A stretch of DNA of 64,000 nucleotides. It comes from Candidatus Melainabacteria bacterium. GTDB lineage: Bacteria; Cyanobacteriota; Vampirovibrionia; 2-02-FULL-35-15. Positions within the stretch are counted from its first letter, which is position 1, and each line of letters starts with the position of its first letter. A program made the translations under genes and the position numbers. A model generated the notes under the pieces. It saw nothing but the letters and a program-made list of their open reading frames with translations. It was not told the origin of the DNA and searched no databases. Location: assembly GCA_023250205.1 (NCBI GenBank), contig JAHFBE010000001.1, positions 2,110-66,109 of the forward strand, in the 5' to 3' direction. Positions 1-64,000 of the stretch are shown in pieces.

Positions 1-72
1 CAGCAACCATCTTAACCCATAAACTAAAAACACATAGTAAAATTGTCTCAATAAATTAAACCCGGTATTAAA

Positions 73-342
73 ATGCAATCCACAAAAGTTGATACAGCAA
101 AAGCATTGCGCCAATTATTGTTTTTTTGTGTGACCTCAGTCCCTACAAAAGAACAAATTAAAGAAATTGACGATCCTAAAATGAGAGATGCTTTATTAGC
201 TTCAGAAAAAAAGCTAAGGGGAGAAGTTTATATTCTAGTCAAAAGAGTTGCTCCGCAATTGGAACCTCCCGATATTACTAATCAAAATAATATCTTTGAT
301 TTTATTGATAGGCTTTCAGAAATAGATCTTGGAAAAGATTAA
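73..342 (+). CDS. hypothetical protein, 89 aa
   Basis: ORF track, ATG start; no motif recognised. Confidence 0.4.
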   Translation: MQSTKVDTAKALRQLLFFCVTSVPTKEQIKEIDDPKMRDALLASEKKLRGEVYILVKRVAPQLEPPDITNQNNIFDFIDRLSEIDLGKD

Positions 343-375
343 CTTTTAACAAAATTATTTAAAATAAAAACTGAT

Positions 376-1119
376 ATGTTTAATACAATAACGACTTATA
401 GAACAAGATTTCCGGGGGAAGAATTAGTCCATCTTGTAAGTTTGAAAAAAGATTTGCATCCTAAGCTCACTCCTCCACAAGTTAACAGGCTTTTAGATTT
501 TGCATATCTTTATTTAAAATGGGATATTAGACGTACTAATGAAGCTGCTGATTTTAAGAGAGAATGTTTTCCTGAACGTCCCAGCCCAATCTCAATGCAG
601 TTTCCAACTAATGATGTAATTGCTTTATCAAAATCAAAAATGAATCCTGACATTTCAGATCCTATTTTATTCTTTATGCATAATAGTCTTTATCGAGCTA
701 GTGAAGATGAAGCAAGGAATCTATTCATAAGTTTTGAGAAGAATATACGAGGAAGGTTAGAGCATTTAGATGGTAACAAACGGAGTGTCCAGGTAAGCGA
801 TAGCTTACAACGAAGAATAAATAAATGTTTGCTTAATCTATTAAAAAACAAAGATTCACTAACCGAAGAAGATAAAGCCAGATATCTTATGGAGCTAGAT
901 CGATTATTAGTTGCTATAAATGAAAATTTACCCAACTCTATTTATGGCTTAGAAATCTTACAAGAAGATTTAAATAAGCCTTCCCCCTTCTGCGAGAAAG
1001 TTGCTTACAATAGTTTTGGGCTTATTAATGTAGACAAGCCTGAAAGATTTTGGGAGTCTCCACAAATTCCTGTACAGTTCTTAACAGCAGCACGTAAAAT
1101 CAGTCATTCAAGACTTTAG
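376..1119 (+). CDS. hypothetical protein, 247 aa
   Basis: ORF track, ATG start 33 nt after the previous co-oriented ORF; no motif recognised. Confidence 0.5.
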   Translation: MFNTITTYRTRFPGEELVHLVSLKKDLHPKLTPPQVNRLLDFAYLYLKWDIRRTNEAADFKRECFPERPSPISMQFPTNDVIALSKSKMNPDISDPILFFMHNSLYRASEDEARNLFISFEKNIRGRLEHLDGNKRSVQVSDSLQRRINKCLLNLLKNKDSLTEEDKARYLMELDRLLVAINENLPNSIYGLEILQEDLNKPSPFCEKVAYNSFGLINVDKPERFWESPQIPVQFLTAARKISHSRL

Positions 1120-2073
1120 TTTAATAACTTCTTTTGCAGCTTCAGCAATCTTTTCTTTAGTTAAACCATAATGAACTAAAAGTTCATCTGACTTTCCACT
1201 TTGTCCAAACTGATCCATAATTCCAATTTTCTTAACAGGCACAGGACAGCTCTCAGATAAAACACTGGAAACTGCATCACCTAAGCCACCTATTACATTA
1301 TGTTCTTCACAGGTAACTGCACATCCAGTTCTTTTTACACTGGATAAAATCGTCTCTTTATCTATTGGTTTAATAGTAGAAATATTTACTACTTCCGCAC
1401 TAATACCTTCACTTTGCAAAGCTTCTTGAGCTAAGAGTGCTTTGCTTACCATTATTCCACAAGCAAAGATTGAAACATCAATTCCACCTTTTATAATATA
1501 TGCTTTTCCAATCTTAAAATCATATTCATTTTCATCAAATAAAACAGGAACATTTGATCTCCCCAATCTCATATAGACAGGGCCAAAGAACTCAGCAATT
1601 GCTCTGGTAGCAAGCTTCGCCTCTGTAGCATCAGCAGGAATAATTACTGTCAGATTAGGAATTACTCTCATGATAGCTATATCTTCAACAATTTGATGGG
1701 AGCCACCATCTTCACCTACTGTTAATCCAGCATGAGTAGCACAGACTTTTACATTAAACATATTATGGCAAACAGCATTTCTGACAAATTCCCAGGCACG
1801 CCCACATGCGAACATTGCAAAGCTACTTGCAAAAGGAATTTTACCGGTACTGGATAATCCTGCAGCAACACCAATCATATTTTGCTCTGCAATTCCCATA
1901 TTAAAAAATCTCTCAGGAAACTCTTTTGCAAAAAATTTGGTCTGCGTAGAACCAGAAAGATCAGCATCTAGAACAACAATATTTGGATTTTTCTTACCAA
2001 GCTCTAAAAGCTCTTTTCCATAGGCAACACGAGTTGCGATCATTTCTTTCGATTGTGTCATTGTTGCCCCCAT
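1108..2073 (-). CDS. transketolase, C-terminal (pyrimidine-binding) subunit
   Basis: Translation has FFNMGIAEQNMIGVAAGLS and GEDGGSHQ blocks typical of the transketolase Pyr/C-terminal half; follows the N-terminal subunit gene. Confidence 0.9.
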   Translation of the reverse strand: MGATMTQSKEMIATRVAYGKELLELGKKNPNIVVLDADLSGSTQTKFFAKEFPERFFNMGIAEQNMIGVAAGLSSTGKIPFASSFAMFACGRAWEFVRNAVCHNMFNVKVCATHAGLTVGEDGGSHQIVEDIAIMRVIPNLTVIIPADATEAKLATRAIAEFFGPVYMRLGRSNVPVLFDENEYDFKIGKAYIIKGGIDVSIFACGIMVSKALLAQEALQSEGISAEVVNISTIKPIDKETILSSVKRTGCAVTCEEHNVIGGLGDAVSSVLSESCPVPVKKIGIMDQFGQSGKSDELLVHYGLTKEKIAEAAKEVIKLKS

Positions 2074-2083
2074 AGCTTTAATT

Positions 2084-2210
2084 GTTATTGCGAGGAACGC
2101 AGTGACGAAGCAATCTTATACAGCCACCAACTTTAACATCCTCATCTTTAACAAGTATCATTGCCCAAGATGAATTCCTTGTAAGATTGCTTCGCTTCGC
2201 TCGCAATGAC
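2084..2210. repeat. MITE-like palindromic element (GTCATTGCGAGG family), intergenic between the two transketolase subunit genes
   Basis: Left end GTTATTGCGAGGAACGCAGTGACGAAGCAATC, right end GATTGCTTCGCTTCGCTCGCAATGAC; the ends are inverted repeats. Confidence 0.8.
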
Positions 2211-2220
2211 AAAATCATCC

Positions 2221-3054
2221 TCATTCTATCTCCCTCAAAGCCATCTTTAATTCTTCATCATTTGGCGCTACACCATGCCATTTTACATTGTCTTCCATAA
2301 ATGAAACCCCTTTACCTTTTACAGTATGAGCAATGATAATACATGGTTTATTTTCCCTAGGACCAATTTCATGAGTTTTTAAAATAGCATCATGAATTTG
2401 ATTCATATCATGTCCATCAACTTCTAGAACATGCCAGCCAAATGCTTCAAATCTTTTAGCGATTGGTTCAAGTGTCATTGTTTCTTCTGTCCAGCCATCT
2501 AATTGAATTCTGTTTCTATCTAGAATTGCTGTTAAATTCCCAAGGTTATAATGACTTGCTGACATAATAGCTTCCCAGGTAGAACCTTCCTGAAGTTCGC
2601 CATCACTTTGAAGTAAATAGATTCTGTTATTTAACTTATCCATCCTGCAACCAAGAGCTGCACCAACAGCAAATGATGTACCATGTCCCAATGAACCAGT
2701 AGATGTTTCAATACCTGGAACTTTCAATCTATCTATATGCCCCTGATAGGGTGAACCAAGTTGTCTGAATGTTAAAAGATCATCTCCTCTGTAATATCCT
2801 GCTTTTGCAAGAATAGAATATACAAGCGGTGTTGAATGACCTTTACTAATTATCATTCGATCTCTTTCCTGCCAATTTGGATTCTGGGGATCATATTTTA
2901 AAATTGAAAAGTACAATACGGTTAAAATCTCAACAGCTGAAAGTGAACCTCCCGGATGGCCTGAAGCTGCAGCATGAGTCATCTTTAAAATCGATCTGCG
3001 TAAATCTTTGGTTATTTCTTTTAGTTCAGTTAGTTTTTCTTCTGATAAAGACAT
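2221..3054 (-). CDS. transketolase, N-terminal (TPP-binding) subunit
   Basis: GHPGGSLS, GSLGHG and SDGELQEGSTWEA motifs in the translation. Confidence 0.9.
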   Translation of the reverse strand: MSLSEEKLTELKEITKDLRRSILKMTHAAASGHPGGSLSAVEILTVLYFSILKYDPQNPNWQERDRMIISKGHSTPLVYSILAKAGYYRGDDLLTFRQLGSPYQGHIDRLKVPGIETSTGSLGHGTSFAVGAALGCRMDKLNNRIYLLQSDGELQEGSTWEAIMSASHYNLGNLTAILDRNRIQLDGWTEETMTLEPIAKRFEAFGWHVLEVDGHDMNQIHDAILKTHEIGPRENKPCIIIAHTVKGKGVSFMEDNVKWHGVAPNDEELKMALREIE

Positions 3055-3070
3055 GAAATTATTCTATCAA

Positions 3071-3098
3071 GTAGGCACGTAGCATGCTACGTGCCTAC
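3071..3098. repeat. 28-bp perfect palindrome GTAGGCACGTAGCATGCTACGTGCCTAC (GTAGG...CCTAC family)
   Basis: Read directly; lies 5 nt downstream of the trpS stop. Confidence 0.85.
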
Positions 3099-3103
3099 AG
3101 TTA

Positions 3104-4114
3104 TCACCACGTCTTCAGCTTCATTGCATCTCTAACCTGTTCAAGAGTATGTCTTACAACTTGTCTTGCTTTCTTATTACCTGCATCCAATATCTCAAGA
3201 ATATCTTTATCATTTTTAAATGAGACTCTTCTTTCTCGTATCTCATGGAAATAACTATTCATTATTCCAGCCAGTCTTTTCTTACAATCTACACAGCCTA
3301 TTTTTGCAGTTTTACATTCATCCTGAACAACATCAAGTGTTTTCTTATCTGCAAATATTTCATAGTGTTTATATGCTACCTGACAATCCTCAGGATTCCC
3401 AGGATCAGTTCTTTTAATCTTCTTTGGATCAGTAATCATCTGTAAAACTTTTTTAGATGCAACTTCTTCACTATCCTCAAGCTTAATATCATTCCCATAA
3501 GATTTACTCATTTTTCTTCCATCAACACCTGGCACAGACGGTGTTTCAGTAAGTAATGATTTTGGTTCGGGTAATAAATTTGTTTTATAAATATGATTAA
3601 ATCTTCTAGCTATATCACGACTTAATTCAAGATGTGCTACCTGATCTTTTCCTACTGGAACAAGTTCTCCAAGTACACTTAAAATATCTGATGTTTGTAG
3701 AACTACATATCCTAACAAACCATAGGTAACTTCCTCTTTTGCTTTTTCTTCATCTTCAGCAAGCATTCTTACCATATCTTTCAAAGTAGGATCTCTTTCT
3801 ACCCAGTTCTGATAAGTAACCATGCTTAAAAGAAGATGAAGCTCTGCTACTTCAGGAATTGCTGACTGTACATAAATAGTAGATTTATTTGGGTCGACAC
3901 CACTTGAAAGAATATCTTTTGCTACTTCTAAAATATCGCTCTGAAGTTCACTAGTATCTTTATACTTTGTCGTAAGAGTATGCCAGTCAGCTATAAAGTA
4001 AAAACACTCATGTTCATTCTGTAACTTTGCCCAGTTACAAAGCACTCCTAAATAATGCCCGATATGAAGTGAGCCTGTTGGGCGGATTCCTGAAAGTAGT
4101 CGTTTCTTTTTCAT
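3104..4114 (-). CDS. trpS: tryptophan--tRNA ligase
   Basis: Class I aaRS HIGH (HIGHYLG) and KMSKS motifs; 336 aa. Confidence 0.95.
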   Translation of the reverse strand: MKKKRLLSGIRPTGSLHIGHYLGVLCNWAKLQNEHECFYFIADWHTLTTKYKDTSELQSDILEVAKDILSSGVDPNKSTIYVQSAIPEVAELHLLLSMVTYQNWVERDPTLKDMVRMLAEDEEKAKEEVTYGLLGYVVLQTSDILSVLGELVPVGKDQVAHLELSRDIARRFNHIYKTNLLPEPKSLLTETPSVPGVDGRKMSKSYGNDIKLEDSEEVASKKVLQMITDPKKIKRTDPGNPEDCQVAYKHYEIFADKKTLDVVQDECKTAKIGCVDCKKRLAGIMNSYFHEIRERRVSFKNDKDILEILDAGNKKARQVVRHTLEQVRDAMKLKTW

Positions 4115-4143
4115 AGACTTAATTATTATATTACAAAAGAGTT

Positions 4144-4250
4144 GTCATTGCGAGGAGAGTAGCGACAAAGCAACCCCAAGTGGATTACAAAAGAGCGATC
4201 GAGATTGCTATGGAGACGTTGTATGCAACGTCTCTTCTCTTCGCAATAAC
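4144..4250. repeat. MITE-like palindromic element (GTCATTGCGAGG family, degenerate right end TTCGCAATAAC)
   Basis: GTCATTGCGAGGAGAGTAGCGACAAAGCAAC ... GAGATTGCTATGGAGACGTTGTATGCAACGTCTC...TTCGCAATAAC; abuts the hydrolase stop codon. Confidence 0.75.
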
Positions 4251-4251
4251 A

Positions 4252-5100
4252 TTACAATTTCCTATGTTCTAATGCTGGCAAATTCTTTCTAATTTTTTCT
4301 AAATAGTCCAATTCAATTTCTGCAAAAATCACTTCTTCTTTATCCGCAGAGGCTTCAGCTAAAACTTTCCCCCACGGATCTACAATTAAACTATGTCCAT
4401 ATGTTCTCACACCACCAGAGCCAATCCCAGCCTGGTTAGGTGCCACTACATAACAAAGATTTTCTATTGCTCTTGCTTTTATAAGTGTATGCCAGTGAGC
4501 TTCACCAGTTGGTTTAGTAAATGATGAAGGAACACAAATAATCTTAGCCCCAGATTTTGAATATGCTCGATATAATTCTGGAAATCTCAAGTCATAGCAA
4601 ATACTCAAACCAATTTTAATAGAGTTAGGTTTGAAACCTACCTCTACAAGTTTTGGATTTTTACCAGCCTGATTTCTGCTTGATTCCAAAATCTCTTTTC
4701 CTTTTAGCTTAATATCAAACAAATGTATCTTTCTATACTTTGCAACAATTTCCCCTTCTGGGTTTATTAGAACTGAAGTATTAAATGGTTTTAAATCATT
4801 CTTTATGCTTCGTGCTTCGTGCTTCGTGCTTCTTGTTCTTTCCAAAATGCTACCAATTAAAATCCAAACTTTATGCTTCTTTGCAAGTGCCGAAATTAAA
4901 TTTGTAGATTGTCCTGGAATACTTTCAGCAAATTTAACAGCTTCAATCAGATTTCCGCGATAGTTAAAAACCTCTGGCAATGCAATAAACTTTGCTTTTT
5001 TCTTAATTGCTTGATTGATTAACTTTGCAGCCTCTTTTAAATTTTTATCTTTTTCTGAACCGCTTTTCATTTGAATAACGGCCACTTTGAGATTAGTCAT
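4252..5100 (-). CDS. carbon-nitrogen hydrolase (nitrilase superfamily, omega-amidase-like)
   Basis: LPEVF..., RKIHLFD and SICYDLRFPE blocks (Glu-Lys-Cys triad context); carries an in-frame heptamer-repeat insertion. Confidence 0.85.
   Translation of the reverse strand: MTNLKVAVIQMKSGSEKDKNLKEAAKLINQAIKKKAKFIALPEVFNYRGNLIEAVKFAESIPGQSTNLISALAKKHKVWILIGSILERTRSTKHEARSIKNDLKPFNTSVLINPEGEIVAKYRKIHLFDIKLKGKEILESSRNQAGKNPKLVEVGFKPNSIKIGLSICYDLRFPELYRAYSKSGAKIICVPSSFTKPTGEAHWHTLIKARAIENLCYVVAPNQAGIGSGGVRTYGHSLIVDPWGKVLAEASADKEEVIFAEIELDYLEKIRKNLPALEHRKL
4807..4841. repeat. heptamer tandem array (GAAGCAC on the coding strand, 3 perfect plus 2 degenerate units) inside the hydrolase CDS
   Basis: gcttcgt x3 then gcttctt gttcttt on the plus strand; translated as STKHEARSIKN. 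Confidence 0.85.
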
Positions 5101-5106
5101 GAGAAT

Positions 5107-5253
5107 TTATGATTGTACTTTATGAGCTTTTCCCTGTTTTTCTTTATATTCTTTATATTTCTTTTTAAATGAGTAATTTAAGTAGAACGGAATCCCACTT
5201 ATAAATGCAATTAACAGAGTAAGCACAATAATTTGGATCAATAAATCTTTCAT
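5107..5253 (-). CDS. possible small membrane protein, 48 aa (MKDLLIQIIVLTLLIAFISGIPFYL...)
   Basis: Below the ORF-track length cutoff; ATG start; stop 6 nt upstream of the hydrolase start; one hydrophobic helix then a K-rich tail. Confidence 0.3.
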   Translation of the reverse strand: MKDLLIQIIVLTLLIAFISGIPFYLNYSFKKKYKEYKEKQGKAHKVQS

Positions 5254-5450
5254 ATAGTTATTCCACCAACTCTTCGTATCCTTCTTGAAGTATCATTGTA
5301 CCAATAAATGCTAGAAATATTGAACCAATCAAATTAATAAAAATTTGACTGTTTAAAGATAACCCATCTTTTAAAATGTCTCAAACGAGAACTGCAGCAG
5401 GTGTCAACAATAGGTTACATCGGCAAGTTAGTTTTTTCGTAACTATTCAC

Positions 5451-5582
5451 GTCATTGCGAGGAAACACGAAGTGTTGACGTGGCAATCTCATTTTGCAAT
5501 ATCGTTTATAAGGCAGCCTTGCAAGCGGTATCTTAGTGTGAGATTGCTTCGTCATCCGCCAATGCGGATTTCTCGCAATGAC
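5451..5582. repeat. MITE-like palindromic element (GTCATTGCGAGG family)
   Basis: GTCATTGCGAGGAAACACGAAGTGTTGACGTGGCAATCTC ... GAGATTGCTTCGTCATCCGCCAATGCGGATTTCTCGCAATGAC. Confidence 0.85.
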
Positions 5583-5590
5583 AGAAAATT

Positions 5591-6145
5591 TTATTTAATG
5601 AGTGTTTCCTGTTTCTCAGTATTAAATAGTGTTGTTACTTCTTTATTTATAATCTGAGCCATCATTAACAAATGTCCGCCAGGATAACCATAGTATCCAT
5701 CTATTAAAAAGTCATGATCGTGAATTTGGTTTTGTAATATTTTTGGTTTTATTTTTTTTAGACCTTCTTCCTTTATATGTTCTCTTTTGAAAAGATTAAA
5801 TATTTTGTCAAAGATACCATCCTCACAATTTGCAGAAATAATTATCATTCCAGTAGGAAGCAAAAGTCTCCTTGCCTCATTGTAGAAAAAAGTATTCGGC
5901 GCAGTAGAGGCTTGCTGTAGCAAGCTTCTACCATCGCATAACGAATAATCTGTTACGATGCGCGTGAATGTATTATCTTCAAAAGGTAATTTTTCCAAGC
6001 CGTCCTCAGTAAAAGATAAGGCATTTTGTTTTTCTTTTATTCCTTTTATTAGATCTTCCTGCCACTCCCCTATTACCAGAACAGACTGCCCAACACCTAC
6101 AGCTTTAATTATTCGCTTAACTATTTTTTCTGGTTTTGAAATCAT
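5591..6145 (-). CDS. hypothetical protein, weak class I methyltransferase-fold resemblance
   Basis: VLVIGEW..., LPFEDNTFTRIV and LLPTGMIIIS resemble degenerate SAM-MTase motifs I/II/post-III; no clean GxGxG. Confidence 0.35.
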   Translation of the reverse strand: MISKPEKIVKRIIKAVGVGQSVLVIGEWQEDLIKGIKEKQNALSFTEDGLEKLPFEDNTFTRIVTDYSLCDGRSLLQQASTAPNTFFYNEARRLLLPTGMIIISANCEDGIFDKIFNLFKREHIKEEGLKKIKPKILQNQIHDHDFLIDGYYGYPGGHLLMMAQIINKEVTTLFNTEKQETLIK

Positions 6146-6156
6146 GATTTAAAAAA

Positions 6157-6607
6157 TGAAGTTTCTCATAAGCCGGGTTTTGTTTATGCAGTTATCTATC
6201 TAGGAGTATTGTCACCAATACCCTCAAGCGGTTTCAGCAGAATTGAGCAGCGGGCCACTGTTATCCAATCCTATACCTTATCCTTGCACCTTTAGCGGGG
6301 TTTACCAAGATTACAGTCACCTGTAAAATTCGTGAGCTCTTACCTCACGGTTGCACCCTTACCGACATGCGTATTGAGTATCGTGTACTGAGTATTACAT
6401 CAATAAAAAAAATCTTATTCTCTGACGCAATACTCAATACTCCATACGCAAGAAGGCGGTCTACATTTCTGTGGCACTTTCCTCACACTTACATGCACTT
6501 CGCATTACGAAGCAACCAGCCCTCTGGAGCCCGGACTTTCCTCATTCCATTGTTTTTCACCTAATTAGGCATACGATCAATGAAACGCAACTGCTTGAGA
6601 AACTTCA
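6157..6607 (-). ncRNA. rnpB: RNase P RNA, bacterial type A
   Basis: Minus strand reads GAGGAAAGTCCGGGCTCCA, AGTGCCACAGAAA..ACCGCC, GGTAAGGGTG, GGTAAGAGCTCAC, GGTAAACCCC and ACAAAACCCGGCTTA in the canonical order. Terminal P1 pairing is TGAAGTTTCTC (5') with GAGAAACTTCA (3'). Confidence 0.93.
6368..6449. repeat. heptamer-repeat hairpin (GCGTATTGAGTAT family) at about the P12 position of RNase P RNA
   Basis: Arms gcgtattgagtatcgtgtactgagtattac / gacgcaatactcaatactccatacgc with 7-nt periodicity, between ACCGCC and GGTAAGGGTG. Confidence 0.8.
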
Positions 6608-6868
6608 TGAGTATTATAACTTAAATCAAAATTTATTATCTTTTAATCAATTGTATGAGGAAAGTTAAATTAAAAATATTTAATTTTGTAAAGCAATAAA
6701 TATCCCTCAACCCTAAATAAAGAATAAATATAATCAAAAAACATTTAAATTCAACTCACTCAAAAAAAATTAGGGCTACCTCCTGTGACGTTCATCCCAC
6801 TGATGGGTAATTTGACTTCAGTAATCTCAAATTATGTGTTGGGATTTTTTTTGAAATGGGAGGTTCGT

Positions 6869-9868
6869 GTGAAAAAGATTATTTCAATTTTCTTAATCAT
6901 CGTTTTTGCATTTGTTTCTTTTGAATGCATAAGCACAAATGATGCATATGCTTCTAAAAAAGGAAGCAAAAAAGCTGGCAATAGTAAAAAAGGTAAGGGT
7001 GGGAAATCATCCAAGACTTCTTCTCAAGTATTTAGCAATACTGGAGAAACCACTTTATATGGCAGTGTTCTAATACCAACTGCTGATGAAGCAAATGTAC
7101 TTTTACCATCAGCTCAATTCGCTCAGGTCAGAAATGCAGGGGTAGAAAATTTAATTTTTACTCTTACATCTGCAGTTGATTCAACTATGGCATATAACAT
7201 TCCAAGTGAATCAGCGACAATTCAAAACAAAACTCTTAATAAGAAGTCTGGGAAATATATTGTTATTAGTTTATTTACTTTAACAAATCAATCAGGAATA
7301 ACAGTTTCCCCAAGCTCATTACCTTCAGATCAATACAAAATCACTATATCTGATGGTGACAGCCTTAATATAACAACTGAATCTTTTAAATTTGAACCAC
7401 CTGCACTAGTAGTTGGTACTGCTAAAACACAAACTACAAGTATTGTAACTGTTGATGACTTATCTGGAGATATGATTTCAGATGGAGCAGTTACAACAAG
7501 TACAAATGGTGCATTCTTTACTGAAGTAAGAGCTCAAAAACTTTCTACTGATTCTTCAGGTAAAAGTAGAAAAATTCGAGCTCAAACAACTGACGATGGA
7601 ACTGGTACAGGAGATACTGAGCCAGTAGATGATGCCCCAATAGATCCTGGTATTGTTAATGTAAATGATGGTGAGTTAACAGCTCTTTGGCCACTTACAA
7701 ACGATCCAGAAGTAAATGAAGATCAAGCTAATAATCCAGGTGTAGTTGATGAAAACACAACTCAAGCACTTGACTTACTAATAGAATCTGCGGATGGAGA
7801 TCTGGACAAATTAGAGGAATTTGCAGATGACGTAGTAAATGACAAAGTCGATGAATTTCAAGATGATTCATCTAATTCAGATTCAGACAATTCAGATTCA
7901 GGTGATTGTCCTGATCCTAAATTGTTAGCTGATCAATGTTCAAGTCCTAATGCAGAGTTAGGAGAAAAAGTTTTACAAACTTATATCAATAATCCTGCAT
8001 GTCAATTTGATGGTAAACAATTCATTGCTACATTACCTGTCATTAAAATCGCAGAAGTTTATTGTGAAAAAGCTAATCAAGAATTTGATGATCAAAAACC
8101 TTGTGAAATTTTTGCAATGATTCTTGCTGATTCTAAAAAGAATCCAAACTTTAAATTACCTTGTCCTCCACATCAATGTACAGAATTTGCCAATGTAAAA
8201 AATTGTGTAAATCCAACTGAACTTTGTGGTGGTCCTGGTCCAAACGGTCCTCAACAAGGCCCATTAGCACAAGTTACAGGTGGTCCTCAACAAAGTCCTC
8301 CTCCTCAACAAGGTGGTGGCTTTGGTGGTCCTCAGCAAGGTCCTCCTCCTCAACAAGGTGGTGGCTTTGGCGGTCCTCAGCAAGGTCCTCCTCCTCAACA
8401 AGGTGGTGGCTTTGGTGGTCCTCAGCAAGGTCCTCCTCCTCAACAAGGTGGTCCTGGTAACGGATGCTTTGCTCCTCCTCCAAAGGATTTATTCTGTAAG
8501 CAAATTGGAAAAGATATTCAAGCTTCAGAATGTGTCCCGGATCAATTTGGCGGTCCACAATGGACTATTGCTTCAACAAATGATATTAAATTCTGTGTTC
8601 CTGATATGATATTTGCTCCTCCAGGATTTACAGGAACAGTTCCAACTTCTAGTGAAATTGCACAACAATGTACTTTAGGCTCCTGCCACAATGAATGTGA
8701 TAGCAAATTTGGAAGACCTTTCCAAACATTTGGATTACAAACATTTGGCGGTCCACAGCAAGGTAGTCCTCAACAAGGTCCTCCTCCTCAACAAGGTGGT
8801 CCTCAGCAAGGTGGTGGATTTGGTGGTGGTCCTGGAAATTTCCAAGAACCTCCTTCAGCAGTTTGCCATCAAAAATGTGAAGCTAAAGCTGGACACTTAT
8901 CATGTAATCCATTTTCTTTAGCATTCAGTAAAAATTGCTGTTCACAAACACAACCAAACTTTGCTGCACAATTCGTTGGTCCACAACAAGGTGGCGGCTT
9001 TGGCGGACAAGGCGGCGGCTTTGGCGGACAAGGTGGCGGCTTTGGCGGACAAGGTGGTGGGCAACGTCCTATTCCTCCTGGTGGTAATATTCAAAACTGC
9101 TTATGTAACTCAGGTACATTTGATAGTGATGGATTTATTACTCAAGATGCAATAAACACTTGTAAGAATTCATGCCCTGACGGTACTGAATTAGTACTAC
9201 TATCAAGTGGTCAAAATGGCTGCTTACCAAAATGTAAAGAAGGTCAAACAAGAGAACCAGGAAGTAATTTTTGCAAAGGTGGAAGCAATGAAAATGATTG
9301 CCCTCCAGGTCAAACATTAGGACCTGATGGTCAATGTAAACCTTCTGGTGGTCAATGTCCTCCAGGTCAAATACAAGGACCTGATGGTCAATGTAAACCT
9401 GGAAGCGGAGACCAAGGTGGATTTGGATGCGATCCAAAAGATCCAAATTGTAAGCCTGGTGCACCACAACAAGGTCCTCCTCAACAAGGCGCTCCTCAAC
9501 AAGGTCCTCCTCAACAAGGTCCTCCTCAACAAGGTCCTCCTCAACAAGGTCCTCCTCAACAAGGTCCTCCTCAACAAGGTCCTCCTCAACAAGGTCCTCC
9601 TCAACAAGGTCCTCCTCCTCAAGGTGGCGACCAAGGTGGTTTCCAACCTCCTCCACAAGGTGGTCAACAACCTCCTCCACAAGGTGGTCAACAACCTCCC
9701 CCACAAGGTGGTCAACAACCTCCTCCACAAGGTGGTTTCCAACCTCCTCCTGGCGGTGACGGCGGCGGTTCTCCACCTCCTCCACCACCACCTCCTCCTC
9801 CACCTCCTCCTGATGGCGGCGGCGGCGGTTCTCCACCACCACCACCTCCTCCTCCTCCTCCTGGTTAA
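6869..9868 (+). CDS. secreted Cys-rich, Pro/Gln/Gly-repeat giant protein (about 1000 aa)
   Basis: Likely GTG start at 6869, 5 nt after GGGAGG. N-terminal signal-like KKIISIFLIIVFAFVSFECISTNDAYA. Multiple in-frame tandem repeats, many Cys, polyproline C-terminus. Terminator follows. Confidence 0.8.
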   Translation: MKKIISIFLIIVFAFVSFECISTNDAYASKKGSKKAGNSKKGKGGKSSKTSSQVFSNTGETTLYGSVLIPTADEANVLLPSAQFAQVRNAGVENLIFTLTSAVDSTMAYNIPSESATIQNKTLNKKSGKYIVISLFTLTNQSGITVSPSSLPSDQYKITISDGDSLNITTESFKFEPPALVVGTAKTQTTSIVTVDDLSGDMISDGAVTTSTNGAFFTEVRAQKLSTDSSGKSRKIRAQTTDDGTGTGDTEPVDDAPIDPGIVNVNDGELTALWPLTNDPEVNEDQANNPGVVDENTTQALDLLIESADGDLDKLEEFADDVVNDKVDEFQDDSSNSDSDNSDSGDCPDPKLLADQCSSPNAELGEKVLQTYINNPACQFDGKQFIATLPVIKIAEVYCEKANQEFDDQKPCEIFAMILADSKKNPNFKLPCPPHQCTEFANVKNCVNPTELCGGPGPNGPQQGPLAQVTGGPQQSPPPQQGGGFGGPQQGPPPQQGGGFGGPQQGPPPQQGGGFGGPQQGPPPQQGGPGNGCFAPPPKDLFCKQIGKDIQASECVPDQFGGPQWTIASTNDIKFCVPDMIFAPPGFTGTVPTSSEIAQQCTLGSCHNECDSKFGRPFQTFGLQTFGGPQQGSPQQGPPPQQGGPQQGGGFGGGPGNFQEPPSAVCHQKCEAKAGHLSCNPFSLAFSKNCCSQTQPNFAAQFVGPQQGGGFGGQGGGFGGQGGGFGGQGGGQRPIPPGGNIQNCLCNSGTFDSDGFITQDAINTCKNSCPDGTELVLLSSGQNGCLPKCKEGQTREPGSNFCKGGSNENDCPPGQTLGPDGQCKPSGGQCPPGQIQGPDGQCKPGSGDQGGFGCDPKDPNCKPGAPQQGPPQQGAPQQGPPQQGPPQQGPPQQGPPQQGPPQQGPPQQGPPQQGPPPQGGDQGGFQPPPQGGQQPPPQGGQQPPPQGGQQPPPQGGFQPPPGGDGGGSPPPPPPPPPPPPPDGGGGGSPPPPPPPPPPG
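8279..8455 (+). repeat. 45-bp tandem repeat, about 4 units (GGPQQGPPPQQGGGF)
   Basis: Read directly in the giant CDS. Confidence 0.9.
8990..9064 (+). repeat. 21-bp tandem repeat, about 3.5 units (GGGFGGQ)
   Basis: ggtggcggctttggcggacaa repeated. Confidence 0.9.
9467..9616 (+). repeat. 15-bp tandem repeat, 10 units (QQGPP)
   Basis: caacaaggtcctcct repeated, nearly perfect. Confidence 0.92.
9632..9751 (+). repeat. 24-bp tandem repeat, 5 units (QGGQQPPP / QGGFQPPP)
   Basis: caaggtggtcaacaacctcctcca repeated. Confidence 0.9.
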
Positions 9869-9886
9869 ATAGATAATAAAACATCA

Positions 9887-9921
9887 AAAGCCCTCTGAAT
9901 AAACTTAGAGGGCTTTTTTTT
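9887..9921. terminator. bidirectional rho-independent terminator between convergent genes
   Basis: AAAGCCCTCT ... AGAGGGCTTT stem flanked by an A-run and a T-run. Confidence 0.8.
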
Positions 9922-9935
9922 ATTCTATGGATTAT

Positions 9936-11435
9936 TTAATTACAGTAATATTCCCAAATAAAATACTTATGCGGGCCAGACACTTTATAATCTGGTAATT
10001 GTTCTTTATATATTAAATATGTTTCTAGTTTTGAAAGTTTCTTATCTCCAGAATGATTTTCATTCCACTTGCGACATAAATACCAGGAAAGGTTTGGAAG
10101 AATATTTGCTCTAGCATTTGGAAACCAACCAAGATTTAACAGAAATGCTCTCCAATGCCTGTTTTTAAAAGTCTTTGTCGGATACTTTGGGGTTTTCCAT
10201 TTAACTGGCTTACCATCTCTAAATACATCAATTTTTGTTCCATCCTTTAAAGTCCCAACAAAAACAAACCAAAAACTTGTTCTCGTAGGTGGAGCATACA
10301 TAGCCCATTTCTGATCTATTCTTAATGTATGTCCAATCCATTGTAAAGAATTTGGGATTTGATATTTTGGATACAGTGTCCAATAATTCCAAGCAAGTAT
10401 ATAGACAAACAAAAATCCAACAATCAAATTTAAGCCAAGTGTTTGTTTAACAGAAATTATTTTTTTACATATAACTAACTTACCAATTAGATTCCTACTA
10501 CTAAAGAAAAATTTGTTTAAAGAATCACTTACCTTATTAAATAAATTTATTTTCAGTATTAAACTATCCCAAATTTGTGACGGTAAAAACAAAATCATAG
10601 AAATCGATGATACCCATGGAAAAAAAGCGATTTCCATAGACGATCCCATTCCAATTTGAAATAAAATAAAAGCTAATATCATAAGTGTTCTTATAAAAAC
10701 TGTAAATATTGGAGAGAAAAGAAGCACAGTTCCTATAAATTCAAACCAATATGCTCCATACGTAAGAACTTTCATAAGCTCTGGTTTACTAAAAATGAAT
10801 CTCCCAAACGGTGTTATATAGTGATCATGACTTAAGGCATAGTAGACTGCTGTACCATTAGTCCACTCTTCAGTTCTGTGTTTAAAAACAATTGTTATTA
10901 AATACATAAGAGCTATCTGAGCAAGTATTGCAATGGTAGCCATTGAAAGCATTTTACTCGGAAGCTTCTCTTTAGATGGATTTAAAATACTATCCACCGA
11001 ATAGCATGCACCGAGTGGCAAGAACATACTCCAAAAGAGCATTTGCCTGAGTAATTCATCTCCTCCATTTGATAAAATCGGATTTCTAACATGCACTGAG
11101 AGCAACAAGAACCAGGATACAATAGTTGAAAGCTTTGTATTCAATCCTATTAATAATAAAAATGCAAATACTATAGCCATCAAAAAAATAAAAGCCTGAA
11201 CATAAAGACTTCCACTAATCATATTTAATGAAATATAGTTAGTATTGTAGTTGCCCATTTGCAAAATTCTGGTAAAGATTCCACTATCCGAATAAAAAGG
11301 TTCTAAATCACGAAATCGTTGAACAACATCAATGATTATTACCAATGCTATGCACATTCGAAATAAAGCTAGTGATCGTAAATCAATTCCAAACAATTGT
11401 TGAAATTTTTCTTTTATCCCATTTTTACTTTTCAT
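9936..11435 (-). CDS. HTTM-domain (vitamin K-dependent gamma-carboxylase-like) polytopic membrane protein
   Basis: N-terminal FGIDLRSLALFRMCIALVIIIDVV...FYSDSGI pattern, many TM helices, C-terminal DQKWAMYAPP block; recognised from memory of the family. Confidence 0.65.
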   Translation of the reverse strand: MKSKNGIKEKFQQLFGIDLRSLALFRMCIALVIIIDVVQRFRDLEPFYSDSGIFTRILQMGNYNTNYISLNMISGSLYVQAFIFLMAIVFAFLLLIGLNTKLSTIVSWFLLLSVHVRNPILSNGGDELLRQMLFWSMFLPLGACYSVDSILNPSKEKLPSKMLSMATIAILAQIALMYLITIVFKHRTEEWTNGTAVYYALSHDHYITPFGRFIFSKPELMKVLTYGAYWFEFIGTVLLFSPIFTVFIRTLMILAFILFQIGMGSSMEIAFFPWVSSISMILFLPSQIWDSLILKINLFNKVSDSLNKFFFSSRNLIGKLVICKKIISVKQTLGLNLIVGFLFVYILAWNYWTLYPKYQIPNSLQWIGHTLRIDQKWAMYAPPTRTSFWFVFVGTLKDGTKIDVFRDGKPVKWKTPKYPTKTFKNRHWRAFLLNLGWFPNARANILPNLSWYLCRKWNENHSGDKKLSKLETYLIYKEQLPDYKVSGPHKYFIWEYYCN

Positions 11436-11544
11436 AATAAGTAACAGTTTACAATTTATTCATGAAAAAGAAATAATCCGTAGGAATGAGTTTACGAACA
11501 AAGGTAAAGAATTTTACAAAACAACTAATACAATTTGGAACTTT

Positions 11545-12393
11545 TTATTTAACAGCTTGCAAAGAAAAGTATTTTTCTTTTATCCATTCAGGCTTTGCAA
11601 ATAGTTTTTCGTGAATTTCTTCATTCCAGTATTTTGTTTTTCCACTTGGAATATTTTTGATTTTCTTATCTAGGGGCTTATTTGAAGCAATTAAAAAAGA
11701 CCACATACAACCCGGGTATATAGGAATCATTGAAACAATAGCATCCACATATTTAAATGCTGTTCTAATATTTTCAAGGCTCATTTTAAATTCATTTTCC
11801 TGGATTAACAATGATCCACTTTGACAAATATAAATTCCATTTTCCTTTAAAGCTTTACTTGCATTTTTATAAAAATCCTTACTAATCAATCCAGCCGCAA
11901 ATCCCTCCGGATCTGTAGAGTCGCACAAAATAACATCATAAGATTTTTCTTGAGCATTTTTCATATACTCAATTGCGTCGTTTAATTTAATTTTTAACTT
12001 AGGATTATTCAACTCACAGGCAATTTCAGGGAAGTATTTTTTTGATACATTAATTACTTCTTCATCAATTTCAACAAGTTCAATATCTTCAACTGACTTA
12101 TACTTAAGAACTTCTCTTACTGTTCCCCCATCTCCACCACCAATTACCATGATTTTTTTGGGGCGTGGGTGAATTGAAACGGCTGGATGAACTATTGATT
12201 CGTGATAGTAGAATTCATCTTTTTCAGAAACCATTGTTTTTCCATCAAGAAGCATAAGGTTCCCCATAGTAACAGTATCCAGAATTTCAATATTCTGATA
12301 TTTGGATTTTTTCGAGTAAAGCGAGCCTTTAGTTTTTATTGCTGTAGCAAAAGGCATATCATCTTCAAAGAACCATCCATCTTTCATTAACAT
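11545..12393 (-). CDS. speE: spermidine synthase
   Basis: VIGGGDGGTVREVLK and DSTDPEG motifs; 282 aa. Confidence 0.9.
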   Translation of the reverse strand: MLMKDGWFFEDDMPFATAIKTKGSLYSKKSKYQNIEILDTVTMGNLMLLDGKTMVSEKDEFYYHESIVHPAVSIHPRPKKIMVIGGGDGGTVREVLKYKSVEDIELVEIDEEVINVSKKYFPEIACELNNPKLKIKLNDAIEYMKNAQEKSYDVILCDSTDPEGFAAGLISKDFYKNASKALKENGIYICQSGSLLIQENEFKMSLENIRTAFKYVDAIVSMIPIYPGCMWSFLIASNKPLDKKIKNIPSGKTKYWNEEIHEKLFAKPEWIKEKYFSLQAVK

Positions 12394-13011
12394 TTATTTT
12401 CTCCCAACCAAGTTTTTTTCCATCACAATTTTTTGTTTGCTTTTTTCAATTACATTTTTCATCCAGGTCTGCGTAGCATTCTTTTGTCCCTGATAATGCC
12501 CTTTTTGTTTATACGATCTCATTACAGGAATATTTCTTTGAAAAACCATCTGGGCTATGGGCTGTCCATTTTTTAACAGCAGTGGTGCTTTACCTTGATT
12601 TGTTAACTCTACGACTGCAGCTCCTTCAAATCCTGAATCAAATAATCCAGCAGACTCTACATAAAGCCCTACTCGTGCCCAGCTAGACTTTCCCTGAAGG
12701 ACTCCATGCAATGCAGAACCAAAATAAAAGTATTCTTGCGTAACAGCTAAAACAAAATCACCTGGTTTTAAAACAAACTCATCAACTATAATTTCTTCAA
12801 AAGAACCATCGCTTAACTGAATCGCAAAATGATTTCCTAGGTGAACATCCAAGCTATTGGGCTGAATAGCTTCATCCCTATAATTATCAATTTTCAAAAG
12901 TCCTAACTTTAAATATAGTTTTAATTGCCAATCAACAAGATTTCCACTTGAGAAAAATAAAAGATAAATTCCAAAAATGAAAAGTGTTATTAATAATATA
13001 GAAAGAATCAT
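12394..13011 (-). CDS. dcd: dCTP deaminase family protein with a hydrophobic N-terminal extension
   Basis: IQPNSLDVHLG, GKSSWARVGL and GFEGAAVVELTN blocks; the first ~22 aa are hydrophobic. Confidence 0.8.
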   Translation of the reverse strand: MILSILLITLFIFGIYLLFFSSGNLVDWQLKLYLKLGLLKIDNYRDEAIQPNSLDVHLGNHFAIQLSDGSFEEIIVDEFVLKPGDFVLAVTQEYFYFGSALHGVLQGKSSWARVGLYVESAGLFDSGFEGAAVVELTNQGKAPLLLKNGQPIAQMVFQRNIPVMRSYKQKGHYQGQKNATQTWMKNVIEKSKQKIVMEKNLVGRK

Positions 13012-13031
13012 ATCTAAGTATTATATATTGT

Positions 13032-13057
13032 TAGGAACGTAGCATGCTACGTTCCTA
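13032..13057. repeat. 26-bp perfect palindrome TAGGAACGTAGCATGCTACGTTCCTA (GTAGG...CCTAC family)
   Basis: Read directly; contains the purN stop codon and its last codons. Confidence 0.85.
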
Positions 13058-13649
13058 CTTTCACAAAGACCTTCCCAATAGCCTCAATTAACAATTTATG
13101 CTCTTCTATCAATATTCTCTTTGATAGACTTTCTACCGTATCACCAGGTATTACAGGTATCTTCCTTTGAGCAATAATAGGACCAGCATCTACTTCAGCA
13201 GTAACAAAATGAACAGTACAACCACTTTCTTTTACAGCGCTTTTTAATACCGCTTCATGAACATATTTTCCGTACATTCCTTTTCCACCAAAATCTGGCA
13301 AAAGCGCCGGGTGAATATTTATAATTTTATTTGTAAATGCATTAATAAATTCTTCACTTAAAACTTTCATATATCCAGCAAGAACAATTAAATCAACATT
13401 ATAATTACTAATAGTTTTTATTAAATTTTTATCGTATTCAATACTGCTTACAAAATCCTTTGGGTTAACAAAGATTGCATTAATACCAGCACTTCTTGCT
13501 CTTTCAAGAGCAAAGGCATCTTTTTTATTTGAAATTACAGCAGCTATTTCAACATAATTTAACTTACCCGCTTTTATCGCATCAATTATTGCCTGTAAGT
13601 TTGTACCTGATCCCGAAGCTAGTACTACTATTTTTCTTTTTAATGACAT
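13047..13649 (-). CDS. purN: phosphoribosylglycinamide formyltransferase
   Basis: VLASGSGTNLQAIIDA and INIHPALLP motifs; 200 aa. Confidence 0.92.
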   Translation of the reverse strand: MSLKRKIVVLASGSGTNLQAIIDAIKAGKLNYVEIAAVISNKKDAFALERARSAGINAIFVNPKDFVSSIEYDKNLIKTISNYNVDLIVLAGYMKVLSEEFINAFTNKIINIHPALLPDFGGKGMYGKYVHEAVLKSAVKESGCTVHFVTAEVDAGPIIAQRKIPVIPGDTVESLSKRILIEEHKLLIEAIGKVFVKVGT

Positions 13650-13652
13650 TGT

Positions 13653-13778
13653 TTAATTTGTAATTTGTTGAATAATGGTATTTAACAAAGTATCTTTGAT
13701 CAACAAAGCTTTCTTTTTTGAAAAGACTGCTTTTTTGCTCTTCATAACAAATGATTTCTTCTGTTTTGTCTTTTTCAT
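13653..13778 (-). CDS. possible small basic protein, 41 aa (MKKTKQKKSFVMKSKKAVFSKKKALL...)
   Basis: Below the ORF-track cutoff. ATG 4 nt after GGGAGGA; fills the kpsF-purN gap exactly (stop 3 nt before the purN start). Confidence 0.35.
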   Translation of the reverse strand: MKKTKQKKSFVMKSKKAVFSKKKALLIKDTLLNTIIQQITN

Positions 13779-13788
13779 AAATCCTCCC

Positions 13789-14784
13789 TTAGATAATTCC
13801 TTTTTTTAAAAGATCTTTTAAATCCACAATTCCAACAGGTTTGCGTGATTTATTTAAAACAATTAGGTCTGATATCCTGAAATCTTCCATAATTTTTAGT
13901 GCACTTGCCGCAAGGTCATTTTCATTTATAATTTTTGGACTTCTGTTCATTAGACATAATGCTGTTTTTGAAGATACTTCTCCTTCAGCTTTTAAATATG
14001 CCCTTCTTATATCTCCATCAGTTATTGATCCAACAAGTTCATCTTCACTATTTAAAACTGTAGTAAACCCAAGCTTCTTATCGTTGATTTCCTCAAGAAC
14101 TTTATTAAAAGGAGTACTTTCTCTTACAACCGGAATTTCTTTATCACTCCTCATTACATCTTTAACCTTTATCAAGTTCTTACCAAGTGAACCTCCTGGA
14201 TGAGACTTTGCAAAATCTTCTGTAGTAAATCCTTTTCTTTGCATAAGAGTAACAGCAATTGCATCACCAAGCGCTAATGTAGCTGTAGTACTTGCAGTAG
14301 GTGCAAGGTTTAAAGGACAAGCTTCTTTTTCAACTTTTACATATAGTGAAACATCACTACTTTGAGCGAGAGTAGAACTTTCATTCCCTGTTATGGATAT
14401 AAGCTTTATACCAAGTCTTTTAATTGGGAATAAGATTTTCTTTAATTCATCAGTTTCGCCAGAAAATGAAAGAGCTAACATTACATCACTACTAGTAAGC
14501 ATTCCAAAATCACCGTGTGCCAGTTCTGCTGGATGAACAAAAAATGCAGGAGAGCCCGTACTTGCAAGAGTGGCAGCAATCTTACTTCCAATATGCCCTG
14601 ATTTTCCCATTCCAGTTACAACTATTCTTCCCTTACAAGAAAACAGGATATCAATAGCACAATCAAAATCTTTAGACTGTTTTTTCTCAAGATCATTAAT
14701 AAGATCCTTAATGGCCTTTTGTTCTATTGCAAGGACTTCAATAGCATTTTTAGTATTTTCAGATATTGTAAGTATTTGCGACAT
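13789..14784 (-). CDS. kpsF: arabinose-5-phosphate isomerase (KpsF/GutQ family; SIS plus tandem CBS domains)
   Basis: VTGMGKSGHIG SIS motif and two C-terminal CBS-like repeats; start taken at the ATG (MSQILT) rather than the upstream GTG at 14802. Confidence 0.9.
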   Translation of the reverse strand: MSQILTISENTKNAIEVLAIEQKAIKDLINDLEKKQSKDFDCAIDILFSCKGRIVVTGMGKSGHIGSKIAATLASTGSPAFFVHPAELAHGDFGMLTSSDVMLALSFSGETDELKKILFPIKRLGIKLISITGNESSTLAQSSDVSLYVKVEKEACPLNLAPTASTTATLALGDAIAVTLMQRKGFTTEDFAKSHPGGSLGKNLIKVKDVMRSDKEIPVVRESTPFNKVLEEINDKKLGFTTVLNSEDELVGSITDGDIRRAYLKAEGEVSSKTALCLMNRSPKIINENDLAASALKIMEDFRISDLIVLNKSRKPVGIVDLKDLLKKGII

Positions 14785-14849
14785 ATTTATATAATACAAC
14801 ACCCGTAGGTATGGGGTATGCTAACAAATCGAGAATAAACAGCATAAAT

Positions 14850-14926
14850 GTCATTGCGAGCCGAATGAAATGAGGCGTGGCAATCCCGATCGGGACTGCT
14901 TCGTCGCTCATGCTCCTCGCAGTGAC
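14850..14926. repeat. MITE-like palindromic element (short copy)
   Basis: GTCATTGCGAGCCGAATGAAATGAGGCGTGGCAATCCCGATCGGGACTGCTTCGTCGCTCATGCTCCTCGCAGTGAC. Confidence 0.8.
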
Positions 14927-14963
14927 ATGTTAAAGTTATCCTCGAAAAGTTTACACACCCCAC

Positions 14964-14995
14964 CCGTAGGTACGCGATTAATCGCATACCTACGG
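14964..14995. repeat. 32-bp near-perfect palindrome CCGTAGGTACGCGATTAATCGCATACCTACGG in the kpsF/trmL divergent intergenic region
   Basis: Read directly, one mismatch; a half-site CACCCGTAGGTA recurs at 14800-14811. Confidence 0.8.
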
Positions 14996-15008
14996 ATATA
15001 ATTAATTT

Positions 15009-15653
15009 ATGGTAATCCGTTCTAAACAAAGATTAAATATTTTTAAGCCCTACAACATTGTTCTTGTAGAACCTGAAATACCTCCAAATACAGGCAACAT
15101 AGCTCGACTCTGTTCTGCAACAAACACAAAGTTACACCTTGTGCATCCTTTAGGATTTAAGATTTCAGATAAAGAACTTAAAAGAGCAGGTCTTGATTAC
15201 TGGCATTTGCTGGATGTACAAGAATATCAAAATTGGGAGGAATTTTATCTAAACCACTCTACAAAACGTCATTGCGAGAAGCCCTCACGCTTCGCTCAGG
15301 GTAAACTCCGCGACGAAGCAATCTCCAAAACGTTAGGGGATTGCCATGTCGGTGCTAGCGCCCCTCCTCGCAATGACAGTGAAGTAAAATTTTGGTACAT
15401 CTCTACCCGCGGTGAAAAAAACATCTGGGATGTAGAATTTAATCCAGGAGATTATTTAATCTTTGGGAGCGAGACAAAAGGACTAAGCGAAAATATTGTA
15501 GAAGATAAAAGAAACAAAGATTCCATAATTTCTATTCCAATGAACGGTAAAGCCAGAAGCTTAAACCTTTCTACTGCAGCTGGCATTGTATTATATGAAG
15601 CATTAAGGCAAGTGACTGTGGAAAAAAAACTAATTAAGTTAACGTCAATATGA
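15009..15653 (+). CDS. trmL: tRNA (cytidine/uridine-2'-O)-methyltransferase TrmL (SpoU family) carrying a 39-aa repeat-derived insertion
   Basis: NIVLVEPEIPPNTGNIARLC and SLNLSTAAGIVLYEALRQ match TrmL; the extra length is accounted for by the element at 15268-15376. Confidence 0.85.
   Translation: MVIRSKQRLNIFKPYNIVLVEPEIPPNTGNIARLCSATNTKLHLVHPLGFKISDKELKRAGLDYWHLLDVQEYQNWEEFYLNHSTKRHCEKPSRFAQGKLRDEAISKTLGDCHVGASAPPRNDSEVKFWYISTRGEKNIWDVEFNPGDYLIFGSETKGLSENIVEDKRNKDSIISIPMNGKARSLNLSTAAGIVLYEALRQVTVEKKLIKLTSI
15268..15376. repeat. MITE-like palindromic element inside the trmL reading frame
   Basis: GTCATTGCGAGAAG...GACGAAGCAATCTCCAAAACGTTAGGGGATTGCC...CCTCCTCGCAATGAC; translated RHCEKPSRFAQGKLRDEAISKTLGDCHVGASAPPRNDSE. 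Confidence 0.85.
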
Positions 15654-17062
15654 ACAATGAGAACAAAAATCGTCATTGCGAGGAGGATAGCGACGAAGCA
15701 ATCTCCAAAACGTTAGGAGATTGCCGCGTCAGTGCTAATGCACCTCCTCGCAATGACAGTGAAATTCCAATCTACAACACCTTAAAAGATTACTTATCTA
15801 AAACTCCTGTTCGAATGCATGTCCCATTTCACAATGGAATTCCTAATAATGGCATTCTCCCAAAAGAACTTTACAACATAGATATTTCCGAAGTAAGCGG
15901 ATATGACATAGAAGGGGAAGACAATCCTATCTTTCAATCCGAGAAAATTACTGCTGATTTTTTTGGCGTAAAGCATTCTTTTTATTTAACCGGAGGAGCA
16001 AGCATTGGATTGTTAGCAAGTTTAATTGCACTGAATAAATATGGTAAGAAGGTAATTCTTGCAAGGAATGTTCATAAATCAGTAATCAATGGGGTGATTT
16101 TAAGCGGACTTGAACCTGTTTGGCTTGAGGTAGACTTCCTTGACAATTGGGGGATATTCTCAAAAGTTAATTCTGACAAGCTTGAACAATTGATATTAAA
16201 TGAACCAGAAGTAGCTGGATGTGTAATCGTATCTCCTACTTATGAAGGTGTCATTTCAGACATTAAATCTATTTCAGAGATTTGTCACAAGAAAAATATT
16301 CCTTTGATTGTAGATGAAGCACATGGAGCACATTTGTGGTTTTTAAGAGAACGGAAGCACGAAGTACGAGGCACGAAGCAAGAAAAAACATCTACTGGTA
16401 AGCTTAGCGCCGATCTCACCATCCAATCATGGCATAAATCTCTTGGAAGTTTAACTCAAAGTGGTGTTTTACATCTAGCAAATGAAAGATTTTTTTCGTA
16501 TAACGATATAAAACGTTCTTTAGATTTAGTTAGTTCTACAAGTCCATCTTTTTTACTTTTACTATCTCTAGAATTAACAAGAAAACATTTTTCAGAGACC
16601 AACGGTTTATTTCTTAACCAATTATTAACCCTTTCAGAATCTTTAAAATCAGAAATGAAAGAAATTCAAGATATTGAAATTTTTAATAGTGAGGATCCAT
16701 TTAAACTTTATATAAAATTAAAAAATATTTCCGGAATTGATCTTGGATTTGAATTATACAAGAATCATTCAATTGAGATTGAAAGTGCAAACGACATTGG
16801 ACTTCTAATGTTAATTGGGCGGGGATTTAACAATGAATTAAAAAATAAAATCATTAATGCAATTAAAGAAATTGCTCCATGTAAGGGCACGCCATGGCAT
16901 GCCCCAACAAAAGGCAAGCCACACACAAATAAATTTAAATCAAATCCTCGCAATGCATTCTTGAATGGATTTCAAAATAAAACAAATTGCGAATATGAAT
17001 CAGAAATAGTTGCACCATGTCCACCAGGATATGCTATGAATGTACCAGGAATGCCTACATGA
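15650..17062 (+). CDS. Orn/Lys/Arg decarboxylase family PLP enzyme (Bacillus SpeA-like)
   Basis: IPIYNTLKDY...MHVPFHNG N-terminal block, DEAHGAH and SWHKSLGSLTQSG (PLP lysine) blocks. ATGA overlap with the trmL stop. Two in-frame repeat insertions. Confidence 0.85.
   Translation: MNNENKNRHCEEDSDEAISKTLGDCRVSANAPPRNDSEIPIYNTLKDYLSKTPVRMHVPFHNGIPNNGILPKELYNIDISEVSGYDIEGEDNPIFQSEKITADFFGVKHSFYLTGGASIGLLASLIALNKYGKKVILARNVHKSVINGVILSGLEPVWLEVDFLDNWGIFSKVNSDKLEQLILNEPEVAGCVIVSPTYEGVISDIKSISEICHKKNIPLIVDEAHGAHLWFLRERKHEVRGTKQEKTSTGKLSADLTIQSWHKSLGSLTQSGVLHLANERFFSYNDIKRSLDLVSSTSPSFLLLLSLELTRKHFSETNGLFLNQLLTLSESLKSEMKEIQDIEIFNSEDPFKLYIKLKNISGIDLGFELYKNHSIEIESANDIGLLMLIGRGFNNELKNKIINAIKEIAPCKGTPWHAPTKGKPHTNKFKSNPRNAFLNGFQNKTNCEYESEIVAPCPPGYAMNVPGMPT
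15672..15756. repeat. MITE-like palindromic element inside the decarboxylase reading frame (codons 8-38)
   Basis: GTCATTGCGAGGAGGATAGCGACGAAGCAATCTCCAAAACGTTAGGAGATTGCCGCGTCAGTGCTAATGCACCTCCTCGCAATGAC; translated RHCEEDSDEAISKTLGDCRVSANAPPRNDSE. Confidence 0.85.
16354..16388. repeat. GAAGCAC-type heptamer array (5 units) inside the decarboxylase CDS
   Basis: gaagcac gaagtac gaggcac gaagcaa gaaaaaa; translated RKHEVRGTKQEK. Confidence 0.8.
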
Positions 17063-18159
17063 TAACCATAACAAATCAAGCTATTGAAACCACCACTTCA
17101 AAATATGCAATCAATGCTTTAGAAAAGAAATGTTTTTTTAAGTTAGTATGCGGCGCAAGTTTAACTGACACACAAATGATAGAAAATCTTTCATTTATTT
17201 TTACCCTTGCTGGAGCACATGTAATAGATCTGGCACCAAGTGCAGACGTGATCTTTGCAGCGAGAAGAGGAATTGAAAAAGCTCTAAGTTATCTTGAGAA
17301 ACAGAGGCATGAGGCACGAAACACGAATCATGAAGAGCAAATTTCTTTCCTGCTTCCTGCTTCCTGCTTCCTGCCTCGTCCTCCACTTCTAATGGCAAGC
17401 ATACAGCTTGACAAAGATCCACACTTTCGAAAAGCACAAGTGAACTATGATTCATGCGATCTTTGTAGTGCCTGTGTACAAATCTGCCCAACAGAAGCTT
17501 TTAAAATTGAAGACAATAAGTTTATTTATTCAGTAGAAAAATGTTTTGGCTGTGGTATTTGTCCTTCTTACTGTCATGTCTCTGCACTAAGCATGCTTGA
17601 TACAAATCCTACGCCAATAGAAACTTTCCAGGAAATGGTTTTACTTGGAGTTGAAGCAGTTGAATTTCACTTTGGAGAGAATTTTCATAGGTTAGAAGAA
17701 ATCTGGGATCAAATAAATAATCTCAGGAATAAATCCATGTTATTTTCATTCAGTATTGGAAGTGGGCTGCTCTCTGACAAACAAATTAAAAATGCTGCCA
17801 ATTTATGCTTTAAACTTGCAGGAAAAGGCATTATTTTACAATGTGATGGAACCCCAATGAGTGGTGGAAATAATAAAAATGGGAATAATAAGGATAACCC
17901 TAGCTTACAAGTTGCGAAGCTCATAGAAGAAGAAAATTTGCCAGTTTATTTACAAATATCAGGTGGGACAAATGAAAACTCTTTTGCTAAAGCAAAAGAG
18001 GCAAAAATAAATATTAACGGTGTAGCAATTGGATCTTATGCCAGAAAATTACTTATGCCCTATTTAAGCGATTTAAATGATAAAGTAAAATTTAAAGACG
18101 CAGCTAACATTGCTCGCTCATTAGTTAATTCTGTTGGAAATTGTGAGGTAACATCTTAA
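17059..18159 (+). CDS. LdpA-like protein with two 4Fe-4S ferredoxin motifs
   Basis: FFKLVCGAS N-terminal block, CDLCSACVQICP and CFGCGICPSYC cluster motifs. ATG at 17059 overlaps the upstream stop (ATGA). The LdpA assignment is from memory of the cyanobacterial protein. Confidence 0.6.
   Translation: MITITNQAIETTTSKYAINALEKKCFFKLVCGASLTDTQMIENLSFIFTLAGAHVIDLAPSADVIFAARRGIEKALSYLEKQRHEARNTNHEEQISFLLPASCFLPRPPLLMASIQLDKDPHFRKAQVNYDSCDLCSACVQICPTEAFKIEDNKFIYSVEKCFGCGICPSYCHVSALSMLDTNPTPIETFQEMVLLGVEAVEFHFGENFHRLEEIWDQINNLRNKSMLFSFSIGSGLLSDKQIKNAANLCFKLAGKGIILQCDGTPMSGGNNKNGNNKDNPSLQVAKLIEEENLPVYLQISGGTNENSFAKAKEAKININGVAIGSYARKLLMPYLSDLNDKVKFKDAANIARSLVNSVGNCEVTS
17304..17380. repeat. opposed heptamer arrays (GAGGCAC-type x5, spacer, CTTCCTG x4-5) forming an imperfect hairpin inside the LdpA-like CDS
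   Basis: gaggcat gaggcac gaaacac gaatcat gaagagc ... tttcctg cttcctg cttcctg cttcctg cctcgtc; translated RHEARNTNHEEQISFLLPASCFLPRP. Confidence 0.8.
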
Positions 18160-18160
18160 T

Positions 18161-19774
18161 ATGAAAAAAGACAGTGAAACAAAAACAATCATCTTTCAAG
18201 ATGAGGATTTCGTTCCAGCTCAGGATCTTCCTTTACTCTTAGATGTTTTGCCAGATAAAATCAGAGAATCTCTTGAAAAGCATAATTTAACCGGTTTAAT
18301 TGAAATAGTAATGGATTATGGTCGCTTACCAGAAGCAAGATTTTTTGATGGTAAAAGAATTGATCTGGAAAATGAACCCATTACCCTGGGTGATTTAAAT
18401 TATGCTGTAAACAGAGTTGGTGATTTTACATCTGACAATAGAGCCGGTATTGAAAGAACTTTACACAGAATAAGTTGTGTTAGAAATCGCCGTGGTGAAA
18501 TTATTGGCTTAACCTGCAGGGTTGGAAGAACCGTAAGCGGAACCATTGACTTAATCAGAGATCTTGTAGAATCAAAAAAATCAATTTTACTGTTAGGCTC
18601 GCCCGGGGTTGGAAAGACAACAAAATTAAGAGAAATAGCAAGAGTGCTTGCAGATGAGCTTAATAAAAGAGTAATTGTAATCGATACATCAAACGAAATT
18701 GCTGGAGATGGAGATATTCCACATGCAGGAATTGGCAGATCCCGTAGAATGCAGGTAGCCAGTCCAGAACTTCAACACGCCGTAATGACTGAAGCTGTAG
18801 AAAATCATACTCCTGAGACTATCATCATCGATGAAATTGGAACAGAGCTTGAATCTGCTGCTGCACGTACTATAGCCGAACGAGGAGTACAACTTATTGG
18901 AACAGCGCATGGAAATGCTCTTGAAAATCTTTTAAAAAATCCTGTGCTTTCAGATCTTGTTGGAGGAATACAAAATGTGACCCTTGGTGACGAAGAAGCT
19001 AAAAGAAGAGGAACACAAAAAACAATTTTAGAAAGAGCTGCTGAGCCTACATTTCAGATTGCAATTGAAATCCTTGATCACCAAAGATTAGCTATTCATA
19101 AAGATGTAGCAATTGCCGTAGACGAACTGCTTAGAGGGAGAGGTTTATTCCCTGAAATTAGAAAGCTTGACAGAGAAACAGGGAAAGTAGAAATTCTTAC
19201 CAGAAAAGAAACTGTTACAAAGAACGGACAAGTTTCATTCTCTTCTACAAGCACTGCTTTGCCTACAGTAAGCATTTACCCGTATGCAGTAAGCAGGGGA
19301 CAATTAGAGCGAGTTATCCAGGCACTTGAGCTACCAGTAAGTATTGCTAAAACAATTGATGAAGCCAGTGTTATTTTTGCACTAAAAAACTATGCCAAAC
19401 AAGGAGCAAAAATTCTAGAACTTGCAAACAAGCACAAAACTCCTTTATATGTAGTAAGAAACAATACTGTAGAAGGGATTCAAAAATCTCTTAAAGAATT
19501 GTTTCCTGACATGGTAAGTGATTTTACAGTTGAATTAGATGTTCAACTTAATGCTGATAAGGATAATGCTCTTGAGGAAACTCGTGCTGCTATAGATAAA
19601 GTTATGGACTCTGAAAAGGCTATAGATTTAAATCCAAGAAATGCAAAGATAAGAAAACTACAGCATGAACTTATTGATCAATATAAACTTGACAGTTTAA
19701 GCATTGGACAAGAACCTGACAGAAGGGTAAGAATATTTCCTCCACCTAAACCCGGTGATAAAAACGATATTTAA
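18161..19774 (+). CDS. ycf45-like AAA/P-loop ATPase with a C-terminal R3H domain
   Basis: LLGSPGVGKTT Walker A, IIIDEIG Walker B, C-terminal KIRKLQHELI...GQEPDRRVRIFP R3H-like block. Confidence 0.8.
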   Translation: MKKDSETKTIIFQDEDFVPAQDLPLLLDVLPDKIRESLEKHNLTGLIEIVMDYGRLPEARFFDGKRIDLENEPITLGDLNYAVNRVGDFTSDNRAGIERTLHRISCVRNRRGEIIGLTCRVGRTVSGTIDLIRDLVESKKSILLLGSPGVGKTTKLREIARVLADELNKRVIVIDTSNEIAGDGDIPHAGIGRSRRMQVASPELQHAVMTEAVENHTPETIIIDEIGTELESAAARTIAERGVQLIGTAHGNALENLLKNPVLSDLVGGIQNVTLGDEEAKRRGTQKTILERAAEPTFQIAIEILDHQRLAIHKDVAIAVDELLRGRGLFPEIRKLDRETGKVEILTRKETVTKNGQVSFSSTSTALPTVSIYPYAVSRGQLERVIQALELPVSIAKTIDEASVIFALKNYAKQGAKILELANKHKTPLYVVRNNTVEGIQKSLKELFPDMVSDFTVELDVQLNADKDNALEETRAAIDKVMDSEKAIDLNPRNAKIRKLQHELIDQYKLDSLSIGQEPDRRVRIFPPPKPGDKNDI

Positions 19775-20205
19775 TATTCTTCAGATTCAGAGTATTCTCC
19801 ATCATCAGAATAACTAATTGAATCATAGGAATCTTTCTTTTTCTGATCATACATCGAATGTAATATTTCAGCTTCAGAAACCATTAGCTCATGCCTTGTC
19901 CCCAAATTATCCGACAGCAAACCATTAAGTTCAGAAGGATCTAGGGTATATTGCTCTTGTCCAAAGTCAACCTTTTGAACAGTCATTACTTGAGGTTGAT
20001 CTGGCTCATTTGTGCTTTGCTGATTACTTTGGGATTCCTCATTTCTATAAACTACAAGATGAGGGTGTACCAGTAAAAATATCATATTTGATTCCAGATT
20101 TCTTACTTTACTATTAATTTCAGATAGCTTGCTCCGAATAGTTCTCAGTCGAGATTGAGGGGAGTAATCCCCTCCAGTTATTGAAGCTCCTGGTCCACCT
20201 GACAT
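19771..20205 (-). CDS. hypothetical acidic protein, 144 aa (paralogue of the next gene)
   Basis: Shares the N-terminal motif GGxYSxQSRL...KL..V...I..LE.MI with 20304-20714. Confidence 0.5.
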   Translation of the reverse strand: MSGGPGASITGGDYSPQSRLRTIRSKLSEINSKVRNLESNMIFLLVHPHLVVYRNEESQSNQQSTNEPDQPQVMTVQKVDFGQEQYTLDPSELNGLLSDNLGTRHELMVSEAEILHSMYDQKKKDSYDSISYSDDGEYSESEEY

Positions 20206-20303
20206 AAACTTTCTCCTTTTGACAAATAATTTAATCCAATTACATTAAGAACAAATAATGAGTTTGGGAGGATTTGGCTTATTTGTGAGCTTTAGCATAT
20301 GTC

Positions 20304-20714
20304 CTAGATCACATAACAAGTTTTTAAATCTTGCTCATCAATCCCTTTATTTTTCTTCATTTCCTCGGCCTTATCAGATAACCCCCTCTTACAAACCCTC
20401 AGGCTATATTCCATATCTAAATTATTATTAAATTCTGCAAGGAGCTTTGCTGGTATAGAAACTACAAAACGAACACCTGTTGGATAATTATTTTCTCTTT
20501 CAAAAGTCGTTGATTGACTGTTTTCAGAATCTTGCTCCATATTATTAAAGTCAATTACTTCAATTGGACTTAATATACCAGTCCCAATCATAGCTTCAAG
20601 CTCATGGATTCTTCGCTCTACATTTGCAAGCTTGATGGATACCTCATCAAGGCGAGATTGTAGTGAATATCCCCCAATGACACTAGATGTTACATTTCCA
20701 TTTGAATCAAACAT
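20304..20714 (-). CDS. hypothetical protein, 136 aa (paralogue of the previous gene)
   Basis: N-terminal IGGYSLQSRLDEVSIKLANVERRIHELEAMI. Confidence 0.5.
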   Translation of the reverse strand: MFDSNGNVTSSVIGGYSLQSRLDEVSIKLANVERRIHELEAMIGTGILSPIEVIDFNNMEQDSENSQSTTFERENNYPTGVRFVVSIPAKLLAEFNNNLDMEYSLRVCKRGLSDKAEEMKKNKGIDEQDLKTCYVI

Positions 20715-20804
20715 ATCAACCCTGCCATTCCACGATGAAAAGATATAACACTTACTAAGTTAAGATGAGGTAAAAATTCTTATTTAATCATACGATTAGA
20801 CTAC

Positions 20805-21572
20805 TTAATGCATGCAAAGTCCACCACATATATTAATTGATTGTCCTGTTATAGCAGAAGCATAGTCGCTAGCTAGATATAAAGCCAGATACCCAACCTC
20901 TTTTGGATGAACATATCTTCCAATAGGCACAGCTTCAATGCAAGAAGTTTTCAGTTCATCAAATGGGATTTCATGATACTTTGCATATTTTGCATCATGC
21001 AAAATTTCTTCCGCCATTGCTGTTTCTGTCCAGCCTGGACAAATAGCATTAACAGTAATGTTTTCTCTTGCTACTTCCTGAGCTAGTGTTTGAGTAAGTC
21101 CAACCATTGCAAACTTTGATGCATTATATGCTCCTGAAAAAGAATATCCAATTTTGCCACAAATAGATGCAATATTTATAACCCTTCCTGATTTGTTTTT
21201 TCTCATTTTTCCTATTGCAGCTTTTGAAGAATAAAAAGCACCATTTAAATTTATATCTATTACTTCATTCCACTTATTAACATCAATATCTTCTATAGTG
21301 TCATTAATATGGACTCCTGCATTATTAACCAAAATATCAACATGATTAATTTCATCAAATACAGCTTTTACATTTTCAAAGCTTGAAACATCAAGGATTT
21401 TAAAAATCGCGTTTTTTATTCTTTTCACGTTCTCTTCTAATTTTGATTTATTTCTTGAAAGAAGAATTACAGAAGCACCACTTTCAGAAAACACTTCAGC
21501 AATTGCCTGACCAATTCCCTGACTTGCTCCAGTGATAGCTACTGTTTTACCTGTTAAGTTAATCGTAAACAT
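20805..21572 (-). CDS. short-chain dehydrogenase/reductase (FabG / 3-hydroxybutyrate dehydrogenase-like)
   Basis: TGASQGIG, NNAG and YNASKFAMVGLT motifs. Confidence 0.85.
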   Translation of the reverse strand: MFTINLTGKTVAITGASQGIGQAIAEVFSESGASVILLSRNKSKLEENVKRIKNAIFKILDVSSFENVKAVFDEINHVDILVNNAGVHINDTIEDIDVNKWNEVIDINLNGAFYSSKAAIGKMRKNKSGRVINIASICGKIGYSFSGAYNASKFAMVGLTQTLAQEVARENITVNAICPGWTETAMAEEILHDAKYAKYHEIPFDELKTSCIEAVPIGRYVHPKEVGYLALYLASDYASAITGQSINICGGLCMH

Positions 21573-21595
21573 AACAGTATTTTAGCGCATCTTCA

Positions 21596-23680
21596 TTATT
21601 CAAGCCATGGTTCTTTTCCTTCATTTTTCTTCAATTGAAGTTTAACGTCTTCCGGTAACTCATCAAAAGAGATTTCTCTAGTCTCGCTAGAAATCAAACG
21701 TCCAGAATATTCTATAGGGAACTTAACTGCCAGCGTAGATATTCTTGCTTTTTGTTGCTCTACTCCAATTCTATTTTCAAGCTCAGTAACTCTATCTAAT
21801 AAAGCTTGATCCATAACTCTGTTTTTTGGATCTAAGCACTTTTCATCTAACGAAGCTTCAAGAGTTTTGATTTGTTTTAATTCCAAATCATTTTTTCCCA
21901 GAAGTTCAGAAAATCTCTCTAGCAATTTAGACTGTGGTGACATTTGTGTTAGAGTATCTCTTATTTCACATCTAACATCATGGAGCAATTTTCGGGCTTC
22001 ATGATATTTATCATCAATAAATGTTCCAATCTTACAAATATCTCTTTGTAGATCCATCTGATTTGCACTGGTTCTCAATTGAGCTTCTTTTTGAATTAAT
22101 TCTTCAAGCCTCATATCTGTTTTTAAAAGAGAAGAGATTTCATCACTTTTAATTAGATTTCTAAGTTCTCTATCACTCTCTGAATACCTAATTTTTGCTA
22201 CATGTAACTTATTAGATTCTTTAACCATAGATGGATCCTGCTGTGCTGTTCTAAGTTCACGCAAAGAACTTACATATTGTTCTCCAAGTCCACCTTGCTC
22301 ATAGATTTTCTCTCTTGCCTGTAACATCTCAATCTTATACTCTGGAGTACTAGCACTATCTTTTTCAATGACTGTACCTGCAAAATTACACTGACTTTCT
22401 TCAGGACATAATACATAATCAATCGCTTCAGATACTGAAGGTAAGCTTTGTGATTGAATTCGAAGACAGGCTTTCAAGTTTCCCTCAATTAATCGTAAAA
22501 AATTACTTGCTGAGTCTTTGAAGAATTCTCTGGCAGCTTCTGAGCCTTGAAACTCTTCTCTGAATTCATTCTTTGCCTGCTCTGGCAATCCATTGAACAC
22601 TTGGCCTGGTATTGTGATTTTCATTGCAAAAGAAGGCATTAATTTTCCTGTTACCAGATCAAATCTACACAATTGTGTTTCAATCAGATTTGAAAGCGCA
22701 AGTTTTGCAGAATCATGATCTTCAAACAAGTCCATAAAATCACTGTGTCTTTTAGCTATATTAAATAATTCTTCCTTGCCTTGTTCTGTCAGCTTTTTAT
22801 TCTCAATGTGTGTTTCTCCTTCCTCTTCACGCTCTACTTTTACCCTTCCACTGTCAAGATGCAAGAGAGTTTCTTCTAAGAACTGTGCAATTTCTTGCCG
22901 CATTAAAGATGAGGGTATATATAAAAGCTCAGAAAATCCTATAGATGAAAAAACGGTTGTACTCCCTTTAGTAATTTCATCCTTAAGTCCTTTACAAATA
23001 GCACCTGCCAATTCTTCTTCTGTCAGGAACGATCTGCCTAATGCATTTAGTGCGTGATTTTGTTCATGAGCACTAAATTCAGAAGCACTTGCAAATCCTG
23101 CTCTTACAAGATGAACTGCAACACCTGTTTTATGAATCTCAAAGATATAAGCTCCTCCCACATTATCTCCAAATTTAGCTCCCTTAATTTGTTCTATAAC
23201 TTCACGTGGCAATACCTTAGATACTAATTCTTCAGGTAATCCTTTTAAAATATCAAGTGGTAATTTGGGAATAATCCCTTTAAGCACTCCTAAAGGGAGG
23301 CTACTCAGCATTGGGACCATAGCAGCAGCTTTTAATTCTAAAGCTTTATCTACTGAAACAATTTCAGGGATTAATTTTAAGACCTTAGCAGGATCTAACT
23401 TTAATTCTTTTGCTATTCTTTCAATCCACTTATTACCCGATTCCTGACAGTCCCTTATAATTTCTTCATCAGTGAAACTTAAATTTGGTGAGGATTGAAC
23501 TCTTGCTACAGATACTTTCTTTAGTGTCCCAGCTTGTTCTGCCCTATCAAGCAAACCATCTAAAACATCTGATACATTATCAACACGAGCTACTTCAATC
23601 TGTGCAGGTTTTTGCCCAGAAGCTGATGTGTCTTTAACTATTGGAGTTCCTTCTATTCCTTGAATTCCTACCGGTTTCAA
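21596..23680 (-). CDS. large hypothetical protein, 694 aa, with an HExxH motif and a coiled-coil C-terminal third
   Basis: Long ORF with a TTG start in the track; AHEQNHAL at 23054-23068; heptad-rich C-terminus. Confidence 0.6.
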   Translation of the reverse strand: MKPVGIQGIEGTPIVKDTSASGQKPAQIEVARVDNVSDVLDGLLDRAEQAGTLKKVSVARVQSSPNLSFTDEEIIRDCQESGNKWIERIAKELKLDPAKVLKLIPEIVSVDKALELKAAAMVPMLSSLPLGVLKGIIPKLPLDILKGLPEELVSKVLPREVIEQIKGAKFGDNVGGAYIFEIHKTGVAVHLVRAGFASASEFSAHEQNHALNALGRSFLTEEELAGAICKGLKDEITKGSTTVFSSIGFSELLYIPSSLMRQEIAQFLEETLLHLDSGRVKVEREEEGETHIENKKLTEQGKEELFNIAKRHSDFMDLFEDHDSAKLALSNLIETQLCRFDLVTGKLMPSFAMKITIPGQVFNGLPEQAKNEFREEFQGSEAAREFFKDSASNFLRLIEGNLKACLRIQSQSLPSVSEAIDYVLCPEESQCNFAGTVIEKDSASTPEYKIEMLQAREKIYEQGGLGEQYVSSLRELRTAQQDPSMVKESNKLHVAKIRYSESDRELRNLIKSDEISSLLKTDMRLEELIQKEAQLRTSANQMDLQRDICKIGTFIDDKYHEARKLLHDVRCEIRDTLTQMSPQSKLLERFSELLGKNDLELKQIKTLEASLDEKCLDPKNRVMDQALLDRVTELENRIGVEQQKARISTLAVKFPIEYSGRLISSETREISFDELPEDVKLQLKKNEGKEPWLE

Positions 23681-23815
23681 ATTAAACTCCTTTTTAATTG
23701 TTCAGTTAATATATAATTTCTTAAAAATACAAAGTAAAGTTAAAAAAAATTTTGACCAAGGTTTGGTTAAGAACTATTGCTAAAAGGGCTGCTAAAATAA
23801 TAAAGCTCTAAAATT

Positions 23816-25216
23816 ATGGCAAAATCAACTTTTCAAAACATTCCGGTCTCTACAGGTGAAGTCATTGACCTTGATATTGGCTCAATGGCATATGACAATG
23901 CTGCTGTATCAAAGTATAAAGATTTTATTGTTTTTGTTGATCGTGGAGCTCCCGGTGACAGTGTTAAAGCTGAAATAACCACACTTAGACCCAATTATGC
24001 AAGAGCAAAAATTACTGAAATTAAAGAATCAGATTCTGAGTACCGAATAGAAGCTGAGTGCAAACTTTTTAAAGTATGTGGTGGCTGCCAATGGCAACAT
24101 CTGCCATATAAAAAACAACTTGAACAAAAAGATTTGTTATTAAAAAACTTTTTTTCAAAATTATTACTACCTGATGGAGTCCTAAAAAACATCATAGGAA
24201 GTGACACTCCCTGGCATTACAGGAATAAAGTTCAATATCCTGTAAGAACTATAGAAGATACTGGAAGACTAAAAGCCGGATACTTTGAATGGCATAGCAA
24301 TGATCTGATAAACATCAAATACTGTCCAATCCAAAACAATAAGTTTGACAGTATTGTAGAAACTGTTCGTGAACTAGCACCAAAGTATAGAATCACTGCT
24401 TATAACGGTAAGAATAAAACAGGCTGGCTAAGGCATATCTGTGTTCGTATTGGTGAAAACACAAATGAAGCATTACTTACACTTGTAGCAATAAATGAAA
24501 CACTTTCAAAATCACAGGATTTTGCAAATGAAGTAATGAGCAAACATCCTGAACTTGTTGGAGTATCTCTAAATATAAACACAAACACTACAAATGTAAT
24601 TTATGGACCTAAAACAAAGATTTTAAAAGGCAGGGGATATTTATTTGAAAAAATCAATGGTTTAAAATTTAAAATCTCAGCTACAAGTTTTTTCCAGGTA
24701 AACACTCCACAAACCATTAAACTTCTAAATGAAATGGATAAGCTTATTTCTCTTAAAGGAAACGAAACTATTTTAGATGCCTATTGTGGAGTAGGATTAA
24801 TGTCGTTATTCTTAGCAGGCAAATCAAAGCAAGTTATCGGAATAGAAGAAGTAAGACAATCCATCGATGATGCTAATTTCAGTGCAAAAGAAAATCGTAT
24901 AAAAAATACAGTTTTTATCAACGGGAAAGTAGAAAATAAGATCGATGATATTTTAGAGGATTATAAACCTGAGATAGTAATATTAGATCCACCAAGAGCA
25001 GGCTGCAACAAAAGAATATTAGAAAATATTTGCAATTCAAATATTAAAAAAATAATTTACACAAGCTGTAATCCAAACACATTGGCAAGAGATCTAGAAA
25101 TCTTATGTAGGGGTGGGTTTGAAACCAACCCCTACATAATTAAATCAATTCAACCAATAGATATGTTTCCTCATACCTATCATATAGAGTGTGTTGTTCT
25201 GTTAGAAAAAGCTTAA
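23816..25216 (+). CDS. rlmD: 23S rRNA (uracil-5-)-methyltransferase RlmD/RumA family (TRAM plus Fe-S plus MTase)
   Basis: CKLFKVCGGCQWQH cluster cysteines, DAYCGVG SAM motif, DPPRAG, SCNPNTLARD. Confidence 0.88.
   Translation: MAKSTFQNIPVSTGEVIDLDIGSMAYDNAAVSKYKDFIVFVDRGAPGDSVKAEITTLRPNYARAKITEIKESDSEYRIEAECKLFKVCGGCQWQHLPYKKQLEQKDLLLKNFFSKLLLPDGVLKNIIGSDTPWHYRNKVQYPVRTIEDTGRLKAGYFEWHSNDLINIKYCPIQNNKFDSIVETVRELAPKYRITAYNGKNKTGWLRHICVRIGENTNEALLTLVAINETLSKSQDFANEVMSKHPELVGVSLNINTNTTNVIYGPKTKILKGRGYLFEKINGLKFKISATSFFQVNTPQTIKLLNEMDKLISLKGNETILDAYCGVGLMSLFLAGKSKQVIGIEEVRQSIDDANFSAKENRIKNTVFINGKVENKIDDILEDYKPEIVILDPPRAGCNKRILENICNSNIKKIIYTSCNPNTLARDLEILCRGGFETNPYIIKSIQPIDMFPHTYHIECVVLLEKA
25107..25135. 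repeat. 29-bp palindrome GTAGGGGTGGGTTTGAAACCAACCCCTAC inside the rlmD CDS
   Basis: Read directly, one mismatch; encodes CRGGFETNPY. Confidence 0.8.
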
Positions 25217-25505
25217 GCCGATGCTCTAAAGTGTGAGCCAAGTCCATTTGCCAAAAGTTGATTTCTTTTTTCTTCATCCAAGTAAGAATATGAGCAAGCC
25301 AATAAAAGTATTTCTCTCCAACCAAGATCAGAACTTTCCCCCACTGGTTCAGCATCTCTTCCCATAGACCTTCCCAGAGAGGACATGCCTATTGAACTAA
25401 AATCGCCTGATGATGGATTAATACTATTCATACAGCTTTAAACCTATCAAGCCATTATTAACAATTTGTTAATTCTGTTAAAGATTCAATCAGGAAGAGG
25501 ATATT

Positions 25506-25745
25506 TTACATTGTATGTCCACAGGTAGGACACAGTTTTATATTTGATTGTTTAACATCATTTGACCAGTAATTGTCAAATACTAAAAAATGACAGCTTC
25601 CACAACGCACTAAATTTTTAATTGTCTTTCTAATCTCACTGGGGGTTTGCAGCCTTGAATTTTTAATTAATATTGGTTCAAAAGAACTTGATTTATTTTT
25701 TTTTGGTTTAAAAGTTTCAATTACATTGTTTAAAAAGGGGAACAT
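25506..25745 (-). CDS. small zinc-ribbon-like protein, 79 aa
   Basis: CGSC ... CPTC cysteine pairs; ATG start. Confidence 0.45.
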   Translation of the reverse strand: MFPFLNNVIETFKPKKNKSSSFEPILIKNSRLQTPSEIRKTIKNLVRCGSCHFLVFDNYWSNDVKQSNIKLCPTCGHTM

Positions 25746-25894
25746 GTTTATCTCCTTATTGTATGGATTAGTTATAGACTTAACGATTGTTTTTTTGTGC
25801 CCCGGTATTACCTTTAGCTTGGGTTATAAATATGTACAAATAACTTTTTAGTTTTTAATGGTTGAGGAGGACTTCTCGAGAATAAGACTGTTTT

Positions 25895-26020
25895 GTCATT
25901 GCGAGGAACCCAAGGGGCAACGCGGCAATCTCATTTAGATATAACAATTTTGAGCAGGACAATAAATTGATAGCTGTCAGCAGAGATTGCTTCGTCGGGC
26001 TTTGCCCTTCTCGCAATGAC
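25895..26020. repeat. MITE-like palindromic element upstream of the thiolase gene
   Basis: GTCATTGCGAGGAACCCAAGGGGCAACGCGGCAATCTC ... GAGATTGCTTCGTCGGGCTTTGCCCTTCTCGCAATGAC. Confidence 0.85.
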
Positions 26021-26096
26021 ATAGAATATTTATCCTTGATTTATTAGCACACCCCTTATAAATATGGGAAAATATTAGCTAACAGGAGTTAAATAA

Positions 26097-27257
26097 ATGA
26101 AAAATTCTCAAGCTTATATTGTAGATGCAATTCGTACACCAATTGGTCGTGGAAAAGATGGATGTGCTTTCTCCGAAATGCACCCGGTTGATCTTGGTGG
26201 AATCCCTGTAAAAGAACTCTTAAAAAGAAACAATTTAAAACCAACAGACATAGAAGATCTCATTTATGGTTGTGCAAGCCCTGTTGCAGAGCAAGGTTTA
26301 AACATTGCAAGGATTATTGCAATTAATGCTCTCGATGTTACTGTTCCAGGAGTACAACTAAATAGAATGTGCGGATCAGGACAACAAGCAGTGCATTTTG
26401 GTATTCAGGCCATAATGTCAGGAGCCCACGATTTGATTATTGCAGGTGGCGTAGAGTGTATGGGCAAAGTACCCATTGGAGCAGATGGATTACCACTTCC
26501 AGGTAAAACAAATATGACTCTCCCAGAAAGTTTTTTAAAAAATCATAAAGCAAATCCTATGGGAATCTCTGGTGAGCTTATGGCAGAAAAATGGAAATTA
26601 ACCAGAAGGGATTTAGACGAATTCTCTTATAACAGTCATATGAAAGCAGCAAAAGCTACTGCAGAAGGACATTTCAAAAGAGAAATTATTCCAGTACAAA
26701 CTTCAAAAGGACTTGTAGAAAAAGATGAAGGAATCAGAGCAGATGCCTCTTTAGAAAAAATGGGGGCTTTACAATCAGCATTTAAAGCAGGTGGTGTAAT
26801 TACTGCTGCAAATGCAAGCCAGGTTAGTGATGGAGCTTCTGCTCTGCTTCTTGCCAGTGAAAGTGCACTGAAAAAATATAATTTAAAACCAAGAGCAAGA
26901 CTTGTAGATGTTTCAGTTGTTGGAACAGAAGTAGAGTTACAATTGACTGGTCCAATTTATGCAATTCCAAAAGCATTGAAAAGAGCAGGTCTTGAAATGA
27001 AAGATATTGATTTGTTTGAAATCAATGAGGCTTTTGCTTCTGTAGTAATTGCAGCTCAAAAAGAATTAAACCTTGATCCAAATAAAATAAATGTAAATGG
27101 TGGTGCAATTGCATTAGGGCACCCTCTTGGCGCAAGTGGTGCAAGACTTTTAACCACTCTTCTATATGAATTGGAAAGAAGAAACCTAAAACGTGGCGTA
27201 TCCAGTCTATGTATTGGTTTTGGACAGGGAATTGCTGCTATTTTAGAACGTGTTTAA
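26097..27257 (+). CDS. acetyl-CoA C-acetyltransferase (thiolase)
   Basis: [10 protein letters not shown] active-site Cys block, [24 protein letters not shown]. Confidence 0.92.
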
Positions 27258-27261
27258 ACCT

Positions 27262-28212
<951 letters not shown>

Positions 28213-28251
28213 TTACTCCTTTAAGATTTTGAGATTCTTCACTTCACTCAG

Positions 28252-28287
28252 AATGACAAATGTGTGAATAATCACACATTTGTCATT
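28252..28287. repeat. perfect 16-bp-stem hairpin overlapping the anmK stop, next to a half MITE arm (28231-28257)
   Basis: AATGACAAATGTGTGA ataa TCACACATTTGTCATT. Confidence 0.75.
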
Positions 28288-29411
28288 TTACCAAGGATTG
28301 CTTTTTTCTTGGCACCTGTACAAAACGGAACATTGTTTCTAATTTTTTTCTTACATGTATAACCAAGCAAGGCAAACAGTATTGCTTCTTTATATTCATA
28401 TGGTAATCCGTATTTATCTGAATTACTAAATCTTACAGAAGGAATTAATTTTATTAAATGATTCATCAGAGTTTTATTTTTGACTCCACCTCCTGAAGAA
28501 ATAATTTCATTTACTTTATATTTTGGAAAGATAAAATCATTGAATGCTTGTTGAATGACTTTTGCCGTAAAAAAGGTAACAGTTGCAATTTTATCTTCTT
28601 TCCTTTTTATTCCTGAGAAATACTTTCTTATAAAAGAAAAGTTGAAGTACTCTTTCCCCGTGGTCTTTGGTGGTTTTCGTTTAAAGAATGAATCCTTTAA
28701 TGCTATTTCAATAATCTTATAATTAATATTTCCTTTTCTTGCAAAAGCTCCACTAAGATCAAGCTCTTTCTTAAATAAATCTCTTGCTATCAAATCAATA
28801 AGAGCATTACCAGGACCAATATCAAATGCAATTGGTGTAATATTTTTTCCAACTACTGTTACATTTGCAATTCCACCAATATTTAAAATTGCTTTTGGAT
28901 TTTTACTCCTACCAAAGCAAACACTATCCATAAATGATATAAGAGGTGCTCCCTGCCCACCAACAGCAATGTCAGCTTCGCGAAAGTTTGATATAACATC
29001 TATCCCTGTACGTGCAGAAATAACCGAGCTTTCACCGATCTGAAGAGTAGATCTAACTTTATAAGATCCAATATGTTCTATATCTGGATGATGAAATACT
29101 GTCTGCCCATGAGATGCAATAAGCAAAATGTCTTTTTTTCTTAATTTATTTTTTTTAATTATTTTTAATGCAGCATCTGCAAACACTTCACCAAGTAAGA
29201 AATTTAACTGCGACAACTCTTTTAGCAATGAAGTAGAATGAATATTTCCACTAATGACATCCCTAATTTTTTCTTTTACACGATTTGGATATTCATAGAT
29301 TATTCCATCAATAAATTTAAACTTATTGTCTGAAGAAAATTTAACTAGAGATGCATCTACTCCATCAAATGATGTCCCAGAGTTTAATCCTATAACTAAA
29401 TTTTTAGTCAC
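28272..29411 (-). CDS. anmK: anhydro-N-acetylmuramic acid kinase
   Basis: GLNSGTSFDGVDASLV N-terminus and overall AnmK pattern; 379 aa. Confidence 0.9.
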   Translation of the reverse strand: MTKNLVIGLNSGTSFDGVDASLVKFSSDNKFKFIDGIIYEYPNRVKEKIRDVISGNIHSTSLLKELSQLNFLLGEVFADAALKIIKKNKLRKKDILLIASHGQTVFHHPDIEHIGSYKVRSTLQIGESSVISARTGIDVISNFREADIAVGGQGAPLISFMDSVCFGRSKNPKAILNIGGIANVTVVGKNITPIAFDIGPGNALIDLIARDLFKKELDLSGAFARKGNINYKIIEIALKDSFFKRKPPKTTGKEYFNFSFIRKYFSGIKRKEDKIATVTFFTAKVIQQAFNDFIFPKYKVNEIISSGGGVKNKTLMNHLIKLIPSVRFSNSDKYGLPYEYKEAILFALLGYTCKKKIRNNVPFCTGAKKKAILGKMTNV

Positions 29412-29430
29412 TCTTTACCTCAAGCTACAA

Positions 29431-29931
29431 TCAAAAACTTTGATTTTTAGTAATTCCCTCTGTAATTGGTGAATCTAGATTATTTTTAGCATATTCCCTG
29501 TCTACAGTTTCAATAATATAATGGGGGTTTTCTACAAGTGCTTTAGAATATTTAGTACTCGGGTTTTTCCTTGCAAACTCCTTATCAATATCTCTAATCA
29601 AATATGTTGTATTCAATGCTAATCCTTCAGCAAAACCACTATCAGGATTATCATGTGCAAATGATTTATCTTCATCAGTAACAATATAATTTGGATTCTG
29701 AGCTATTTTCTCAGCAAACAATGTAGAAGGATTGTTTCTGGCAAATTCCCTGTCTTCATCTGAAACTTTACATCTTGGGTTTTGAGCAAGTCCTAGAGCA
29801 TATTTACTATTAGGATTTTTCCTCGCAAAATCTTTATATTTGTCTAACAAAGCATTTGAAGGCAAAGTAAAATTAGTTAATAATACTAAACTTAAAATAA
29901 ATGATTTAAATAATCTATTTTTATTACACAT
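29431..29931 (-). CDS. secreted protein of about five 28-aa repeats
   Basis: Signal-like N-terminus; repeats D+EFARNNPxSxFAxxLAQNPxYxVxxx. Confidence 0.7.
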   Translation of the reverse strand: MCNKNRLFKSFILSLVLLTNFTLPSNALLDKYKDFARKNPNSKYALGLAQNPRCKVSDEDREFARNNPSTLFAEKIAQNPNYIVTDEDKSFAHDNPDSGFAEGLALNTTYLIRDIDKEFARKNPSTKYSKALVENPHYIIETVDREYAKNNLDSPITEGITKNQSF

Positions 29932-29950
29932 TATTAAAATCTCCTTTTAA

Positions 29951-31333
29951 TTATTTAGGGATATAAGCACATTGTAACAATTTCAAGCTTAGTCCATAAG
30001 CAAATTTGCTTGTAGTATTTCTTCTGGCTACTTTTTTATCTTCCAGCTCTATATAATAACGTGTGTTTTGAATCAATCCTTCCGCAAATCTTGTATCAGG
30101 ATTGTTTCTTGCTATTTCTTTATCTATCTCTTCTATTTTATAACTTGGATTTATTGTTATCGAATAAGCAAATTCACTATTCAAATTTTCCCTTGCAGAT
30201 TTTCTGTCTTTTAAAGTAATTTTATATGATTGAGTTTTAGCCAGTTTAGCAACAGAACTTTTTACATTTGCTCTAGCAAACTCTTTCTGGGGTTCTTTAA
30301 TCTTAAAATTTGTATTTTGAACAAGAGATTTTGCAAGCTGTGTATTTGGGTACTTTATAACAAAATCTCTATCTTCATTGTCCACATAATATGAGATATT
30401 TCTCCCGATAGCCTCAGCAAATTTTGAATTTGGATGTGCCTTTGCAATTTCCTTATCTTTAGGCTCAACTTTATAGTTTTCATTCAAACACAAACCAAAT
30501 GTAAATTTACTATCAACATTAGTTCTTACAATATCTCTATCATCCTGCTCAATCTTATATCCCTTATTCAAGGACAATCCACTAGCAAAGCTAGTATTTA
30601 TGTTACTTCTGGCTATTATTTTGTCATCAAACTCTACCTGATAAGTAGATAGCTGTGTCAATATTGATGAAGTTAGTTCATTTATATTCTCTCTTGCAAA
30701 CAATTTATCTTCAAGCTCTACTCTAAATCCAAAGTTTCTAACTAACCCTTCTGCAAATTTGCTTTTTGGGAAATTGTAAAGAATAAGCTTGTCATCATAA
30801 TTAATCTTATATTTTTTATTTTTTGCAATTTCTTTAGCAAAATCACTACCCGGGTTATTTCGAGCATATTCTTTATCAAATTCACTTACCTGATAATTAG
30901 GATTATGAATCAATCCCAGACTAAGTTTTGAATGAGGATTATTTCTTAAGAACTTTCTATCTGTTTCAGTAATTTCATAGCTTGATTTTTGAGATATCTG
31001 CTCTGCAAAGCTGCTATCAGGATGTTTAAAAGCATAGTTTTTATCCCCATCATCCACTTTATAAGCAGGATTTTGTAAAAGCCCTAGAGCAAAATTTGAA
31101 TCTAACTGTTTTCTTGCAACTTCTTTATCAATTTGTTCAATCTTATAAATAGAATTCTTGGCAAGATTCAAAGCATACAAAGTGCGTGGATTATTCCGTG
31201 CAGCTTCTCTGTCTTCAGGGTCAATTGTACAGTAGAAATTTAGAGGGTGTTTTTTAGCATACACTCCTATACACTGAACTCCAATGCTTACAAGAATCAA
31301 AAAGATTAGAGATTTATTTAAGATTTTATTCAA
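29951..31333 (-). CDS. secreted protein (possible lipoprotein) of fifteen 28-aa repeats
   Basis: TTG start; N-terminal LIFLILVSIGVQC; 15 consecutive 28-aa units counted by hand. Confidence 0.75.
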   Translation of the reverse strand: MNKILNKSLIFLILVSIGVQCIGVYAKKHPLNFYCTIDPEDREAARNNPRTLYALNLAKNSIYKIEQIDKEVARKQLDSNFALGLLQNPAYKVDDGDKNYAFKHPDSSFAEQISQKSSYEITETDRKFLRNNPHSKLSLGLIHNPNYQVSEFDKEYARNNPGSDFAKEIAKNKKYKINYDDKLILYNFPKSKFAEGLVRNFGFRVELEDKLFARENINELTSSILTQLSTYQVEFDDKIIARSNINTSFASGLSLNKGYKIEQDDRDIVRTNVDSKFTFGLCLNENYKVEPKDKEIAKAHPNSKFAEAIGRNISYYVDNEDRDFVIKYPNTQLAKSLVQNTNFKIKEPQKEFARANVKSSVAKLAKTQSYKITLKDRKSARENLNSEFAYSITINPSYKIEEIDKEIARNNPDTRFAEGLIQNTRYYIELEDKKVARRNTTSKFAYGLSLKLLQCAYIPK

Positions 31334-31452
31334 TTAAATTCCTTTTATTAACAAATTAAAATTCTATCAAAGAATTACAACATATATTACTAAAGTGTGT
31401 CATTCTACAGCTTGACTGGAGAATCTAGGCTTACAAACCTACTCACATGGAT

Positions 31453-31517
31453 TCCCATTTTTCCGCCTAGGCCCACCAAAGGTGGGCAAACGGACCCGTC
31501 CTTAGGCGGGCATGGGA
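31453..31517. other. GC-rich nested stem-loop region, candidate structured RNA or repeat remnant
   Basis: CCCAT...ATGGG outer, CCGCCTAGG/CCTTAGGCGG middle, GCCCACC aaa GGTGGGC and ACGG ac CCGT inner stems; preceded by a half MITE arm at 31399. Confidence 0.3.
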
Positions 31518-31549
31518 AGACACCTACAACGAATATTATTTAAACAATA

Positions 31550-32122
31550 CTAAAGCTTTAAAAAATTAGATAACAATTTATGACCATGCTCTGTCAGAAT
31601 TGACTCTGGGTGAAATTGAACACCAATCAAATTCTTAAAATCTTTGTGTTCAACAGCCATAATTAAATTATCTTTTGTTTTGGCAGTAATCTTCAGAGGC
31701 TTATCTTTTATACTCTCAATGTCAATTATTAAAGAATGATATCTAGTTGCAGTAAAAGGACTTGGTATATCAGTAAAAAGAGAGTTACCTTCATGATAAA
31801 TCTCGGACGTTTTACCATGCATTAGTATCGGGGCATTAATAACCTTCCCACCAAAAACCTCTCCAATAGACTGATGTCCTAAACATACTCCCAGGATTGG
31901 GATCTTTCCTGCAAATTCTTTAATTAAATTTTTGCTTATCCCTGCATCATCTGGTCTACCTGGACCAGGAGAAATCACTATATGTGTAGGCTTTATTTCC
32001 TTTATCTTTGCAAGAGTAATCTCATCATTCCTGTATACAATAACATCTTGATTTAGCTCCCCAAGATATTGGACAAGATTATAAGTAAAACTATCGTAAT
32101 TATCTATAACTAATACACTCAT
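31550..32122 (-). CDS. anthranilate / aminodeoxychorismate synthase glutamine amidotransferase component
   Basis: GVCLGHQ and QFHPES triad motifs; 190 aa; trpG versus pabA cannot be distinguished. Confidence 0.9.
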   Translation of the reverse strand: MSVLVIDNYDSFTYNLVQYLGELNQDVIVYRNDEITLAKIKEIKPTHIVISPGPGRPDDAGISKNLIKEFAGKIPILGVCLGHQSIGEVFGGKVINAPILMHGKTSEIYHEGNSLFTDIPSPFTATRYHSLIIDIESIKDKPLKITAKTKDNLIMAVEHKDFKNLIGVQFHPESILTEHGHKLLSNFLKL

Positions 32123-32146
32123 GAATATATTTTACATCATGATTTT

Positions 32147-32283
32147 GTCATTGCGAGGAAGGACAAAGTCCTGACGAAGCAATCTCATAAAGACACCAAC
32201 TTTACTTAAATAGTGACCTTATTAAAAGTTATATTAGTTATAAGATTGCCACGTCGGCTCTAGTAGAGCCTCCTCGCAATGAC
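32147..32283. repeat. MITE-like palindromic element
   Basis: GTCATTGCGAGGAAGGACAAAGTCCTGACGAAGCAATCTC ... AGATTGCCACGTCGGCTCTAGTAGAGCCTCCTCGCAATGAC; same subtype as 41842-41932 in the opposite orientation. Confidence 0.88.
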
Positions 32284-32291
32284 ACGATTAG

Positions 32292-32513
32292 TTATATCTC
32301 TATCACCTTCACAGGAAAAGCAATTTTATGGTTTCCAAAGAGTTTATCAACTGCATCATTTATCAACTTTACTTCCTCTTCTGAAGGATCATTATTTTTT
32401 ATTTCAACACCTATAAATGAATCTTTTATTTCAAGATTTAGATTTTCTACTTTCTCTTTATTTTGCGGAGAAGTAAGCCAGCTTGGTTTTACTTTTGTAC
32501 AGAGAAATTTCAT
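32292..32513 (-). CDS. hypothetical small protein, 73 aa
   Basis: The ATG overlaps the stop of the upstream kinase gene (ATGA), suggesting translational coupling. Confidence 0.45.
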   Translation of the reverse strand: MKFLCTKVKPSWLTSPQNKEKVENLNLEIKDSFIGVEIKNNDPSEEEVKLINDAVDKLFGNHKIAFPVKVIEI

Positions 32514-33547
32514 AATGGCAGCTTAACTGTTTGCAAATGTCTTTTTAATTCTTTAATACTAGTCACAGCTGTTCCATACTTTGTTACTACAATACTTGCT
32601 GCAAGATTTCCTAGTATACAGGCAATCTCTAGAGATAAATTAACAGATATTGCAGAAGATATTACTCCTGCCACAGTATCACCAGCCCCAGTTACATCAA
32701 AGACTTCACTTACATTAAATGCAGGCAACACAAAGGGATTACCTGGTTTTTTGGCACTAAACAAAGCCATACCTTCTGAGCCTCTTGTAATTAAAACATT
32801 TTGAGCACCTGAAATTTTTAACAGCTTTTTCCCCGCCTTTAAAAGTGAATCTTTATTAGTAATCGAGAACCCTACAGCAGCTTCTGTATCAGGCTGATTT
32901 GGTGTAATTAAAAACGAGTCCTTAAATCTCTGAAAATTACTTGCTGCATCTACAATGACTGAAATCTTATTTTTATTTGCTATGTCAATTAAAGTTTTAA
33001 TAATTTTATTGGAACAAACCCCTAAATCATAATCTGAAATTAAAACGGCTTTCACTTTGTTGACATAAGCTTTAAAAACATCTGTTAATTCTCTTTCAAT
33101 ATTTGAGCCTATGTTTTTTCTACTTAAACGATCCAATCTAAGTAATTGCTGCTTGAATATGATAGAACTCGTGGGATGTTTATGTGCTGTAGAAAGAAGC
33201 CTGGTTTTAACAGTAGTAGGTCTGTTTTTATCAAAAGAAAGAATGGGATTAATATCATTTTTCAGACATTCATTTTCAAGTGCTTTTGCATACAAATCTT
33301 CTCCTACCACCCCAAGAAGGTGACATTTGCCCCCGACAGAACTTATGTTATGAGCAGCATTTGAAGCACCACCTAAAGCATAATCACTTGAAATATGTTC
33401 AAGAATAATTACTGGTGCTTCCCTTGATATTCTCTCTGGAGAACCAACAATAAATTCATCCAGAATAATATCCCCAATAACCAGAACTGAACCGGATGAT
33501 AATTTGTCTAATACTGAAGCTAATTTGGTTTTATTTACTTTGAGCAT
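32510..33547 (-). CDS. PfkB-family sugar kinase, D-glycero-beta-D-manno-heptose-7-phosphate kinase-like (RfaE domain I / HldA)
   Basis: VLVIGDIILDEFIVGSPERISREAPV N-terminus and DVTGAGDTV motif. Confidence 0.78.
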   Translation of the reverse strand: MLKVNKTKLASVLDKLSSGSVLVIGDIILDEFIVGSPERISREAPVIILEHISSDYALGGASNAAHNISSVGGKCHLLGVVGEDLYAKALENECLKNDINPILSFDKNRPTTVKTRLLSTAHKHPTSSIIFKQQLLRLDRLSRKNIGSNIERELTDVFKAYVNKVKAVLISDYDLGVCSNKIIKTLIDIANKNKISVIVDAASNFQRFKDSFLITPNQPDTEAAVGFSITNKDSLLKAGKKLLKISGAQNVLITRGSEGMALFSAKKPGNPFVLPAFNVSEVFDVTGAGDTVAGVISSAISVNLSLEIACILGNLAASIVVTKYGTAVTSIKELKRHLQTVKLPL

Positions 33548-34592
33548 ATTGTTTCAAATTTTCTATTAATTTTTCTTTCAAATTTTTCGTTATTGCTTTT
33601 GGATCTTTAGAATTCATTATTGCTCTTACTACAGCAATTCTTTCAGCCCCCACAGAAATAACCTTATTAATATTACCCTCATCAATACCACCAATTGCAA
33701 ACCATGGAATATTTTTTAAATTATCTTTAGCCCATGATACATATTCCAAACCTGCAGCTTTATAATCAGGCTTTGTCGGAGTAGGAAATACAGGACCTAC
33801 ACCAAAATAATCAGGTAGATGCGTTGCATGCAACGCATCTACACCCTGTTCTGGAGAATGTGTAGACAGACCAATTATAAATCCTTCCGGGGTAATCTTT
33901 CTGGCTTCACTTACAGGAAAATCATCCTGCCCCAAATGCACACCATCTGCATCACAAGCCAGAGCCAGATCTACACGATCATTAATAATAAACAACGCTT
34001 CGCTTCCAGAGACTATTCGTTTAATCTCTTTTGCAAGCTTTAAAATCTTTGTTTCATTTTCATTTTTTTCCCTAAGCTGGATAATATCTACTCCACCTTC
34101 AAGGGATTTTTCAATAATTGATAAAAAATCTTTGCCAGAAGTAAGATTATCTCTACTAGCAACTAAGTATAATTTGGCATTTTGTAATCGCAACAATTTT
34201 TCATTTTTCAGCAATTCTTTTTCAATCGTATAAATTTCATATCTATTTTCTTCCAATATTTTTGTATTCAAATCTATAAGCTGTCCATATTCTGACAAAA
34301 CCCTAAGTGCTTCTTCCACTCTTTTACAATTTGCCCGGATAATGTCTCTTACAGATTTTCTCTTTGAGTTATTTTCAATATCTCTACCTACATCAGAAAC
34401 AGATTCTCTACTCATAACTAAATTTGGATAAGTTAATAATAAACTATTTATAGAGTGTCTTATTTGTTTTAACTTCTCTGAAATCTTTAAATCATCTTTT
34501 GAATATCGGCTCCAGTCTTCAAGCACTCTTAAAGCCTCAGAAGCACGATTTATGTTTGCATCTATGATTCTATGAATATCATTTCTTTGCAT
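33531..34592 (-). CDS. thiE: thiamine-phosphate synthase with an N-terminal extension
   Basis: C-terminal 210 aa contain LYLVASRD, IIQLREK, INDRVDLALACDADGVHLGQDD and GGI; the extension is as seen in cyanobacterial ThiE. Confidence 0.85.
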   Translation of the reverse strand: MQRNDIHRIIDANINRASEALRVLEDWSRYSKDDLKISEKLKQIRHSINSLLLTYPNLVMSRESVSDVGRDIENNSKRKSVRDIIRANCKRVEEALRVLSEYGQLIDLNTKILEENRYEIYTIEKELLKNEKLLRLQNAKLYLVASRDNLTSGKDFLSIIEKSLEGGVDIIQLREKNENETKILKLAKEIKRIVSGSEALFIINDRVDLALACDADGVHLGQDDFPVSEARKITPEGFIIGLSTHSPEQGVDALHATHLPDYFGVGPVFPTPTKPDYKAAGLEYVSWAKDNLKNIPWFAIGGIDEGNINKVISVGAERIAVVRAIMNSKDPKAITKNLKEKLIENLKQYAQSK

Positions 34593-34804
34593 AGTGCTAT
34601 AAATTTAACACATATTCAACATCAATTAAACTTCTCTTAATTGACATATGTTAACTTATAAATTAATAGACACAAGTCTTCAAGAATCTAAACGAAAAAT
34701 AAAATAACAAATTTAAAAAAAATCATTTCATTAGCCTTATCTTAAATATTGTTTGCTAGTTTGAAAGTATAAATATTCTATTATTTTGAAATCAAGGAGA
34801 CGTT

Positions 34805-36769
34805 ATACTTTTTTATATAAACATACCAGGAGTATCTTCTCCTATAAATATTCTACTTTCTTTAATTCGGGGAACATCTCCACCAACTACCCCAACACCT
34901 GGACCTGCCGCAGGTAATACCGATACATTTGTTAGAACAGAGTCAGCTCCCGATGATGAAACACCTGCTCCAAGCATTCCTGATCTAATTAGATCTCTAC
35001 AAGATCCGACTAGTAGTCCTGTAGCTAGAGAATTTGCAGCAAGAACACTAGGTACAACAGGTCAAAATTCAGAAACAGCAGGAAGAGCATTAATTGCAGC
35101 GTTGAGAGATCCTGTTGCTAGTGTTAGAAGCGCTGCTGCAAGTGCACTAAGCAACATAAGTGCAGATCTAGGAGCAGTAAGAAGAGACGCATGTACAGCA
35201 CTGATTGGATCTTTAAATGATTGTAGTGCCAATGTTAGAAGCTCTGCTGCATTTGCACTCGGTATGATAGGAACCGATTTGCCAACAGAAAACAGAGGGG
35301 AAGCATTTAGAGCACTGATTCCACTTCTTCGTGATCCTAATGCCCGAGTCAGAAGTGATGCAGCATTTGCTCTTGGTAGCATAGGACGAGAGTTGCCATT
35401 AGCAGACAGAATAACAGCATTTAGAGAGTTAACACACCTACTTCGTCGTAACCCTGATACTGATACTAGAGGAAATGCAGCATTTGCACTTAGCATGATC
35501 AGAGAAGATGTTCCAGAAGCAGATAGAAGGAATGCATTTATAGTATTAATTCCTCTTCTTGGCGATGGTGATGCTGAGGTTAAACGCTATGCTACAAATG
35601 CACTGGGATATATGGGTGTACAACCTGAAAATGCAGTCGCTACTTTGGCAGGAATTATAAATGATAATCAAGTACCCCAAAGTGTAAGAACTGCTGCATT
35701 AAGTGCATTAAGAAGTATCCCAACCAACAATCAAATGCCTGAAGGTTTAAGAACTGCTGCAACAACTGCATTAAGATCTATTGAAGAACATATTCGCAGT
35801 AGAAACACTTTAATTGAAGCTCTAAGTAGCACCAGCCCTCAAGACAGAATAAGTGCAATAGAAACGCTCAGCAGTGAAACAGGATCACAAGAAGTATTTA
35901 ATGCACTAACCCATCTTCTCCGTGATGGTAATGCTGATGTTAGAAGAGCTGCATCAAGCGCACTTGGTAGAGTAGGACAAGACTTATCAGAAACAGATAG
36001 AACAGAAGCAGTAAACGGATTAGTCAGATCTTTCCTTCATGATGAAAGTGCTGATGTTAGAACAGCTACAGCAAACGCACTTGGTAGCATAGGGCACAGA
36101 ACACCAGAAGTTATTCGTGGGTTAATGACATCCTTAGGCAATAGCAATGTTAATGTCAGAGAATCTGCAGCATTTGCATTAGGCAATATTGGAGGAACTT
36201 CACGAAACGCCTCTATAGCATTAACACTCCTTTTGACTGGTGAAAATGATCCATTTGTCATGGGCTCTGCAGCATATGCACTAGGCAGAGTACTTCCAAA
36301 TTCACCAGAAGGATTAAGAGGAACAGCCGTTTCAGCATTAACCTCACTCTTTAGCAATGATAATACTTACGTTAGAAATAGTGCAATAGGTGCACTAGGC
36401 AACATATGGCAAAATTCACTGGAAGCAGGAAGGAGAGAAATTGTAAATGAGTTAACTCCTCTTCTTAGTCACAGCAATGCAAATATCAGAAACTCTGCAG
36501 CACTTACACTAGGCAACATTGGGGAAAATTTACCTTACACTGCCAGAAGAAACATAGCAAATGTATTGATTCCTCTTCTAGCTAATAGTGACGCTAACAC
36601 TAGAAGTTCAGCAGCAAGATCACTCGGTAATATAGGACTTGATGTCCCAGGGGCACGAACAGCATTAGAAGGTCTTCTTAATGATCCTGATGCTGATGTT
36701 AGACTTTCTGTAGAAAATGCACTACAGCAAATGAGACAAGATCACCAGAATTCAATAATGGATGCTTAG
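34805..36769 (+). CDS. HEAT-repeat (PBS-lyase HEAT-like) protein, about 38-aa period; start codon unresolved
   Basis: Repeated D.(N/D)..VR..AA.ALG.IG units. The frame is open from 34790 and HEAT-like sequence continues upstream of the first canonical start (TTG 35102). AAGGAG sits 5 nt before an in-frame ATA at 34805. Confidence 0.7.
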   Translation: MLFYINIPGVSSPINILLSLIRGTSPPTTPTPGPAAGNTDTFVRTESAPDDETPAPSIPDLIRSLQDPTSSPVAREFAARTLGTTGQNSETAGRALIAALRDPVASVRSAAASALSNISADLGAVRRDACTALIGSLNDCSANVRSSAAFALGMIGTDLPTENRGEAFRALIPLLRDPNARVRSDAAFALGSIGRELPLADRITAFRELTHLLRRNPDTDTRGNAAFALSMIREDVPEADRRNAFIVLIPLLGDGDAEVKRYATNALGYMGVQPENAVATLAGIINDNQVPQSVRTAALSALRSIPTNNQMPEGLRTAATTALRSIEEHIRSRNTLIEALSSTSPQDRISAIETLSSETGSQEVFNALTHLLRDGNADVRRAASSALGRVGQDLSETDRTEAVNGLVRSFLHDESADVRTATANALGSIGHRTPEVIRGLMTSLGNSNVNVRESAAFALGNIGGTSRNASIALTLLLTGENDPFVMGSAAYALGRVLPNSPEGLRGTAVSALTSLFSNDNTYVRNSAIGALGNIWQNSLEAGRREIVNELTPLLSHSNANIRNSAALTLGNIGENLPYTARRNIANVLIPLLANSDANTRSSAARSLGNIGLDVPGARTALEGLLNDPDADVRLSVENALQQMRQDHQNSIMDA

Positions 36770-36772
36770 CAA

Positions 36773-36793
36773 CTAATGTGCAAAGAAATTGAC
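36773..36793 (-). repeat. orphan copy of the last six codons plus stop of the rnd-like gene (VNFFAH*)
   Basis: 16/21 identity to 36873-36893 (VDFFAH*), exactly 100 bp away, on the other side of element 36801-36867. Confidence 0.65.
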
Positions 36794-36800
36794 ACGAAGT

Positions 36801-36867
36801 GTCATCCTGAGCCAAAGGCGAAGGACCTCCTAACGTTAGCAGATTCTTCGCTAACGCTTAGAATGAC
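36801..36867. repeat. MITE-like element, GTCATYCTGAG variant
   Basis: GTCATCCTGAGCCAAAGGCGAAGGACC...AGATTCTTCGCTAACGCTTAGAATGAC between convergent genes. Confidence 0.75.
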
Positions 36868-36872
36868 ATTTA

Positions 36873-37502
36873 TTAGTGAGCAAAGAAATCCACATACCCA
36901 AGCAAATCTAACTTAGCCTGAGTAAGTAAAAATTTATTTGCTTCTTCTACTAATTCCAGTCTCTTTTCTCTCTTTAAAACCTCAAGCAGTTTATGATAAG
37001 CCGGAATCAAATATAAAACATCACTTGCTGCATATTTGATTTGATCTTTAGTCAGCTCAGGTGCTCCCCAGTCAGTTGTTTGATTTGATTTGTCAATATC
37101 AATATTTAATAATTCTTTTAATAACTCTTTTAAACCATGTTTATCAGTGTAGGTTCTGGCTAATTTACTGGCCGATTTTGTGCAAAACACATTAACCAAA
37201 TCTATGTCTAGCCAATGATAAAGAAATGCTAAATCAGTTCTTCCAAAGTGGAATATTTTCCTTACGTTTGAATTTTCAAAAAGCTTTTTTAGATTTGGAG
37301 ATTTTGCTCCTGCATCAATTTTTACAAGAGCGACCTTTTCATCTTTATCACATAGCTGAACCAGACAAAGTCTGTCTCTAACAGGATTTAATCCCATCAT
37401 TTCACAGTCCACGGACAGTAAATCACAGGAAGAATAGTGACTTAAAAGCTCATCAGAAAGATCATTTTTGAGTAGTTGAATATTTTCTAGATTGATTTTC
37501 AA
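36873..37502 (-). CDS. RNase D-like 3'-5' exonuclease
   Basis: LSVDCEMMGL (DxE), FHFGRTD and YAASDVLYL (Yx3D) exonuclease motifs. Confidence 0.8.
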   Translation of the reverse strand: MKINLENIQLLKNDLSDELLSHYSSCDLLSVDCEMMGLNPVRDRLCLVQLCDKDEKVALVKIDAGAKSPNLKKLFENSNVRKIFHFGRTDLAFLYHWLDIDLVNVFCTKSASKLARTYTDKHGLKELLKELLNIDIDKSNQTTDWGAPELTKDQIKYAASDVLYLIPAYHKLLEVLKREKRLELVEEANKFLLTQAKLDLLGYVDFFAH

Positions 37503-37504
37503 AA

Positions 37505-37912
37505 TTATCTCTTCGAGAACTGGAAGCGTTTTCTTGCTTTTTTACGTCCGTATTTCTTACGCTCTTTACTTCTTGGATCCCTGGTTAATAAGCCTTCTGG
37601 TTTAAGTAATAGTTTATTTGAAACATTAAGTGCTACCAATGCTCTTGCAACTCCAAGTCTAATAGCATCTGCTTGTCCTGCAAGACCTCCACCATGTACA
37701 TGAGCAACAACGTCATATTTTCCTTCGAGCTTTGCTACTTCTAATGGCTTCTTGATCAAATTCAAGTAATTAATTACATTCCCTAAATGTAACCATGGTT
37801 CTTTTCCATTCACTAAAAAACGACCTGTCCCTGGTCTTAAAAATACTCTTGCAATAGCTGTCTTTCTTCTACCGGTTCCTATATGTTGTGTTTTTTTTAC
37901 TGTTCTTGCCAA
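37505..37912 (-). CDS. rpsI: 30S ribosomal protein S9
   Basis: [19 protein letters not shown] and C-terminal [12 protein letters not shown]. Confidence 0.97.
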
Positions 37913-37924
37913 AGTTTTTTCCTT

Positions 37925-38374
37925 TTACTTTCCTGTTTTACTTTTTCTAATTTCCCACTTTAAAGGCTTTTGTACTGCATGAGGATGACTTGCTCCTTGA
38001 TAAACGTTTAGCTTTGTATACTGCTTTTCACCAAGCGTATTGTGTGGAAGCATCCCTTTTACTGCATTTTCAATAATCTTTACCGGTCTTTTTTGCCTGA
38101 CTTGTTGAACTGTTTCCGTTTTAAATCCGCCTGGAATCCCACTATGTCTGTGATAAACTTTTTGAAGTTCTTTTTTACCTGTAAACTTAACTTTTTCTGC
38201 ATTAATAACAATTACAAAATCTCCAGTATCAACATTTGGAGTAAATTCTGGCTTCATTTTCCCTCTTAATAATGAGGCTATTTGTGTAGCTAACCTACCA
38301 AGTATTTGGCCTTCTGCATCAACCAGCCACCACTTTCTATTTACTTCACCTTTTTTTGCTAAAAATGTTTTCAT
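37925..38374 (-). CDS. rplM: 50S ribosomal protein L13
   Basis: [16 protein letters not shown] and [10 protein letters not shown] blocks. Confidence 0.97.
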
Positions 38375-38413
38375 CTTTCCTCGACAGGTTTTTTATTATA
38401 GCTTACTTCCTCT

Positions 38414-38495
38414 GTCATTGCGAGGGAAGAGACGTTGCATGCAACGTCTCCACGGCAATCTCGATAAATTTTCATGTAAATCACTCGGGATTACT
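38414..38495. repeat. truncated MITE-like element containing the palindrome GAGACGTTGCATGCAACGTCTC (38429-38450)
   Basis: GTCATTGCGAGGGAAGAGACGTTGCATGCAACGTCTCCACGGCAATCTCG; the right terminal repeat is missing. Confidence 0.7.
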
Positions 38496-38531
38496 TCGGG
38501 CTAAAGCCATCACAGCTACATGTCTCTACAA

Positions 38532-39326
38532 TTATCTTGCTCTTGACCTTGAATATGAAAATGCTGGTTTCTTTGTACTTTTTTGCAATTGGCTTGTAGT
38601 AATAGATTCATCTTGCAAAGGTAAAGTATATGCTAATAAATCAAAAGCACCCGTTAAAGTTCCAGTGTCTTCCTGTTTTTTTGCCTTTGCTTTTGAAAGC
38701 CTGCTATCAAATGTTTGCTTTGAACCACTTTTTCCAACAGAGATATTATCTATTGAAATCACACGTCCATATTTCTCTAACTTCTTGAATAGCTCAAGGA
38801 TATCTGTAAAATTTCCTGTAACTCTTACTTCAATAGGATAGCGATATAAATCAACTGGTAAATCCTGCCCTTTTAGTTTATCTAAAACTTCTCTTAATTT
38901 CGTTGTCCTACTTAACCCCTGAGAAGTGCTTCCTAACTGCTCTTCTAGGACTATATTTACCGGCTCAGGATCAGAAGGAGTAAAGCTTTCAAGGCTTATA
39001 GAACTTTCATCACATATTTTTTTTAAATCCTGGACTAAAAAATCAATTTCATAGGTTTTTGCCAGGTATAATTTTTGATCATCTATTTTTTCTGAAAGTT
39101 TCTGATTTTCATCTTTTATTTTTTCCAACCTCTTAGTCTGAGATTCAATTTCAGTTAATTTGTTCTTATTTTGCGAGACTTTCCCCGATGAATCAATATA
39201 CTGATTCCAGGTTGGAAGAGTAACATAAAAAAATGGCAGTGAAGAAAGAATTAAAATTAAAAATCCAACTATATTTTTTTCTCTCTTTGAAAGTTTATTA
39301 ATTTTAGTTATTAAATCAATTGCCAT
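38532..39326 (-). CDS. PilO-like type IV pilus assembly protein
   Basis: Short cytoplasmic N-terminus, one TM helix, coiled coil, then a globular domain; family resemblance only. Confidence 0.5.
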   Translation of the reverse strand: MAIDLITKINKLSKREKNIVGFLILILSSLPFFYVTLPTWNQYIDSSGKVSQNKNKLTEIESQTKRLEKIKDENQKLSEKIDDQKLYLAKTYEIDFLVQDLKKICDESSISLESFTPSDPEPVNIVLEEQLGSTSQGLSRTTKLREVLDKLKGQDLPVDLYRYPIEVRVTGNFTDILELFKKLEKYGRVISIDNISVGKSGSKQTFDSRLSKAKAKKQEDTGTLTGAFDLLAYTLPLQDESITTSQLQKSTKKPAFSYSRSRAR

Positions 39327-39363
39327 GTTGAAATATAGACGTTTATATAATGATTTTGTTTTT

Positions 39364-39630
39364 TTAGATTTTTTGAGACTTAATTAACCAGTGTAATGCA
39401 ATTGCAGGCACCAAAACAACAAAGACTAAATATAGCCTAAGGTCTAAAAAGAACCCAAAAACAAGTCTTCCCAGGTCTTCATAAGGAATATGAAATTTGG
39501 CATAAACAAAGCCAGTCCACTTATCCCATAATGCTACTGTCATTACAAACATAAGTATTGCAAAAACAATACCTACAATAAAAGTCTTAAAAAGAAAATC
39601 TCTTATTAAAATTAGTTTTTGTATTTCCAT
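39364..39630 (-). CDS. small membrane protein, 88 aa
   Basis: Start taken at the internal ATG (MEIQKL...) to avoid overlap with argJ; three hydrophobic segments. Confidence 0.45.
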   Translation of the reverse strand: MEIQKLILIRDFLFKTFIVGIVFAILMFVMTVALWDKWTGFVYAKFHIPYEDLGRLVFGFFLDLRLYLVFVVLVPAIALHWLIKSQKI

Positions 39631-39669
39631 AAATATAGGTACAATGCTAGCATAATTTGCTGAAACATC

Positions 39670-40845
39670 ATGACTACAAAACAAGAATTTAAATTTGCAT
39701 CAGCCACTTGTGGTTTAAAAAAAACCAAGAAACCTGATCTGGCAATTATTTACTCAGACATCCCCTGCATTTACAGTGGAGTTTTCACAACAAATCAAAT
39801 TCATGCAGCTTGCGTAGATGTAAATAAAGATTTATTAAAAAAGAAGAAAAGAATAAGAGCAATTGTTGTTAATTCAGGGAATGCAAATGCCTGTACAGGA
39901 AAAAAAGGATTCCAAGCAGCAAAAGAGACCCAGCACATTGCAGCAAAGTTATTAAAGATTAAACCTGATGAGGTTTTAGTAGCAAGTACTGGTGCAATTG
40001 GAATTCACCTAGATATGGATAAAATGAACAATGGCTTGATACAAGCTTGCTCAAACCTAAGCTCAAAGAATCTAAATGCAGCAGCAAAAGCAATATTAAC
40101 CACAGATCAATTTGTGAAAATTGTAAAAAGAAAAACAAAAAAATTTAAATTAGTTGGTTTTACAAAAGGAGCAGGGATGATTCATCCAAATATGGCAACC
40201 ATGCTCTGTTATTTAATGACAGATTTAAATATTTCACAAGAGCTCCTTCAAAAAGCCCTACAAACAGCAAACAATGAAAGCTTTAATAATATTTCTGTAG
40301 ACGGTGACATGAGCACAAATGACATGGTCATCCTAATATCAAACCGACAAAGTAAAAAAGAAATTAAAAGTATTAATGATCCCGCTTTTATAAACTTTCA
40401 AAAGGTTTTAACGGAATCGTGTATTAAATTAGCAAAAGAAATTGTAATTGACGGTGAAGGAGCAAACAGACTTATTAACGTTTCTGTACATGGAGCAAAA
40501 CTAATCAGCGATGCAAAAGAAATCGCAAGATCTATTTCCAGTTCTACACTTTTTAAGTGCGCTATCTATGGAGCAGACCCAAACTGGGGAAGAGCTGCAA
40601 GCAGAATAGGATGTACAAACGTAAAAGTTGATCCAAAGAAAATTGATGTTTTTTTAAATACGACCCCAGTCTATAAAAAAGGTGTACCTGTAACGTTTAA
40701 TAAGCCAAAACTAAACAAGCAAATAAAAAAGAGTAGAGAGGTGAAAGTAACTGTTAACTTAAACCTTGGGAATAAGTCTGCCAGTGCTTACGGATGTGAT
40801 TTAAGTTACGAGTATGTAAAGTTTAATTCCGCTTATTTCACATAG
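39670..40845 (+). CDS. argJ: bifunctional glutamate N-acetyltransferase / amino-acid acetyltransferase
   Basis: KGAGMIHPNMATMLCYLMTD autoprocessing site and ArgJ-typical C-terminus. Confidence 0.93.
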   Translation: MTTKQEFKFASATCGLKKTKKPDLAIIYSDIPCIYSGVFTTNQIHAACVDVNKDLLKKKKRIRAIVVNSGNANACTGKKGFQAAKETQHIAAKLLKIKPDEVLVASTGAIGIHLDMDKMNNGLIQACSNLSSKNLNAAAKAILTTDQFVKIVKRKTKKFKLVGFTKGAGMIHPNMATMLCYLMTDLNISQELLQKALQTANNESFNNISVDGDMSTNDMVILISNRQSKKEIKSINDPAFINFQKVLTESCIKLAKEIVIDGEGANRLINVSVHGAKLISDAKEIARSISSSTLFKCAIYGADPNWGRAASRIGCTNVKVDPKKIDVFLNTTPVYKKGVPVTFNKPKLNKQIKKSREVKVTVNLNLGNKSASAYGCDLSYEYVKFNSAYFT

Positions 40846-40910
40846 CGTATTGCGTCGTGAGTATAGAGTATTGCGTTACAAGGCGCTCAATACTCCATAT
40901 TCTATACGCT
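40845..40910. repeat. heptamer-repeat hairpin of the GCGTATTGAGTAT family (same family as the RNase P insert)
   Basis: gcgtattgcgtcgtgagtatagagtattgcg ... cgctcaatactccatattctatacgc immediately after the argJ stop. Confidence 0.8.
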
Positions 40911-40922
40911 AAAATATTATTT

Positions 40923-41636
40923 ATGGAAAGCCAATTGAATCTGTTCAGCAAGACAGAAATAAAATCAGAGAATGAAATTAAGGAAACAAAAACAATTACT
41001 CAAACTTCAACTCCTAAAACCATAACAGTATTAGAAATCAAATACAAATCTCTTAAAGAGGCAAAAACAGAAGCACTTAAATGCACCAAATGTGCACTCT
41101 GCAAAGGCAGAACAAATGTAGTTTTCAGTGATGGCATAGAAAACGCAAAGTTAATGATCATTGGAGAAGGCCCCGGAGAAAATGAAGATTTACAGGGACT
41201 ACCTTTTGTTGGAAAAGCAGGGAAATATTTAGATAAAATCTTTGCAAGTGTAAACCTAAACAGAAAAGAGCATTTATACATTTGTAATATTGTTAAATGT
41301 CGACCACCAGATAATCGTGCACCTGAAGAGAGTGAAGCTAAAGCATGTTCAGAATATTTAGAAGCTCAGATAAAATACATTGATCCAAAAATAGTTATCC
41401 TTGCTGGTGCTGTAGCAGTAAAAGGTATTCTAAAAATGAAAGATGCAAAGATTACAAAAATGAGGGGACAATGGATCGACTCAAAAGACCCATTATTAGC
41501 CGGAAGAAAAATCATGCCAATACTACACCCTTCCTACCTCCTACGCCATGAATGGAATAAAGCTCCTGATTCTCCAAAAGCAATGATGTGGAAAGATATT
41601 CAGGAAATCAGAAGAGTCTTTGACGAACTAAAGTAA
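40923..41636 (+). CDS. uracil-DNA glycosylase, family 4
   Basis: CTKCALCKGRTNVVFSDG, MIIGEGPGENED and FVGKAGKYL motifs; start taken at the ATG after the repeat hairpin. Confidence 0.88.
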   Translation: MESQLNLFSKTEIKSENEIKETKTITQTSTPKTITVLEIKYKSLKEAKTEALKCTKCALCKGRTNVVFSDGIENAKLMIIGEGPGENEDLQGLPFVGKAGKYLDKIFASVNLNRKEHLYICNIVKCRPPDNRAPEESEAKACSEYLEAQIKYIDPKIVILAGAVAVKGILKMKDAKITKMRGQWIDSKDPLLAGRKIMPILHPSYLLRHEWNKAPDSPKAMMWKDIQEIRRVFDELK

Positions 41637-41725
41637 GGATTTGTCCCATTTATTGGGCAAATCCGATCCGACAAAATTAATTGGCATAGAAAAGCGCAAA
41701 CTTGTTTTGCGCTACATAAAAGGAT

Positions 41726-41801
41726 TAAAGCTCCTGATTCTCCAAAAGCAATGATGTGGAAAGATATTCAGGAGATTAGAAAGGTTTTTGATTCTCTATA
41801 G
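41726..41801 (+). pseudogene. orphan duplicate of the last 25 codons plus stop of the UDG gene
   Basis: 48 nt identical to 41558-41605, then mostly third-position differences through its own TAG. Confidence 0.8.
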
Positions 41802-41841
41802 TACTTATACCAAACGTGAAAAATAAGTTAACATCTGTTAC

Positions 41842-41932
41842 GTCATTGCGAGGAGGCTCAAAGAGCCGACGTGGCAATCTAATAACGTTATGGAGATTGC
41901 TTCGTCAGGACTTTGTCCTTCCTCGCAATGAC
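41842..41932. repeat. MITE-like palindromic element
   Basis: GTCATTGCGAGGAGGCTCAAAGAGCCGACGTGGCAATCT ... GAGATTGCTTCGTCAGGACTTTGTCCTTCCTCGCAATGAC. Confidence 0.88.
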
Positions 41933-41964
41933 GTGAATTGTCAGATTACTTTTTCCGAATGGTA

Positions 41965-43155
41965 TTACTTCATTGTTATTACTTTATAATCAGGCATAAA
42001 TTTATTTTTTATCATTAAAGCAGCTTCTTTACTAGCATCTTTTTCTGTAATTTTTTCTTTTACAGCCCTGAGAGAATCCTTCACTTTATCTAAATGCCCA
42101 TGTACTTTCAGCAGTTCTTTTGTAGTCTGATAATAGTTTTGTGCTGTAGCATCATTTTGAATTAATTCTGGAACTATCTTTTTCTCAGCAATTATGTTTG
42201 GCAGCCCAATCATATCAATTTTTTTAAGCATTAAGTATAAAAAATAATTTATTTGATTTCCCCGATAACCAAGAATCATGGGAGTTTCATATAGTGCTGC
42301 TTCAAGTGTCACAGTTCCTGAAGTAAGCCAAGCAAAATCACTTGCACATAAGAGTTTATGATTTTGTCCTGGTGGAAGTATTGTTATATTTTTTATGACA
42401 TTGGATAAGTTTTTTTTCTCCACAATAGCTTTAATTTCTGAATCAAGATTAGAAATTGTTGGTGCCTGTGAAATCATAAACTTGTAATTAGCAAAGGCTT
42501 TATGGAGCATATCTGCTGCTTCTAGTAAGACAGGGAGCATGTAATGGATTTCTGACTTTCTGCTTCCTGGGAATAGACTAATCAAAGTATTTTCTTTTGT
42601 AAGATTAAGTTCTTTTCTGATTTCATCACGATCAAATTTTTCCAGTTCATGCAGAATAGGATTACCTACATAAGAAGCATTTACCCCATACTTCTTATGA
42701 AAAGTTTCTTCAAAAGGTAATCCACACAAAACCAGATCACAATGCTTTGCTAAAATCTTTGTTCTGCCTGTATTCCAAGCCCATACCTGAGGTGGAAAAT
42801 AATAAACAACTTTTGTCTTTGGGGAAAACTTTTTTATTTTACTAGTAATTCTAAGATTAAACCCAGGAAAATCTACAAGCACTAAAACATTTGGCTGAAA
42901 TGTGGCTAGATAAAACAAAAGCTCTCTTTCAAGATTTATATATAAAGGAAGTTTATTAATTACTTCAGTTAATCCCATGGAAGCTAAATGTTTTGAATTA
43001 AAGAATATGTCTGCACCGGCATTTTTAAGGTGTATTCCACCAACTGCTTTAACTATTAATTGTTCTTTTGGTAATATCTTATAAAGCTCATTTAAGAGAC
43101 TGGCTGCATGTATATCTCCAGAAACTTCACCAGTTAAAAAGAATATTTTTTTCAT
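41965..43155 (-). CDS. lpxB: lipid-A-disaccharide synthase
   Basis: N-terminal FLTGEVSGDIHAASLL and overall LpxB pattern; 396 aa. Confidence 0.9.
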   Translation of the reverse strand: MKKIFFLTGEVSGDIHAASLLNELYKILPKEQLIVKAVGGIHLKNAGADIFFNSKHLASMGLTEVINKLPLYINLERELLFYLATFQPNVLVLVDFPGFNLRITSKIKKFSPKTKVVYYFPPQVWAWNTGRTKILAKHCDLVLCGLPFEETFHKKYGVNASYVGNPILHELEKFDRDEIRKELNLTKENTLISLFPGSRKSEIHYMLPVLLEAADMLHKAFANYKFMISQAPTISNLDSEIKAIVEKKNLSNVIKNITILPPGQNHKLLCASDFAWLTSGTVTLEAALYETPMILGYRGNQINYFLYLMLKKIDMIGLPNIIAEKKIVPELIQNDATAQNYYQTTKELLKVHGHLDKVKDSLRAVKEKITEKDASKEAALMIKNKFMPDYKVITMK

Positions 43156-43169
43156 TTCACTTTAATTCT

Positions 43170-44402
43170 ATGATAAAAAACTCGAAAAATACACAAGACT
43201 TACAAATTTCCTTATTTAAGGGGAATGAACCTCTTGCATACAGAATAAGACCAAAAGCAACTTCTGAAATAATTGGTCAAAGTCATTTATTAGGAGAAAA
43301 TGGAATATTAACAAATTATTTAAAGAAACATGCTCCTTATTCAATAATCTTATGGGGACCTCCTGGTTGCGGCAAAACATCTATTGCATTTTTAGTTCAA
43401 TCAATTTCTGGAAAAGAATTTGTTTATCTATCAGGAGCAAGTACATCAGTTTCAGAACTTCGTGAATCAATAAACAAAGCAAAAATACTTTCAGGCAGAG
43501 TAATATTATTTTTAGATGAAATTCATAGACTTGCAAAGAATCAACAGGATGTCTTGCTTGAACCTCTTGAAACAGGGTTATTAACATTAATCGGAACAAC
43601 TACAGAAAATCCGCATATTTCTCTAACAAGAGCTCTTCATTCCAGGGTAAAAGTTTTGGAGCTAAAACCCCATAGTGAAAATGAACTTAAAACAGTAATT
43701 GATAGAGCGATTTCACATCTAAATGGCTTAAATTTAACAAAAATTACTGAAGAAGCAAAGTCACTTCTAGCTAAGAGCGCTTCCGGCGATGCAAGAAGAT
43801 TGCTCTTTAATTTAGAAGAAGCCGCTAATATCTCAGAAAATAATTTAATTGATGAGGAAATTGTTCAAAAAATCTTAAAAGATTCACAGCTCCAAATAGG
43901 TGCAGATCTTGATAGTCATTATAGTTTTATAAGTGCTCTTCAAAAATCAATTAGAGGTTCAGATCCTGATGCAGCTTTATACTGGCTTGCTCGACTGCTT
44001 TCTGGAGGAGCTGATCCTGTTTTAGTAGCAAGAAGGATTCTGGTAACTGCCTCAGAAGATATTGGATTGGCTGATAATAACGCTCTTTCCATAGCAATAA
44101 GTGCATACCAAAGCGCCCAGTCTCTTGGAATGCCTGAAGCAAGGATTCCATTAGCTCAAGCAACAATCTATTTAGCTTGCGCTTCAAAATCAAATACAAT
44201 AATAGTATCAATTGATAAAGCTCTAAAAGATTCTAAAGAGCTAAATCCATATCCAGTACCAGCACACTTAAGAAATATTGGTGGAGAGGGTTACAAATAT
44301 CCACATTCATTTAAAGATGCAAAGACAGAACAAGAATATTTACCAAAAGAGTTGACTGGAAAAAGGTATTTTCAGCCAAATGAAAGGGATAAGATAAAAT
44401 AA
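43170..44402 (+). CDS. rarA: replication-associated recombination protein A (AAA+ ATPase)
   Basis: GPPGCGKTS, FLDEIHR and the MgsA C-terminal domain pattern; ATG at 43170 avoids overlap with lpxB. Confidence 0.92.
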   Translation: MIKNSKNTQDLQISLFKGNEPLAYRIRPKATSEIIGQSHLLGENGILTNYLKKHAPYSIILWGPPGCGKTSIAFLVQSISGKEFVYLSGASTSVSELRESINKAKILSGRVILFLDEIHRLAKNQQDVLLEPLETGLLTLIGTTTENPHISLTRALHSRVKVLELKPHSENELKTVIDRAISHLNGLNLTKITEEAKSLLAKSASGDARRLLFNLEEAANISENNLIDEEIVQKILKDSQLQIGADLDSHYSFISALQKSIRGSDPDAALYWLARLLSGGADPVLVARRILVTASEDIGLADNNALSIAISAYQSAQSLGMPEARIPLAQATIYLACASKSNTIIVSIDKALKDSKELNPYPVPAHLRNIGGEGYKYPHSFKDAKTEQEYLPKELTGKRYFQPNERDKIK

Positions 44403-44406
44403 TTAA

Positions 44407-45183
44407 ATGCTCACTAAACACTTTCTACAAAATCTCGAAGACAACCTGAGTAAAACATTCTGCGTAACAGATATAGAAACTACCGGCCAAAAGCCAGATG
44501 ATTCTGAAATTATAGAGATTGCATCTGTGATTGTTGAGAATGAGAAGATTAAAGGTGACTTTTGTTCTTACGTAAAACCATTAACACCAATACCTGATTT
44601 TATTACCCAAATGACAGGAATCAGAAATGAAGACGTAAAAGATGCCCCCAGATCTGGAGCTGTTTTAAAAGACTGGCTAGAGTTTGTTAAAGATAGTTAT
44701 TATTTTTGTGCACATAACGTAATGTTTGACTACGACTTTATTTATAGAAATCTACTCCTATGTAATTTACCACTTGAGAATTTAAATAAATTAAAATTTT
44801 TTTGCACAGTAAAAACAGCAAGAATACTCTATCCTGAATTACCTAGCAGAAAATTAAATGATCTAATTAAACACTTTAATATTCCTGTTGAGAAAAGACA
44901 CAGGGCTCTTGATGATGCTTTAGCAACAGCTAAAATATTACTTATCTTTTTTGATCAAATAAGACAAAAGAAAAAAGAGTTACTTGAGTTTATAGAAAGT
45001 ACACAAAATGACAAATTAAAATCATTTGAAGCTGCAGAATATCTTAGCGTAACAAAAGAGAAGATCTATGAAATGGTTAAAAATGGCAGACTTAAAGTAA
45101 ATGAAACCTATAAAACAAAAAATGGATATGAAGGTTACTTGTTTTTAAGAAGAGATATAGAAGAATTAGCTTCAAATAACTAA
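44407..45183 (+). CDS. DnaQ-family 3'-5' exonuclease fused to a C-terminal excisionase-type HTH
   Basis: CVTDIETTG (ExoI), AHNVMFDYDF (ExoII), HRALDDA (ExoIII); C-terminal AAEYLSVTKEKIYEMVKNGRLK. Confidence 0.8.
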   Translation: MLTKHFLQNLEDNLSKTFCVTDIETTGQKPDDSEIIEIASVIVENEKIKGDFCSYVKPLTPIPDFITQMTGIRNEDVKDAPRSGAVLKDWLEFVKDSYYFCAHNVMFDYDFIYRNLLLCNLPLENLNKLKFFCTVKTARILYPELPSRKLNDLIKHFNIPVEKRHRALDDALATAKILLIFFDQIRQKKKELLEFIESTQNDKLKSFEAAEYLSVTKEKIYEMVKNGRLKVNETYKTKNGYEGYLFLRRDIEELASNN

Positions 45184-45890
45184 GAACCTATTAGTTCAGC
45201 TCCCTTACTAACGCCTAAAATATGTGCTCCTACCTGAATTAGCTGCATGGCTTCTTCTTTTGTCTTTATCCCGCCTGAAGCTTTAATTCTAATTTTATCT
45301 TCGCCATATTGATTTAATTCTTCAAGCGTTCTTTTTAGAATCGGAACAACCTGCAAATTTGAAACCTTGCTTTCAACAAATCCAGTTTTTGTTTTGATAA
45401 CTATTTTTGCATTTTCTTCATTTGCAACTTTTACAATAACTTGTGTAGCATTTTTTATTTGTCTCTCAGTAAGCAGATCAACTTCAAGAATGATTTTTAG
45501 AACTTTTCCTTCCATTGCTTTAGCAACAGATTTTAAATCTTTTTTAAAATTTCTTACATCACCTTCCTGAATATACTGATAATTGGCAACAATATCTATT
45601 TCATCTGCTCCAAGCTTTAAGATTTCTTTTATATCTTTTACCCGACTCTTTGTAAGTCCTTTACCATGCGGGAAATCACAGACGGCTATAGCCAACACCT
45701 GACTGCCAGTTAATATACTTTTTACCAACTCAATATTACATGGATGAACAACGACACCTCTAAAGTCTAGCTTTAATGCCTGTTCTGTAAGATTTTTAAT
45801 ATTATTCGTATTTAATGTCTCTGGACGTAAAATGCTTTGATCAAATGTTTTTTGTAAATTTTGCATTTCTTCTTTATGCAGACTCTTCAC
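45180..45890 (-). CDS. deoC: deoxyribose-phosphate aldolase-like class I aldolase
   Basis: [21 protein letters not shown] and IKASGGI blocks align with the DeoC pattern. Confidence 0.7.
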
Positions 45891-48369
45891 TCAAAGAGTC
45901 TACTTGACTTTCTTCTTCTGTATGCTTTGTAACTGATGCTACATAATCTTCATCATCTAACCTCTGCAGTCTAACCCCGGTAGCCATTCTACCTTGGCAG
46001 CTAATATCACCAATCTTTGATCTAAGGACAACTCCCTGAGCTGATGCAATAATGACTTCATCTGATTCCTTTACTACATCTAATGAAGCAAGGTGACTTT
46101 TTTCTGATTTAAACTTAGTTCCTATTAAACCAATTCCTGATCTATTTTGTGTTCTAAACTCTTCTAATTCAACTCTCTTACCAAATCCATCAGTAGTAAC
46201 TAACAAGACTTGATCTTTTGAGTCCGCAGCAAAAGCATCAAAGCCAACTACATAATCACCTTCACGCAGGTTAATAGCTCTAACACCTCTTGCAGTTCTT
46301 CCAAGTGGTCTCAAATCCTCTTCGTCAAATCTTAATACCATGCCATCATAAGTACCAATAATAATATGATCCCTGCCATAACTTCTTCTAACCCAGCCTA
46401 ATTGATCACCTTCATCAAGGTTCATAGCAACAATACCGGATCTTCTTACACTTTCGAAATTATCCATGGAAATTTTCTTAACAATACCTTGTTTTGTAAG
46501 CATTACAAAATAATTATCTTCTTTAAATTCAGTTGTTGAATAAATAGCAGTAATACCATCTTCCTGACTTACAGAAATTAAATTAAAAATTGCTTGTCCT
46601 TTGTGTTGAACACTACCTTCAACAACATCATAAACTTTTGAGCTAAATACTGAACCACCTTGAGTAAAGAAGAGTAGAGTATCATGCATATTTGCAATCT
46701 TAAAGTGTTCTACATTATCTTCATCTCGAGTTTTTATACCACCCTTTCCACGGGTTGCTCTGTTTTGTCTTTCAAATTTTGCAAGAGGAATTCTCTTTAT
46801 ATATCCTTTTTCAGTCAAGAAAACTACAACTCTTTCATTTGGAATCAAATCTTCATCACTAAGTTCTTCTGCTGCTGCTGCAATTCTTGTTCTTCTTGGA
46901 TCAGCATGTTTTCTCTTAATTTCTACCAACTCTTCCTTTATAATATCCAGAATCAATTGTCTTTGAGAAAGTATTTTCTTTAACTCTTTAATTCTCTTAT
47001 TTAACTCTTTGTTTTCTTTTTCAATCTTTTCTCTTTCAAGTCCGGTTAGTCTTCTAAGTTGCATTTCTAAAATAGCACTTGCTTGAGGATCGCTTAGATT
47101 AAATTTCTTCATCAAGCCTTGTTTGGCAGTTTCTGCATCTTCTGCAGCTCTAATTAATTTGATAATTGCATCTATACTTTCAAGAGCAATTAAAAGCCCT
47201 TCCAAAATATGAACTCTTGCTTCTGCTTTTCCAAGTTCAAATTTGCATCGCCTGGTAATAATTTCTACTCTATGCTCAATAAACTCATGTAATATATTTT
47301 TCAAACTCAACGTCTTTGGTTTTTTACCAACAAGGGCAAGTGTGTTTATAGAAAAGGTTTCTTGAAGCTGCGTATGTTTGTATAAATTATTTAAAACAAC
47401 ATCTGGTTTTGCATCTCTTTTCAGTTTTACAACTACACGCAATCCATCTCTTCCTGACTCATCATTTAAATCTGCAATTCCAGTAATCTTGTCATTCTTT
47501 ACAAGATCAGCAATTCTATTAATAACCATTTCAGGACCAACAAGATAAGGAAGCTCGGTAATTACAATGCCATTTACCATTCCACGCCCAGAACTGCTTG
47601 GCATTTCTTCTATAGAAGCCTGACCTCTAACTACAACAGAGCCACGTCCAGTTTGGAACGCATCTTTAATTCCTGAAATCCCCATGATATGACCACCTGA
47701 AGGAAAGTCTGGTCCCTTAACATATTGCATTAAGCCTTCAATGGTAATTTCAGGATTATCAATTAACGCAATCGTTCCATCTACAACTTCTCCAAGATTA
47801 TGAGGAGGAATATTTGTAGCCATTCCAACTGCAATACCACTTGAACCATTTAATAAAAGAGTAGGAACTTTTGAAGGAAGAACGATTGGTTCTTTTAATG
47901 TACCATCAAAATTATCAGTAAAGTCAACTGTTTCAGAATCAATATCTGCAAGGATTTCCATGGATAAGCCCGTTAGCTTAGCTTCTGTATAACGCATAGC
48001 TGCTGGTCCATCATCAAGGGACCCAAAGTTTCCATGTCCATCAATAAGCTTATATCTGGAGCTAAATGGTTGAGCTAATCTAACTAATGCTTCATAAACT
48101 GCAGTATCACCATGGGGGTGATATTTACCTAAAACTTCCCCGACAATACGAGCACATTTTTTAAATGGCTTATCAGGAGAAAGTCCAAGCTCACTCATTG
48201 CAAATAAAATACGTCTATGAACAGGCTTTAAACCATCTCTAACATCAGGAAGAGCACGACTAACAATGACACTCATAGCATAGTCAATAAAACTACGTCT
48301 CATCTCATCTTTAATATCTACTTCAATAAGTTTTCCTGGATTTGGTAGTGGATCTTTCGGTTTAGCCAT
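45874..48369 (-). CDS. gyrA: DNA gyrase subunit A
   Basis: [17 protein letters not shown] and AAMRYTE (active-site Tyr) motifs; C-terminal beta-pinwheel repeats. Confidence 0.98.
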
Positions 48370-48540
48370 AGGGCATTATTTTAGCGTATTTTGGAACGTA
48401 TTTCAGTAAGGATTACAAAAATTTGTCTGTGTAATGACACGAGATCTGTTGAAAATAACCTAAGGAGAATGCTCATATATCATGCGTCTCTACACCACTC
48501 TATAAAACTATTAAGCTAATTCGTTATAATTGATTTTGTT

Positions 48541-49005
48541 ATGGATCTACCAAAATACATACATGGTCCCCAAGACACTCTGCCAAAAACACTGGCTTCA
48601 AGAGTTTCATTTTTAAGAAATGGTAGAAGAATTCACATTGCTGAATTATCACTTCAGGCAAGAGTACCTATTCAGCTACTAGAAGATATTGAAGCTGGAA
48701 TAGAGACCTGGCTTCCAACATCTATAAGACAAAGAATTGCAAGGGTTTTAAAAGTAGATCCAAATATTTTAGAAGAAGTTGAGGTTAAATATTTCAGTAA
48801 TGAGCAATTAGAAAAAAATCCTCCTATTGAATTAATAGAAAGAATGTGTCAGAGAATTTTAGAAGGTTCAAACGACATAAAATGTCCACAATGCAACAGC
48901 GCAATGAAGGTCTGGATTCAGGATGGATTTGATTTAAACGGTGAACCTATTAAAACTCCAAAAGGTTACTGCACAAGCTGTATTTTTCAACTAAAATCCT
49001 CATAA
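48541..49005 (+). CDS. hypothetical protein with an XRE-like HTH and a C-terminal zinc ribbon
   Basis: IAELSLQARVPIQLLEDIEAG HTH-like segment; CPQC ... CTSC pairs. Confidence 0.5.
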   Translation: MDLPKYIHGPQDTLPKTLASRVSFLRNGRRIHIAELSLQARVPIQLLEDIEAGIETWLPTSIRQRIARVLKVDPNILEEVEVKYFSNEQLEKNPPIELIERMCQRILEGSNDIKCPQCNSAMKVWIQDGFDLNGEPIKTPKGYCTSCIFQLKSS

Positions 49006-49130
49006 AAAAAAGCTTTTTAAGCAATTTTTTAATGATTTTAAAGATTACGCCTAATTAAGTTACATACATTGATAAAGGTATAAATTTTTATTGCTAGCTT
49101 GCTTTATATAAGTTGAAAGTGAGGTGTTTC

Positions 49131-49244
49131 ATGTCAGAAAAATTTGCTTCTCCACTAATAACGTTTGCGATTTTGCTATCAATTACTAGCTATTTCCTTA
49201 TAATTAATCTAGTCATTCCTTCAGGAAGTTTGTTCGTAAAATAA
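49131..49244 (+). CDS. possible small membrane peptide, 37 aa
   Basis: Below the ORF-track cutoff; ATG 4 nt after GAGGTG; one hydrophobic helix. Confidence 0.3.
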   Translation: MSEKFASPLITFAILLSITSYFLIINLVIPSGSLFVK

Positions 49245-49360
49245 GTTATGTGTGGTGTTTTTTATGCTCTTTTGTTGTCTTGCCCCATGGCTTTATGACA
49301 GTATAATTTAGGATTATTAATCCTACAAATATAGTAACCATAATTATAAAACAAATAATA

Positions 49361-49600
49361 TCACTTGATGTCATTTTTAAATCCTTTATATTTATCTAAA
49401 ATGGTACGTCCCTGCTCAATAAAAGTCAAGCCACAAATAAATAACAATATTGAACCAAATAAATTTATAAGAAACCATAAAATACCAAGTTCATGAAACA
49501 TCTTTATATTCTCAAGAACCAATCTTCCAAAAAGCGTCATCACAGCAAACCCAACAAGATTAAATATATAAGCCCTATATTTATCTTCTTCACTAATCAT
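49361..49600 (-). CDS. small membrane protein, about 79 aa
   Basis: ATG at 49600 (the track used an upstream TTG); two hydrophobic helices. Confidence 0.4.
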   Translation of the reverse strand: MISEEDKYRAYIFNLVGFAVMTLFGRLVLENIKMFHELGILWFLINLFGSILLFICGLTFIEQGRTILDKYKGFKNDIK

Positions 49601-49695
49601 AAAGCAATTATATGCAAAGCATTTTTCACAAATCAACAGAAAACTTTATAAACTTGTAACCGTGGGTTACAAAAAAGATTAATTTTTTCTAAGAT

Positions 49696-50466
49696 TTACG
49701 TTAGCTTTATTTGGCTAACCCATTCTTTTAGTTCAGGTAACATTTTTTGATTTGTCATGTGAATTGTTACTGGTGTAATTGAAATCTGATTGTTTCGTAC
49801 AGCAAACACATCAGTACCTGGCAGTTCATGTTCCTCCATAGCTTCTCCAGCAAGCCAGTAATAAGTTCTACCGCGAGGATCAACTCTTTTTACAAAATAA
49901 TCATTATATGGTCTTACACCAAGCTCAGTAATTTCTATTCCTGCTATTTCAGAAAGTGGAAGCGCTGGAACATTTATATTTAATAAAGTTCTATCAGGGA
50001 ATTTTATCTGTCCAATTATTTTTATGAGCTTACTTACAAACGTTACTGCAGCTAAAAAATCCTGAGGTTTGTGCTCTGCCAGGCTTATTGCAATGCTGGG
50101 AATGTTATAAATAGCTCCTTCCATTGCAGCACTCACAGTGCCTGAATATAAAACATCTGAACCCATATTGGGACCATGGTTTATTCCAGACAAAACAATC
50201 TCTGGCTGTTCCTTTAAAATAGCTCCAATAGCAATTTTTACACAGTCACTGGGTGTCCCATCTGTAGAATAGGCAGACTTTACACCATTTAAATGTGTTT
50301 CTTCTTCAAGTCTAAGAGGTCTATGCAAAGTAAGCGAGTGCCCTGTTGCGCTTCTTTCCCTGTCTGGTGCAACAACATAGACATCATGATCCTTAGCCAC
50401 TCCTTCAGCAAGTGCCCTTATTCCACCAGAATATATCCCATCATCATTTGAAACTAATATACGCAT
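49696..50466 (-). CDS. surE: 5'/3'-nucleotidase SurE
   Basis: MRILVSNDDGI N-terminus and GINHGPN motif. Confidence 0.93.
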   Translation of the reverse strand: MRILVSNDDGIYSGGIRALAEGVAKDHDVYVVAPDRERSATGHSLTLHRPLRLEEETHLNGVKSAYSTDGTPSDCVKIAIGAILKEQPEIVLSGINHGPNMGSDVLYSGTVSAAMEGAIYNIPSIAISLAEHKPQDFLAAVTFVSKLIKIIGQIKFPDRTLLNINVPALPLSEIAGIEITELGVRPYNDYFVKRVDPRGRTYYWLAGEAMEEHELPGTDVFAVRNNQISITPVTIHMTNQKMLPELKEWVSQIKLT

Positions 50467-50489
50467 AAAGAAAATTATATCTTATTCAT

Positions 50490-50580
50490 GTCATTCTGAG
50501 TCGAAGACGAAGAATCTCATTACGTTTAGAGATCCTTAGTTGGAGTTTACCCTGAGCAAAGCGAATGGGCTTAGGATGAC
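50490..50580. repeat. MITE-like element, GTCATTCTGAG variant
   Basis: GTCATTCTGAGTCGAAGACGAAGAATCTC ... CCTGAGCAAAGCGAATGGGCTTAGGATGAC. Confidence 0.75.
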
Positions 50581-50632
50581 ATGAAACGTCACAAGCTTTA
50601 TCACACAATCTTATTTTAAGTAAAATTATTAC

Positions 50633-51499
50633 ATGACAAAAGACAAAGAAACCCAATATTCACGAGAAATGAAAAAAGTTCTATGGATAGTTTTATTTTT
50701 AAATCTCCTTGTCTTATCTATAGAAATCTTTGCAGGAATAATCACATCATCGTTAAGTATTGCTGGCGATGCAGCACACACAGTATCAGACACTTTAAAT
50801 AACGTGGTAGGGCTAATAGTCATGCAATATGCCATACAACCACCTGATAAACAACATCCATATGGACATGGGAAATTCGAAACCCTGGCAGCATTTGGCA
50901 TAGTGATTTTTTTAGCAATTGCCTGCGTGGAAATAGTTCAAAGTTCTGTAGGAAGGATGTTTCACCCAGTAGAACTTCCTTTATTTAAAGAAGAAGTTGT
51001 CTGGCTTCTAATCCTTACTCTTATTATAAATATAGTTATTTGGACTTACGAAAGAAACAAAGGCTTAAAATTAAAAAGTGATCTATTGATAGCAGATTCT
51101 TCACATACTGGCTCAGACGTTTTAATTAAGCTCTCTGTTCTTGGCTCACAAATATTCATTGCACAAAAAATGTACTGGGTGGATTCCCTTGTTGCAATTA
51201 TTATAAGTCTCTTCATAGCAAAAGCTGGCTATGAAATACTTTCAACTACAATTCCTGTTCTTGTTGATGCAGCATGGCACGATCCAAAAGATATCAAAAA
51301 ATCTGTCCTAGCTATCACTGATGTAGTTGATTGTTACGATATTTATTCCCGAAAGAGTCCTTATCTAGCTTTTATAGAATGCAAAATCAAGGTAAAGCCA
51401 AAAGACTTATACAATGCTCATAAAATAGCTGATCTCGTTGAAGAAAAAATTAAAGAAGACTTCGGCAAATGCAAAGTCACTGTTCATGTGGAACCATAA
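50633..51499 (+). CDS. cation diffusion facilitator family transporter
   Basis: Six TM helices, HTVSD / HTGSD metal-site motifs, C-terminal cytoplasmic domain. Confidence 0.88.
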   Translation: MTKDKETQYSREMKKVLWIVLFLNLLVLSIEIFAGIITSSLSIAGDAAHTVSDTLNNVVGLIVMQYAIQPPDKQHPYGHGKFETLAAFGIVIFLAIACVEIVQSSVGRMFHPVELPLFKEEVVWLLILTLIINIVIWTYERNKGLKLKSDLLIADSSHTGSDVLIKLSVLGSQIFIAQKMYWVDSLVAIIISLFIAKAGYEILSTTIPVLVDAAWHDPKDIKKSVLAITDVVDCYDIYSRKSPYLAFIECKIKVKPKDLYNAHKIADLVEEKIKEDFGKCKVTVHVEP

Positions 51500-51501
51500 A
51501 T

Positions 51502-51580
51502 ATCATTGAGAGCCAGGTAAAAAAAACGGTTTGCGCAAGTTAGATCGGGATTGCTTCGGCATTACATGCCTCGCAATGAC
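51502..51580. repeat. degenerate MITE-like element
   Basis: ATCATTGAGAG ... GGGATTGCTTCGGCATTACATGCCTCGCAATGAC. Confidence 0.65.
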
Positions 51581-51603
51581 ACAAATACCTTATAATAATT
51601 AGC

Positions 51604-52881
51604 ATGCCCATCATAAAAGACATAAAAAAAGCAAAGAAAAAAATAGATGACATTTCATCCAGATTTGATTTATCAAAGATGAGTAAGGAATACAAACTAG
51701 TTGAAGCAATTATTAATAATGTTAAAAAAAATGGTGATAAAGCTTTAATTCATTACACAAATAAATTTGACAAAGTAAATCTAAAATCAGTTGAAGTCCC
51801 TCAGAGTGAAATCAACAGTTCAACAAAATATATTCCAAAACCGCTTTTAAGTTCTATAAAAAAAGCAATTCATAAAATAACAGCTTTTCAAAGAACAAAT
51901 ACTCCACAAACATGGATTAGGAACTTCAACTCAAACGAAAAGTTAGGTTATAAATATACACCTTTAGATTCAGTAGGAATATACATTCCTGGAGGTAAAG
52001 CTCCTTTAATCTCAACAGTTTTAATGACTGTAATTCCAGCAAAGGTTGCAAGAGTAAAAAGAATTGTAGTTTTTACACCTCCACCAGTAAATAAAGGAAT
52101 ATTAGCTGCTTGTAAATTATTAGGGATTAATGAAGTATATCAAGTAGGCGGTGCTCAAGCTATTGCTGCAAGTGCTTTTGGAACAAACAGCATAAAGCCA
52201 GTAGATAAAATAGTTGGACCAGGAAATGTTTATGTAACACTTGCAAAGAAAATTGTTTTTGGAAAAGTAGGAATAGATGGATTATACGGACCAAGTGAAA
52301 TAGCAATTATTGCTGACAAAAGTGCAAATCCAAAATTTCTAGCCACAGATCTCCTAAGCCAGCTAGAACACGGTTCGGGACTTGAATCTGCATTTATGGT
52401 TACTAATAATGAGTTGTTGGCAAAAGAAACTCAGAAGGAGTTATTGGAGCTTGTTAAATTCCTTCCAAATAAAAATACCGTTTTAAAATCGTGGAACAGG
52501 AATAGTGCAATAGCAATAGTCAAAGATTTAGACAAAGCATGTGAGCTAATTAATTTACTAGCTCCAGAACATCTTGAAATTATTACAAAGAATGCCTTCT
52601 CTCTCTCCATGAAGATTACAAATGCAGGAGCCATATTTATTGGAGAGTACTCATGTGAGTCAGTAGGAGATTATATTGCAGGACCAAGCCACTGTCTTCC
52701 CACAGGAGGAAGTGCAAAGTTTTCCAGTGGCTTAACTGTAATGGATTTTATGAAGAAAATAAGCATGATATCTTTCAGTAAAAAAGCATTTGATAAGAAT
52801 GCAAAAGATATTATTAACCTTGCAGATGCTGAGGGACTTAAAGCACATGGAGATGCAATAAAAATAAGACTTAAACGTTGA
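51604..52881 (+). CDS. hisD: histidinol dehydrogenase
   Basis: GIYIPGGKAPL, QVGGAQAIAA, SQLEHG and APEHLE motifs. Confidence 0.95.
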   Translation: MPIIKDIKKAKKKIDDISSRFDLSKMSKEYKLVEAIINNVKKNGDKALIHYTNKFDKVNLKSVEVPQSEINSSTKYIPKPLLSSIKKAIHKITAFQRTNTPQTWIRNFNSNEKLGYKYTPLDSVGIYIPGGKAPLISTVLMTVIPAKVARVKRIVVFTPPPVNKGILAACKLLGINEVYQVGGAQAIAASAFGTNSIKPVDKIVGPGNVYVTLAKKIVFGKVGIDGLYGPSEIAIIADKSANPKFLATDLLSQLEHGSGLESAFMVTNNELLAKETQKELLELVKFLPNKNTVLKSWNRNSAIAIVKDLDKACELINLLAPEHLEIITKNAFSLSMKITNAGAIFIGEYSCESVGDYIAGPSHCLPTGGSAKFSSGLTVMDFMKKISMISFSKKAFDKNAKDIINLADAEGLKAHGDAIKIRLKR

Positions 52882-52964
52882 ATTCTTTTAATACATATTG
52901 AAGGTTTAAATATACTTTTGATAAACTTTAACTTAATTATTTAAGAAAAATAAAGAGGTGAAAA

Positions 52965-53450
52965 ATGGTTACATTATCTAGTATAGTCCAAAGAGTAACA
53001 GCTTTCCTCCCAGGAAGAGGACAAGCCGTAATGATTCAAGATAAATTATATACTCAAGAAGCTCGGGCAAAAGATGACATTGATGATTTGGTAGAACGCT
53101 TTCAAGGAACTACTAATCCCAATAATCGTATTAATTTAATGAGAGAACTTGTAACAGTTACAAAAGATTATGCTACATCAGGCTTATTAGATGCTGACAT
53201 TAAAGCAACCGACAAAGGACATTATTTGGTTCCAATTTTTAGAGATATTTTAAAAAACGATAAAGATCCTGCAATTCGTATTCTTGCCGTTTCTGGATTA
53301 GATCATTTACGTACTCTAGGAAATATAAAGCCAATATTAGATGACGCACGAGAAAGAGAAGGCAACCAAATTGTTATTGATACAATTGACAATGTCTTTT
53401 TCATAAGAAATTGGCGTAACCCTGAAATAGATCCTCGTCCAGGCTTATAA
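52965..53450 (+). CDS. hypothetical protein, 161 aa, one HEAT-like unit
   Basis: ORF with ATG after GAGGTG; DKDPAIRILAVSGLDHL resembles a HEAT unit. Confidence 0.5.
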   Translation: MVTLSSIVQRVTAFLPGRGQAVMIQDKLYTQEARAKDDIDDLVERFQGTTNPNNRINLMRELVTVTKDYATSGLLDADIKATDKGHYLVPIFRDILKNDKDPAIRILAVSGLDHLRTLGNIKPILDDAREREGNQIVIDTIDNVFFIRNWRNPEIDPRPGL

Positions 53451-53457
53451 TATATTC

Positions 53458-54237
53458 ATGCTAAAAGCTCTTCATAGATTTTTCTATGCCTGGCTGTTTC
53501 TAACCAGACTTCCTGCACCGCCATTACCTAAAGCAAAGCCTGAAGACTGGGGAAGAATAGCTCCGTATTTTACTTTGATTGGATTTATTTTAGGATTTAT
53601 TCTTTATTTCTTTGGAAAAGTTTTAATTTCATATAAAATTCCTTTTATGTTTTCTGCTCTTCTGGGTTTGTTTGCCTGGGTTTTAATAACAGGTGGCTTA
53701 CATATGGATGGCCTAATGGATACCTTTGACGGGGTCAATTGTACAGATCCAAAGAGAAAAATAGAAGCGATGAAAGACAGCAGAGTCGGAGCCTTTGGAG
53801 CAATGGCAGGTATTTTTATACTTTTATTTAAGCTTGTCGCTCTATGTACTATTTTCGTGAATAATTTGTTTTTTATAATTGTAATTTCACTTTCATTGTC
53901 AAGACTTCTTGCAGTTTATTCATTCACCTTTTTAAGTAAGAATAAAGATTCCGGAACCAGCTCTTCTCTGCTTTTATCCGGGATTAAAAAGCCGAATGAT
54001 TTTTTAGTAAATCTAATATTATTTATAATAATTTCTTTCTTTTCAATTTCATTACTACATTTAAAGTTTACTTATTTCTTTTTTATAATTATTTGCTTTT
54101 TTATTTGCCTACCCTGGACATACTGGCTTGAAAGACATTTCAAAGGTCATACAGGAGATACTTTTGGAGCATTGATAGAACTTAGTGAGGTAACAGTATT
54201 ATCGCTTGGGGTTATTTTTAAAAATTTATTAACGTAG
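53458..54237 (+). CDS. cobS: adenosylcobinamide-GDP ribazoletransferase (cobalamin synthase)
   Basis: GGLHMDGLMDTFDG motif, polytopic membrane protein. Confidence 0.85.
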   Translation: MLKALHRFFYAWLFLTRLPAPPLPKAKPEDWGRIAPYFTLIGFILGFILYFFGKVLISYKIPFMFSALLGLFAWVLITGGLHMDGLMDTFDGVNCTDPKRKIEAMKDSRVGAFGAMAGIFILLFKLVALCTIFVNNLFFIIVISLSLSRLLAVYSFTFLSKNKDSGTSSSLLLSGIKKPNDFLVNLILFIIISFFSISLLHLKFTYFFFIIICFFICLPWTYWLERHFKGHTGDTFGALIELSEVTVLSLGVIFKNLLT

Positions 54238-54261
54238 AGGCGTAGCATGCTACGCCTCTAC
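54234..54261. repeat. 28-bp perfect palindrome GTAGAGGCGTAGCATGCTACGCCTCTAC containing the stop codons of both convergent genes
   Basis: The cobS TAG is at 54235-54237; the cobT-like TAG is the complement of 54250-54252. Confidence 0.88.
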
Positions 54262-55365
54262 CGCAATAGAATAAACTCTTTCAATCTCTTTAACTATCTC
54301 TTCCTGCAAAACATCTTTATATAAATCAGCCGCTACCATTAACCCACCGGCTCCAACACCTTCTTTAATATGCCCTTCCTCATAGGCAAAAAGCCCTTTG
54401 TGCTTTGATTCTTTAAAATGTATATTTGAAGAGATTAATGGAGCATTTGTTAGCTCTGCAAGTTTTTTTGTTTTTGCATTTGTATCATTTGTAATCCATG
54501 AAGTGGTAGCCACCACCGTATCATATGGATTAAATCCTGTAAGAAGCTTTGATACATGATAGACAGTAAGCATTTGCGAGCCACCAGCAAGCATAACTGG
54601 AAGATTTGCTTTTTGAGCACCCTTAATAAAACCACAAACAAAAGCCTGCATGGGATCTCCAAAATATTCAACTGCTTTTAATGGATTTTTCTTTATAGCA
54701 GGAAACTTATCTACATTATTTAAAAGAGCATCTTTTACAGTTTGGTTTTTCCACATATGGTTTCCTTCCGGGAAGCTGCTGCTTACAAGATCAAATGCAT
54801 TAACATCAAGCGAGCATAAGACACTTAATGCCGTAGTTGTTCCACCAGGGACACATTCACCAATAACAACATATGGATAATTGGGAAGATTTAGACCAAG
54901 CTTTTCTCCTTTTTGAAAAAGAAAATTCATTTTTACTGGATCTAATGCAGCACCAGTAGTTAAGCACTTTGCAGGACCCATGTTTAAATCAATATGTTGT
55001 TTTTCAGGTTTAATAAAAGAGCCTACATCAACTACACTTATGTCTAATCCCATAAAATCAGATACTGCTTTAGATAAAATCGCTGGTGAAGGAATCTTGT
55101 TTGGCGAGACTGGTAATTTTTTATTAAACTTCCCAAGTTCAGTAACAAGAAAATCTGCATCAAGTGCCGGAGTGTTCTTTAACTGCTCTATATTTTGACC
55201 TGCCGCTGATATCCCCGGAATTAAAGCAGTTTCAGTCCCTCCAATTACAAGGATAAACAATGGCTTTTTTCCTTTAACTTTATCAATGAAACTTTGACAC
55301 TCTTTTGACTTATTTACAAAGGAATAAGATTTAATTTTTTTTTGAATACTTTGGTCTGTTGGCAT
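54250..55365 (-). CDS. CobT-like nicotinate-nucleotide--dimethylbenzimidazole phosphoribosyltransferase homologue (UPF0284 / archaeal-type)
   Basis: LFILVIGGTETALIPGISAAG block and cobS adjacency; family recalled from memory. Confidence 0.6.
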   Translation of the reverse strand: MPTDQSIQKKIKSYSFVNKSKECQSFIDKVKGKKPLFILVIGGTETALIPGISAAGQNIEQLKNTPALDADFLVTELGKFNKKLPVSPNKIPSPAILSKAVSDFMGLDISVVDVGSFIKPEKQHIDLNMGPAKCLTTGAALDPVKMNFLFQKGEKLGLNLPNYPYVVIGECVPGGTTTALSVLCSLDVNAFDLVSSSFPEGNHMWKNQTVKDALLNNVDKFPAIKKNPLKAVEYFGDPMQAFVCGFIKGAQKANLPVMLAGGSQMLTVYHVSKLLTGFNPYDTVVATTSWITNDTNAKTKKLAELTNAPLISSNIHFKESKHKGLFAYEEGHIKEGVGAGGLMVAADLYKDVLQEEIVKEIERVYSIAVEA

Positions 55366-55377
55366 ATTCCTCTGTTT

Positions 55378-55451
55378 ATCATTGCGAGGAGCGCTAGTGA
55401 CGAAGCAACCTTATTTTGATTATAAGATTGCTTCGCTTTGCTCGCAATGAC
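55378..55451. repeat. MITE-like palindromic element (short copy)
   Basis: ATCATTGCGAGGAGCGCTAGTGACGAAGCAACC...AAGATTGCTTCGCTTTGCTCGCAATGAC. Confidence 0.8.
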
Positions 55452-55476
55452 AAATAATCTGTTATTATTTTACATT

Positions 55477-56133
55477 ATGAATGAGAAGGTAATTAAAAAA
55501 TTTCAGGATAAGGGAATTACCATCTTGGATCCAAGAAACACATATATTAGCAGTGGCGTACAAATTGCAAAGGGTAATGTTATTTATCCAAATACCTTCT
55601 TAAAAGGGAAAATCAAAATTGGTCCAAAGAATATTCTTGGTCCTAATTTGTATTTAGAAGGTACAGTTACAGTTGGAAGTGGAAATAATATAACTTTTTC
55701 CCATATAACAAACTCTAAGATTGGAAATAATAACAACATAGGTCCTTACTCACGAATCAGAGATAATTCAACAATTAAAAACGACATCAAAATTGGTAAT
55801 TTTGTTGAAATTAAAAACTCACAAATTGATAACAACACACAGATTGCACATTTAAGCTATATCGGAGATGCAATAATTGGTAAGGCTGTAAATATTGGTG
55901 CCGGGACTATTACTGCAAACTATAATTCAACAACTGGTAAAAAGAGTAAAACCATTATAAAAGACAGAGCTTCAACAGGTTCAAATTCTGTGCTTGTAGC
56001 TCCTATCACTATTGGAGAAGATGCTTTAATCGCTGCCGGATCAGTAGTTACAAAGAATGTCCCAGCAAAAGCACTCGCCATCACAAGACCAAAGCAAGAA
56101 AATAAACTGGGTTGGGTAAAGAAAAAGTCTTAA
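55477..56133 (+). CDS. left-handed beta-helix acetyltransferase equivalent to the C-terminal half of GlmU
   Basis: Aligns by eye with E. coli GlmU residues ~230-456 (GNFVEIKNS, AHLSYIGDA, NIGAGTITANY, GSNSVLVAP); no uridyltransferase domain upstream. Confidence 0.8.
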   Translation: MNEKVIKKFQDKGITILDPRNTYISSGVQIAKGNVIYPNTFLKGKIKIGPKNILGPNLYLEGTVTVGSGNNITFSHITNSKIGNNNNIGPYSRIRDNSTIKNDIKIGNFVEIKNSQIDNNTQIAHLSYIGDAIIGKAVNIGAGTITANYNSTTGKKSKTIIKDRASTGSNSVLVAPITIGEDALIAAGSVVTKNVPAKALAITRPKQENKLGWVKKKS

Positions 56134-56140
56134 TCGAAAT

Positions 56141-57961
56141 CTAAATGTTTAATTCTTTAAACTCTTCTTTAAGAGCTTCTACATTTAATGGACTACCAGT
56201 CATGTGTTGAACTAACTCATCCCATGGATATGAAACTCCAACCCCTCTATATTGTTTTAAAAAATCTCCAGTACCTTCACTCAGCAATCCTCTTTCAGGG
56301 TCTAGTTGATTTATCTTTGCATGGGTTTGAGCTCTTGCTAACTGACCAAGAAAATAACATTGATAGTAAACCGGTGCAGTTGCAAAGTGAATTTTATAAG
56401 TCCAGTCAGGTTCATTTCTATCCTTAGGGGTTTTTACTCCAAGATATTCATCTACTTTTTCTACCCATAATTTATTTACATTTGTAAGATTCAATTGATC
56501 ATCAGGCAAATAATATAACTCTCTTTCAAAGTCAGGAATAAGTAGATAATTCTTAAAAAATGTAAGCAATTGCTGGGCAAGCCTATATTGATTTCCATCG
56601 TTTAAAAATTTATCCACTGTCTTATCATCAAATTGTGCAATTTCTTTTAACCAGTGCTTGTTATACATCAAACTTTCCATCATCATTGCATCACTCTCAG
56701 TAGTTATTGTATGAATATCTTTTAATATTGAGGGGAGTGATGGATCTACAAAAGAAAATCCTAATCCATGTCCAATAGCTTCATGAAATTCTGTAGCAAA
56801 GGTATCTCCCATACGTTTTTTAAATTTCGGATCAATATTTCCTATCGTTCTGATATCACTAGGAACATTTACTGAAAACATATACCAATGAGGTGTTTTA
56901 CCATAACGCGGGAAAAGATCACTTTGATCCATAATTGCATCGGCATCTGCTCCCATTTTTTTAGCTGTAGCTTTTATATAAGGACGAGGGTCCATGCCTT
57001 TAAAATACTTATCTGGAGAGAACTTCATTACATCATCAAGAATCGCAAAATCAGTTACTCCCCCTTGAAACCATGGAAGTCTTGCATCACTTTTTGAAAT
57101 TCCATAACGCTTTACTGCTGCCTGATCCATTTTTTCACGAAGCTTATCATAAAGAGGTTTCAGTTCATTTTTTACAGCTTTTCTTAATTCAACGAGCTGA
57201 GACTCATTTATTTCCTGTTTTTTAAGATCATATGAATAGAAATTATTAGCTCCTGATTTTCTGGCAAATTGATTTCTAAGTTTTACTGTTTCTAGGATCA
57301 ATTCTGCCGCAGTTGGTCCCTTGTCATCAATTCTATAGTTACCAAGAGAAAGTTTTGCCTGTACCAGCTTAATAGCCTCTTGAGGATCTCTTGTTTCATT
57401 AATCAAGCCTTCAAGTTTTTCAAGATCAACTTTCTTCCCTTCATATATAGGCTGGAATCCTCCATACATATGCTTTAACTGTGTAAGATTCTTAGATATT
57501 TGCACTTCAAGATCTGGAGCAACCTTACATTCCGATAACTTAAGATATGCCAACTCAACCTGTCTTTTAATAAATGGATTCCTTATTTGATCTTTGTCCT
57601 TATGTATTCCAATTATTAGATTTGCAATTTCAGGATTATTTTTAAATCCAATATAAGCTTCTTGTGTAGAGTCTGCCACTCCACCATAACTTTCCTGTAA
57701 TTTTTTTATCCTTGCTTCAAATTTATCTTTCCTCTCAAATCTTTTTCTTGTGCTCATTTGTTCTCCGCCAAGAACAAGCAAATCCCAATTAGCTTTTTCA
57801 ACATCTTCCATTAATTTAACTAGCTGTTTTCCATAAATATCCAGGAAATCTACAGCAGCTCTTTCAGTATCATTTAACTGATCCTTTGAAGAAGCTATTC
57901 TGACACTATCTACGACAGATTTTGCATCCTGGAATTTAGTTATTGGAGAAATAGCTTTCAC
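56141..57961 (-). CDS. putative zinc metallopeptidase with an HExxGH motif
   Basis: 606-aa ORF; FHEAIGHG encoded at 56768-56785; family unresolved. Confidence 0.5.
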   Translation of the reverse strand: MKAISPITKFQDAKSVVDSVRIASSKDQLNDTERAAVDFLDIYGKQLVKLMEDVEKANWDLLVLGGEQMSTRKRFERKDKFEARIKKLQESYGGVADSTQEAYIGFKNNPEIANLIIGIHKDKDQIRNPFIKRQVELAYLKLSECKVAPDLEVQISKNLTQLKHMYGGFQPIYEGKKVDLEKLEGLINETRDPQEAIKLVQAKLSLGNYRIDDKGPTAAELILETVKLRNQFARKSGANNFYSYDLKKQEINESQLVELRKAVKNELKPLYDKLREKMDQAAVKRYGISKSDARLPWFQGGVTDFAILDDVMKFSPDKYFKGMDPRPYIKATAKKMGADADAIMDQSDLFPRYGKTPHWYMFSVNVPSDIRTIGNIDPKFKKRMGDTFATEFHEAIGHGLGFSFVDPSLPSILKDIHTITTESDAMMMESLMYNKHWLKEIAQFDDKTVDKFLNDGNQYRLAQQLLTFFKNYLLIPDFERELYYLPDDQLNLTNVNKLWVEKVDEYLGVKTPKDRNEPDWTYKIHFATAPVYYQCYFLGQLARAQTHAKINQLDPERGLLSEGTGDFLKQYRGVGVSYPWDELVQHMTGSPLNVEALKEEFKELNI

Positions 57962-58187
57962 AAGTACTTTCCTAAATAATAATTAGGTTTAAATTAACAC
58001 AGTAAATTGATTTTAATCTAGCAGATACACTTAAAAAGTTTTTAATTTGTTTATCGTAGATACAACTAGGCGTTATATAGATCTAAATACTTCGTCTTCC
58101 CAAGCAGAGCATTTGTCCGGTTTACCCGGCAAATATGATCAGACAAAAGATAGAAAATCTAATAGCTGCGTAGCAGCTCAGAAGCGT

Positions 58188-58224
58188 TATAAAAAATAAC
58201 CCATGATTTTACAATCATGGGTTA
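58188..58224 (-). terminator. rho-independent terminator of 58244-58714
   Basis: TAACCCATGATT ttac AATCATGGGTTA followed on the minus strand by TTTTTT. Confidence 0.8.
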
Positions 58225-58243
58225 CGGAGAGAGAGAAAACAAA

Positions 58244-58714
58244 TTAGCCTAAACCAATTTGCTTTCCGGCTTTAATATTTAAGTTATCAATTTTAATTCC
58301 ATCTGCACCTGGTCTGAAGATAAATGAATCTGGAACTCCTTTTGTAGTAAGTTCTGTTTGTTTGGTTGATTTAGCAGGTACTTTTTCATGGTTTGAAATT
58401 CTGGTTAAAACTGTATAAGCAGAATTGAAAGATTTTTCCTCACTTACAACACTTCTGTTCCAAACTGTTTTTGCTGTTGGTGTAGGAGGGGCTTTTTTTT
58501 GCTGTGCTCCATTAGTATTTAATTTATTTTTCAATGTCTCAATAAGTTTCTTTAAATCATCATTAGCGCCTGCCTCTTTTTGAGACTCTTCTTTTAAAAC
58601 TTCTTGCTCATCTGCAAGCATCGCAGACTTTGCACCTGCTGCTGCTGTAATACTGGCTGTTGGGTCAAATCCACTTGGTCTGGCTTGTCTTTGCATTTGT
58701 CTTCTTGGTGGCAT
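58244..58714 (-). CDS. hypothetical protein, 156 aa
   Basis: ATG ORF followed by a terminator; no motif recognised. Confidence 0.5.
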   Translation of the reverse strand: MPPRRQMQRQARPSGFDPTASITAAAGAKSAMLADEQEVLKEESQKEAGANDDLKKLIETLKNKLNTNGAQQKKAPPTPTAKTVWNRSVVSEEKSFNSAYTVLTRISNHEKVPAKSTKQTELTTKGVPDSFIFRPGADGIKIDNLNIKAGKQIGLG

Positions 58715-58902
58715 ATATTTACCTCATCTATCTTGCTTCTGGTTAAGGACCAATTAAAGCTCTATACTTTAGATTGTAAACATTTTATTAAGAAAGTCAA
58801 CTGATAAATATTAAGCTTAGATTAACTGTATTTAATATGCACGTTTAAATAGAATTGCACACTTTATCAACGTTTTTTCTCTGAAAATGTAAAATATTAA
58901 GG

Positions 58903-60009
58903 ATGTCATTTAAAAAAGCTATTTTAGTACTTGAAGATGGGACCACTTTTGAAGGTAAGGGCTTTGGGCTGAAAGGCACAAGTTTTGGTGAAATTGTTTT
59001 TAACACCAGCTTGACTGGCTACCAGGAAATAATTACTGATCCAAGTTATGCAAATCAAATTATTACTTTTACATATCCTGAAATTGGGAATTACGGGACA
59101 AACAAAAATGATAATGAGTCAAAGAAAAGCTTTGCAAAAGGGGTGGTTATAAAAAACCTAAGTCCTATAGAAAGCAACTGGGAGTCAGAGATTTCGTTAA
59201 GTGAGTTCCTAATTTCTCAAAATATAATTGGAATCAGTGGGGTAGACACAAGAACAATTACAAGAAAAATAAGATCGAGTGGAGCAATGAGAGCCGGAAT
59301 TTCTACTGAAATTTCAGATTCAATAGTCCTACATAAAAAGATTTTAGAATCTCCTTCAATGCTTGGAACTGACTTAGCAAAAGAAGTTACTACAAAAAGT
59401 AACTATCGTGGTCCCATGCCAAAGATTCAACCAGCATGGCCAATAGTAGCTATGGATTTTGGAATCAAGCAAAACATTTTAAATAGACTTAGTAGCTATG
59501 GATGCGCTCCATTAGTTGTTCCAGCTATGACAACTTTTGAAGAAATTAAATCAATCAATCCGGTAGGCTTATTCTTATCAAATGGTCCAGGAGATCCTGA
59601 GCCCATAAAATATGCAATTGAGACCATTAAGAAAGTAATTGACAATTTAAAAATTCCAGTTTTTGGAATATGTTTAGGGCATCAACTTCTTGCACAGGCA
59701 TTTGGTGCAAAAACCTATAAGATGAAATTTGGACATCGTGGCGGAAATCAACCAGTCAAGAATCTAAGAACAGGAAGAATAGAAATTACTTCACAAAATC
59801 ATGGCTTTGCAGTAGAACCTGGATCTCTTCCAGAAGAATTAAAAATCACTCATATAAATCTTAACGACAATACTAATGAAGGATTTAGACACAAAGAATT
59901 ACCAATATTTTCTGTACAGTATCACCCAGAGGCTTCTCCAGGACCACATGACAGCGACTACCTGTTTGAAGAGTTTGTGGGATTGATTCGAAAATATAAT
60001 CACAAATAA
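58903..60009 (+). CDS. carA: carbamoyl-phosphate synthase small subunit
   Basis: FNTSLTGYQEI, GICLGHQ and QYHPEASPGPHD motifs. Confidence 0.96.
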   Translation: MSFKKAILVLEDGTTFEGKGFGLKGTSFGEIVFNTSLTGYQEIITDPSYANQIITFTYPEIGNYGTNKNDNESKKSFAKGVVIKNLSPIESNWESEISLSEFLISQNIIGISGVDTRTITRKIRSSGAMRAGISTEISDSIVLHKKILESPSMLGTDLAKEVTTKSNYRGPMPKIQPAWPIVAMDFGIKQNILNRLSSYGCAPLVVPAMTTFEEIKSINPVGLFLSNGPGDPEPIKYAIETIKKVIDNLKIPVFGICLGHQLLAQAFGAKTYKMKFGHRGGNQPVKNLRTGRIEITSQNHGFAVEPGSLPEELKITHINLNDNTNEGFRHKELPIFSVQYHPEASPGPHDSDYLFEEFVGLIRKYNHK

Positions 60010-60093
60010 TTTCTGGACACATAAATATTTTTCTAAAGCAGGTTAAGAAACTCTTGCTTATTAAAAGAGAAATTTGCTATTTAAAGAAATACA

Positions 60094-60657
60094 ATGGGTG
60101 GGGAAATAAATTCTAATCAGCCTTCAAAGGCTTATGGATTCGGTTCTGGCTTAAGAAAGCGGCTTGAAATGATGGCTGCAGCAAAAAAGAAGAACAATCA
60201 AGGTGAGCTTTTAAATACTGCTGGTCAAATTGCTGAAAAAAGCATTAAAGTTGAAGCTAAATCTGAGGGTAAACCAAAACCCGCTACAGCTTATGAAAAT
60301 GGCGCTAATGTAAAAGAGATGATAGTACGTACTGGAGCAATTCTTACAGACCCTACTGGTAAAACAGCTGAAGCTATAGTTGAGGAAGCTGAAAAAAATC
60401 AGACAAAAATTGATGAAGAAAAAAGAAAAAAAGACGAAGAGAAATATGGTGGGACTCCTACTTTGCCAGAAATAATAATTCATGGAATAGGAGACTTAGG
60501 AGATGTTGAGCTTAATCGTAGAGAATTGCTTTTTAGAAAACCAAAAGAAGGTGCACAAGCTGTGATAGAGGAATTGGGACCGACTTTTTTACCATGGCCA
60601 CTTAGTACAATTGCAAAGTTGCTCGGAGTATTCAACTGCGGTAAAAAGAAAAAATAA
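60094..60657 (+). CDS. hypothetical lysine-rich protein, 187 aa
   Basis: ATG ORF followed by a terminator hairpin; no motif recognised. Confidence 0.5.
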   Translation: MGGEINSNQPSKAYGFGSGLRKRLEMMAAAKKKNNQGELLNTAGQIAEKSIKVEAKSEGKPKPATAYENGANVKEMIVRTGAILTDPTGKTAEAIVEEAEKNQTKIDEEKRKKDEEKYGGTPTLPEIIIHGIGDLGDVELNRRELLFRKPKEGAQAVIEELGPTFLPWPLSTIAKLLGVFNCGKKKK

Positions 60658-60680
60658 TTGTAGCTTGTTTGGAGCTATAT

Positions 60681-60710
60681 AAAAAAGACCCCCCGACAGC
60701 TCGGGGGGAT
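60681..60710. terminator. bidirectional terminator hairpin between convergent genes
   Basis: AAAAAAGA CCCCCCGA cagc TCGGGGGG; the T-run is on the minus strand. Confidence 0.75.
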
Positions 60711-60749
60711 TAGTTGAACTCGCTGGTTGACAGGGGTAATTGGGTGGGA

Positions 60750-61631
60750 TTAACCAACAAGTTCAATAGCCTGTTGAACTAGTCTGTCAGCAACTTTGTG
60801 TGAATTAATTGCTGCAGCATATTGTCTTTGAGCTTCGATGATGTAATCAACTTCAACTTTAGTCCAAACATTGGATGCTTCTAAAGCTTCATTGAAAACA
60901 AGTGCATTACATGGTAGTGGAGCTCCACTTTCAGAGGTCTCTTTCCAGTAGGTACTACGGAAATTTTTCAAACCGTTGAGATTTTGGAAATTACGAGTGG
61001 CAACTTTATATAGTGAAACTTCACTGTCACCATATTTACCCCAGATAACTCCGGCTTTATCAATTCTAAGCTTTTCATATTTTCCAAGATATAAACCATT
61101 TGTTGGATCCATTCCAAGGTTAATTGGTTGTGGCTTACCAGCTTCCTGACCTGAGCCTACTGCTGGATAATTTCTTTTAGCTGGATTGCTAAGTGGATCT
61201 GCAAAAATATCAAATTCAAGCTTTGGTCCTAATTTGTTGTATTTTGAATTTCCTGATTGTTGAACATTTGACTGTAATGGAGTTCCTAACACAAGAAAAC
61301 CTTCTGCTGAAGTCATATATCCATTTTTATCAAAATTAAAATCACCAAGTCTTGTATAAACCACTTCATTATTTTCTGGATTTAATACTGTAAAGAATCC
61401 TTTTCCTCTTAACATCATTTTGGTTGGTTCACCAATTCTTGTAATTTGTTTACCTTGTCTCCAGGCAAAACCAGCATCTTCCATTGTGCCGCCATTTAAA
61501 TAGTCTCTAAATGTAAATCTTTTTGCATTATAACCAGGTGTTTCACCATTCATGACATTCTGAGTTAAAAAATCAATCATTTCTAGTGATGACTGTGCTG
61601 AGTTTGCTGCTACTATTGTGGTATTTAACAT
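60750..61631 (-). CDS. flagellar rod/hook family protein (FlgE/FlgF/FlgG-like)
   Basis: N-terminal ...LTQNVMNGETPGYNA and C-terminal LEASNV...IIEAQRQYAAAINSHKVADRL conserved flagellar axial-protein ends. Confidence 0.75.
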   Translation of the reverse strand: MLNTTIVAANSAQSSLEMIDFLTQNVMNGETPGYNAKRFTFRDYLNGGTMEDAGFAWRQGKQITRIGEPTKMMLRGKGFFTVLNPENNEVVYTRLGDFNFDKNGYMTSAEGFLVLGTPLQSNVQQSGNSKYNKLGPKLEFDIFADPLSNPAKRNYPAVGSGQEAGKPQPINLGMDPTNGLYLGKYEKLRIDKAGVIWGKYGDSEVSLYKVATRNFQNLNGLKNFRSTYWKETSESGAPLPCNALVFNEALEASNVWTKVEVDYIIEAQRQYAAAINSHKVADRLVQQAIELVG

Positions 61632-61682
61632 TTTTCTTCTTCTCCTGTTTCAATAGGGCTTAAAATACCCTTTGTGAGGTAT

Positions 61683-61716
61683 GGGTACATTACATGATGT
61701 TGGTTAAGAGAAGGTT
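61683..61716 (-). promoter_or_regulatory. conserved upstream motif shared with 63093-63127
   Basis: Minus strand AACCTTCTCTTAACCAACATCATGTAATGTACCC versus AACGTTCTCTTAACCGTTATCATGTAAGTTAGCCC. Confidence 0.35.
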
Positions 61717-61809
61717 TTAAAATTGATAAAAAAATGGTTTTTTTTGTTATTGCAAGGGATATCTTTAATTGCAATGTTGCAATTAGAACAATATTTATAA
61801 TTTACTCAA

Positions 61810-62592
61810 TTACATTAATTCTATTGCTTGTTTTTTGTTTTGTTTTGCTGGTTTCTTTTTACTTTTTCTTGTACCAGACTCGCTTGTAAATTCAAGCTCA
61901 GATCTATAAGCATTAAATTCTTTTAAGGATAATTGGTGATGGCGTAAGTTTTTATCAAGCTTATCCTTATGTTGTTTAACTAATTCTCCCATTTCAAAGG
62001 AACCAAGCAGTGAAGCAGATATACTTCTGTCAGGATTCATTCTTAATACCAGGGCCTGAACATCATTGATTAAAGGAATATCTATTCTTACTGCTTTTTT
62101 AGTTAAATCTTCAGTTACCGTTGGTGCAAACTTTTCCCATGCAGCTAGCATTTGGGATTTACTAGCTCTTCTTTGTCCTTGATCTGCAACTGGTTGGTAC
62201 ATAGCCTGACCAGCGAAATTTGCATTGTCCATCAATTGTTCTCTTGGACCTTTTGGTTCATCATCAAATCTTTTTTTCTTTTCTTTCATTTGATCAAGAA
62301 GCATATATGTGTTCTTTACTTCTGAAGAATCTTTATCTGTATTCTTTGTAATCTTTGTAATATCGGGCAATTTGTCCAGGTTATTTCCCTTTGCCTTCTT
62401 TTTCTTTACTTCAGATGAATCTTCAACAACTTCAGAAGATTTATCTCTTGCATTTTTAGCAGATTCTTTAGCCTGTGATTCAATAGCTTGCTCAAGAGTC
62501 TCATCAAAACTAACTCCAAGAGGGTTCTTTAACAAAGCATTGGCTTGTTTAAAGGAATCAAATTCGTTAAATTGTACTGATCCGTTCAACAT
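61810..62592 (-). CDS. FliK-like flagellar hook-length control protein (tentative)
   Basis: Position after fliJ; the C-terminal VRIDIPLINDVQALVLRMNPDRSISASLLGS...LDKNLRHHQLSL resembles the FliK C-terminal domain. Confidence 0.4.
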   Translation of the reverse strand: MLNGSVQFNEFDSFKQANALLKNPLGVSFDETLEQAIESQAKESAKNARDKSSEVVEDSSEVKKKKAKGNNLDKLPDITKITKNTDKDSSEVKNTYMLLDQMKEKKKRFDDEPKGPREQLMDNANFAGQAMYQPVADQGQRRASKSQMLAAWEKFAPTVTEDLTKKAVRIDIPLINDVQALVLRMNPDRSISASLLGSFEMGELVKQHKDKLDKNLRHHQLSLKEFNAYRSELEFTSESGTRKSKKKPAKQNKKQAIELM

Positions 62593-63035
62593 TAGTCCTC
62601 TCTACTTTCTAGCAATTCTCTAGCATATTTCATAACACCAATTTCATCCAATCTAATTCTTTCAACTCTATTTTCTTCTTCGTTATAATCTTTTTGTTTT
62701 TTTAATTTATGTCTTCTTAAAGCTTCTAATCTCATTTTTGCTTCTTTAACTTCTTGTTTTGCTTTTATCAATTTTTCCTGAGCTGATTGTAAATCTTTTT
62801 CTAGCTGTGCAATTTTATCATTCAGTTGTTTAATTCTTCTAATATATAGAGTTGCTTGAGCTAAGCCTTCTCTAATAAGTTCTGCGTGTAAATCATTTCT
62901 ACTTTCAGTAGTAGCACTTAACTCATGAGAAACCTTTCTTAAATAATCTTCTGCTTTTTTCATCGCAAGAATGGCTTCATCGAGTTCTTTTTCTCGAATC
63001 GTTAGTACTCTTTCTAATCTGTATTTGAATGTCAT
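62592..63035 (-). CDS. fliJ: flagellar export chaperone FliJ
   Basis: 147-aa coiled-coil protein with MTFKYRLERVLTIRE start and C-terminal EEENRVERIRLDEI pattern. Confidence 0.62.
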   Translation of the reverse strand: MTFKYRLERVLTIREKELDEAILAMKKAEDYLRKVSHELSATTESRNDLHAELIREGLAQATLYIRRIKQLNDKIAQLEKDLQSAQEKLIKAKQEVKEAKMRLEALRRHKLKKQKDYNEEENRVERIRLDEIGVMKYARELLESRED

Positions 63036-63092
63036 TTTGATTTACTTTCTTTTCTGATGAACCATAAGTAACATAAGGTTTCTTATGCGGTA

Positions 63093-63127
63093 GGGCTAAC
63101 TTACATGATAACGGTTAAGAGAACGTT
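63093..63127 (-). promoter_or_regulatory. conserved upstream motif shared with 61683-61716
   Basis: See 61683-61716. Confidence 0.35.
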
Positions 63128-63158
63128 ACGGGTTCAAAAATTAAATAATTCTTTCAAA

Positions 63159-64000
63159 TTAAGCACAAATTCTAACAAAAGCTGCCTTTAAAGAAATATA
63201 ATTAGGAGCATAGGCAGCAATAAAATTTCTTACTTTAGGGGCTATCTCCAGATCATATTCAGTTCCAACTGAAATTACAACCAGGTCAGGATATAAGTTT
63301 AAAAGTGAATTTAATAACTTCTTTTGATTGTTTCTAACTGCAATATCATATGTAATTAAAATTTTTCTTGAGTTCTTTTTACACTTATGAATTAATTTAT
63401 CAATAGTCTCTTGCTTTGGATTTATATCATATTCATGTAAATGATAACTCTTGAGCTTCAACTCATTACAAATTTGTGTCAAATCATCCACTCTTAGCTT
63501 TATTGAAACAGGAAAAATTATTTCAGCTACATCTTTAGAAGAAACTGGCTTATAGAATAAATCTTCTTTAATCCAGTGAACAACCTTATTTGCAAGCTCC
63601 ATTGACAGAAGATTATGCTTAGCAGTATTTAATTCATGATTAGAATTAGTTTTAGTTAAATATTTTTTCTTAGATGTAATTATCCTTCTATAGGATTCTT
63701 CAATTCTTTGTTGTAACTTTTTACTTCTTTGAGCATTCTGCAAGACAGAGTTAAAAGCCTGCAATGCACTTTTCATGAAGTGATTGAATAAAATAAAATC
63801 AGAGCCAGCGGATATTGCCGCAAGGGAAGCCTCAGGCAAAGTATAGTTTTTTGTTACTCCTTTCATATTCAATTCATCTGTAATAATCAACCCTTTAAAA
63901 CCCAGTTTTTTTTTAAGCACGTCATTCAATATTACTTTCGAAAGTGAAGCTGGCTTTTTCTTATCTTTTTCAAGCAACGGTAATTGAATATGACCAGTCA
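63159..64000 (-). CDS. glycoside hydrolase family 3 (NagZ-like beta-N-acetylhexosaminidase), 5' end outside the window
   Basis: GFKGLIITDELNMKGV block; the frame stays open to the window edge (…TGHIQLPLLEKD…), so the TTG in the track is not the real start. Confidence 0.75.
   Translation of the reverse strand, partial: TGHIQLPLLEKDKKKPASLSKVILNDVLKKKLGFKGLIITDELNMKGVTKNYTLPEASLAAISAGSDFILFNHFMKSALQAFNSVLQNAQRSKKLQQRIEESYRRIITSKKKYLTKTNSNHELNTAKHNLLSMELANKVVHWIKEDLFYKPVSSKDVAEIIFPVSIKLRVDDLTQICNELKLKSYHLHEYDINPKQETIDKLIHKCKKNSRKILITYDIAVRNNQKKLLNSLLNLYPDLVVISVGTEYDLEIAPKVRNFIAAYAPNYISLKAAFVRICA

What the first reader, a model, noticed from the sequence alone, without database searches (positions are those of the whole stretch)
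6157..6607. RNase P RNA gene hidden under spurious ORFs, with a heptamer-repeat hairpin at about the P12 position
The minus strand carries all the type A RNase P RNA hallmarks in order, with a clean P1 pairing (11 bp). Between ACCGCC and GGTAAGGGTG, where P12 lies, there is an 82-nt hairpin (6368-6449). Its arms are 7-nt periodic repeats (gtattga gtatcgt gtactga gtattac / gcaatac tcaatac tccatac). The same repeat family forms a hairpin after argJ (40845-40910), so this looks like a dispersed repeat colonising a structural RNA helix. Heterocystous cyanobacteria are reported to carry short tandemly repeated repetitive (STRR) heptamers within P12 of rnpB, so this may be a parallel case in a cyanobacteria-related lineage.
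Basis: partly seen in the sequence, partly recalled or inferred. Interest (0 to 1): 0.6.

Follow-up and report, generated by a model that had tools for sequence, protein, structure and literature searches.

The report
Heptamer-repeat hairpin inside RNase P RNA
The gene for the essential tRNA-trimming ribozyme RNase P in an uncultured groundwater melainabacterium has one outer helix (P12) lengthened by an 81-base hairpin of 7-base repeats, a repeat-in-ribozyme pattern first reported in 1997 for heterocyst-forming cyanobacteria and here seen in their non-photosynthetic sister group.

Summary
Rfam's bacterial RNase P class A model matches window 6154-6606 (minus strand) end to end at 218.6 bits (cut-off 100). 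It places the extra sequence exactly in the apical loop of P12.

The insert (6369-6449, 81 nt) folds as a continuation of P12. Its arms are 7-nt periodic (at most 2 of 5000 shuffles reach the observed value), with 4 units on one arm, 5 on the other, and one 7-nt bulge.

The organism is a groundwater 'Candidatus Melainabacteria' genome assembled from a metagenome (2.1 Mb, 34% GC). Seven relatives in the same genus or family have invariant P12 flanks but only 7-36 nt in between. None of about 25 other rnpB genes from the class has a heptamer-periodic P12.

The GAGTATT heptamer family gives 19 matches in this genome and 0-1 in 150 other genomes of the class. No second full-length copy of the hairpin exists.

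As a positive control, 10 of 10 long rnpB genes from one family of large-genome cyanobacteria carry heptamer-periodic P12 hairpins.

[quoted passage not shown] It is a new member of a known kind.

The parts
6154..6606 (-). rnpB, the RNase P RNA gene (bacterial type A), 453 nt, the only copy in the genome
   Evidence: RF00010 at 218.6 bits, full model 1-367. One match in the whole assembly. The protein partner gene rnpA is present elsewhere in the genome (PF00825, 62 bits, intact 132-aa frame).
6361..6459 (-). Complete P12 helix: a conserved base (CCGCC / GGU) plus the extended distal part
   Evidence: Structure line of the covariance-model alignment, fold and invariant flanks in alignment A2.
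6364..6454 (-). The 91-nt stretch that differs from the closest relative's rnpB (G002 has 26 nt here). The flanks are 90% and 97% identical.
   Evidence: BLAST blocks at query 1148-1364 and 1456-1547 of window 5000-7100 against G002.
6369..6449 (-). 81-nt heptamer-periodic hairpin (GCGTATG...AATACGC) at the P12 apex
   Evidence: The periodicity is reached by 1 of 5000 shuffles.
6422..6449 (-). 5' arm with four 7-nt units: GCGTATG GAGTATT GAGTATT GCGTCAG
   Evidence: period-7 match 0.71, reached by 0 of 5000 shuffles.
6404..6421 (-). A/U-rich apical spacer (AGAAUAAGAUUUUUUUUA), unique in the genome
6369..6403 (-). 3' arm with five 7-nt units: TTGATGT AATACTC AGTACAC GATACTC AATACGC. In the minimum-energy fold one unit's worth of sequence (GUACACG, 6382-6388) is bulged out.
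6556..6576 (-). 21-nt extra in the P3 loop. Family relatives also carry a P3-loop extra, of 4-70 nt.
   Evidence: Covariance-model alignments.
6613..6618 (-). Perfect TATAAT hexamer ending 6 nt upstream of the predicted 5' end G6606. No good -35 element.
   Evidence: Read from the sequence. The consensus scan found no full promoter here.
6367..6564 (+). Spurious 65-aa ORF antisense to rnpB. A second one lies at 6471-6668.
   Evidence: Not on record as a called gene elsewhere.
40845..40909 (+). Second hairpin of the same heptamer family, directly after the argJ stop codon. In five relatives this site holds only a short spacer.

Best explanation
This is the single, functional RNase P RNA gene of a groundwater melainabacterium. 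Its peripheral helix P12 has recently been lengthened by an 81-nt hairpin built from the genome's own GAGTATT/GCGTATG heptanucleotide repeats. The hairpin stacks on the conserved P12 base and is probably tolerated; outward projection of P12 from the specificity domain, away from the catalytic core, the tRNA and the protein subunit, is established knowledge, not tested here. The hairpin most likely arose or grew in place through gain and loss of whole 7-nt units on both arms of a hairpin tip, rather than by transposition of a finished element. It is a neutral or selfish passenger, not an adaptation. Shown here: gene identity, insert position, periodicity, the family's restriction to this genome, and absence of the insert from relatives. 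Inferred: retention in the mature RNA, harmlessness to catalysis, and the slippage origin.
For: The covariance model matches at 218.6 bits over the full model, with the insert between P12 positions 136 and 137. The fold continues P12 at -38.8 kcal/mol, z = -7.15. The genome holds one rnpB and an intact rnpA, so this copy must work. Seven relatives have invariant ACAGAAA..ACCGCC and GGTAAGGGTGCAAC flanks with only 7-36 nt of P12 between them; one has a bare GAAA tetraloop, so the distal P12 is dispensable in this family. The flanks are 90-97% identical to G002, while 91 nt here stand against 26 nt there. The heptamer periodicity is reached by at most 2 of 5000 shuffles. The 20-mer (GAGTATT)n with up to 2 mismatches gives 19 matches in this genome and 0 for the reversed control, against 0-1 in each of 150 genomes of the class, same-genus genomes included. 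Period-7 arrays are enriched in the genome: 47, against 13, 3 and 4 for periods 6, 8 and 9. No second copy of the element exists, only arm matches of 26 nt or less. Arm unit counts are unequal here (4 versus 5, with a 7-nt bulge) and in the GAAGCAT family (for example 4 versus 11 and 3 versus 7), which points to changes in whole units. Heptamer hairpins at two other sites, one downstream of argJ and one inside an Fe-S protein gene, are also absent from the same sites in relatives. Positive control: 10 of 10 long rnpB genes of one large-genome cyanobacterial family have heptamer-periodic P12 hairpins, with different heptamers in different genera.
Against: Retention of the insert in the mature RNA and its activity are therefore untested. 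Read support for the assembly could not be checked either. P12 differs completely among all relatives, so it cannot be decided whether the hairpin was inserted into a short P12 or replaced it. The mechanism that produces 7-nt units is unknown. The second same-genus genome, G001, yielded no rnpB at all, so the closest comparison rests on G002 alone.
Confidence: 0.85

Rival explanations
1. The hairpin is a mobile miniature element of the MITE, REP or REPIN type that transposed as a unit into the P12 loop, moved by a transposase encoded elsewhere in the genome.
For: Both family hairpins in the window begin with GCGTAT and end with ATACGC. The argJ site and the Fe-S gene site are cleanly empty in relatives, as expected for insertions.
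Against: No other locus shares more than 26 nt with the insert, and the loops of different copies are unrelated. Many loci are one-sided tandem arrays, not hairpins. The Y1 transposase family (PF01797; its REP-associated members, RAYTs, move REP sequences) does not track the repeats. It is strong only in G002, which has no heptamers, and absent from G006, which has 17 GAAGCAT matches. No target-site duplication is evident.
Confidence: 0.1
2. The insert behaves like an rRNA intervening sequence. The long duplex is cut by RNase III after transcription, so the working ribozyme is a two-piece RNA held together by the rest of its structure.
For: The insert forms about 33 base pairs, made of 7, 6, 14 and 6 bp segments.
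Against: The longest uninterrupted helix is only 14 bp, interrupted by a 7-nt bulge and a 4-nt loop, which makes a poor RNase III substrate. To my knowledge the cyanobacterial RNAs carrying heptamer repeats are found at full length. No RNA data are available here.
Confidence: 0.04
3. The extended P12 is an adaptive expansion, for example a docking site for a lineage-specific protein or a stabiliser of the specificity domain.
For: Other lineages of the class and phylum keep long P12 extensions of 100-200 nt that are not periodic, so a long P12 can persist.
Against: It is absent from every genus- and family-level relative. Its sequence is the same junk-like heptamer family that also lies in intergenic DNA and inside genes. 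One relative works with a bare GAAA tetraloop.
Confidence: 0.03
4. The insert is an assembly artefact, or the locus is a decaying pseudogene.
For: The genome was assembled from a metagenome into 83 contigs and is 86.5% complete. Hairpin repeats can confuse assemblers.
Against: Both rnpB halves are in the correct order and orientation and are 90-97% identical to G002. The insert continues the P12 helix exactly from its conserved base. This is the only rnpB in the genome, every conserved core motif is intact, and rnpA is present.
Confidence: 0.03

Closest known systems
[quoted passage not shown] The paper is not held in the library. Its title was confirmed through the reference list of PMC4748335. 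Its details are from my own knowledge.
   Same: The repeats are 7-nt tandem units sitting on both arms of P12 and lengthening that helix. The units belong to a family dispersed in the same genome, and close relatives carry unrelated repeats or none. The pattern was reproduced here: 10 of 10 long rnpB genes of one cyanobacterial family have heptamer-periodic P12 hairpins, with period-7 match of 0.49-0.67. These include GGGGACT (a rotation of the complement of STRR1, CCCCAGT) and TTGGTCA or TAGTCAT (STRR2-like); the STRR consensus sequences are from memory.
   Different: The host is a non-photosynthetic groundwater melainabacterium of 2.1 Mb and 34% GC, not a heterocystous cyanobacterium. The unit sequence, GAGTATT/GCGTATG, is unrelated to STRR1-3. 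Within the class sample this is the only case found (1 of 29 parsed rnpB loci, three of them duplicate loci of the same genes), whereas it appears to be the rule in the cyanobacterial family sampled.
Small dispersed repeats (SDR) of Nostoc and Anabaena (Elhai et al. 2008, Genome Res 18:1484; from my own knowledge, not retrieved)
   Same: Very short repeat units appear at sites that are empty in relatives and tend to extend hairpin structures.
   Different: SDRs are units of 21-27 nt inserted as single copies. Here the unit is 7 nt and tandem.
REP and REPIN elements mobilised by REP-associated tyrosine (RAYT) transposases (Bertels & Rainey 2011, PMC3116915)
   Same: Short hairpin-forming repeats, specific to one genome, lying outside and between genes.
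   Different: There is no conserved full-length element. The Y1 transposase does not co-occur with the repeats. The arms are internally 7-nt periodic.
Intervening sequences of bacterial 23S and 16S rRNA
   Same: An extra hairpin at the tip of a peripheral helix of an essential structural RNA, variable among close relatives.
   Different: Those sequences are removed by RNase III, which fragments the RNA. No evidence of cleavage exists here, and the helix is interrupted.

Membership tests
Bacterial RNase P RNA, type A (Rfam RF00010) | Covariance-model score above the curated gathering threshold over the full model | tested here: met
   218.6 bits against a threshold of 100, model 1-367 of 367, E 1.4e-69.
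Bacterial RNase P RNA, type A (Rfam RF00010) | Conserved core sequence blocks (P4 strands GAGGAAAGUCCGG and ACAAAACCCGGCUUA, J11/12 ACAGAAA, J12/13 GGUAAGGGUG) and P1 closing the molecule | tested here: met
   All are aligned with high posterior probability. P1 pairs GAAGUUUCUCA with U-GAGAAACUUC.
Bacterial RNase P RNA, type A (Rfam RF00010) | Single essential gene with its cognate protein subunit RnpA | tested here: met
   One rnpB match in the genome. PF00825 at 62 bits in an intact 132-aa frame.
Bacterial RNase P RNA, type A (Rfam RF00010) | Catalyses 5' maturation of pre-tRNA | not testable with these tools
   Needs an in vitro cleavage assay or a complementation test.
STRR-type heptamer repeats in rnpB helix P12 | Tandem repeats with a 7-nt unit | tested here: met
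   Period-7 match is 0.71 (5' arm), 0.54 (3' arm) and 0.49 (whole insert), reached by 0, 2 and 1 of 5000 shuffles. Other periods give 0.11-0.33.
STRR-type heptamer repeats in rnpB helix P12 | Located within P12 and lengthening that helix | tested here: met
   The insert lies between model positions 136 and 137 in the P12 loop, and the fold continues P12.
STRR-type heptamer repeats in rnpB helix P12 | The unit belongs to a family dispersed through the same genome | tested here: met
   19 matches against 0 for the reversed control. Ten loci have three or more in-phase units.
STRR-type heptamer repeats in rnpB helix P12 | Close relatives carry unrelated repeats or none (recent, independent acquisition) | tested here: met
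   Seven relatives have a short, non-periodic P12. The family gives 0-1 matches in each of 150 genomes of the class.
STRR-type heptamer repeats in rnpB helix P12 | Host is a heterocyst-forming cyanobacterium, and the unit is one of STRR1-3 | tested here: not met
   The nearest named relatives are 'Candidatus Melainabacteria' genomes from groundwater metagenomes. GAGTATT is not CCCCAGT, TTGGTCA or CAACAGT (those consensus sequences are from memory). It therefore works like an STRR but is not a member of the named cyanobacterial STRR families.
STRR-type heptamer repeats in rnpB helix P12 | Not required for catalysis in vitro | not testable with these tools
   Indirect evidence only: relative G010 has a P12 reduced to a short stem of about 3 bp (4 bp if the loop-closing A-U is counted) closed by a GAAA tetraloop.
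Miniature mobile element (MITE, REP or REPIN) | Several near-identical full-length copies | tested here: not met
   The best non-self match is 26 nt, and the loop is unique.
Miniature mobile element (MITE, REP or REPIN) | Cognate transposase (Y1 or RAYT type) co-occurring with the repeats | tested here: not met
   The distribution of PF01797 does not follow the distribution of the heptamers.
rRNA-type intervening sequence | Excised or cleaved from the mature RNA by RNase III | not testable with these tools
An RNase III homologue is present, but the longest uninterrupted helix is 14 bp.

The most novel reading that the evidence does not exclude
Heptamer-repeat hairpins are not peculiar to heterocystous cyanobacteria. 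They would be the product of a specific process, still unidentified, that adds 7-nt steps at hairpin tips and is switched on sporadically in scattered lineages, with rnpB P12 as a recurrent sink. In this melainabacterial family the repeats are present in some sibling genomes (the window's genome; G006) and absent from most others (G002-G005, G008-G010). Comparing gene content between the two sets could therefore name the responsible factor, which has been unknown since these repeats were first described in 1990.
Probability: 0.15. Interest if true: 0.7.

Novelty: new member of a known kind. Interest (0 to 1): 0.35.

Why it matters
The case extends the 1997 observation of 7-base repeats invading helix P12 of RNase P RNA from heterocystous cyanobacteria to their non-photosynthetic sister lineage, with an unrelated heptamer. 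It adds a natural example showing that the distal P12 tolerates very different lengths, from a GAAA tetraloop in one relative to about 90 nt here. The patchy presence of heptamer families among sibling genomes offers a comparative way to look for whatever generates such repeats. In practical terms, it flags two antisense ORFs as spurious and places an essential RNA gene there.

Tried and rejected
1. Transposase link. The Y1 transposase family (PF01797) was searched in 13 relatives. It is strong only in heptamer-free G002 and absent from heptamer-rich G006, so the idea was rejected.

2. Copy-and-paste element. A blastn-short search of the 81-nt insert and of its loop against the genome found no second copy.

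4. Independent assemblies. An exact look-up of the antisense 65-aa ORF product found nothing on record.

5. The missing rnpB of same-genus genome G001. A 9.6-bit hit was followed up with permissive Rfam filters and gave nothing, and BLAST with the window's rnpB found nothing. This remains unresolved.

6. Promoter and terminator consensus scan around the gene. Nothing exceeded the shuffles. Only a lone TATAAT hexamer 6 nt upstream of the 5' end can be read from the sequence.

7. Literature. The Vioque 1997 paper is not held. No held paper combines STRR with Melainabacteria or Vampirovibrionia. One search with the term 'heptamer' was swamped by protein heptamers.

8. Pseudogene or artefact readings were considered and judged unlikely, because the core is intact, the gene is single-copy, rnpA is present and the flanks are conserved.

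Full report
**What is there**

Rfam's bacterial RNase P class A model (RF00010) matches window 6154-6606 on the minus strand. The score is 218.6 bits against a gathering threshold of 100, with E 1.4e-69, covering model positions 1-367 without truncation. It is the only Rfam match in the 64-kb window and the only rnpB in the 2.09-Mb assembly.

The conserved blocks are all present: GAGGAAAGUCCGG, ACAGAAA, GGUAAGGGUG, GGUAAGAGC and ACAAAACCCGGCUUA. P1 closes the molecule, pairing GAAGUUUCUCA with U-GAGAAACUUC. The protein subunit gene rnpA is present elsewhere in the genome (PF00825, 62 bits, intact 132-aa frame).

Two 65-aa ORFs on the opposite strand (6367-6564 and 6471-6668) overlap the RNA gene. 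They are best read as spurious. No gene with the product of the first is on record in the public collection.

**Where the extra sequence sits**

The covariance-model alignment places one large insertion between model positions 136 and 137. That is the apical loop of the hairpin lying between the ACAGAAA junction and the GGUAAGGGUG junction, which is P12.

The insert proper is 6369-6449 (81 nt, GCGTATG...AATACGC).

Folded on its own strand, the P12 region gives -38.8 kcal/mol, z = -7.15 against 200 shuffles, none of which folds as well. The new helix stacks directly on the conserved P12 base (CCGCC/GGU).

From base to tip the structure is:
- 7 bp
- a one-nucleotide mismatch on each strand
- 6 bp
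- a 7-nt bulge (GUACACG, 6382-6388)
- 14 bp
- a 4-nt bulge
- 6 A-U pairs
- a U4 loop

**Heptamer periodicity**

In RNA sense the 5' arm reads GCGTATG GAGTATT GAGTATT GCGTCAG (4 units). The 3' arm reads TTGATGT AATACTC AGTACAC GATACTC AATACGC (5 units).

| Region | Period-7 self-match | Shuffles reaching it (of 5000, dinucleotide-preserving) |
|---|---|---|
| 5' arm | 0.71 | 0 |
| 3' arm | 0.54 | 2 |
| Whole insert | 0.49 | 1 |

Other periods give 0.11-0.33. The extra unit on the 3' arm corresponds to the 7-nt bulge in the fold, so the two arms differ by exactly one unit.

**The organism**

The tryptophanyl-tRNA synthetase gene two genes away finds its closest relatives (74-89% amino-acid identity) in groundwater metagenome-assembled genomes named 'Candidatus Melainabacteria'. 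Examples are RIFCSPLOWO2_02_FULL_35_15 and RIFCSPHIGHO2_02_FULL_34_12. NCBI places this group in the Cyanobacteriota/Melainabacteria clade. The genome is 33.6% GC, in 83 contigs, and 86.5% complete.

**Relatives lack the insert**

Seven genus- or family-level relatives (G002, G003, G004, G006, G008, G010, G011) have invariant flanks, AGTGCCACAGAAA..ACCGCC and GGTAAGGGTGCAAC. Between the flanks they have only 7-36 nt of unrelated, non-periodic sequence. G010 has a P12 reduced to about 3 bp (4 bp if the loop-closing A-U is counted) closed by a GAAA tetraloop.

Against same-genus G002, the two rnpB halves are 90% and 97% identical. Window 6364-6454 (91 nt) stands against 26 nt in G002.

Among 29 rnpB loci of the class whose P12 could be delimited (three are duplicate loci of the same genes), only the window's is 7-periodic. 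More distant lineages (G020, G025, G035) have P12 extensions of 100-150 nt, but these are not periodic.

**The repeat family**

The 20-mer GAGTATTGAGTATTGAGTAT, allowing up to 2 mismatches, occurs 19 times in this genome. The reversed control occurs 0 times. Each of 150 other genomes of the class has 0-1 matches, including same-genus G001 (1) and G002 (0).

Period-7 arrays are enriched in the genome. There are 47 arrays of at least 3 copies at 85% match or better, against 13, 3 and 4 for periods 6, 8 and 9.

A second, larger family, GAAGCAT/GAAGCAC, forms 26 loci. Seventeen of these are hairpins of 54-111 nt, often with unequal unit counts on the two arms (4 versus 11, 3 versus 7, 4 versus 6). 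This family is shared only with G006 (17 matches), G001 (one locus) and G007 (one match) among 40 relatives.

In G002, G003, G006, G009 and G010 the argJ stop codon is followed by only a short spacer of roughly 5-25 nt before the next gene's start (in G006 the fetched stretch shows no spacer). The hairpin is therefore an addition in this genome. G001 has an unrelated insert of about 150 nt at the same spot.

A GAAGCAT-type hairpin inside a gene (window 17304-17381) is likewise absent from G001, G002 and G003, where about 30 nt stand against about 100 nt here.

**Not a transposed copy**

A short-word BLAST of the 81-nt insert against the genome finds no other locus sharing more than 26 nt, and the loop is unique. 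The loops of different family hairpins are unrelated, and many loci are one-sided tandem arrays.

A Y1 (RAYT-type) transposase does not track the repeats. It is strong only in heptamer-free G002 and absent from heptamer-rich G006.

Together with the unit-wise inequality of the arms, this favours growth in place by gain and loss of 7-nt units over transposition of a finished element. The mechanism itself remains an inference.

**Comparison with what is known**

[quoted passage not shown] I confirmed the title through a reference list, because the paper itself is not held. PMC2858038 cites cyanobacteria as a case where P12 is dispensable.

From my own knowledge, that paper reports three things: the repeats lengthen P12, they are not needed for activity in vitro, and closely related strains carry unrelated repeats.

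rnpB was located in 395 of 401 sampled genomes of the phylum. Of 20 long rnpB genes that I fetched, all 10 from one large-genome family (4.5-8.5 Mb) have P12 hairpins with heptamer-periodic arms, with period-7 match of 0.49-0.67.

Two further sequences from other families (f16 and f34) show the same pattern, though the f16 one only more weakly (period-7 match 0.43). The second f16 sequence fetched is not periodic.

Different genera carry different heptamers: GGGTAAT, TTTAGAT, AATTAAA, AAAGGCA, GGGGACT, CAGTGAA and TAGTCAT. Long P12 helices in seven other lineages are not periodic.

The window's P12 (0.45 over the whole region) therefore shows the same anatomy, in a different class and with an unrelated unit. 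No held paper links STRR with Melainabacteria or Vampirovibrionia.

Earlier notes of this scan are unchecked AI notes and are not evidence. They report similar heptamer hairpins in rnpB P12 in several other phyla, which tempers the novelty.

**How it most likely works**

The RNA is probably transcribed from close to its mature 5' end. A perfect TATAAT lies 6 nt upstream of G6606, read, although the consensus scan found no full promoter.

The insert probably stays in the ribozyme as a rod projecting from the specificity domain. By established knowledge of type A RNase P architecture, P12 points away from the active site, the tRNA and the protein. The natural range among relatives, from a tetraloop to about 90 nt here, supports that tolerance.

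An alternative is RNase III cleavage giving a two-piece ribozyme.

An assembly artefact or a pseudogene is unlikely, given the single copy, the intact core, the presence of rnpA and the conserved flanks.

**Limits**

- Same-genus genome G001 yielded no rnpB by either covariance model or BLAST, and this is unexplained.

**Verdict**

This is a new member of a known kind and of moderate interest. Its main value is as a clean, recent, well-bracketed example in the sister lineage of the cyanobacteria, within a family whose siblings differ in whether they carry heptamer repeats at all.

Noticed in passing
G001 (same-genus genome, 98% complete, 7 contigs): No rnpB is detectable by covariance model, even with permissive filters, or by BLAST with the window's rnpB, although every other near relative has one. 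It may lie in an assembly gap, possibly one caused by a repeat.
   Followed up: partly
window 4806-4832: A perfect (TGCTTCG) x3.9 heptamer array lies inside the nitrilase-like ORF 4252-5100 (minus strand) and encodes ...STKHEARSIKN.... Heptamer arrays therefore also sit in frame within genes.
   Followed up: partly
window 17304-17381 and 16354-16384: A GAAGCAT-family hairpin (78 nt, -32 kcal/mol) and a one-sided array lie inside long ORFs. The hairpin site is about 70 nt shorter in G001, G002 and G003.
   Followed up: partly
window about 5440-5585: Two short segments here (about 5440-5495 and 5537-5583) give 20 of the 27 short matches in G001 and 3 of the 10 in G002. This is a different dispersed repeat. 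Termini of the GTCATTGCGAG...CTCGCAATGAC type were seen beside several repeat loci.
   Followed up: no
window 40845-40909 and the same site in G001 (L103): The spot directly after the argJ stop codon holds a heptamer hairpin here, an unrelated GC-rich insert of about 150 nt in G001, and nothing in five other relatives. It looks like a recurrent landing site.
   Followed up: partly
window 6556-6576 (P3 loop of rnpB): Family relatives also carry extra sequence in the P3 loop of rnpB: 4 nt (G006), about 21-26 nt in most, about 55 nt (G002) and 70 nt (G011). In three members (the window, G003, G010) the extra forms a conserved-looking small hairpin.
   Followed up: no
window 6785-9868 (+): A 1027-aa ORF lies next to rnpB. 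It has an N-terminal hydrophobic segment, many cysteines, and long tandem repeats encoding PQQGPP, GGGFGG and poly-proline. It is probably a secreted or cell-surface repetitive protein.
   Followed up: no
L022, L035, L036 (G020, G025, G035) and L086-L092: Other lineages of the class and the phylum have P12 extensions of 90-210 nt that are not heptamer-periodic. P12 is a general expansion site in this phylum.
   Followed up: partly

Follow-up and report, generated by a model that had tools for sequence, protein, structure and literature searches.

Gene X and the architecture of its product

Gene X occupies positions 6869-9868 on the plus strand of the window, the 64,000-nucleotide stretch of DNA analysed here, and encodes a product of 999 aa from a GTG start. 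The ORF lister extends it further upstream (6785..9868, +), but GTG 6869 is the better start, since a GGAGG lies 4 nt before it and homologues align from MKKFISIFL onwards. The gene possesses its own terminator (Table 1). A reading as spurious ORF is ruled out by a dN/dS well below 1 and by the conserved cysteines, and the ORFs that run through the repeats in another frame (e.g. 9138-9887, minus strand) are by-products of sequence free of stops.

The initial annotation had described a secreted, cysteine-rich protein of about 1000 aa, and this is borne out by the length, the signal peptide and the 34 cysteines of the mature protein (35 in the whole product), an even number located in invariant alignment columns. 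The hydrophobic region of 16 residues, IISIFLIIVFAFVSFE, has a mean Kyte-Doolittle value of 2.66 and is followed by AYA↓S; the pattern AxA↓(A)KKK is kept throughout the family. No further TM-like segment was found in the mature protein, nor any LPXTG, C-terminal TM segment or lipobox as anchor or outer-membrane export signal. A charge of +9 right after the cleavage site is unusual among Sec substrates, judging from export in E. coli, and renders the topology of the protein less certain.

Table 1. Features of gene X and its surroundings (window coordinates; amino acids of the 999-aa product)
Feature	Position	Strand	Remarks
Shine-Dalgarno GGAGG	6860..6864	+	4 nt before GTG; read from sequence
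Signal peptide, aa 1-28	6869..6952	+	MKK, 16-residue hydrophobic core, AYA↓S
Lys-rich mature N-terminus, aa 29-52	6953..7024	+	net charge +9; KGKKGK/AKKK at same place in homologues
N-terminal domain, aa 53-225	7025..7543	+	Ig-like beta-sandwich; best-conserved part of family
Acidic linker, aa 226-346	7544..7906	+	net charge -28; partly helical in model; poorly conserved
Cys module A, aa 347-455	7907..8233	+	9 Cys, helical; invariant Cys columns in alignments
Spacer 1, aa 456-532	8234..8464	+	uncharged, 91% G/P/Q/F; holds 45-bp array
45 bp x 3.9, unit GGPQQGPPPQQGGGF	8279-8452		TRF: 96% matches, score 327
Cys module B, aa 533-618	8465..8722	+	7 Cys, positions conserved; AF2 hairpin + helix, pLDDT 47-65
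Spacer 2, aa 619-665	8723..8863	+	G/P/Q/F-rich; degenerate 15-bp repeat 8750-8815
Cys module C, aa 666-700	8864..8968	+	5 Cys (CHxxC...CC)
Spacer 3, aa 701-743	8969..9097	+	holds 21-bp array
21 bp x 3.4, GQGGGFG	8986-9057		TRF: 96%
Cys module D, aa 744-862	9098..9454	+	13 Cys; two CPPGQxxGPDGQCKP hairpin modules 9299-9400; CDPKDPNC loop 9428-9451
P/G/Q tail, aa 863-999	9455..9865	+	137 aa, uncharged; holds 15-bp and 24-bp arrays; two polyproline runs 9771-9862
15 bp x 10.6, QQGPP	9467-9625		TRF: 95%, score 290; seven consecutive DNA-identical copies 9500-9604
24 bp x 5.0	9632-9750		TRF: 91%; three QGGQQPPP flanked by two QGGFQPPP
Bidirectional intrinsic terminator	9886..9917	.	13-bp stem, A-run before, T-run after; between gene X and convergent gene 9936-11435

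The first 350 aa or so had been taken for an ordinary-looking region. They turned out to be the most conserved part: a Lys-rich segment is followed by the beta-sandwich, which is 68-69% identical to its counterparts in syntenic orthologues, and by the acidic linker. Beyond it the protein is, as had been described, a mosaic of Cys modules and repeats. The announced motif CPPGQxxGPDGQCKP is present twice in module D, as CPPGQTLGPDGQCKP (aa 811-825) and CPPGQIQGPDGQCKP (aa 830-844), and the loop CDPxDPNCKP is found again in the distant family members P0042, P0044 and P0048. Charged residues are nearly lacking in the spacers and the tail; 13 of the 19 Phe in the G/P/Q/F-rich stretches adjoin Gly, and these stretches contain no Tyr or Trp. 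The tail ends in the polyproline sequence SPPPPPPPPPPPPPDGGGGGSPPPPPPPPPPG, the protein itself in ...SPPPPPPPPPPG. A (G)QPPPP or polyproline-ended tail also occurs in P0051, paralogue 2 of L003, P0036, P0037, P0041 and P0044.

Two AF2 models, built on 3-5 sequences and of low overall confidence (mean pLDDT 46-51), agree with this division. The N-terminal domain reaches pLDDT 54-90 (71-90 over aa ~70-177). Among the Cys modules, A, C and D are modelled best, with values of about 65-84, and of about 80-84 in the first part of A; every spacer stays below 35 and has no secondary structure. Two Foldseek searches of the PDB with these models returned generic Ig-like similarity alone (best E = 0.03 and 0.6). 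The protein has no match in Pfam (E <= 1) or NCBIfam (E <= 0.1), sequence searches of the PDB gave nothing below E = 0.17 with the single sequence or E = 0.78 with the family profile, and a core match in these three databases is absent for all family members.

Tandem repeats and their turnover

All four announced repeat families are present and the polyproline tail is exact, but the QGGQQPPP array does not consist of five identical units (Table 1). The arrays have a GC content of 0.56-0.60 as compared to about 0.34 for the window, so that the noted contrast with an AT-rich genome holds; yet it is no sign of foreign origin. The synonymous codons found in the repeats are the AT-biased ones, GGT, CCT and CAA, and the GC-richness of the arrays results only from the codons of Gly, Pro and Gln, an effect of amino-acid composition.

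These arrays are young and change in length, as the initial annotation had supposed. Their copies are 91-96% identical. Contig L001 is 99.96% identical to the window, and within the covered part of gene X the sole differences are losses of whole units, 8 from the 15-bp array and 1 from the 24-bp array. Orthologues carry other repeat units at matching positions, and every difference observed in the arrays preserves the reading frame. Replication slippage would lengthen and shorten the arrays.

An assembly artefact, in which copy numbers or module joins of the window would be unreal, has to be considered here, and we hold it to be improbable. Arrays of 159-174 bp are longer than k = 141, and both MEGAHIT contigs that include the neighbouring gene stop inside arrays, L001 at window position 8426 and L002 at 9500. 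Five of seven metagenome loci similarly end inside the homologous gene, an N gap lies within paralogue 2 of L003, and the two shorter arrays of L001 could be read in the same way. Against this, independent contigs are 100% or 99.96% identical outside the arrays with the reading frame kept. P0051, which is complete on a contig of 24 kb, has its modules and spacers in the same order, and so has P0036, whose 495-kb contig bears a name that points to a long-read assembly. Moreover, the length of the 24-bp array stays below k, which makes a graph collapse unlikely as the cause of its one-unit difference. The uncertainty is therefore limited at most to exact repeat copy numbers.

Relatives, genomic slot and selection

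An exhaustive phmmer search with aa 50-455 among 1.84 billion proteins retrieved 48 cluster representatives (E from 1.3e-118 to 1e-5), 32 of them at E <= 1e-30; the match begins at aa ~35-50 in each. The sole named members, OGI13234.1, from Candidatus Melainabacteria bacterium RIFCSPLOWO2_02_FULL_35_15, and MBI3589872.1, are both entered as 'hypothetical protein [Candidatus Melainabacteria bacterium]'. The word-index search performed poorly for this family: it gave 2, 0 and 3 matches, missed proteins found by the exhaustive search, and returned no match for Cys modules A-D. No description of the family was met in the literature on cysteine-rich, proline-rich or low-complexity proteins of Melainabacteria. 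The family is unnamed and, judging from the named members, appears so far only in Melainabacteria (Vampirovibrionia). Most short-read contigs break within genes of the family; since it systematically breaks such assemblies, it is under-represented and truncated in protein databases.

The Melainabacteria relatives share with gene X the AxA↓KKK signal peptide, the beta-sandwich, the acidic linker and the Cys pattern of modules A-D; the (near-)invariant Cys columns include C357, C378, C412, C432, C437, C446, C453 and C533. They also share a genomic slot, in the order transketolase, TrpRS, CN hydrolase, X, SpeE, Dcd, PurN, KpsF, which is occupied in at least six genomes (the window, L003, L005, L007, L011 and L012). 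Other neighbours are less constant. An SdpB/HTTM-like gene is found in L011 and is missing from L003 and L012, the adjacency of flagellar genes in L013 has no counterpart in the window, and no conserved operon partner was found at the locus of the window.

The N-terminal part of X is under purifying selection, since its dN/dS is 0.15-0.19, as compared to 0.06-0.13 in neighbouring genes. X diverges much faster than these: they are 60-86% identical where the slot orthologues diverge deeply. In the repeats, on the other hand, the units GGPQQGPPPQQGGGF, GQGGGFG, QQGPP and QGGQQPPP are specific to this genome. The slot orthologues retain spacers of uncharged G/P/Q/F composition and a tail ending in polyproline, even as the units turn over. 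Such low-complexity sequence makes up 29-41% of residues in slot orthologues and 0-6% in other family members; most of its Phe adjoin Gly, and it contains hardly any Tyr or Trp and few charged residues. Selection would hold the composition of the repeats and not their sequence. We know of few documented cases of such composition-level conservation of disordered repeats in bacteria.

Most family members belong to another class (class I), in which the spacers are short and Cys-repeat, Ig-like or FN3 modules form long arrays at the C-terminal end. Paralogues are found in tandem and as multiple copies within one genome; they can be as long as 1500-2200 aa and possess accessory domains of extracellular types, namely fn3, Laminin_G_3 (1.7e-20) and DUF4215. 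The latter, the Myxococcus cysteine-rich repeat (PF13948), matches 2 of 35 family members and not the protein of the window.

The initial annotation had compared the protein to eukaryotic elastomers, extensins and glutenins. The likeness in composition stands, the relationship does not. A gene of eukaryotic origin, or an extensin-, glutenin- or elastin-like gene acquired horizontally, might be suggested by composition alone (QQGPP, GGGFGG, S-Pro(n)) together with the locally high GC, but the native codons, a synteny conserved across Melainabacteria and relatives that amount to 48 clusters, the named ones from Melainabacteria, effectively refute it. The protein moreover lacks YxY cross-link motifs and any G-X-Y periodicity, its S-Pro(n) motifs number only three, and we regard such an origin as having next to no chance.

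X shares its signal peptide with plant extensins and HRGPs, and its tail has a further likeness to them in two long S-Pro(n) runs, but an extensin was rejected, as X has only three S-Pro(>=3) and six Tyr in the mature protein (Tyr 0.7%). A prolamin or HMW glutenin is not supported, given the lack of a Pfam match at E <= 1, repeat units that differ from PGQGQQ/GYYPTSPQQ and the search with aa 50-455 (N-terminal domain to Cys module A), which returned only the 48 relatives. A collagen-like protein (Scl, BclA) was rejected as well: Gly is spread evenly over the three phases (0.29-0.35), and (GXY)n runs extend to 2 triplets at most.

Possible location and role of the protein

Among non-photosynthetic organisms, Melainabacteria are the nearest relatives of cyanobacteria; to our knowledge almost nothing is known of their cell envelope. 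LpxB is encoded in the window, which indicates a diderm cell. The X protein is most likely a structural or adhesive component of the cell envelope or cell surface. More precisely, we give an even chance to a Sec-exported, disulfide-stabilised 'beads-on-a-string' protein of structural or adhesive nature with disordered spacers. Cleavage at AYA↓S would yield a chain made of the Lys-rich N-terminus, the Ig-like domain, the acidic linker, four putatively Cys-knotted modules and the tail, in which three uncharged G/P/Q/F spacers, with Phe mostly beside Gly, would separate the Cys modules. The protein would reside beyond the cytoplasm, in the periplasm or at the surface of a diderm cell that bears LPS, where its Cys modules are probably oxidised. 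A divergent secreted DsbA-like thioredoxin adjoins the paralogue pair in L006/L009 and L008, but this adjacency concerns only a second locus in two related genomes. The part of sheath, adhesive or matrix component, which the initial annotation had suggested, is plausible and would suit both this DsbA-like neighbour and the FN3 and Laminin_G_3 domains of paralogues. Spacers and tail are presumably intrinsically disordered, elastomer-like or similar to polyproline-II stalks, and could lend the protein reach and extensibility, or cohesiveness. The family, conserved and present in multiple copies per genome, has no relative in Pfam, NCBIfam or the PDB; its members are probably principal constituents of the envelope or surface of Melainabacteria.

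The tail is analogous to the Pro/Gly stalks of modular surface proteins, which are disordered, PPII-biased, highly extended and C-terminal, and are thought to keep functional domains at a distance from the wall (PMC10367597). Unlike sortase-anchored proteins of this type, X has neither LPXTG nor TM segment nor sortase context, and its organism is diderm; its spacers are uncharged, contain FG and sit between Cys modules. The end ...SPPPPPPPPPPG and a mature protein with no TM-like segment led us to discard an LPXTG cell-wall protein.

We consider it rather unlikely that X is instead a periplasmic tether or spacer, with the Lys-rich N-terminus on peptidoglycan (e.g. via an L,D-transpeptidase) or on anionic envelope polymers and Pro-rich rods spanning the periplasm as in TonB/TolA. 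A diderm cell, a protein with no recognisable outer-membrane export signal, the conserved AxA↓(A)KKK mature N-terminus and the polyproline tail are all consistent with it, as are the YkuD L,D-transpeptidase and the FKBP PPIase encoded near the locus-B paralogues, but the YkuD link exists at one locus only. The FN3, Ig-like and lectin-type modules of the 1500-2200-aa paralogues are typical of surface proteins, and the fast divergence of X is that expected for exposed ones. Like X, TonB and TolA have Pro-rich rigid segments within a diderm envelope protein. X differs from them by its modular, Cys-rich build, by an AxA cleavage site in place of a retained N-terminal membrane anchor, and by the absence of a TonB_C or TolA C-terminal domain.

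Some Vampirovibrionia are epibiotic predators, and X could accordingly be imagined as a variable adhesin, or a factor of attack or attachment against prey, host or partner cells, whose variation would be antigenic or phase variation. The tandem, multi-copy paralogues, the rapid divergence relative to neighbouring genes, the lectin-type insertion in one family member and the different repeat counts of near-identical strains would fit such a role. We nevertheless find it unlikely: array differences that are all in frame provide no on/off switching, the dN/dS of the N-terminal domain gives no indication of positive selection, and no toxin or secretion-system genes were found among the neighbours of X.

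Compared to elastomeric or cohesive low-complexity proteins of eukaryotes (HMW glutenin, the flagelliform silk GPGGX, the abductin GGFGGMGGGX and GLFG nucleoporins), the envelope or surface protein that we favour displays the same uncharged, short Gly/Pro/Gln-rich repeats with Phe beside Gly, flanked by Cys regions that could cross-link. It differs by the absence of detectable homology, by other repeat units and by being bacterial, with native codons and synteny; an elastic or cohesive behaviour would be a property deduced from composition. In composition the spacers, uncharged and with Phe beside Gly, would suit a functional analogy with the cohesive domains of FG-nucleoporins. By this analogy, and with a low probability in our view, the slot orthologues might constitute a bacterial counterpart of FG-nucleoporin/glutenin/abductin-type proteins. 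Their uncharged FG/Q/P repeat domains, set between modules knotted by disulfides, would then form a hydrogel-like layer, elastic and perhaps of selective permeability, in the envelope or at the surface of non-photosynthetic cyanobacteria. If true, the composition of such a layer would have been conserved over deep divergence while its repeats turn over.

Gene X and the architecture of its product

A single long ORF occupies the gene X locus in the ORF listing (6785..9868, + strand). The GTG start at 6869, proposed in the initial annotation, is preceded by GGAGG 4 nt upstream and matches the N-termini of all homologues in the alignments (MKKFISIFL...). The 999-aa product contains 15.4% Gly, 14.3% Pro, 11.0% Gln and 3.5% Cys. 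Other-frame and opposite-strand ORFs of 60-249 aa, with Leu/Val/Glu/Arg-rich translations, overlie the repeats; those at 8224-8609, 9138-9887 (-), 9317-9742 (-) and 9327-9872 were rejected as genes, being by-products of the stop-free G/C-rich repeats. Immediately upstream and divergently transcribed lies a bacterial RNase P RNA of class A (6154-6606, -; 453 nt, 218.6 bits, full-length model match).

The protein is modular, with an exported-type N-terminus, conserved Cys that are even in number, and uncharged spacers that are probably disordered (see table). The family consensus at the cleavage site is AxA followed by (A)KKK. All 34 Cys of the mature protein fall in invariant or near-invariant columns of the family alignments. 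Over spacers 1-3 and the tail (304 aa), only one Lys/Arg and four Asp/Glu are present, with neither Tyr nor Trp. The mature protein displays no TM-like segment, LPXTG or lipobox. No match was found in Pfam or NCBIfam for the protein, nor in PDB for the family profile. As MSAs were shallow, the AF2 models are a rough guide only: they show the N-domain as a beta-sandwich (pLDDT 71-90 over aa ~70-177), module A as helical (about 80-84), modules C and D at 65-77, and each spacer below 35 and without secondary structure. Foldseek searches of these models against PDB gave generic Ig-like matches only.

Features of gene X, its protein (aa from the GTG start) and the second locus of the family
Feature	Position	Unit or property	Copies	Matches	Peptide or motif
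Array	8279-8452	45 bp	3.9	96%	GGPQQGPPPQQGGGF
Array	8986-9057	21 bp	3.4	96%	GQGGGFG
Array	9467-9625	15 bp	10.6	95%	QQGPP
Array	9632-9750	24 bp	5.0	91%	QGG(Q/F)QPPP
Polyproline runs	9771-9862				
Signal peptide	aa 1-28	h-region mean hydropathy 2.66			AYA, then S
Lys-rich stretch	aa 29-52	net charge +9			
N-domain	aa 53-225	best-conserved part			
Acidic linker	aa 226-346	net charge -28			
Cys module A	aa 347-455	9 Cys			
Spacer 1	aa 456-532				
Cys module B	aa 533-618	7 Cys			
Spacer 2	aa 619-665				
Cys module C	aa 666-700	5 Cys			
Spacer 3	aa 701-743				
Cys module D	aa 744-862	13 Cys			CDPKDPNC loop included
Tail	aa 863-999				
Second-locus region	L009 6212-9739 (= L006 2279-5803); L008 919-1641	tandem pair and DsbA-like gene			

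Repeat arrays and their assembly

Tandem Repeats Finder recovered the four arrays previously announced, and the two CPPGQxxGPDGQCKP modules are likewise present (aa 811-825 and 830-844). Seven DNA-identical units stand in a row among the printed copies of the 15-bp array. The 24-bp array, described as five QGGQQPPP, does comprise 5.0 units, but only three of them are QGGQQPPP; the two flanking units are QGGFQPPP. The repeats are indeed GC-rich (0.56-0.60 versus about 0.34). Since their codons are nearly all GGT, CCT and CAA, this excess reflects the choice of Gly, Pro and Gln and not foreign DNA. A eukaryotic origin is rejected; the likeness to eukaryotic elastomers is one of composition only.

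Could the arrays be an assembly artefact? Five of the seven metagenome loci break off inside the gene X homologue. Two MEGAHIT contigs of other assemblies, L001 and L002, carry the neighbouring gene and also end inside gene X, L002 at window 9500 (100% identical) and L001 at 8426 (99.96% identical). In the covered part of the gene, L001 has 0 mismatches over the 1029 bp before the arrays and differs by lacking exactly eight units of 15 bp and one of 24 bp. The former loss could be a k-mer collapse; the latter is more likely a real length difference because that array is shorter than the assembly k-mer size (k = 141). The agreement of contigs outside the arrays, together with an intact family member (P0036) on a 495-kb contig, establishes that gene X and its layout are real. 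An artefact would thus touch copy numbers only, and exact copy numbers are the only uncertain point of the window assembly at gene X.

A fast-evolving family of Melainabacteria

An exhaustive phmmer search with aa 50-455 against 1.84 billion cluster representatives gave 48 matches, 32 of them with E <= 1e-30. They are mostly 900-2200 aa long, and in every one the alignment begins about 35-50 aa from the N-terminus. Named members are all "hypothetical protein [Candidatus Melainabacteria bacterium]", and the family is so far known from Melainabacteria only. With the N-terminal domain as query, a scan of the species genomes in GTDB yielded one locus, MFRN01000035.1 (Candidatus Melainabacteria bacterium RIFCSPLOWO2_02_FULL_35_15), whose flanking genes share 72-89% protein identity with their window counterparts. 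In GTDB, 2-02-FULL-35-15 is an order of Vampirovibrionia with two genomes only (PMC11853062).

The window's slot, in the order transketolase, TrpRS, CN hydrolase, [methyltransferase-like gene, RNase P RNA], X, [SdpB-like gene], SpeE, Dcd, PurN, KpsF, also holds an orthologue at five other loci (L003, L005, L007, L011, L012). P0051 and P0036 belong to these slot orthologues, and P0037, P0041 and P0044 are similar proteins. In these five proteins, spacers are 64-91% G/P/Q/F, such low-complexity sequence makes up 29-41% of all residues, Phe is mostly Gly-adjacent, and the tail ends in (G)QPPPP or polyproline. The units vary by genome: GGPQQGGPQGGFG and PQQGFPQGQ in P0051, GFGPPPGGD in P0036, GGPGGFG in the second paralogue of L003. 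In slot orthologues, composition is kept and sequence is not. L003, a reference Melainabacteria MAG, carries two tandem copies in the slot (9986-13504 and 13741-16848), one with a repeat tail CPxxxPIRCPDGSCxVTQLEC, the other with spacers of GGPGGFG, a tail of polyPro and a run of Ns where the assembly has a gap.

In most other members the spacers are short, and Cys-repeat, Ig-like or FN3 modules form long arrays at the C-terminus. Paralogues carry only sporadic accessory domains (fn3, Pur_ac_phosph_N, DUF4215, Laminin_G_3), all of extracellular type; in P0011 the lectin-type Laminin_G_3 is inserted behind the N-domain. Away from the slot, other members form tandem pairs (L006/L009, L008 and the P0025-P0023 contig). 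In L006/L009 and L008 the pair is adjoined divergently by a gene for a secreted, DsbA-like thioredoxin (CPFC motif), beyond which come, in L006/L009, a TauE-like fragment, an FKBP PPIase, an uncharacterised 324-aa gene and then a YkuD L,D-transpeptidase. Such neighbours could plausibly assist exported proteins rich in Cys and Pro in folding or anchoring. A 2188-aa member in L013 (5595-14567) lies on the same strand as, and directly downstream of, FliJ, a gene of 264 aa and one with a FlgE/F/G D1 domain; no member adjoins the FlgE/F/G-domain gene of the window (60750-61631, -).

In L011 and L003, conserved flanking proteins are 72-89% identical to those of the window, versus 68-69% for the N-domain and 39-58% for the Cys modules. 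In L012 these values are 60-86% and 27%, and tblastn finds no match outside the N-domain. Between closer pairs, the N-terminal part has a dN/dS of 0.15-0.19 versus 0.06-0.13 in neighbouring genes, with no sign of positive selection in the N-domain. This part is under purifying selection relaxed about two-fold, so gene X is functional and fast-evolving. Its repeats turn over, and it possesses an intrinsic terminator of its own (9886-9917).

Predicted role and other features of the window

We consider this uncharacterised family as fast-evolving, exported repeat proteins. The gene X product would most likely lie outside the cytoplasm, in the envelope or at the surface, as a structural or adhesive protein held by disulfide bonds, in which G/P/Q/F spacers and the polyproline-ended tail may provide extensible or extended (PPII) linkers or possibly cohesive elements. 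Alternatively, it could act as a tether in the periplasm, perhaps linked to peptidoglycan via the conserved AKKK N-terminus, or as a variable adhesin or attachment factor. The closest analogue among bacterial proteins studied by experiment is the Pro/Gly-rich stalk that staphylococcal wall-anchored proteins carry (PMC10367597); the staphylococcal anchoring system is missing here. Modular secreted repeat proteins are already known as a general kind; what is unusual is the conserved alternation of disulfide modules with uncharged FG/Gln/Pro repeats.

Housekeeping genes of the window include the RNase P RNA, LpxB and a flagellar FlgE/F/G-domain protein; this content points to an LPS-bearing, probably flagellated diderm. 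Convergent with gene X, 9936-11435 (-) encodes a 499-aa multi-pass membrane protein with no Pfam match and a weak, sub-threshold SdpB-family likeness (TIGR04033, 2.8e-9); it has a counterpart beside X in L011 and is missing from the slot in L003 and L012. Proteins of 694 aa (21596-23680, -) and 460 aa (29951-31333, -) have no Pfam match at 1e-5. The 555-aa protein at 35102-36769 (+) consists almost throughout of HEAT/PBS-lyase-like repeats, with a local GC (0.40-0.42) higher than its surroundings. Finally, a 74-nt direct repeat (15310-15383 and 15690-15763, +; 91% identical, 380 bp apart) sits within the SpoU-methylase ORF and the next ORF, with partial ends at 41888-41908 (-) and 26006-26026 (+); it could represent a small element of MITE/REP type that inserted into coding sequence.

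What the first reader, a model, noticed from the sequence alone, without database searches (positions are those of the whole stretch)
15266..15762. Palindromic mobile-like element inserted in frame in two adjacent genes (trmL and a PLP decarboxylase)
Copies of the GTCATTGCGAGG...CCTCGCAATGAC element lie inside both reading frames, in the same orientation and phase. They add RHCEKPSRFAQGKLRDEAISKTLGDCHVGASAPPRNDSE (39 aa) to TrmL and RHCEEDSDEAISKTLGDCRVSANAPPRNDSE (31 aa) to the decarboxylase, with no stop codons. In TrmL the insert splits sequence that is contiguous in E. coli TrmL as I recall it: the insert sits between the ...NHSTK segment and the KFWYISTRG block, which corresponds to E. 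coli LFALTTKG. In the decarboxylase it sits between codon 7 and the first conserved block (IPIYNTL..., compare Bacillus SpeA TPLYTGL...). This resembles Rickettsia palindromic elements (RPEs), which also persist in frame in coding genes, but the sequence family is different and the lineage appears cyanobacteria-related.
Basis: partly seen in the sequence, partly recalled or inferred. Interest (0 to 1): 0.75.

Follow-up and report, generated by a model that had tools for sequence, protein, structure and literature searches.

The report
Palindromic repeat inserted in-frame in genes
Two neighbouring genes of a Melainabacteria-like bacterium each carry, in frame, a copy of a small palindromic repeat that also litters this genome's intergenic gaps, many other bacterial phyla and phage-like contigs; it is the same kind of thing as the 'CGTC-tagged' REP/Rickettsia palindromic elements described in 2000-2013, so it is a real but largely explained phenomenon.

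Summary
The tRNA methyltransferase gene trmL (15009-15653) and the overlapping PLP-dependent decarboxylase gene (15650-17062) each contain a copy of GTCATTGCGAG...CTCGCAATGAC. The copies have the same orientation and reading phase. They add 39 and 31 stop-free codons (15267-15383 and 15671-15763).

The window holds 11 such elements, 9 of them intergenic. Close relatives have element-free alleles. In TrmL, 42 residues replace a 2-residue loop of solved TrmL structures and are predicted to be disordered. The decarboxylase insert is unique among 32 relatives.

The element is an outward-tagged ("head-to-head") dimer of (C/T)GTC-tagged palindromic units. It has no target-site duplication and no recurrent neighbouring gene. 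This matches the CGTC-tagged REP superfamily of Di Nocera et al. 2013, which includes Rickettsia RPE-4 and RPE-6 and is known to sit in frame inside genes. The unit architecture differs from the four described families.

Two results go beyond the finding. The same protein loops are occupied by several different palindromic families in relatives. The family also reaches many phyla and at least one phage structural-gene contig.

Verdict: a new variant of a known kind, of moderate interest.

The parts
15009..15653 (+). trmL (tRNA (cytidine/uridine-34-2'-O)-methyltransferase, SPOUT family), 214 aa including the insert.
   Evidence: The ORF is. Pfam SpoU_methylase scores 3.3e-31 in two stretches. 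PDB TrmL chains score down to 7.7e-37. Foldseek gives target-normalised TM-scores of 0.83-0.90 to TrmL structures.
15267..15383 (+). In-frame insert of 39 codons in trmL (residues 87-125, RHCEK...RNDSE). It consists of C, the 110-nt element and AGTGAA.
   Evidence: Sequence and coordinates are. The segment is absent from the L002 allele. It replaces a 2-residue loop of 4pzk. pLDDT is below 50 for residues 88-120.
15268..15377 (.). Palindromic core of the trmL copy. The layout is: outer arms GTCATTGCGAG / CTCGCAATGAC; inner arms GACGAAGCAATCTC / GGGGATTGCCATGTC; a right side-hairpin GGTGCTAGCGCC.
   Evidence: The RNA fold gives -45.4 kcal/mol, z = -3.7.
15279..15309 (.). Nested module AAGCCCTCACGCTTCGCTCAGGGTAAACTCC, which occupies the left side-hairpin position of the trmL copy and encodes KPSRFAQGKL.
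   Evidence: An 87% inverted match lies at 50542-50572, inside a related TGTC-tagged dimer. The module is absent from the decarboxylase copy and from the orthologous L004 copy.
15650..17062 (+). PLP-dependent Orn/Lys/Arg-decarboxylase-family gene, 470 aa. Its ATG overlaps the trmL stop codon (ATGA).
   Evidence: The ORF is. Pfam OKR_DC_1 scores 1.3e-41 over residues 40-349. Homologues are listed.
15671..15763 (+). In-frame insert of 31 codons after codon 7 of the decarboxylase (RHCEED...RNDSE). It consists of C, the 86-nt element and AGTGAA.
   Evidence: The segment is absent from all 31 aligned relatives and from the L002/L004 DNA. No in-frame ATG/GTG/TTG lies between the element and the conserved (E)TPIYNTL block (read).
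15672..15757 (.). Palindromic core of the decarboxylase copy.
   Evidence: The fold gives -51.3 kcal/mol, z = -10.0. It is 91% identical to the trmL copy over 74 nt (family D14).
2084..2210 (.). Intergenic copy (127 nt) lying between two minus-strand genes.
4144..4250 (.). Intergenic copy (107 nt) with a degenerate right end. It carries a GAGACGTTGTATGCAACGTCTC mini-palindrome.
5451..5582 (.). Intergenic copy (132 nt). Its right side-hairpin is itself a canonical CGTC-tagged REP (CGTC-ATCCGC-CAAT-GCGGAT).
14850..14926 (.). Intergenic copy (77 nt) just upstream of trmL. It is embedded in a ~137-nt insertion flanked by 12-nt direct repeats.
25895..26020 (.). Intergenic copy (126 nt).
32147..32283 (.). 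Intergenic copy (137 nt). It shows the clearest four-way junction.
41842..41932 (.). Intergenic copy (91 nt) between convergent genes. It is an inverted near-twin of the 32147 copy.
   Evidence: (I2).
51502..51580 (.). Intergenic copy (79 nt) with a degenerate left half.
55378..55451 (.). Intergenic copy (74 nt), the minimal form.
38413..38462 (+). Solo unit (half element).
   Evidence: (I3).

Best explanation
What it is. Each insert is a copy of a non-autonomous palindromic repeat of the REP type. It consists of two inverted (C/T)GTC-tagged units with the tags on the outside, the 'head-to-head' dimer of the CGTC-tagged REP superfamily. As a single strand it folds into one long hairpin or four-way junction.

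How it got there. The repeat multiplies within the genome and normally survives in intergenic gaps. Two copies landed in coding sequence. One is in the helix-to-strand loop of TrmL. This looks like an older event, because several relatives share the same junction. The other lies 7 codons into the neighbouring decarboxylase. It is seen in no relative and is the trmL copy's closest match in the window, so it was probably copied from it 380 bp away.

Why it persists. The inserted lengths are multiples of three. The frame used (RHCEE...PPRNDSE) is stop-free. Both sites tolerate extra residues: a surface loop and a variable N-terminus. The segments are therefore translated as disordered decorations.

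Shown versus inferred. Shown: identity of the repeat, in-frame status, lineage specificity, loop position and breadth of distribution. Inferred: that the segments are translated, that they are neutral, that the trmL copy was the source of the decarboxylase copy, and how the repeat moves. The movement mechanism makes no target-site duplication and no dedicated transposase is known. Single-strand hairpin-dependent copying or recombination into existing palindromes is the most likely route.
For: Repeat family:
- The terminus occurs 21 times against 0.45 expected.
- There are 11 paired copies, 9 of them intergenic, in a window that is 88% coding.

Inserts are lineage-specific:
- Element-free TrmL alleles exist among the closest relatives.
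- The decarboxylase insert is unique among 32 sequences.

Sites are permissive:
- In the PDB alignment, query residues 83-124 replace 4pzk residues 71-72.
- In the AlphaFold model, pLDDT is below 50 only for residues 88-120, and the core fold matches TrmL structures at target-normalised TM 0.83-0.90.

The frame is maintained:
- The genic inserts are 117 and 93 nt, while the intergenic copies have lengths in all three residue classes mod 3.
- The orthologous trmL copies in the window and in L004 acquired different nested modules, yet both proteins are 214 aa and open.
- About 16 relatives carry inserts of this family giving loop segments of 23-62 aa, all within open reading frames.

REP-type features:
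- The tag is CGTC in 122 and TGTC in 83 of 218 units. The tail is CCA in 94 units from other phyla.
- Dimers with the tags outside were found 104 times.
- 91 of 104 dimers have no target-site duplication.
- No recurrent neighbouring gene was found.
- These features match the description of CGTC REPs, their head-to-head dimers, their intragenic in-frame copies and RPE-4/RPE-6 in PMC3733652.

In-frame copies of the same family elsewhere:
- One lies in the glutamine-amidotransferase domain of GuaA in a gammaproteobacterial MAG.

Local copying:
- The two genic copies are 91% identical and share the flanks C...AGTGAA.
Against: - No transcript or protein data exist, so translation through the inserts is inferred from frame and stop-codon conservation only.
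- The protein database holds only called ORFs, so frameshifted alleles would be under-represented.
- The unit does not fit the published CGTC families: its stem is 5 bp (ATTGC/GCAAT) around an 11-45 nt interior, instead of an 8-9 bp stem with a 4-5 nt loop (Table 1).
- Figure 2 of that paper could not be read, so whether this exact family was already catalogued (for example among the Bradyrhizobium variants with unusual loops) is unknown.
- The patchy distribution of the trmL insert on a neighbour-joining tree fits either many gains or one gain with many losses. The history is unresolved.
- Insert boundaries are ambiguous, because the host loop and the N-terminus are themselves variable.
Confidence: 0.75

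Rival explanations
1. The decarboxylase copy is not coding. Translation would start downstream of the element, and the hairpin would be a 5'-leader or intercistronic control element affecting coupling between trmL and the decarboxylase.
For: PMC3733652 warns that many REPs annotated in the 5' end of ORFs are probably extragenic. The copy begins only 21 nt after the ATG and forms a -51 kcal/mol hairpin, which would hinder initiation or elongation.
Against: No in-frame ATG, GTG or TTG lies between the element and the conserved (E)TPIYNTLKDYLSK block. The next one is Met-56, inside the nearly invariant RMHVPFH motif. The ATG at 15650 overlaps the trmL stop codon. In L004 the two called genes likewise share base 6017, and in L002 they are 1 nt apart, so this is the ancestral start position. 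The 93-nt length and stop-free frame are what a translated insert requires.
Confidence: 0.1
2. It is a classical MITE: a deletion derivative of an insertion sequence with terminal inverted repeats, moved in trans by a DDE transposase.
For: It has perfect 11-12 nt terminal inverted repeats, a small size and many copies. One copy (14850-14926) sits inside a larger insertion that does have imperfect terminal inverted repeats and a 12-nt direct repeat.
Against: 91 of 104 dimers have no target-site duplication. Single units and internally nested units exist. No transposase-like gene recurs near 120 loci. The same termini span phyla with very different GC content, which is unlike any one IS family.
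Confidence: 0.08
3. The inserted peptides were selected for a function, for example a new interaction loop in TrmL or a Cys/His metal site (RHCE...DCH). On this reading the palindromic DNA is a vehicle for protein innovation.
For: The same TrmL loop and the same decarboxylase loops carry repeat-derived peptides in many relatives. The trmL insert is shared by several lineages with the same junction.
Against: The peptides in those loops come from unrelated repeat families and from different frames of the same repeat (RHCEE versus VIASKAKQS), and many close relatives lack them. The segment is predicted to be disordered. The Cys/His pattern is not kept in the decarboxylase copy (DCRV). The L004 orthologue shows decay of the terminus.
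Confidence: 0.05
4. The segment is removed before the protein is made, by an intron-like excision or translational bypassing of the hairpin. On this reading frame and stop codons are irrelevant.
For: The segment forms a very stable, self-contained structure with defined ends.
Against: No known ribozyme or intron family matches. Both genic copies, and the inserts in about 16 relatives, are in frame and stop-free despite different lengths and nested additions, whereas intergenic copies show no length constraint. That pattern is expected only if the inserts are translated.
Confidence: 0.02

Closest known systems
CGTC-tagged REPs (CGTC-1 to CGTC-4), head-to-head dimers. Di Nocera, De Gregorio and Rocco 2013, BMC Genomics 14:522 (PMC3733652).
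   Same: The terminal tag is CGTC or TGTC. The stem begins with AT. A short tail follows, CCA in most copies from other phyla. Dimers have the tags outside and a 10-80 nt spacer. Copies are mostly intergenic, between unidirectional or convergent genes. Some copies are in frame inside genes. There is no target-site duplication and no associated transposase. The distribution is multi-phylum.
   Different: The unit has a 5-bp ATTGC/GCAAT stem enclosing an 11-45 nt interior, which often contains a second, oppositely oriented hairpin followed by GACG. The published families have an 8-9 bp stem and a 4-5 nt loop. The tail is CTC in this genome. The encoded peptides (RHCEE, SLRG, VIAR......PRND...LAMT) are not in that paper's list of intragenic REPs. 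Here the family is seen in far more phyla than the 5 they report, and also in viral-collection contigs.
Rickettsia palindromic elements (RPE). Ogata et al. 2000 Science 290:347; Ogata et al. 2002. Both are cited from my own knowledge and via PMC10969869.
   Same: Palindromic repeats persist in frame inside unrelated housekeeping genes. They add 20-50 residues at positions judged compatible with the fold. RPE-4 and RPE-6 were assigned to the same CGTC-tagged superfamily. RPE-6/CGTC-1-type peptides (CHSRExGNP...DSxFRGND, SFPxxxRESS...LDSRFRGND) occupy the very same TrmL and decarboxylase loops in relatives of this organism.
   Different: The sequence family differs from RPE-1 to RPE-10 as far as their peptides are listed. 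The host is a free-living or environmental Melainabacteria-like lineage, not an obligate intracellular alphaproteobacterium. Only 2 of 11 copies in this window are genic, against nearly half for some RPE families.
REPINs, i.e. REP doublets mobilised by RAYT transposases. Bertels and Rainey 2011 (PMC3116915, listed).
   Same: Two inverted REP units form one hairpin. There is no target-site duplication. Many dispersed intergenic copies exist.
   Different: REPINs carry the GTAG tag and flank a RAYT gene in their genome. Here the tag is CGTC/TGTC, and no RAYT or other recurrent gene was found near 120 loci. According to PMC3733652, CGTC repeats are not associated with transposase genes.
Small dispersed repeats of cyanobacteria. 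Elhai et al. 2008, Genome Res, 'Very small mobile repeated elements in cyanobacterial genomes' (cited from my own knowledge; not read here).
   Same: These are very short hairpin-forming repeats that nest inside one another and inside other repeats in a cyanobacteria-related lineage.
   Different: The sequences and sizes differ. They were not compared here.

Membership tests
CGTC-tagged REP superfamily (PMC3733652) | An unpaired terminal tag CGTC (variants TGTC, CCTC) at one end of each unit. | tested here: met
   Of 218 units, 122 have CGTC, 83 TGTC, 7 AGTC and 6 GGTC. In both genic copies the left unit carries CGTC and the inverted right unit TGTC.
CGTC-tagged REP superfamily (PMC3733652) | The stem starts with complementary A-T residues at positions 1 and 2. 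| tested here: met
   The unit reads CGTC-ATTGC...GCAAT-CTC, so AT is first on the 5' side and AT last on the 3' side.
CGTC-tagged REP superfamily (PMC3733652) | A stem of 8-9 bp with a loop of 4-5 nt (Table 1 of the paper). | tested here: not met
   The stem is 5 bp (ATTGC/GCAAT). The enclosed segment is 11-45 nt and often holds its own hairpin. The paper itself notes atypical loops in Bradyrhizobium CGTC-1 and says that unreported classes exist.
CGTC-tagged REP superfamily (PMC3733652) | A 3-nt unpaired tail, consensus CCA. | tested here: inconclusive
   In other phyla CCA is the commonest tail (94 units), followed by CTC (44). In this window and its relatives the tail is CTC (8), CCC (3) or CTT (3), never CCA.
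CGTC-tagged REP superfamily (PMC3733652) | Predominantly head-to-head dimers, with the tags outside. | tested here: met
   All 11 full copies in the window have this layout, as do 104 dimers across the loci examined.
CGTC-tagged REP superfamily (PMC3733652) | No associated transposase gene. | tested here: met
   No protein family recurs within 700 nt of the element in 120 loci, apart from spurious ORFs that run through the repeat itself.
Rickettsia palindromic elements (RPE-1 to RPE-10) | Sequence similarity to an RPE consensus. | tested here: not met
   The peptides of RPE-4 (VIPWLDHGI, DTVVKPRYD) and RPE-6 (VIPAKAGI, SFPRKRES, DSRFRGND) listed differ from RHCEE...PPRNDSE. RPE-1 and the remaining families were not available for comparison.
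Rickettsia palindromic elements (RPE-1 to RPE-10) | A palindromic repeat retained in frame in functional genes, at positions compatible with the fold. | tested here: met
MITE (miniature inverted-repeat transposable element) | Terminal inverted repeats together with a target-site duplication of fixed length. | tested here: not met
   Terminal inverted repeats are present. However, 91 of 104 copies have no direct repeat at the flanks, and no repeat length recurs among the others.
REPIN/RAYT system | GTAG-tagged REP doublets with a cognate RAYT (Y1 HUH transposase) gene flanked by the same REPs. | tested here: not met
   The tag is CGTC/TGTC, not GTAG. No recurrent flanking gene was found. The whole genome of this organism was not available to search for a RAYT gene.
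TrmL (host gene 1) | SPOUT-fold tRNA C/U34 2'-O-methyltransferase, by sequence and by fold. | tested here: met
   Pfam PF00588 matches. PDB TrmL chains score from 7.7e-37. Foldseek gives 5co4 and 4jal at probability 1.00.
Orn/Lys/Arg decarboxylase, major domain family (host gene 2) | A PF01276 match above the gathering score. | tested here: met
   The score is 143.2 bits against a cutoff of 27. Substrate specificity was not tested.

The most novel reading that the evidence does not exclude
The CGTC-ATTGCGAGG element is an uncatalogued, structurally composite class of CGTC-tagged repeat: a REP nested in a REP, giving a conserved four-way junction. It has spread across most bacterial phyla, possibly carried by phages. 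It integrates preferentially into pre-existing palindromes. As a result the same protein loops (the TrmL helix-strand loop and three sites in the decarboxylase) are colonised again and again by different palindromic families. That would make these repeats a directed generator of loop insertions in proteins, rather than random survivors.
Probability: 0.2. Interest if true: 0.65.

Novelty: new variant of a known kind. Interest (0 to 1): 0.42.

Why it matters
The finding extends the Rickettsia-type phenomenon of selfish palindromes living inside essential genes to a cyanobacteria-related lineage. It also shows that this element's termini are shared across many phyla and occur on at least one phage structural-gene contig, while no transposase is known for it. 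How CGTC-tagged repeats move is an open question.

This locus offers useful material for that question:
- a probably recent local copy 380 bp from its likely source;
- orthologous filled and empty alleles;
- loops that have been hit repeatedly.

On the practical side, such inserts break assemblies, create spurious small ORFs, and inflate or split gene calls in metagenome-assembled genomes. Annotators should recognise them.

Tried and rejected
- Rfam search. At gathering thresholds the only hit in the window is RNase P RNA. At E up to 10 the element gives only chance microRNA-like hits.
- Literature search for the terminus sequence and for the encoded peptides. Only chance primer matches and blood-group (RHCE) papers came back.
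- BLAST of one copy against 72,556 plasmids. No match.
- Search for a conserved neighbouring gene (transposase, GIY-YIG nuclease, RAYT) around 120 loci. None found.
- Search for strain-level empty alleles of both sites in JGI metagenome contigs with bridging patterns.
- Cluster look-up for organism names. No names are held.
- Target-site duplication analysis. Negative.
- A zinc-site reading of the RHCE...DCH peptide. Rejected because the His is not kept in the second copy and the segment is predicted to be disordered.
- An attempt to decide between a single gain and multiple gains of the trmL insert with a neighbour-joining tree. The tree is too poorly resolved for a roughly 170-aa protein to decide.
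Full report
**1. The observation**

The window has 34.5% G+C. The ORF at 15009-15653 (+) is a SpoU/TrmL-type methyltransferase. The ORF at 15650-17062 (+) is an Orn/Lys/Arg-decarboxylase-family PLP enzyme whose ATG overlaps the trmL stop codon.

Both ORFs contain a copy of GTCATTGCGAG...CTCGCAATGAC, at 15268-15377 (110 nt) and 15672-15757 (86 nt). The copies have the same orientation and are read in the same phase.

The palindromic cores have lengths of 2 mod 3. With the shared flanking bases (C on the left, AGTGAA on the right) the inserted segments are 117 and 93 nt.

The 11-nt terminus occurs 21 times in the window against 0.45 expected by chance. This gives 11 paired copies plus solo units. 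Nine of the 11 lie in intergenic gaps, although 88% of the window is coding. Six lie between unidirectional genes, one between convergent genes and two between divergent genes.

**2. The inserts are real, lineage-specific insertions**

*TrmL.* Solved TrmL structures align to residues 16-82 and 125-202 of the protein, so 42 residues stand where 4pzk has two. Pfam also splits the domain in two. An AlphaFold2 model built on 37 homologues is confident everywhere (mostly above 90) except residues 88-120, where pLDDT is below 50. These lie between helix 76-87 and strand 128-131. The model superposes on TrmL crystal structures with target-normalised TM-scores of 0.83-0.90.

Of 104 TrmL proteins from the same clade, some are named Candidatus Melainabacteria by their sources. 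About 55-60 of them have a 5-10 aa loop at this position. The relative closest in core identity, P0005 (87% in alignment A1), lacks the insert. Its DNA (L002) shows conserved synteny and conserved flanks, with roughly 27 nt of loop-coding sequence in place of the window's ~140 nt.

*Decarboxylase.* All 31 aligned relatives begin 6-9 residues before the conserved (E)TPIYNTL block, apart from a few that carry other, unrelated extensions. None has the RHCEE...RNDSE segment.

The start codon at 15650 overlaps the trmL stop. In the relatives the two called genes likewise abut. There is no in-frame ATG, GTG or TTG between the element and the conserved block. The element is therefore most likely translated. 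Initiation downstream cannot be fully excluded without data.

**3. Anatomy of the element**

Every full copy has the following plan:
- (C/T)GTC-ATTGCGAGG;
- a variable segment, usually a hairpin;
- GACGAAGCAATCTC;
- a variable centre of 8-69 nt;
- GAGATTGCYWCGTC;
- a second variable segment, usually a hairpin;
- CCTCGCAAT-GAC(G/A).

Folded as one strand this gives a long outer stem, a central stem and two side hairpins, i.e. a four-way junction. Energies are 4-10 standard deviations below those of shuffled sequences.

The side hairpins differ in sequence from copy to copy but remain hairpins. Each side hairpin abuts the GACG/CGTC of an inner arm. In copy 5451 the side hairpin is itself a textbook CGTC-tagged REP, CGTC-ATCCGC-CAAT-GCGGAT.

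In the trmL copy the left hairpin position holds a 31-nt module, AAGCCC...GCTCAGGGTAAACTCC. This module recurs in the equivalent position of a related TGTC-ATCCT dimer at 50489-50581. The orthologous trmL copy in relative L004 lacks that module but has a different addition of about 24 nt on the right side. Both proteins are 214 aa and open.

**4. Distribution**

The loci come from Bradyrhizobium and many other Alphaproteobacteria, Gammaproteobacteria, Anaerolineae, Patescibacteria, Bacteroidota, Planctomycetota, Zixibacteria, Ignavibacteriota, Omnitrophota, Rickettsiales, Helicobacter and others.

In these loci, together with the window, 104 complete dimers of the same plan were found, typically 80-90 nt long. 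Their flanks show Y at position -1 (C 66, T 29) and R at position +1 (G 63, A 36). There is no target-site duplication in 91 of 104. No protein family recurs next to them.

One of these, L176, encodes a major head protein, a portal and a large terminase, and has six copies in the gaps between its genes.

In-frame genic copies of this family exist elsewhere. One lies inside the glutamine-amidotransferase domain of GuaA in a gammaproteobacterial MAG.

**5. Comparison with what is known**

Rfam has no family for the element.

The literature search led to Di Nocera et al. 2013 (PMC3733652). That paper defines a superfamily of CGTC-tagged REPs with these features:
- a tag of CGTC or TGTC;
- a stem starting with AT;
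- a CCA tail;
- mostly head-to-head dimers, with the tags outside;
- mostly intergenic positions, between unidirectional or convergent genes;
- sometimes in-frame copies inside genes;
- no associated transposase;
- presence in several phyla.

The paper assigns Rickettsia conorii RPE-6 to CGTC-1 and RPE-4 to CGTC-4.

The present element meets the tag (CGTC 122 and TGTC 83 of 218 units), AT-first, dimer, location and no-transposase criteria. It meets the CCA tail in other phyla only. It does not meet the criterion of an 8-9 bp stem with a 4-5 nt loop. Its peptides are absent from the paper's table of intragenic REPs.

I therefore treat it as working like a CGTC-REP dimer or an RPE, but as a variant outside the four described families. 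Figure 2 of the paper could not be read, so prior cataloguing cannot be excluded.

It fails the MITE definition because it makes no target-site duplication. It fails the REPIN/RAYT definition because it has no GTAG tag and no RAYT.

**6. Results beyond the finding**

The TrmL loop is a hot spot among the 104 clade proteins:
- about 16 carry this element. Most share the same junction and frame (xK/A-RHCEE...PRNDxE). At least P0069 (VIASKAKQS...FPRNDC) and P0063/P0067 are in other registers, which implies more than one event;
- 3 carry CGTC-1/RPE-6-type peptides (CHSRExGNP...FRGND);
- about 20 have a 7-aa ETPRRGV-type loop of the kind a GAGACGCC...GGCGTCTC mini-palindrome would encode (inferred from the peptides; their DNA was not read);
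- about 4 carry yet another repeat.

On a neighbour-joining tree of the core, insert-bearing proteins are scattered, each next to an insert-free sister. This means either repeated gain or repeated loss. The tree is too weak to decide.

The decarboxylase family shows the same behaviour at two further loops. The adjacent LdpA gene has a 23-aa repeat-derived insert that is absent from L004.

The decarboxylase N-terminal copy is seen in no relative. Its closest match in the window is the trmL copy 380 bp upstream (91% identity, identical flanks C...AGTGAA). Local copying from the older trmL insert is the simplest history. This is an inference.

**7. Mechanism and verdict**

*Shown:* a REP-type palindromic dimer is inserted in frame at two permissive positions. 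Relatives provide empty alleles. The frame is preserved through independent secondary additions. Intergenic copies are not length-constrained.

*Inferred:* the inserts are translated as disordered decorations and persist because they are near-neutral, having passed the filter of frame, absence of stops and a tolerant site. Spread is by a mechanism that makes no target-site duplication and probably depends on hairpins, with an unknown catalyst. Phages may carry the family between lineages.

The strong hairpin 21 nt into the decarboxylase message may also affect its translation. This was not tested.

The main correction is that the element belongs to, or sits next to, a superfamily that was already described and already includes two RPE families, and that it is found in many phyla rather than being lineage-specific. 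The classification is a new variant of a known kind. Interest is moderate.

Noticed in passing
window 6154-6606 (-): The class A RNase P RNA is 453 nt long for a 367-position model. It has an AT-rich insertion of about 75 nt between model positions 136 and 137, and about 21 extra nt in the first hairpin loop. The extra sequence does not belong to the GTCATTGCGAG family.
   Followed up: partly
window 16339-16400 and 16885-16915 (inside the decarboxylase gene): There are two more repeat-derived segments in this gene. The first is RERKHEVRGTKQEK, with CACGAAG heptamers, in the loop after DEAHGxHL; in relatives this loop holds CGTC-1-type (SFPGLTRESS...LDSRFRGND) or this element's peptides. The second is the palindrome GGGCACGCCATGGCATGCCCC (KGTPWHAPT), at a site where most relatives have a different palindrome-like peptide (RDVARNVST, RDAINRVST). 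Across orthologues this site keeps a palindrome-like peptide pattern while the residues differ; the relatives' DNA was not examined.
   Followed up: partly
window ~17290-17390 (inside the LdpA-like gene, 17017-18159): There are 23 extra residues (KQRHEARNTNHEEQISFLLPASCFLP) relative to the L004 orthologue. They are encoded by an imperfect palindrome of CACGAA / TTCCTGC heptamer runs. This makes three adjacent genes that carry repeat-derived inserts.
   Followed up: partly
window 14810-14969: The intergenic copy at 14850-14926 lies in the centre of a ~137-nt insertion with imperfect terminal repeats (TGGGGTRTG...) and a perfect 12-nt direct repeat, CACCCGTAGGTA. The insertion sits in a pre-existing hairpin that is intact in L002. 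This looks like a duplication-making MITE carrying the REP dimer, and so a possible hitch-hiking route.
   Followed up: partly
window 28231-28258, 36801-36868, 50489-50581: Units and dimers of sister families are present, with TGTC-ATTCT and GTC-ATCCT stems. One shares the internal module found in the trmL copy.
   Followed up: partly
window 3072, 4213, 13032, 33816, 38427, 54235: A family of 22-27 nt perfect palindromes centred on GCATGC (for example TAGGCACGTAGCATGCTACGTGCCTA) lies mostly at gene ends. Stem sequences differ between copies but remain complementary.
   Followed up: no
window 6785-9868 (+): A 1027-aa ORF has long Pro/Gln/Gly-rich tandem repeats with periods of 15, 24 and 45 nt. 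It forms a high-GC island in a 34.5% GC genome.
   Followed up: no
window 35102-36769 (+): A protein made of about 9 diverged repeats of 111-117 nt, resembling HEAT/PBS-lyase repeats (recurring motif ...VR..AA.ALG.IG).
   Followed up: no
window 41547-41635 and 41715-41803: An 89-nt direct duplication (85% identity) covers the 3' end of the gene at 40857-41636 and lies immediately upstream of the element copy at 41842.
   Followed up: no
L176 (IMG/VR contig), 2397-10278: A phage structural module (major head protein, portal, large terminase) has six copies of the half-motif in its intergenic gaps. At least 120 viral-collection contigs carry the motif.
   Followed up: partly
L046 4466-4543; L066 7300-7386: The same element family is in frame within the glutamine-amidotransferase domain of GuaA in a gammaproteobacterial MAG. 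It also lies in the 5' part of a PBP1A-type transglycosylase ORF in a Patescibacteria MAG.
   Followed up: partly
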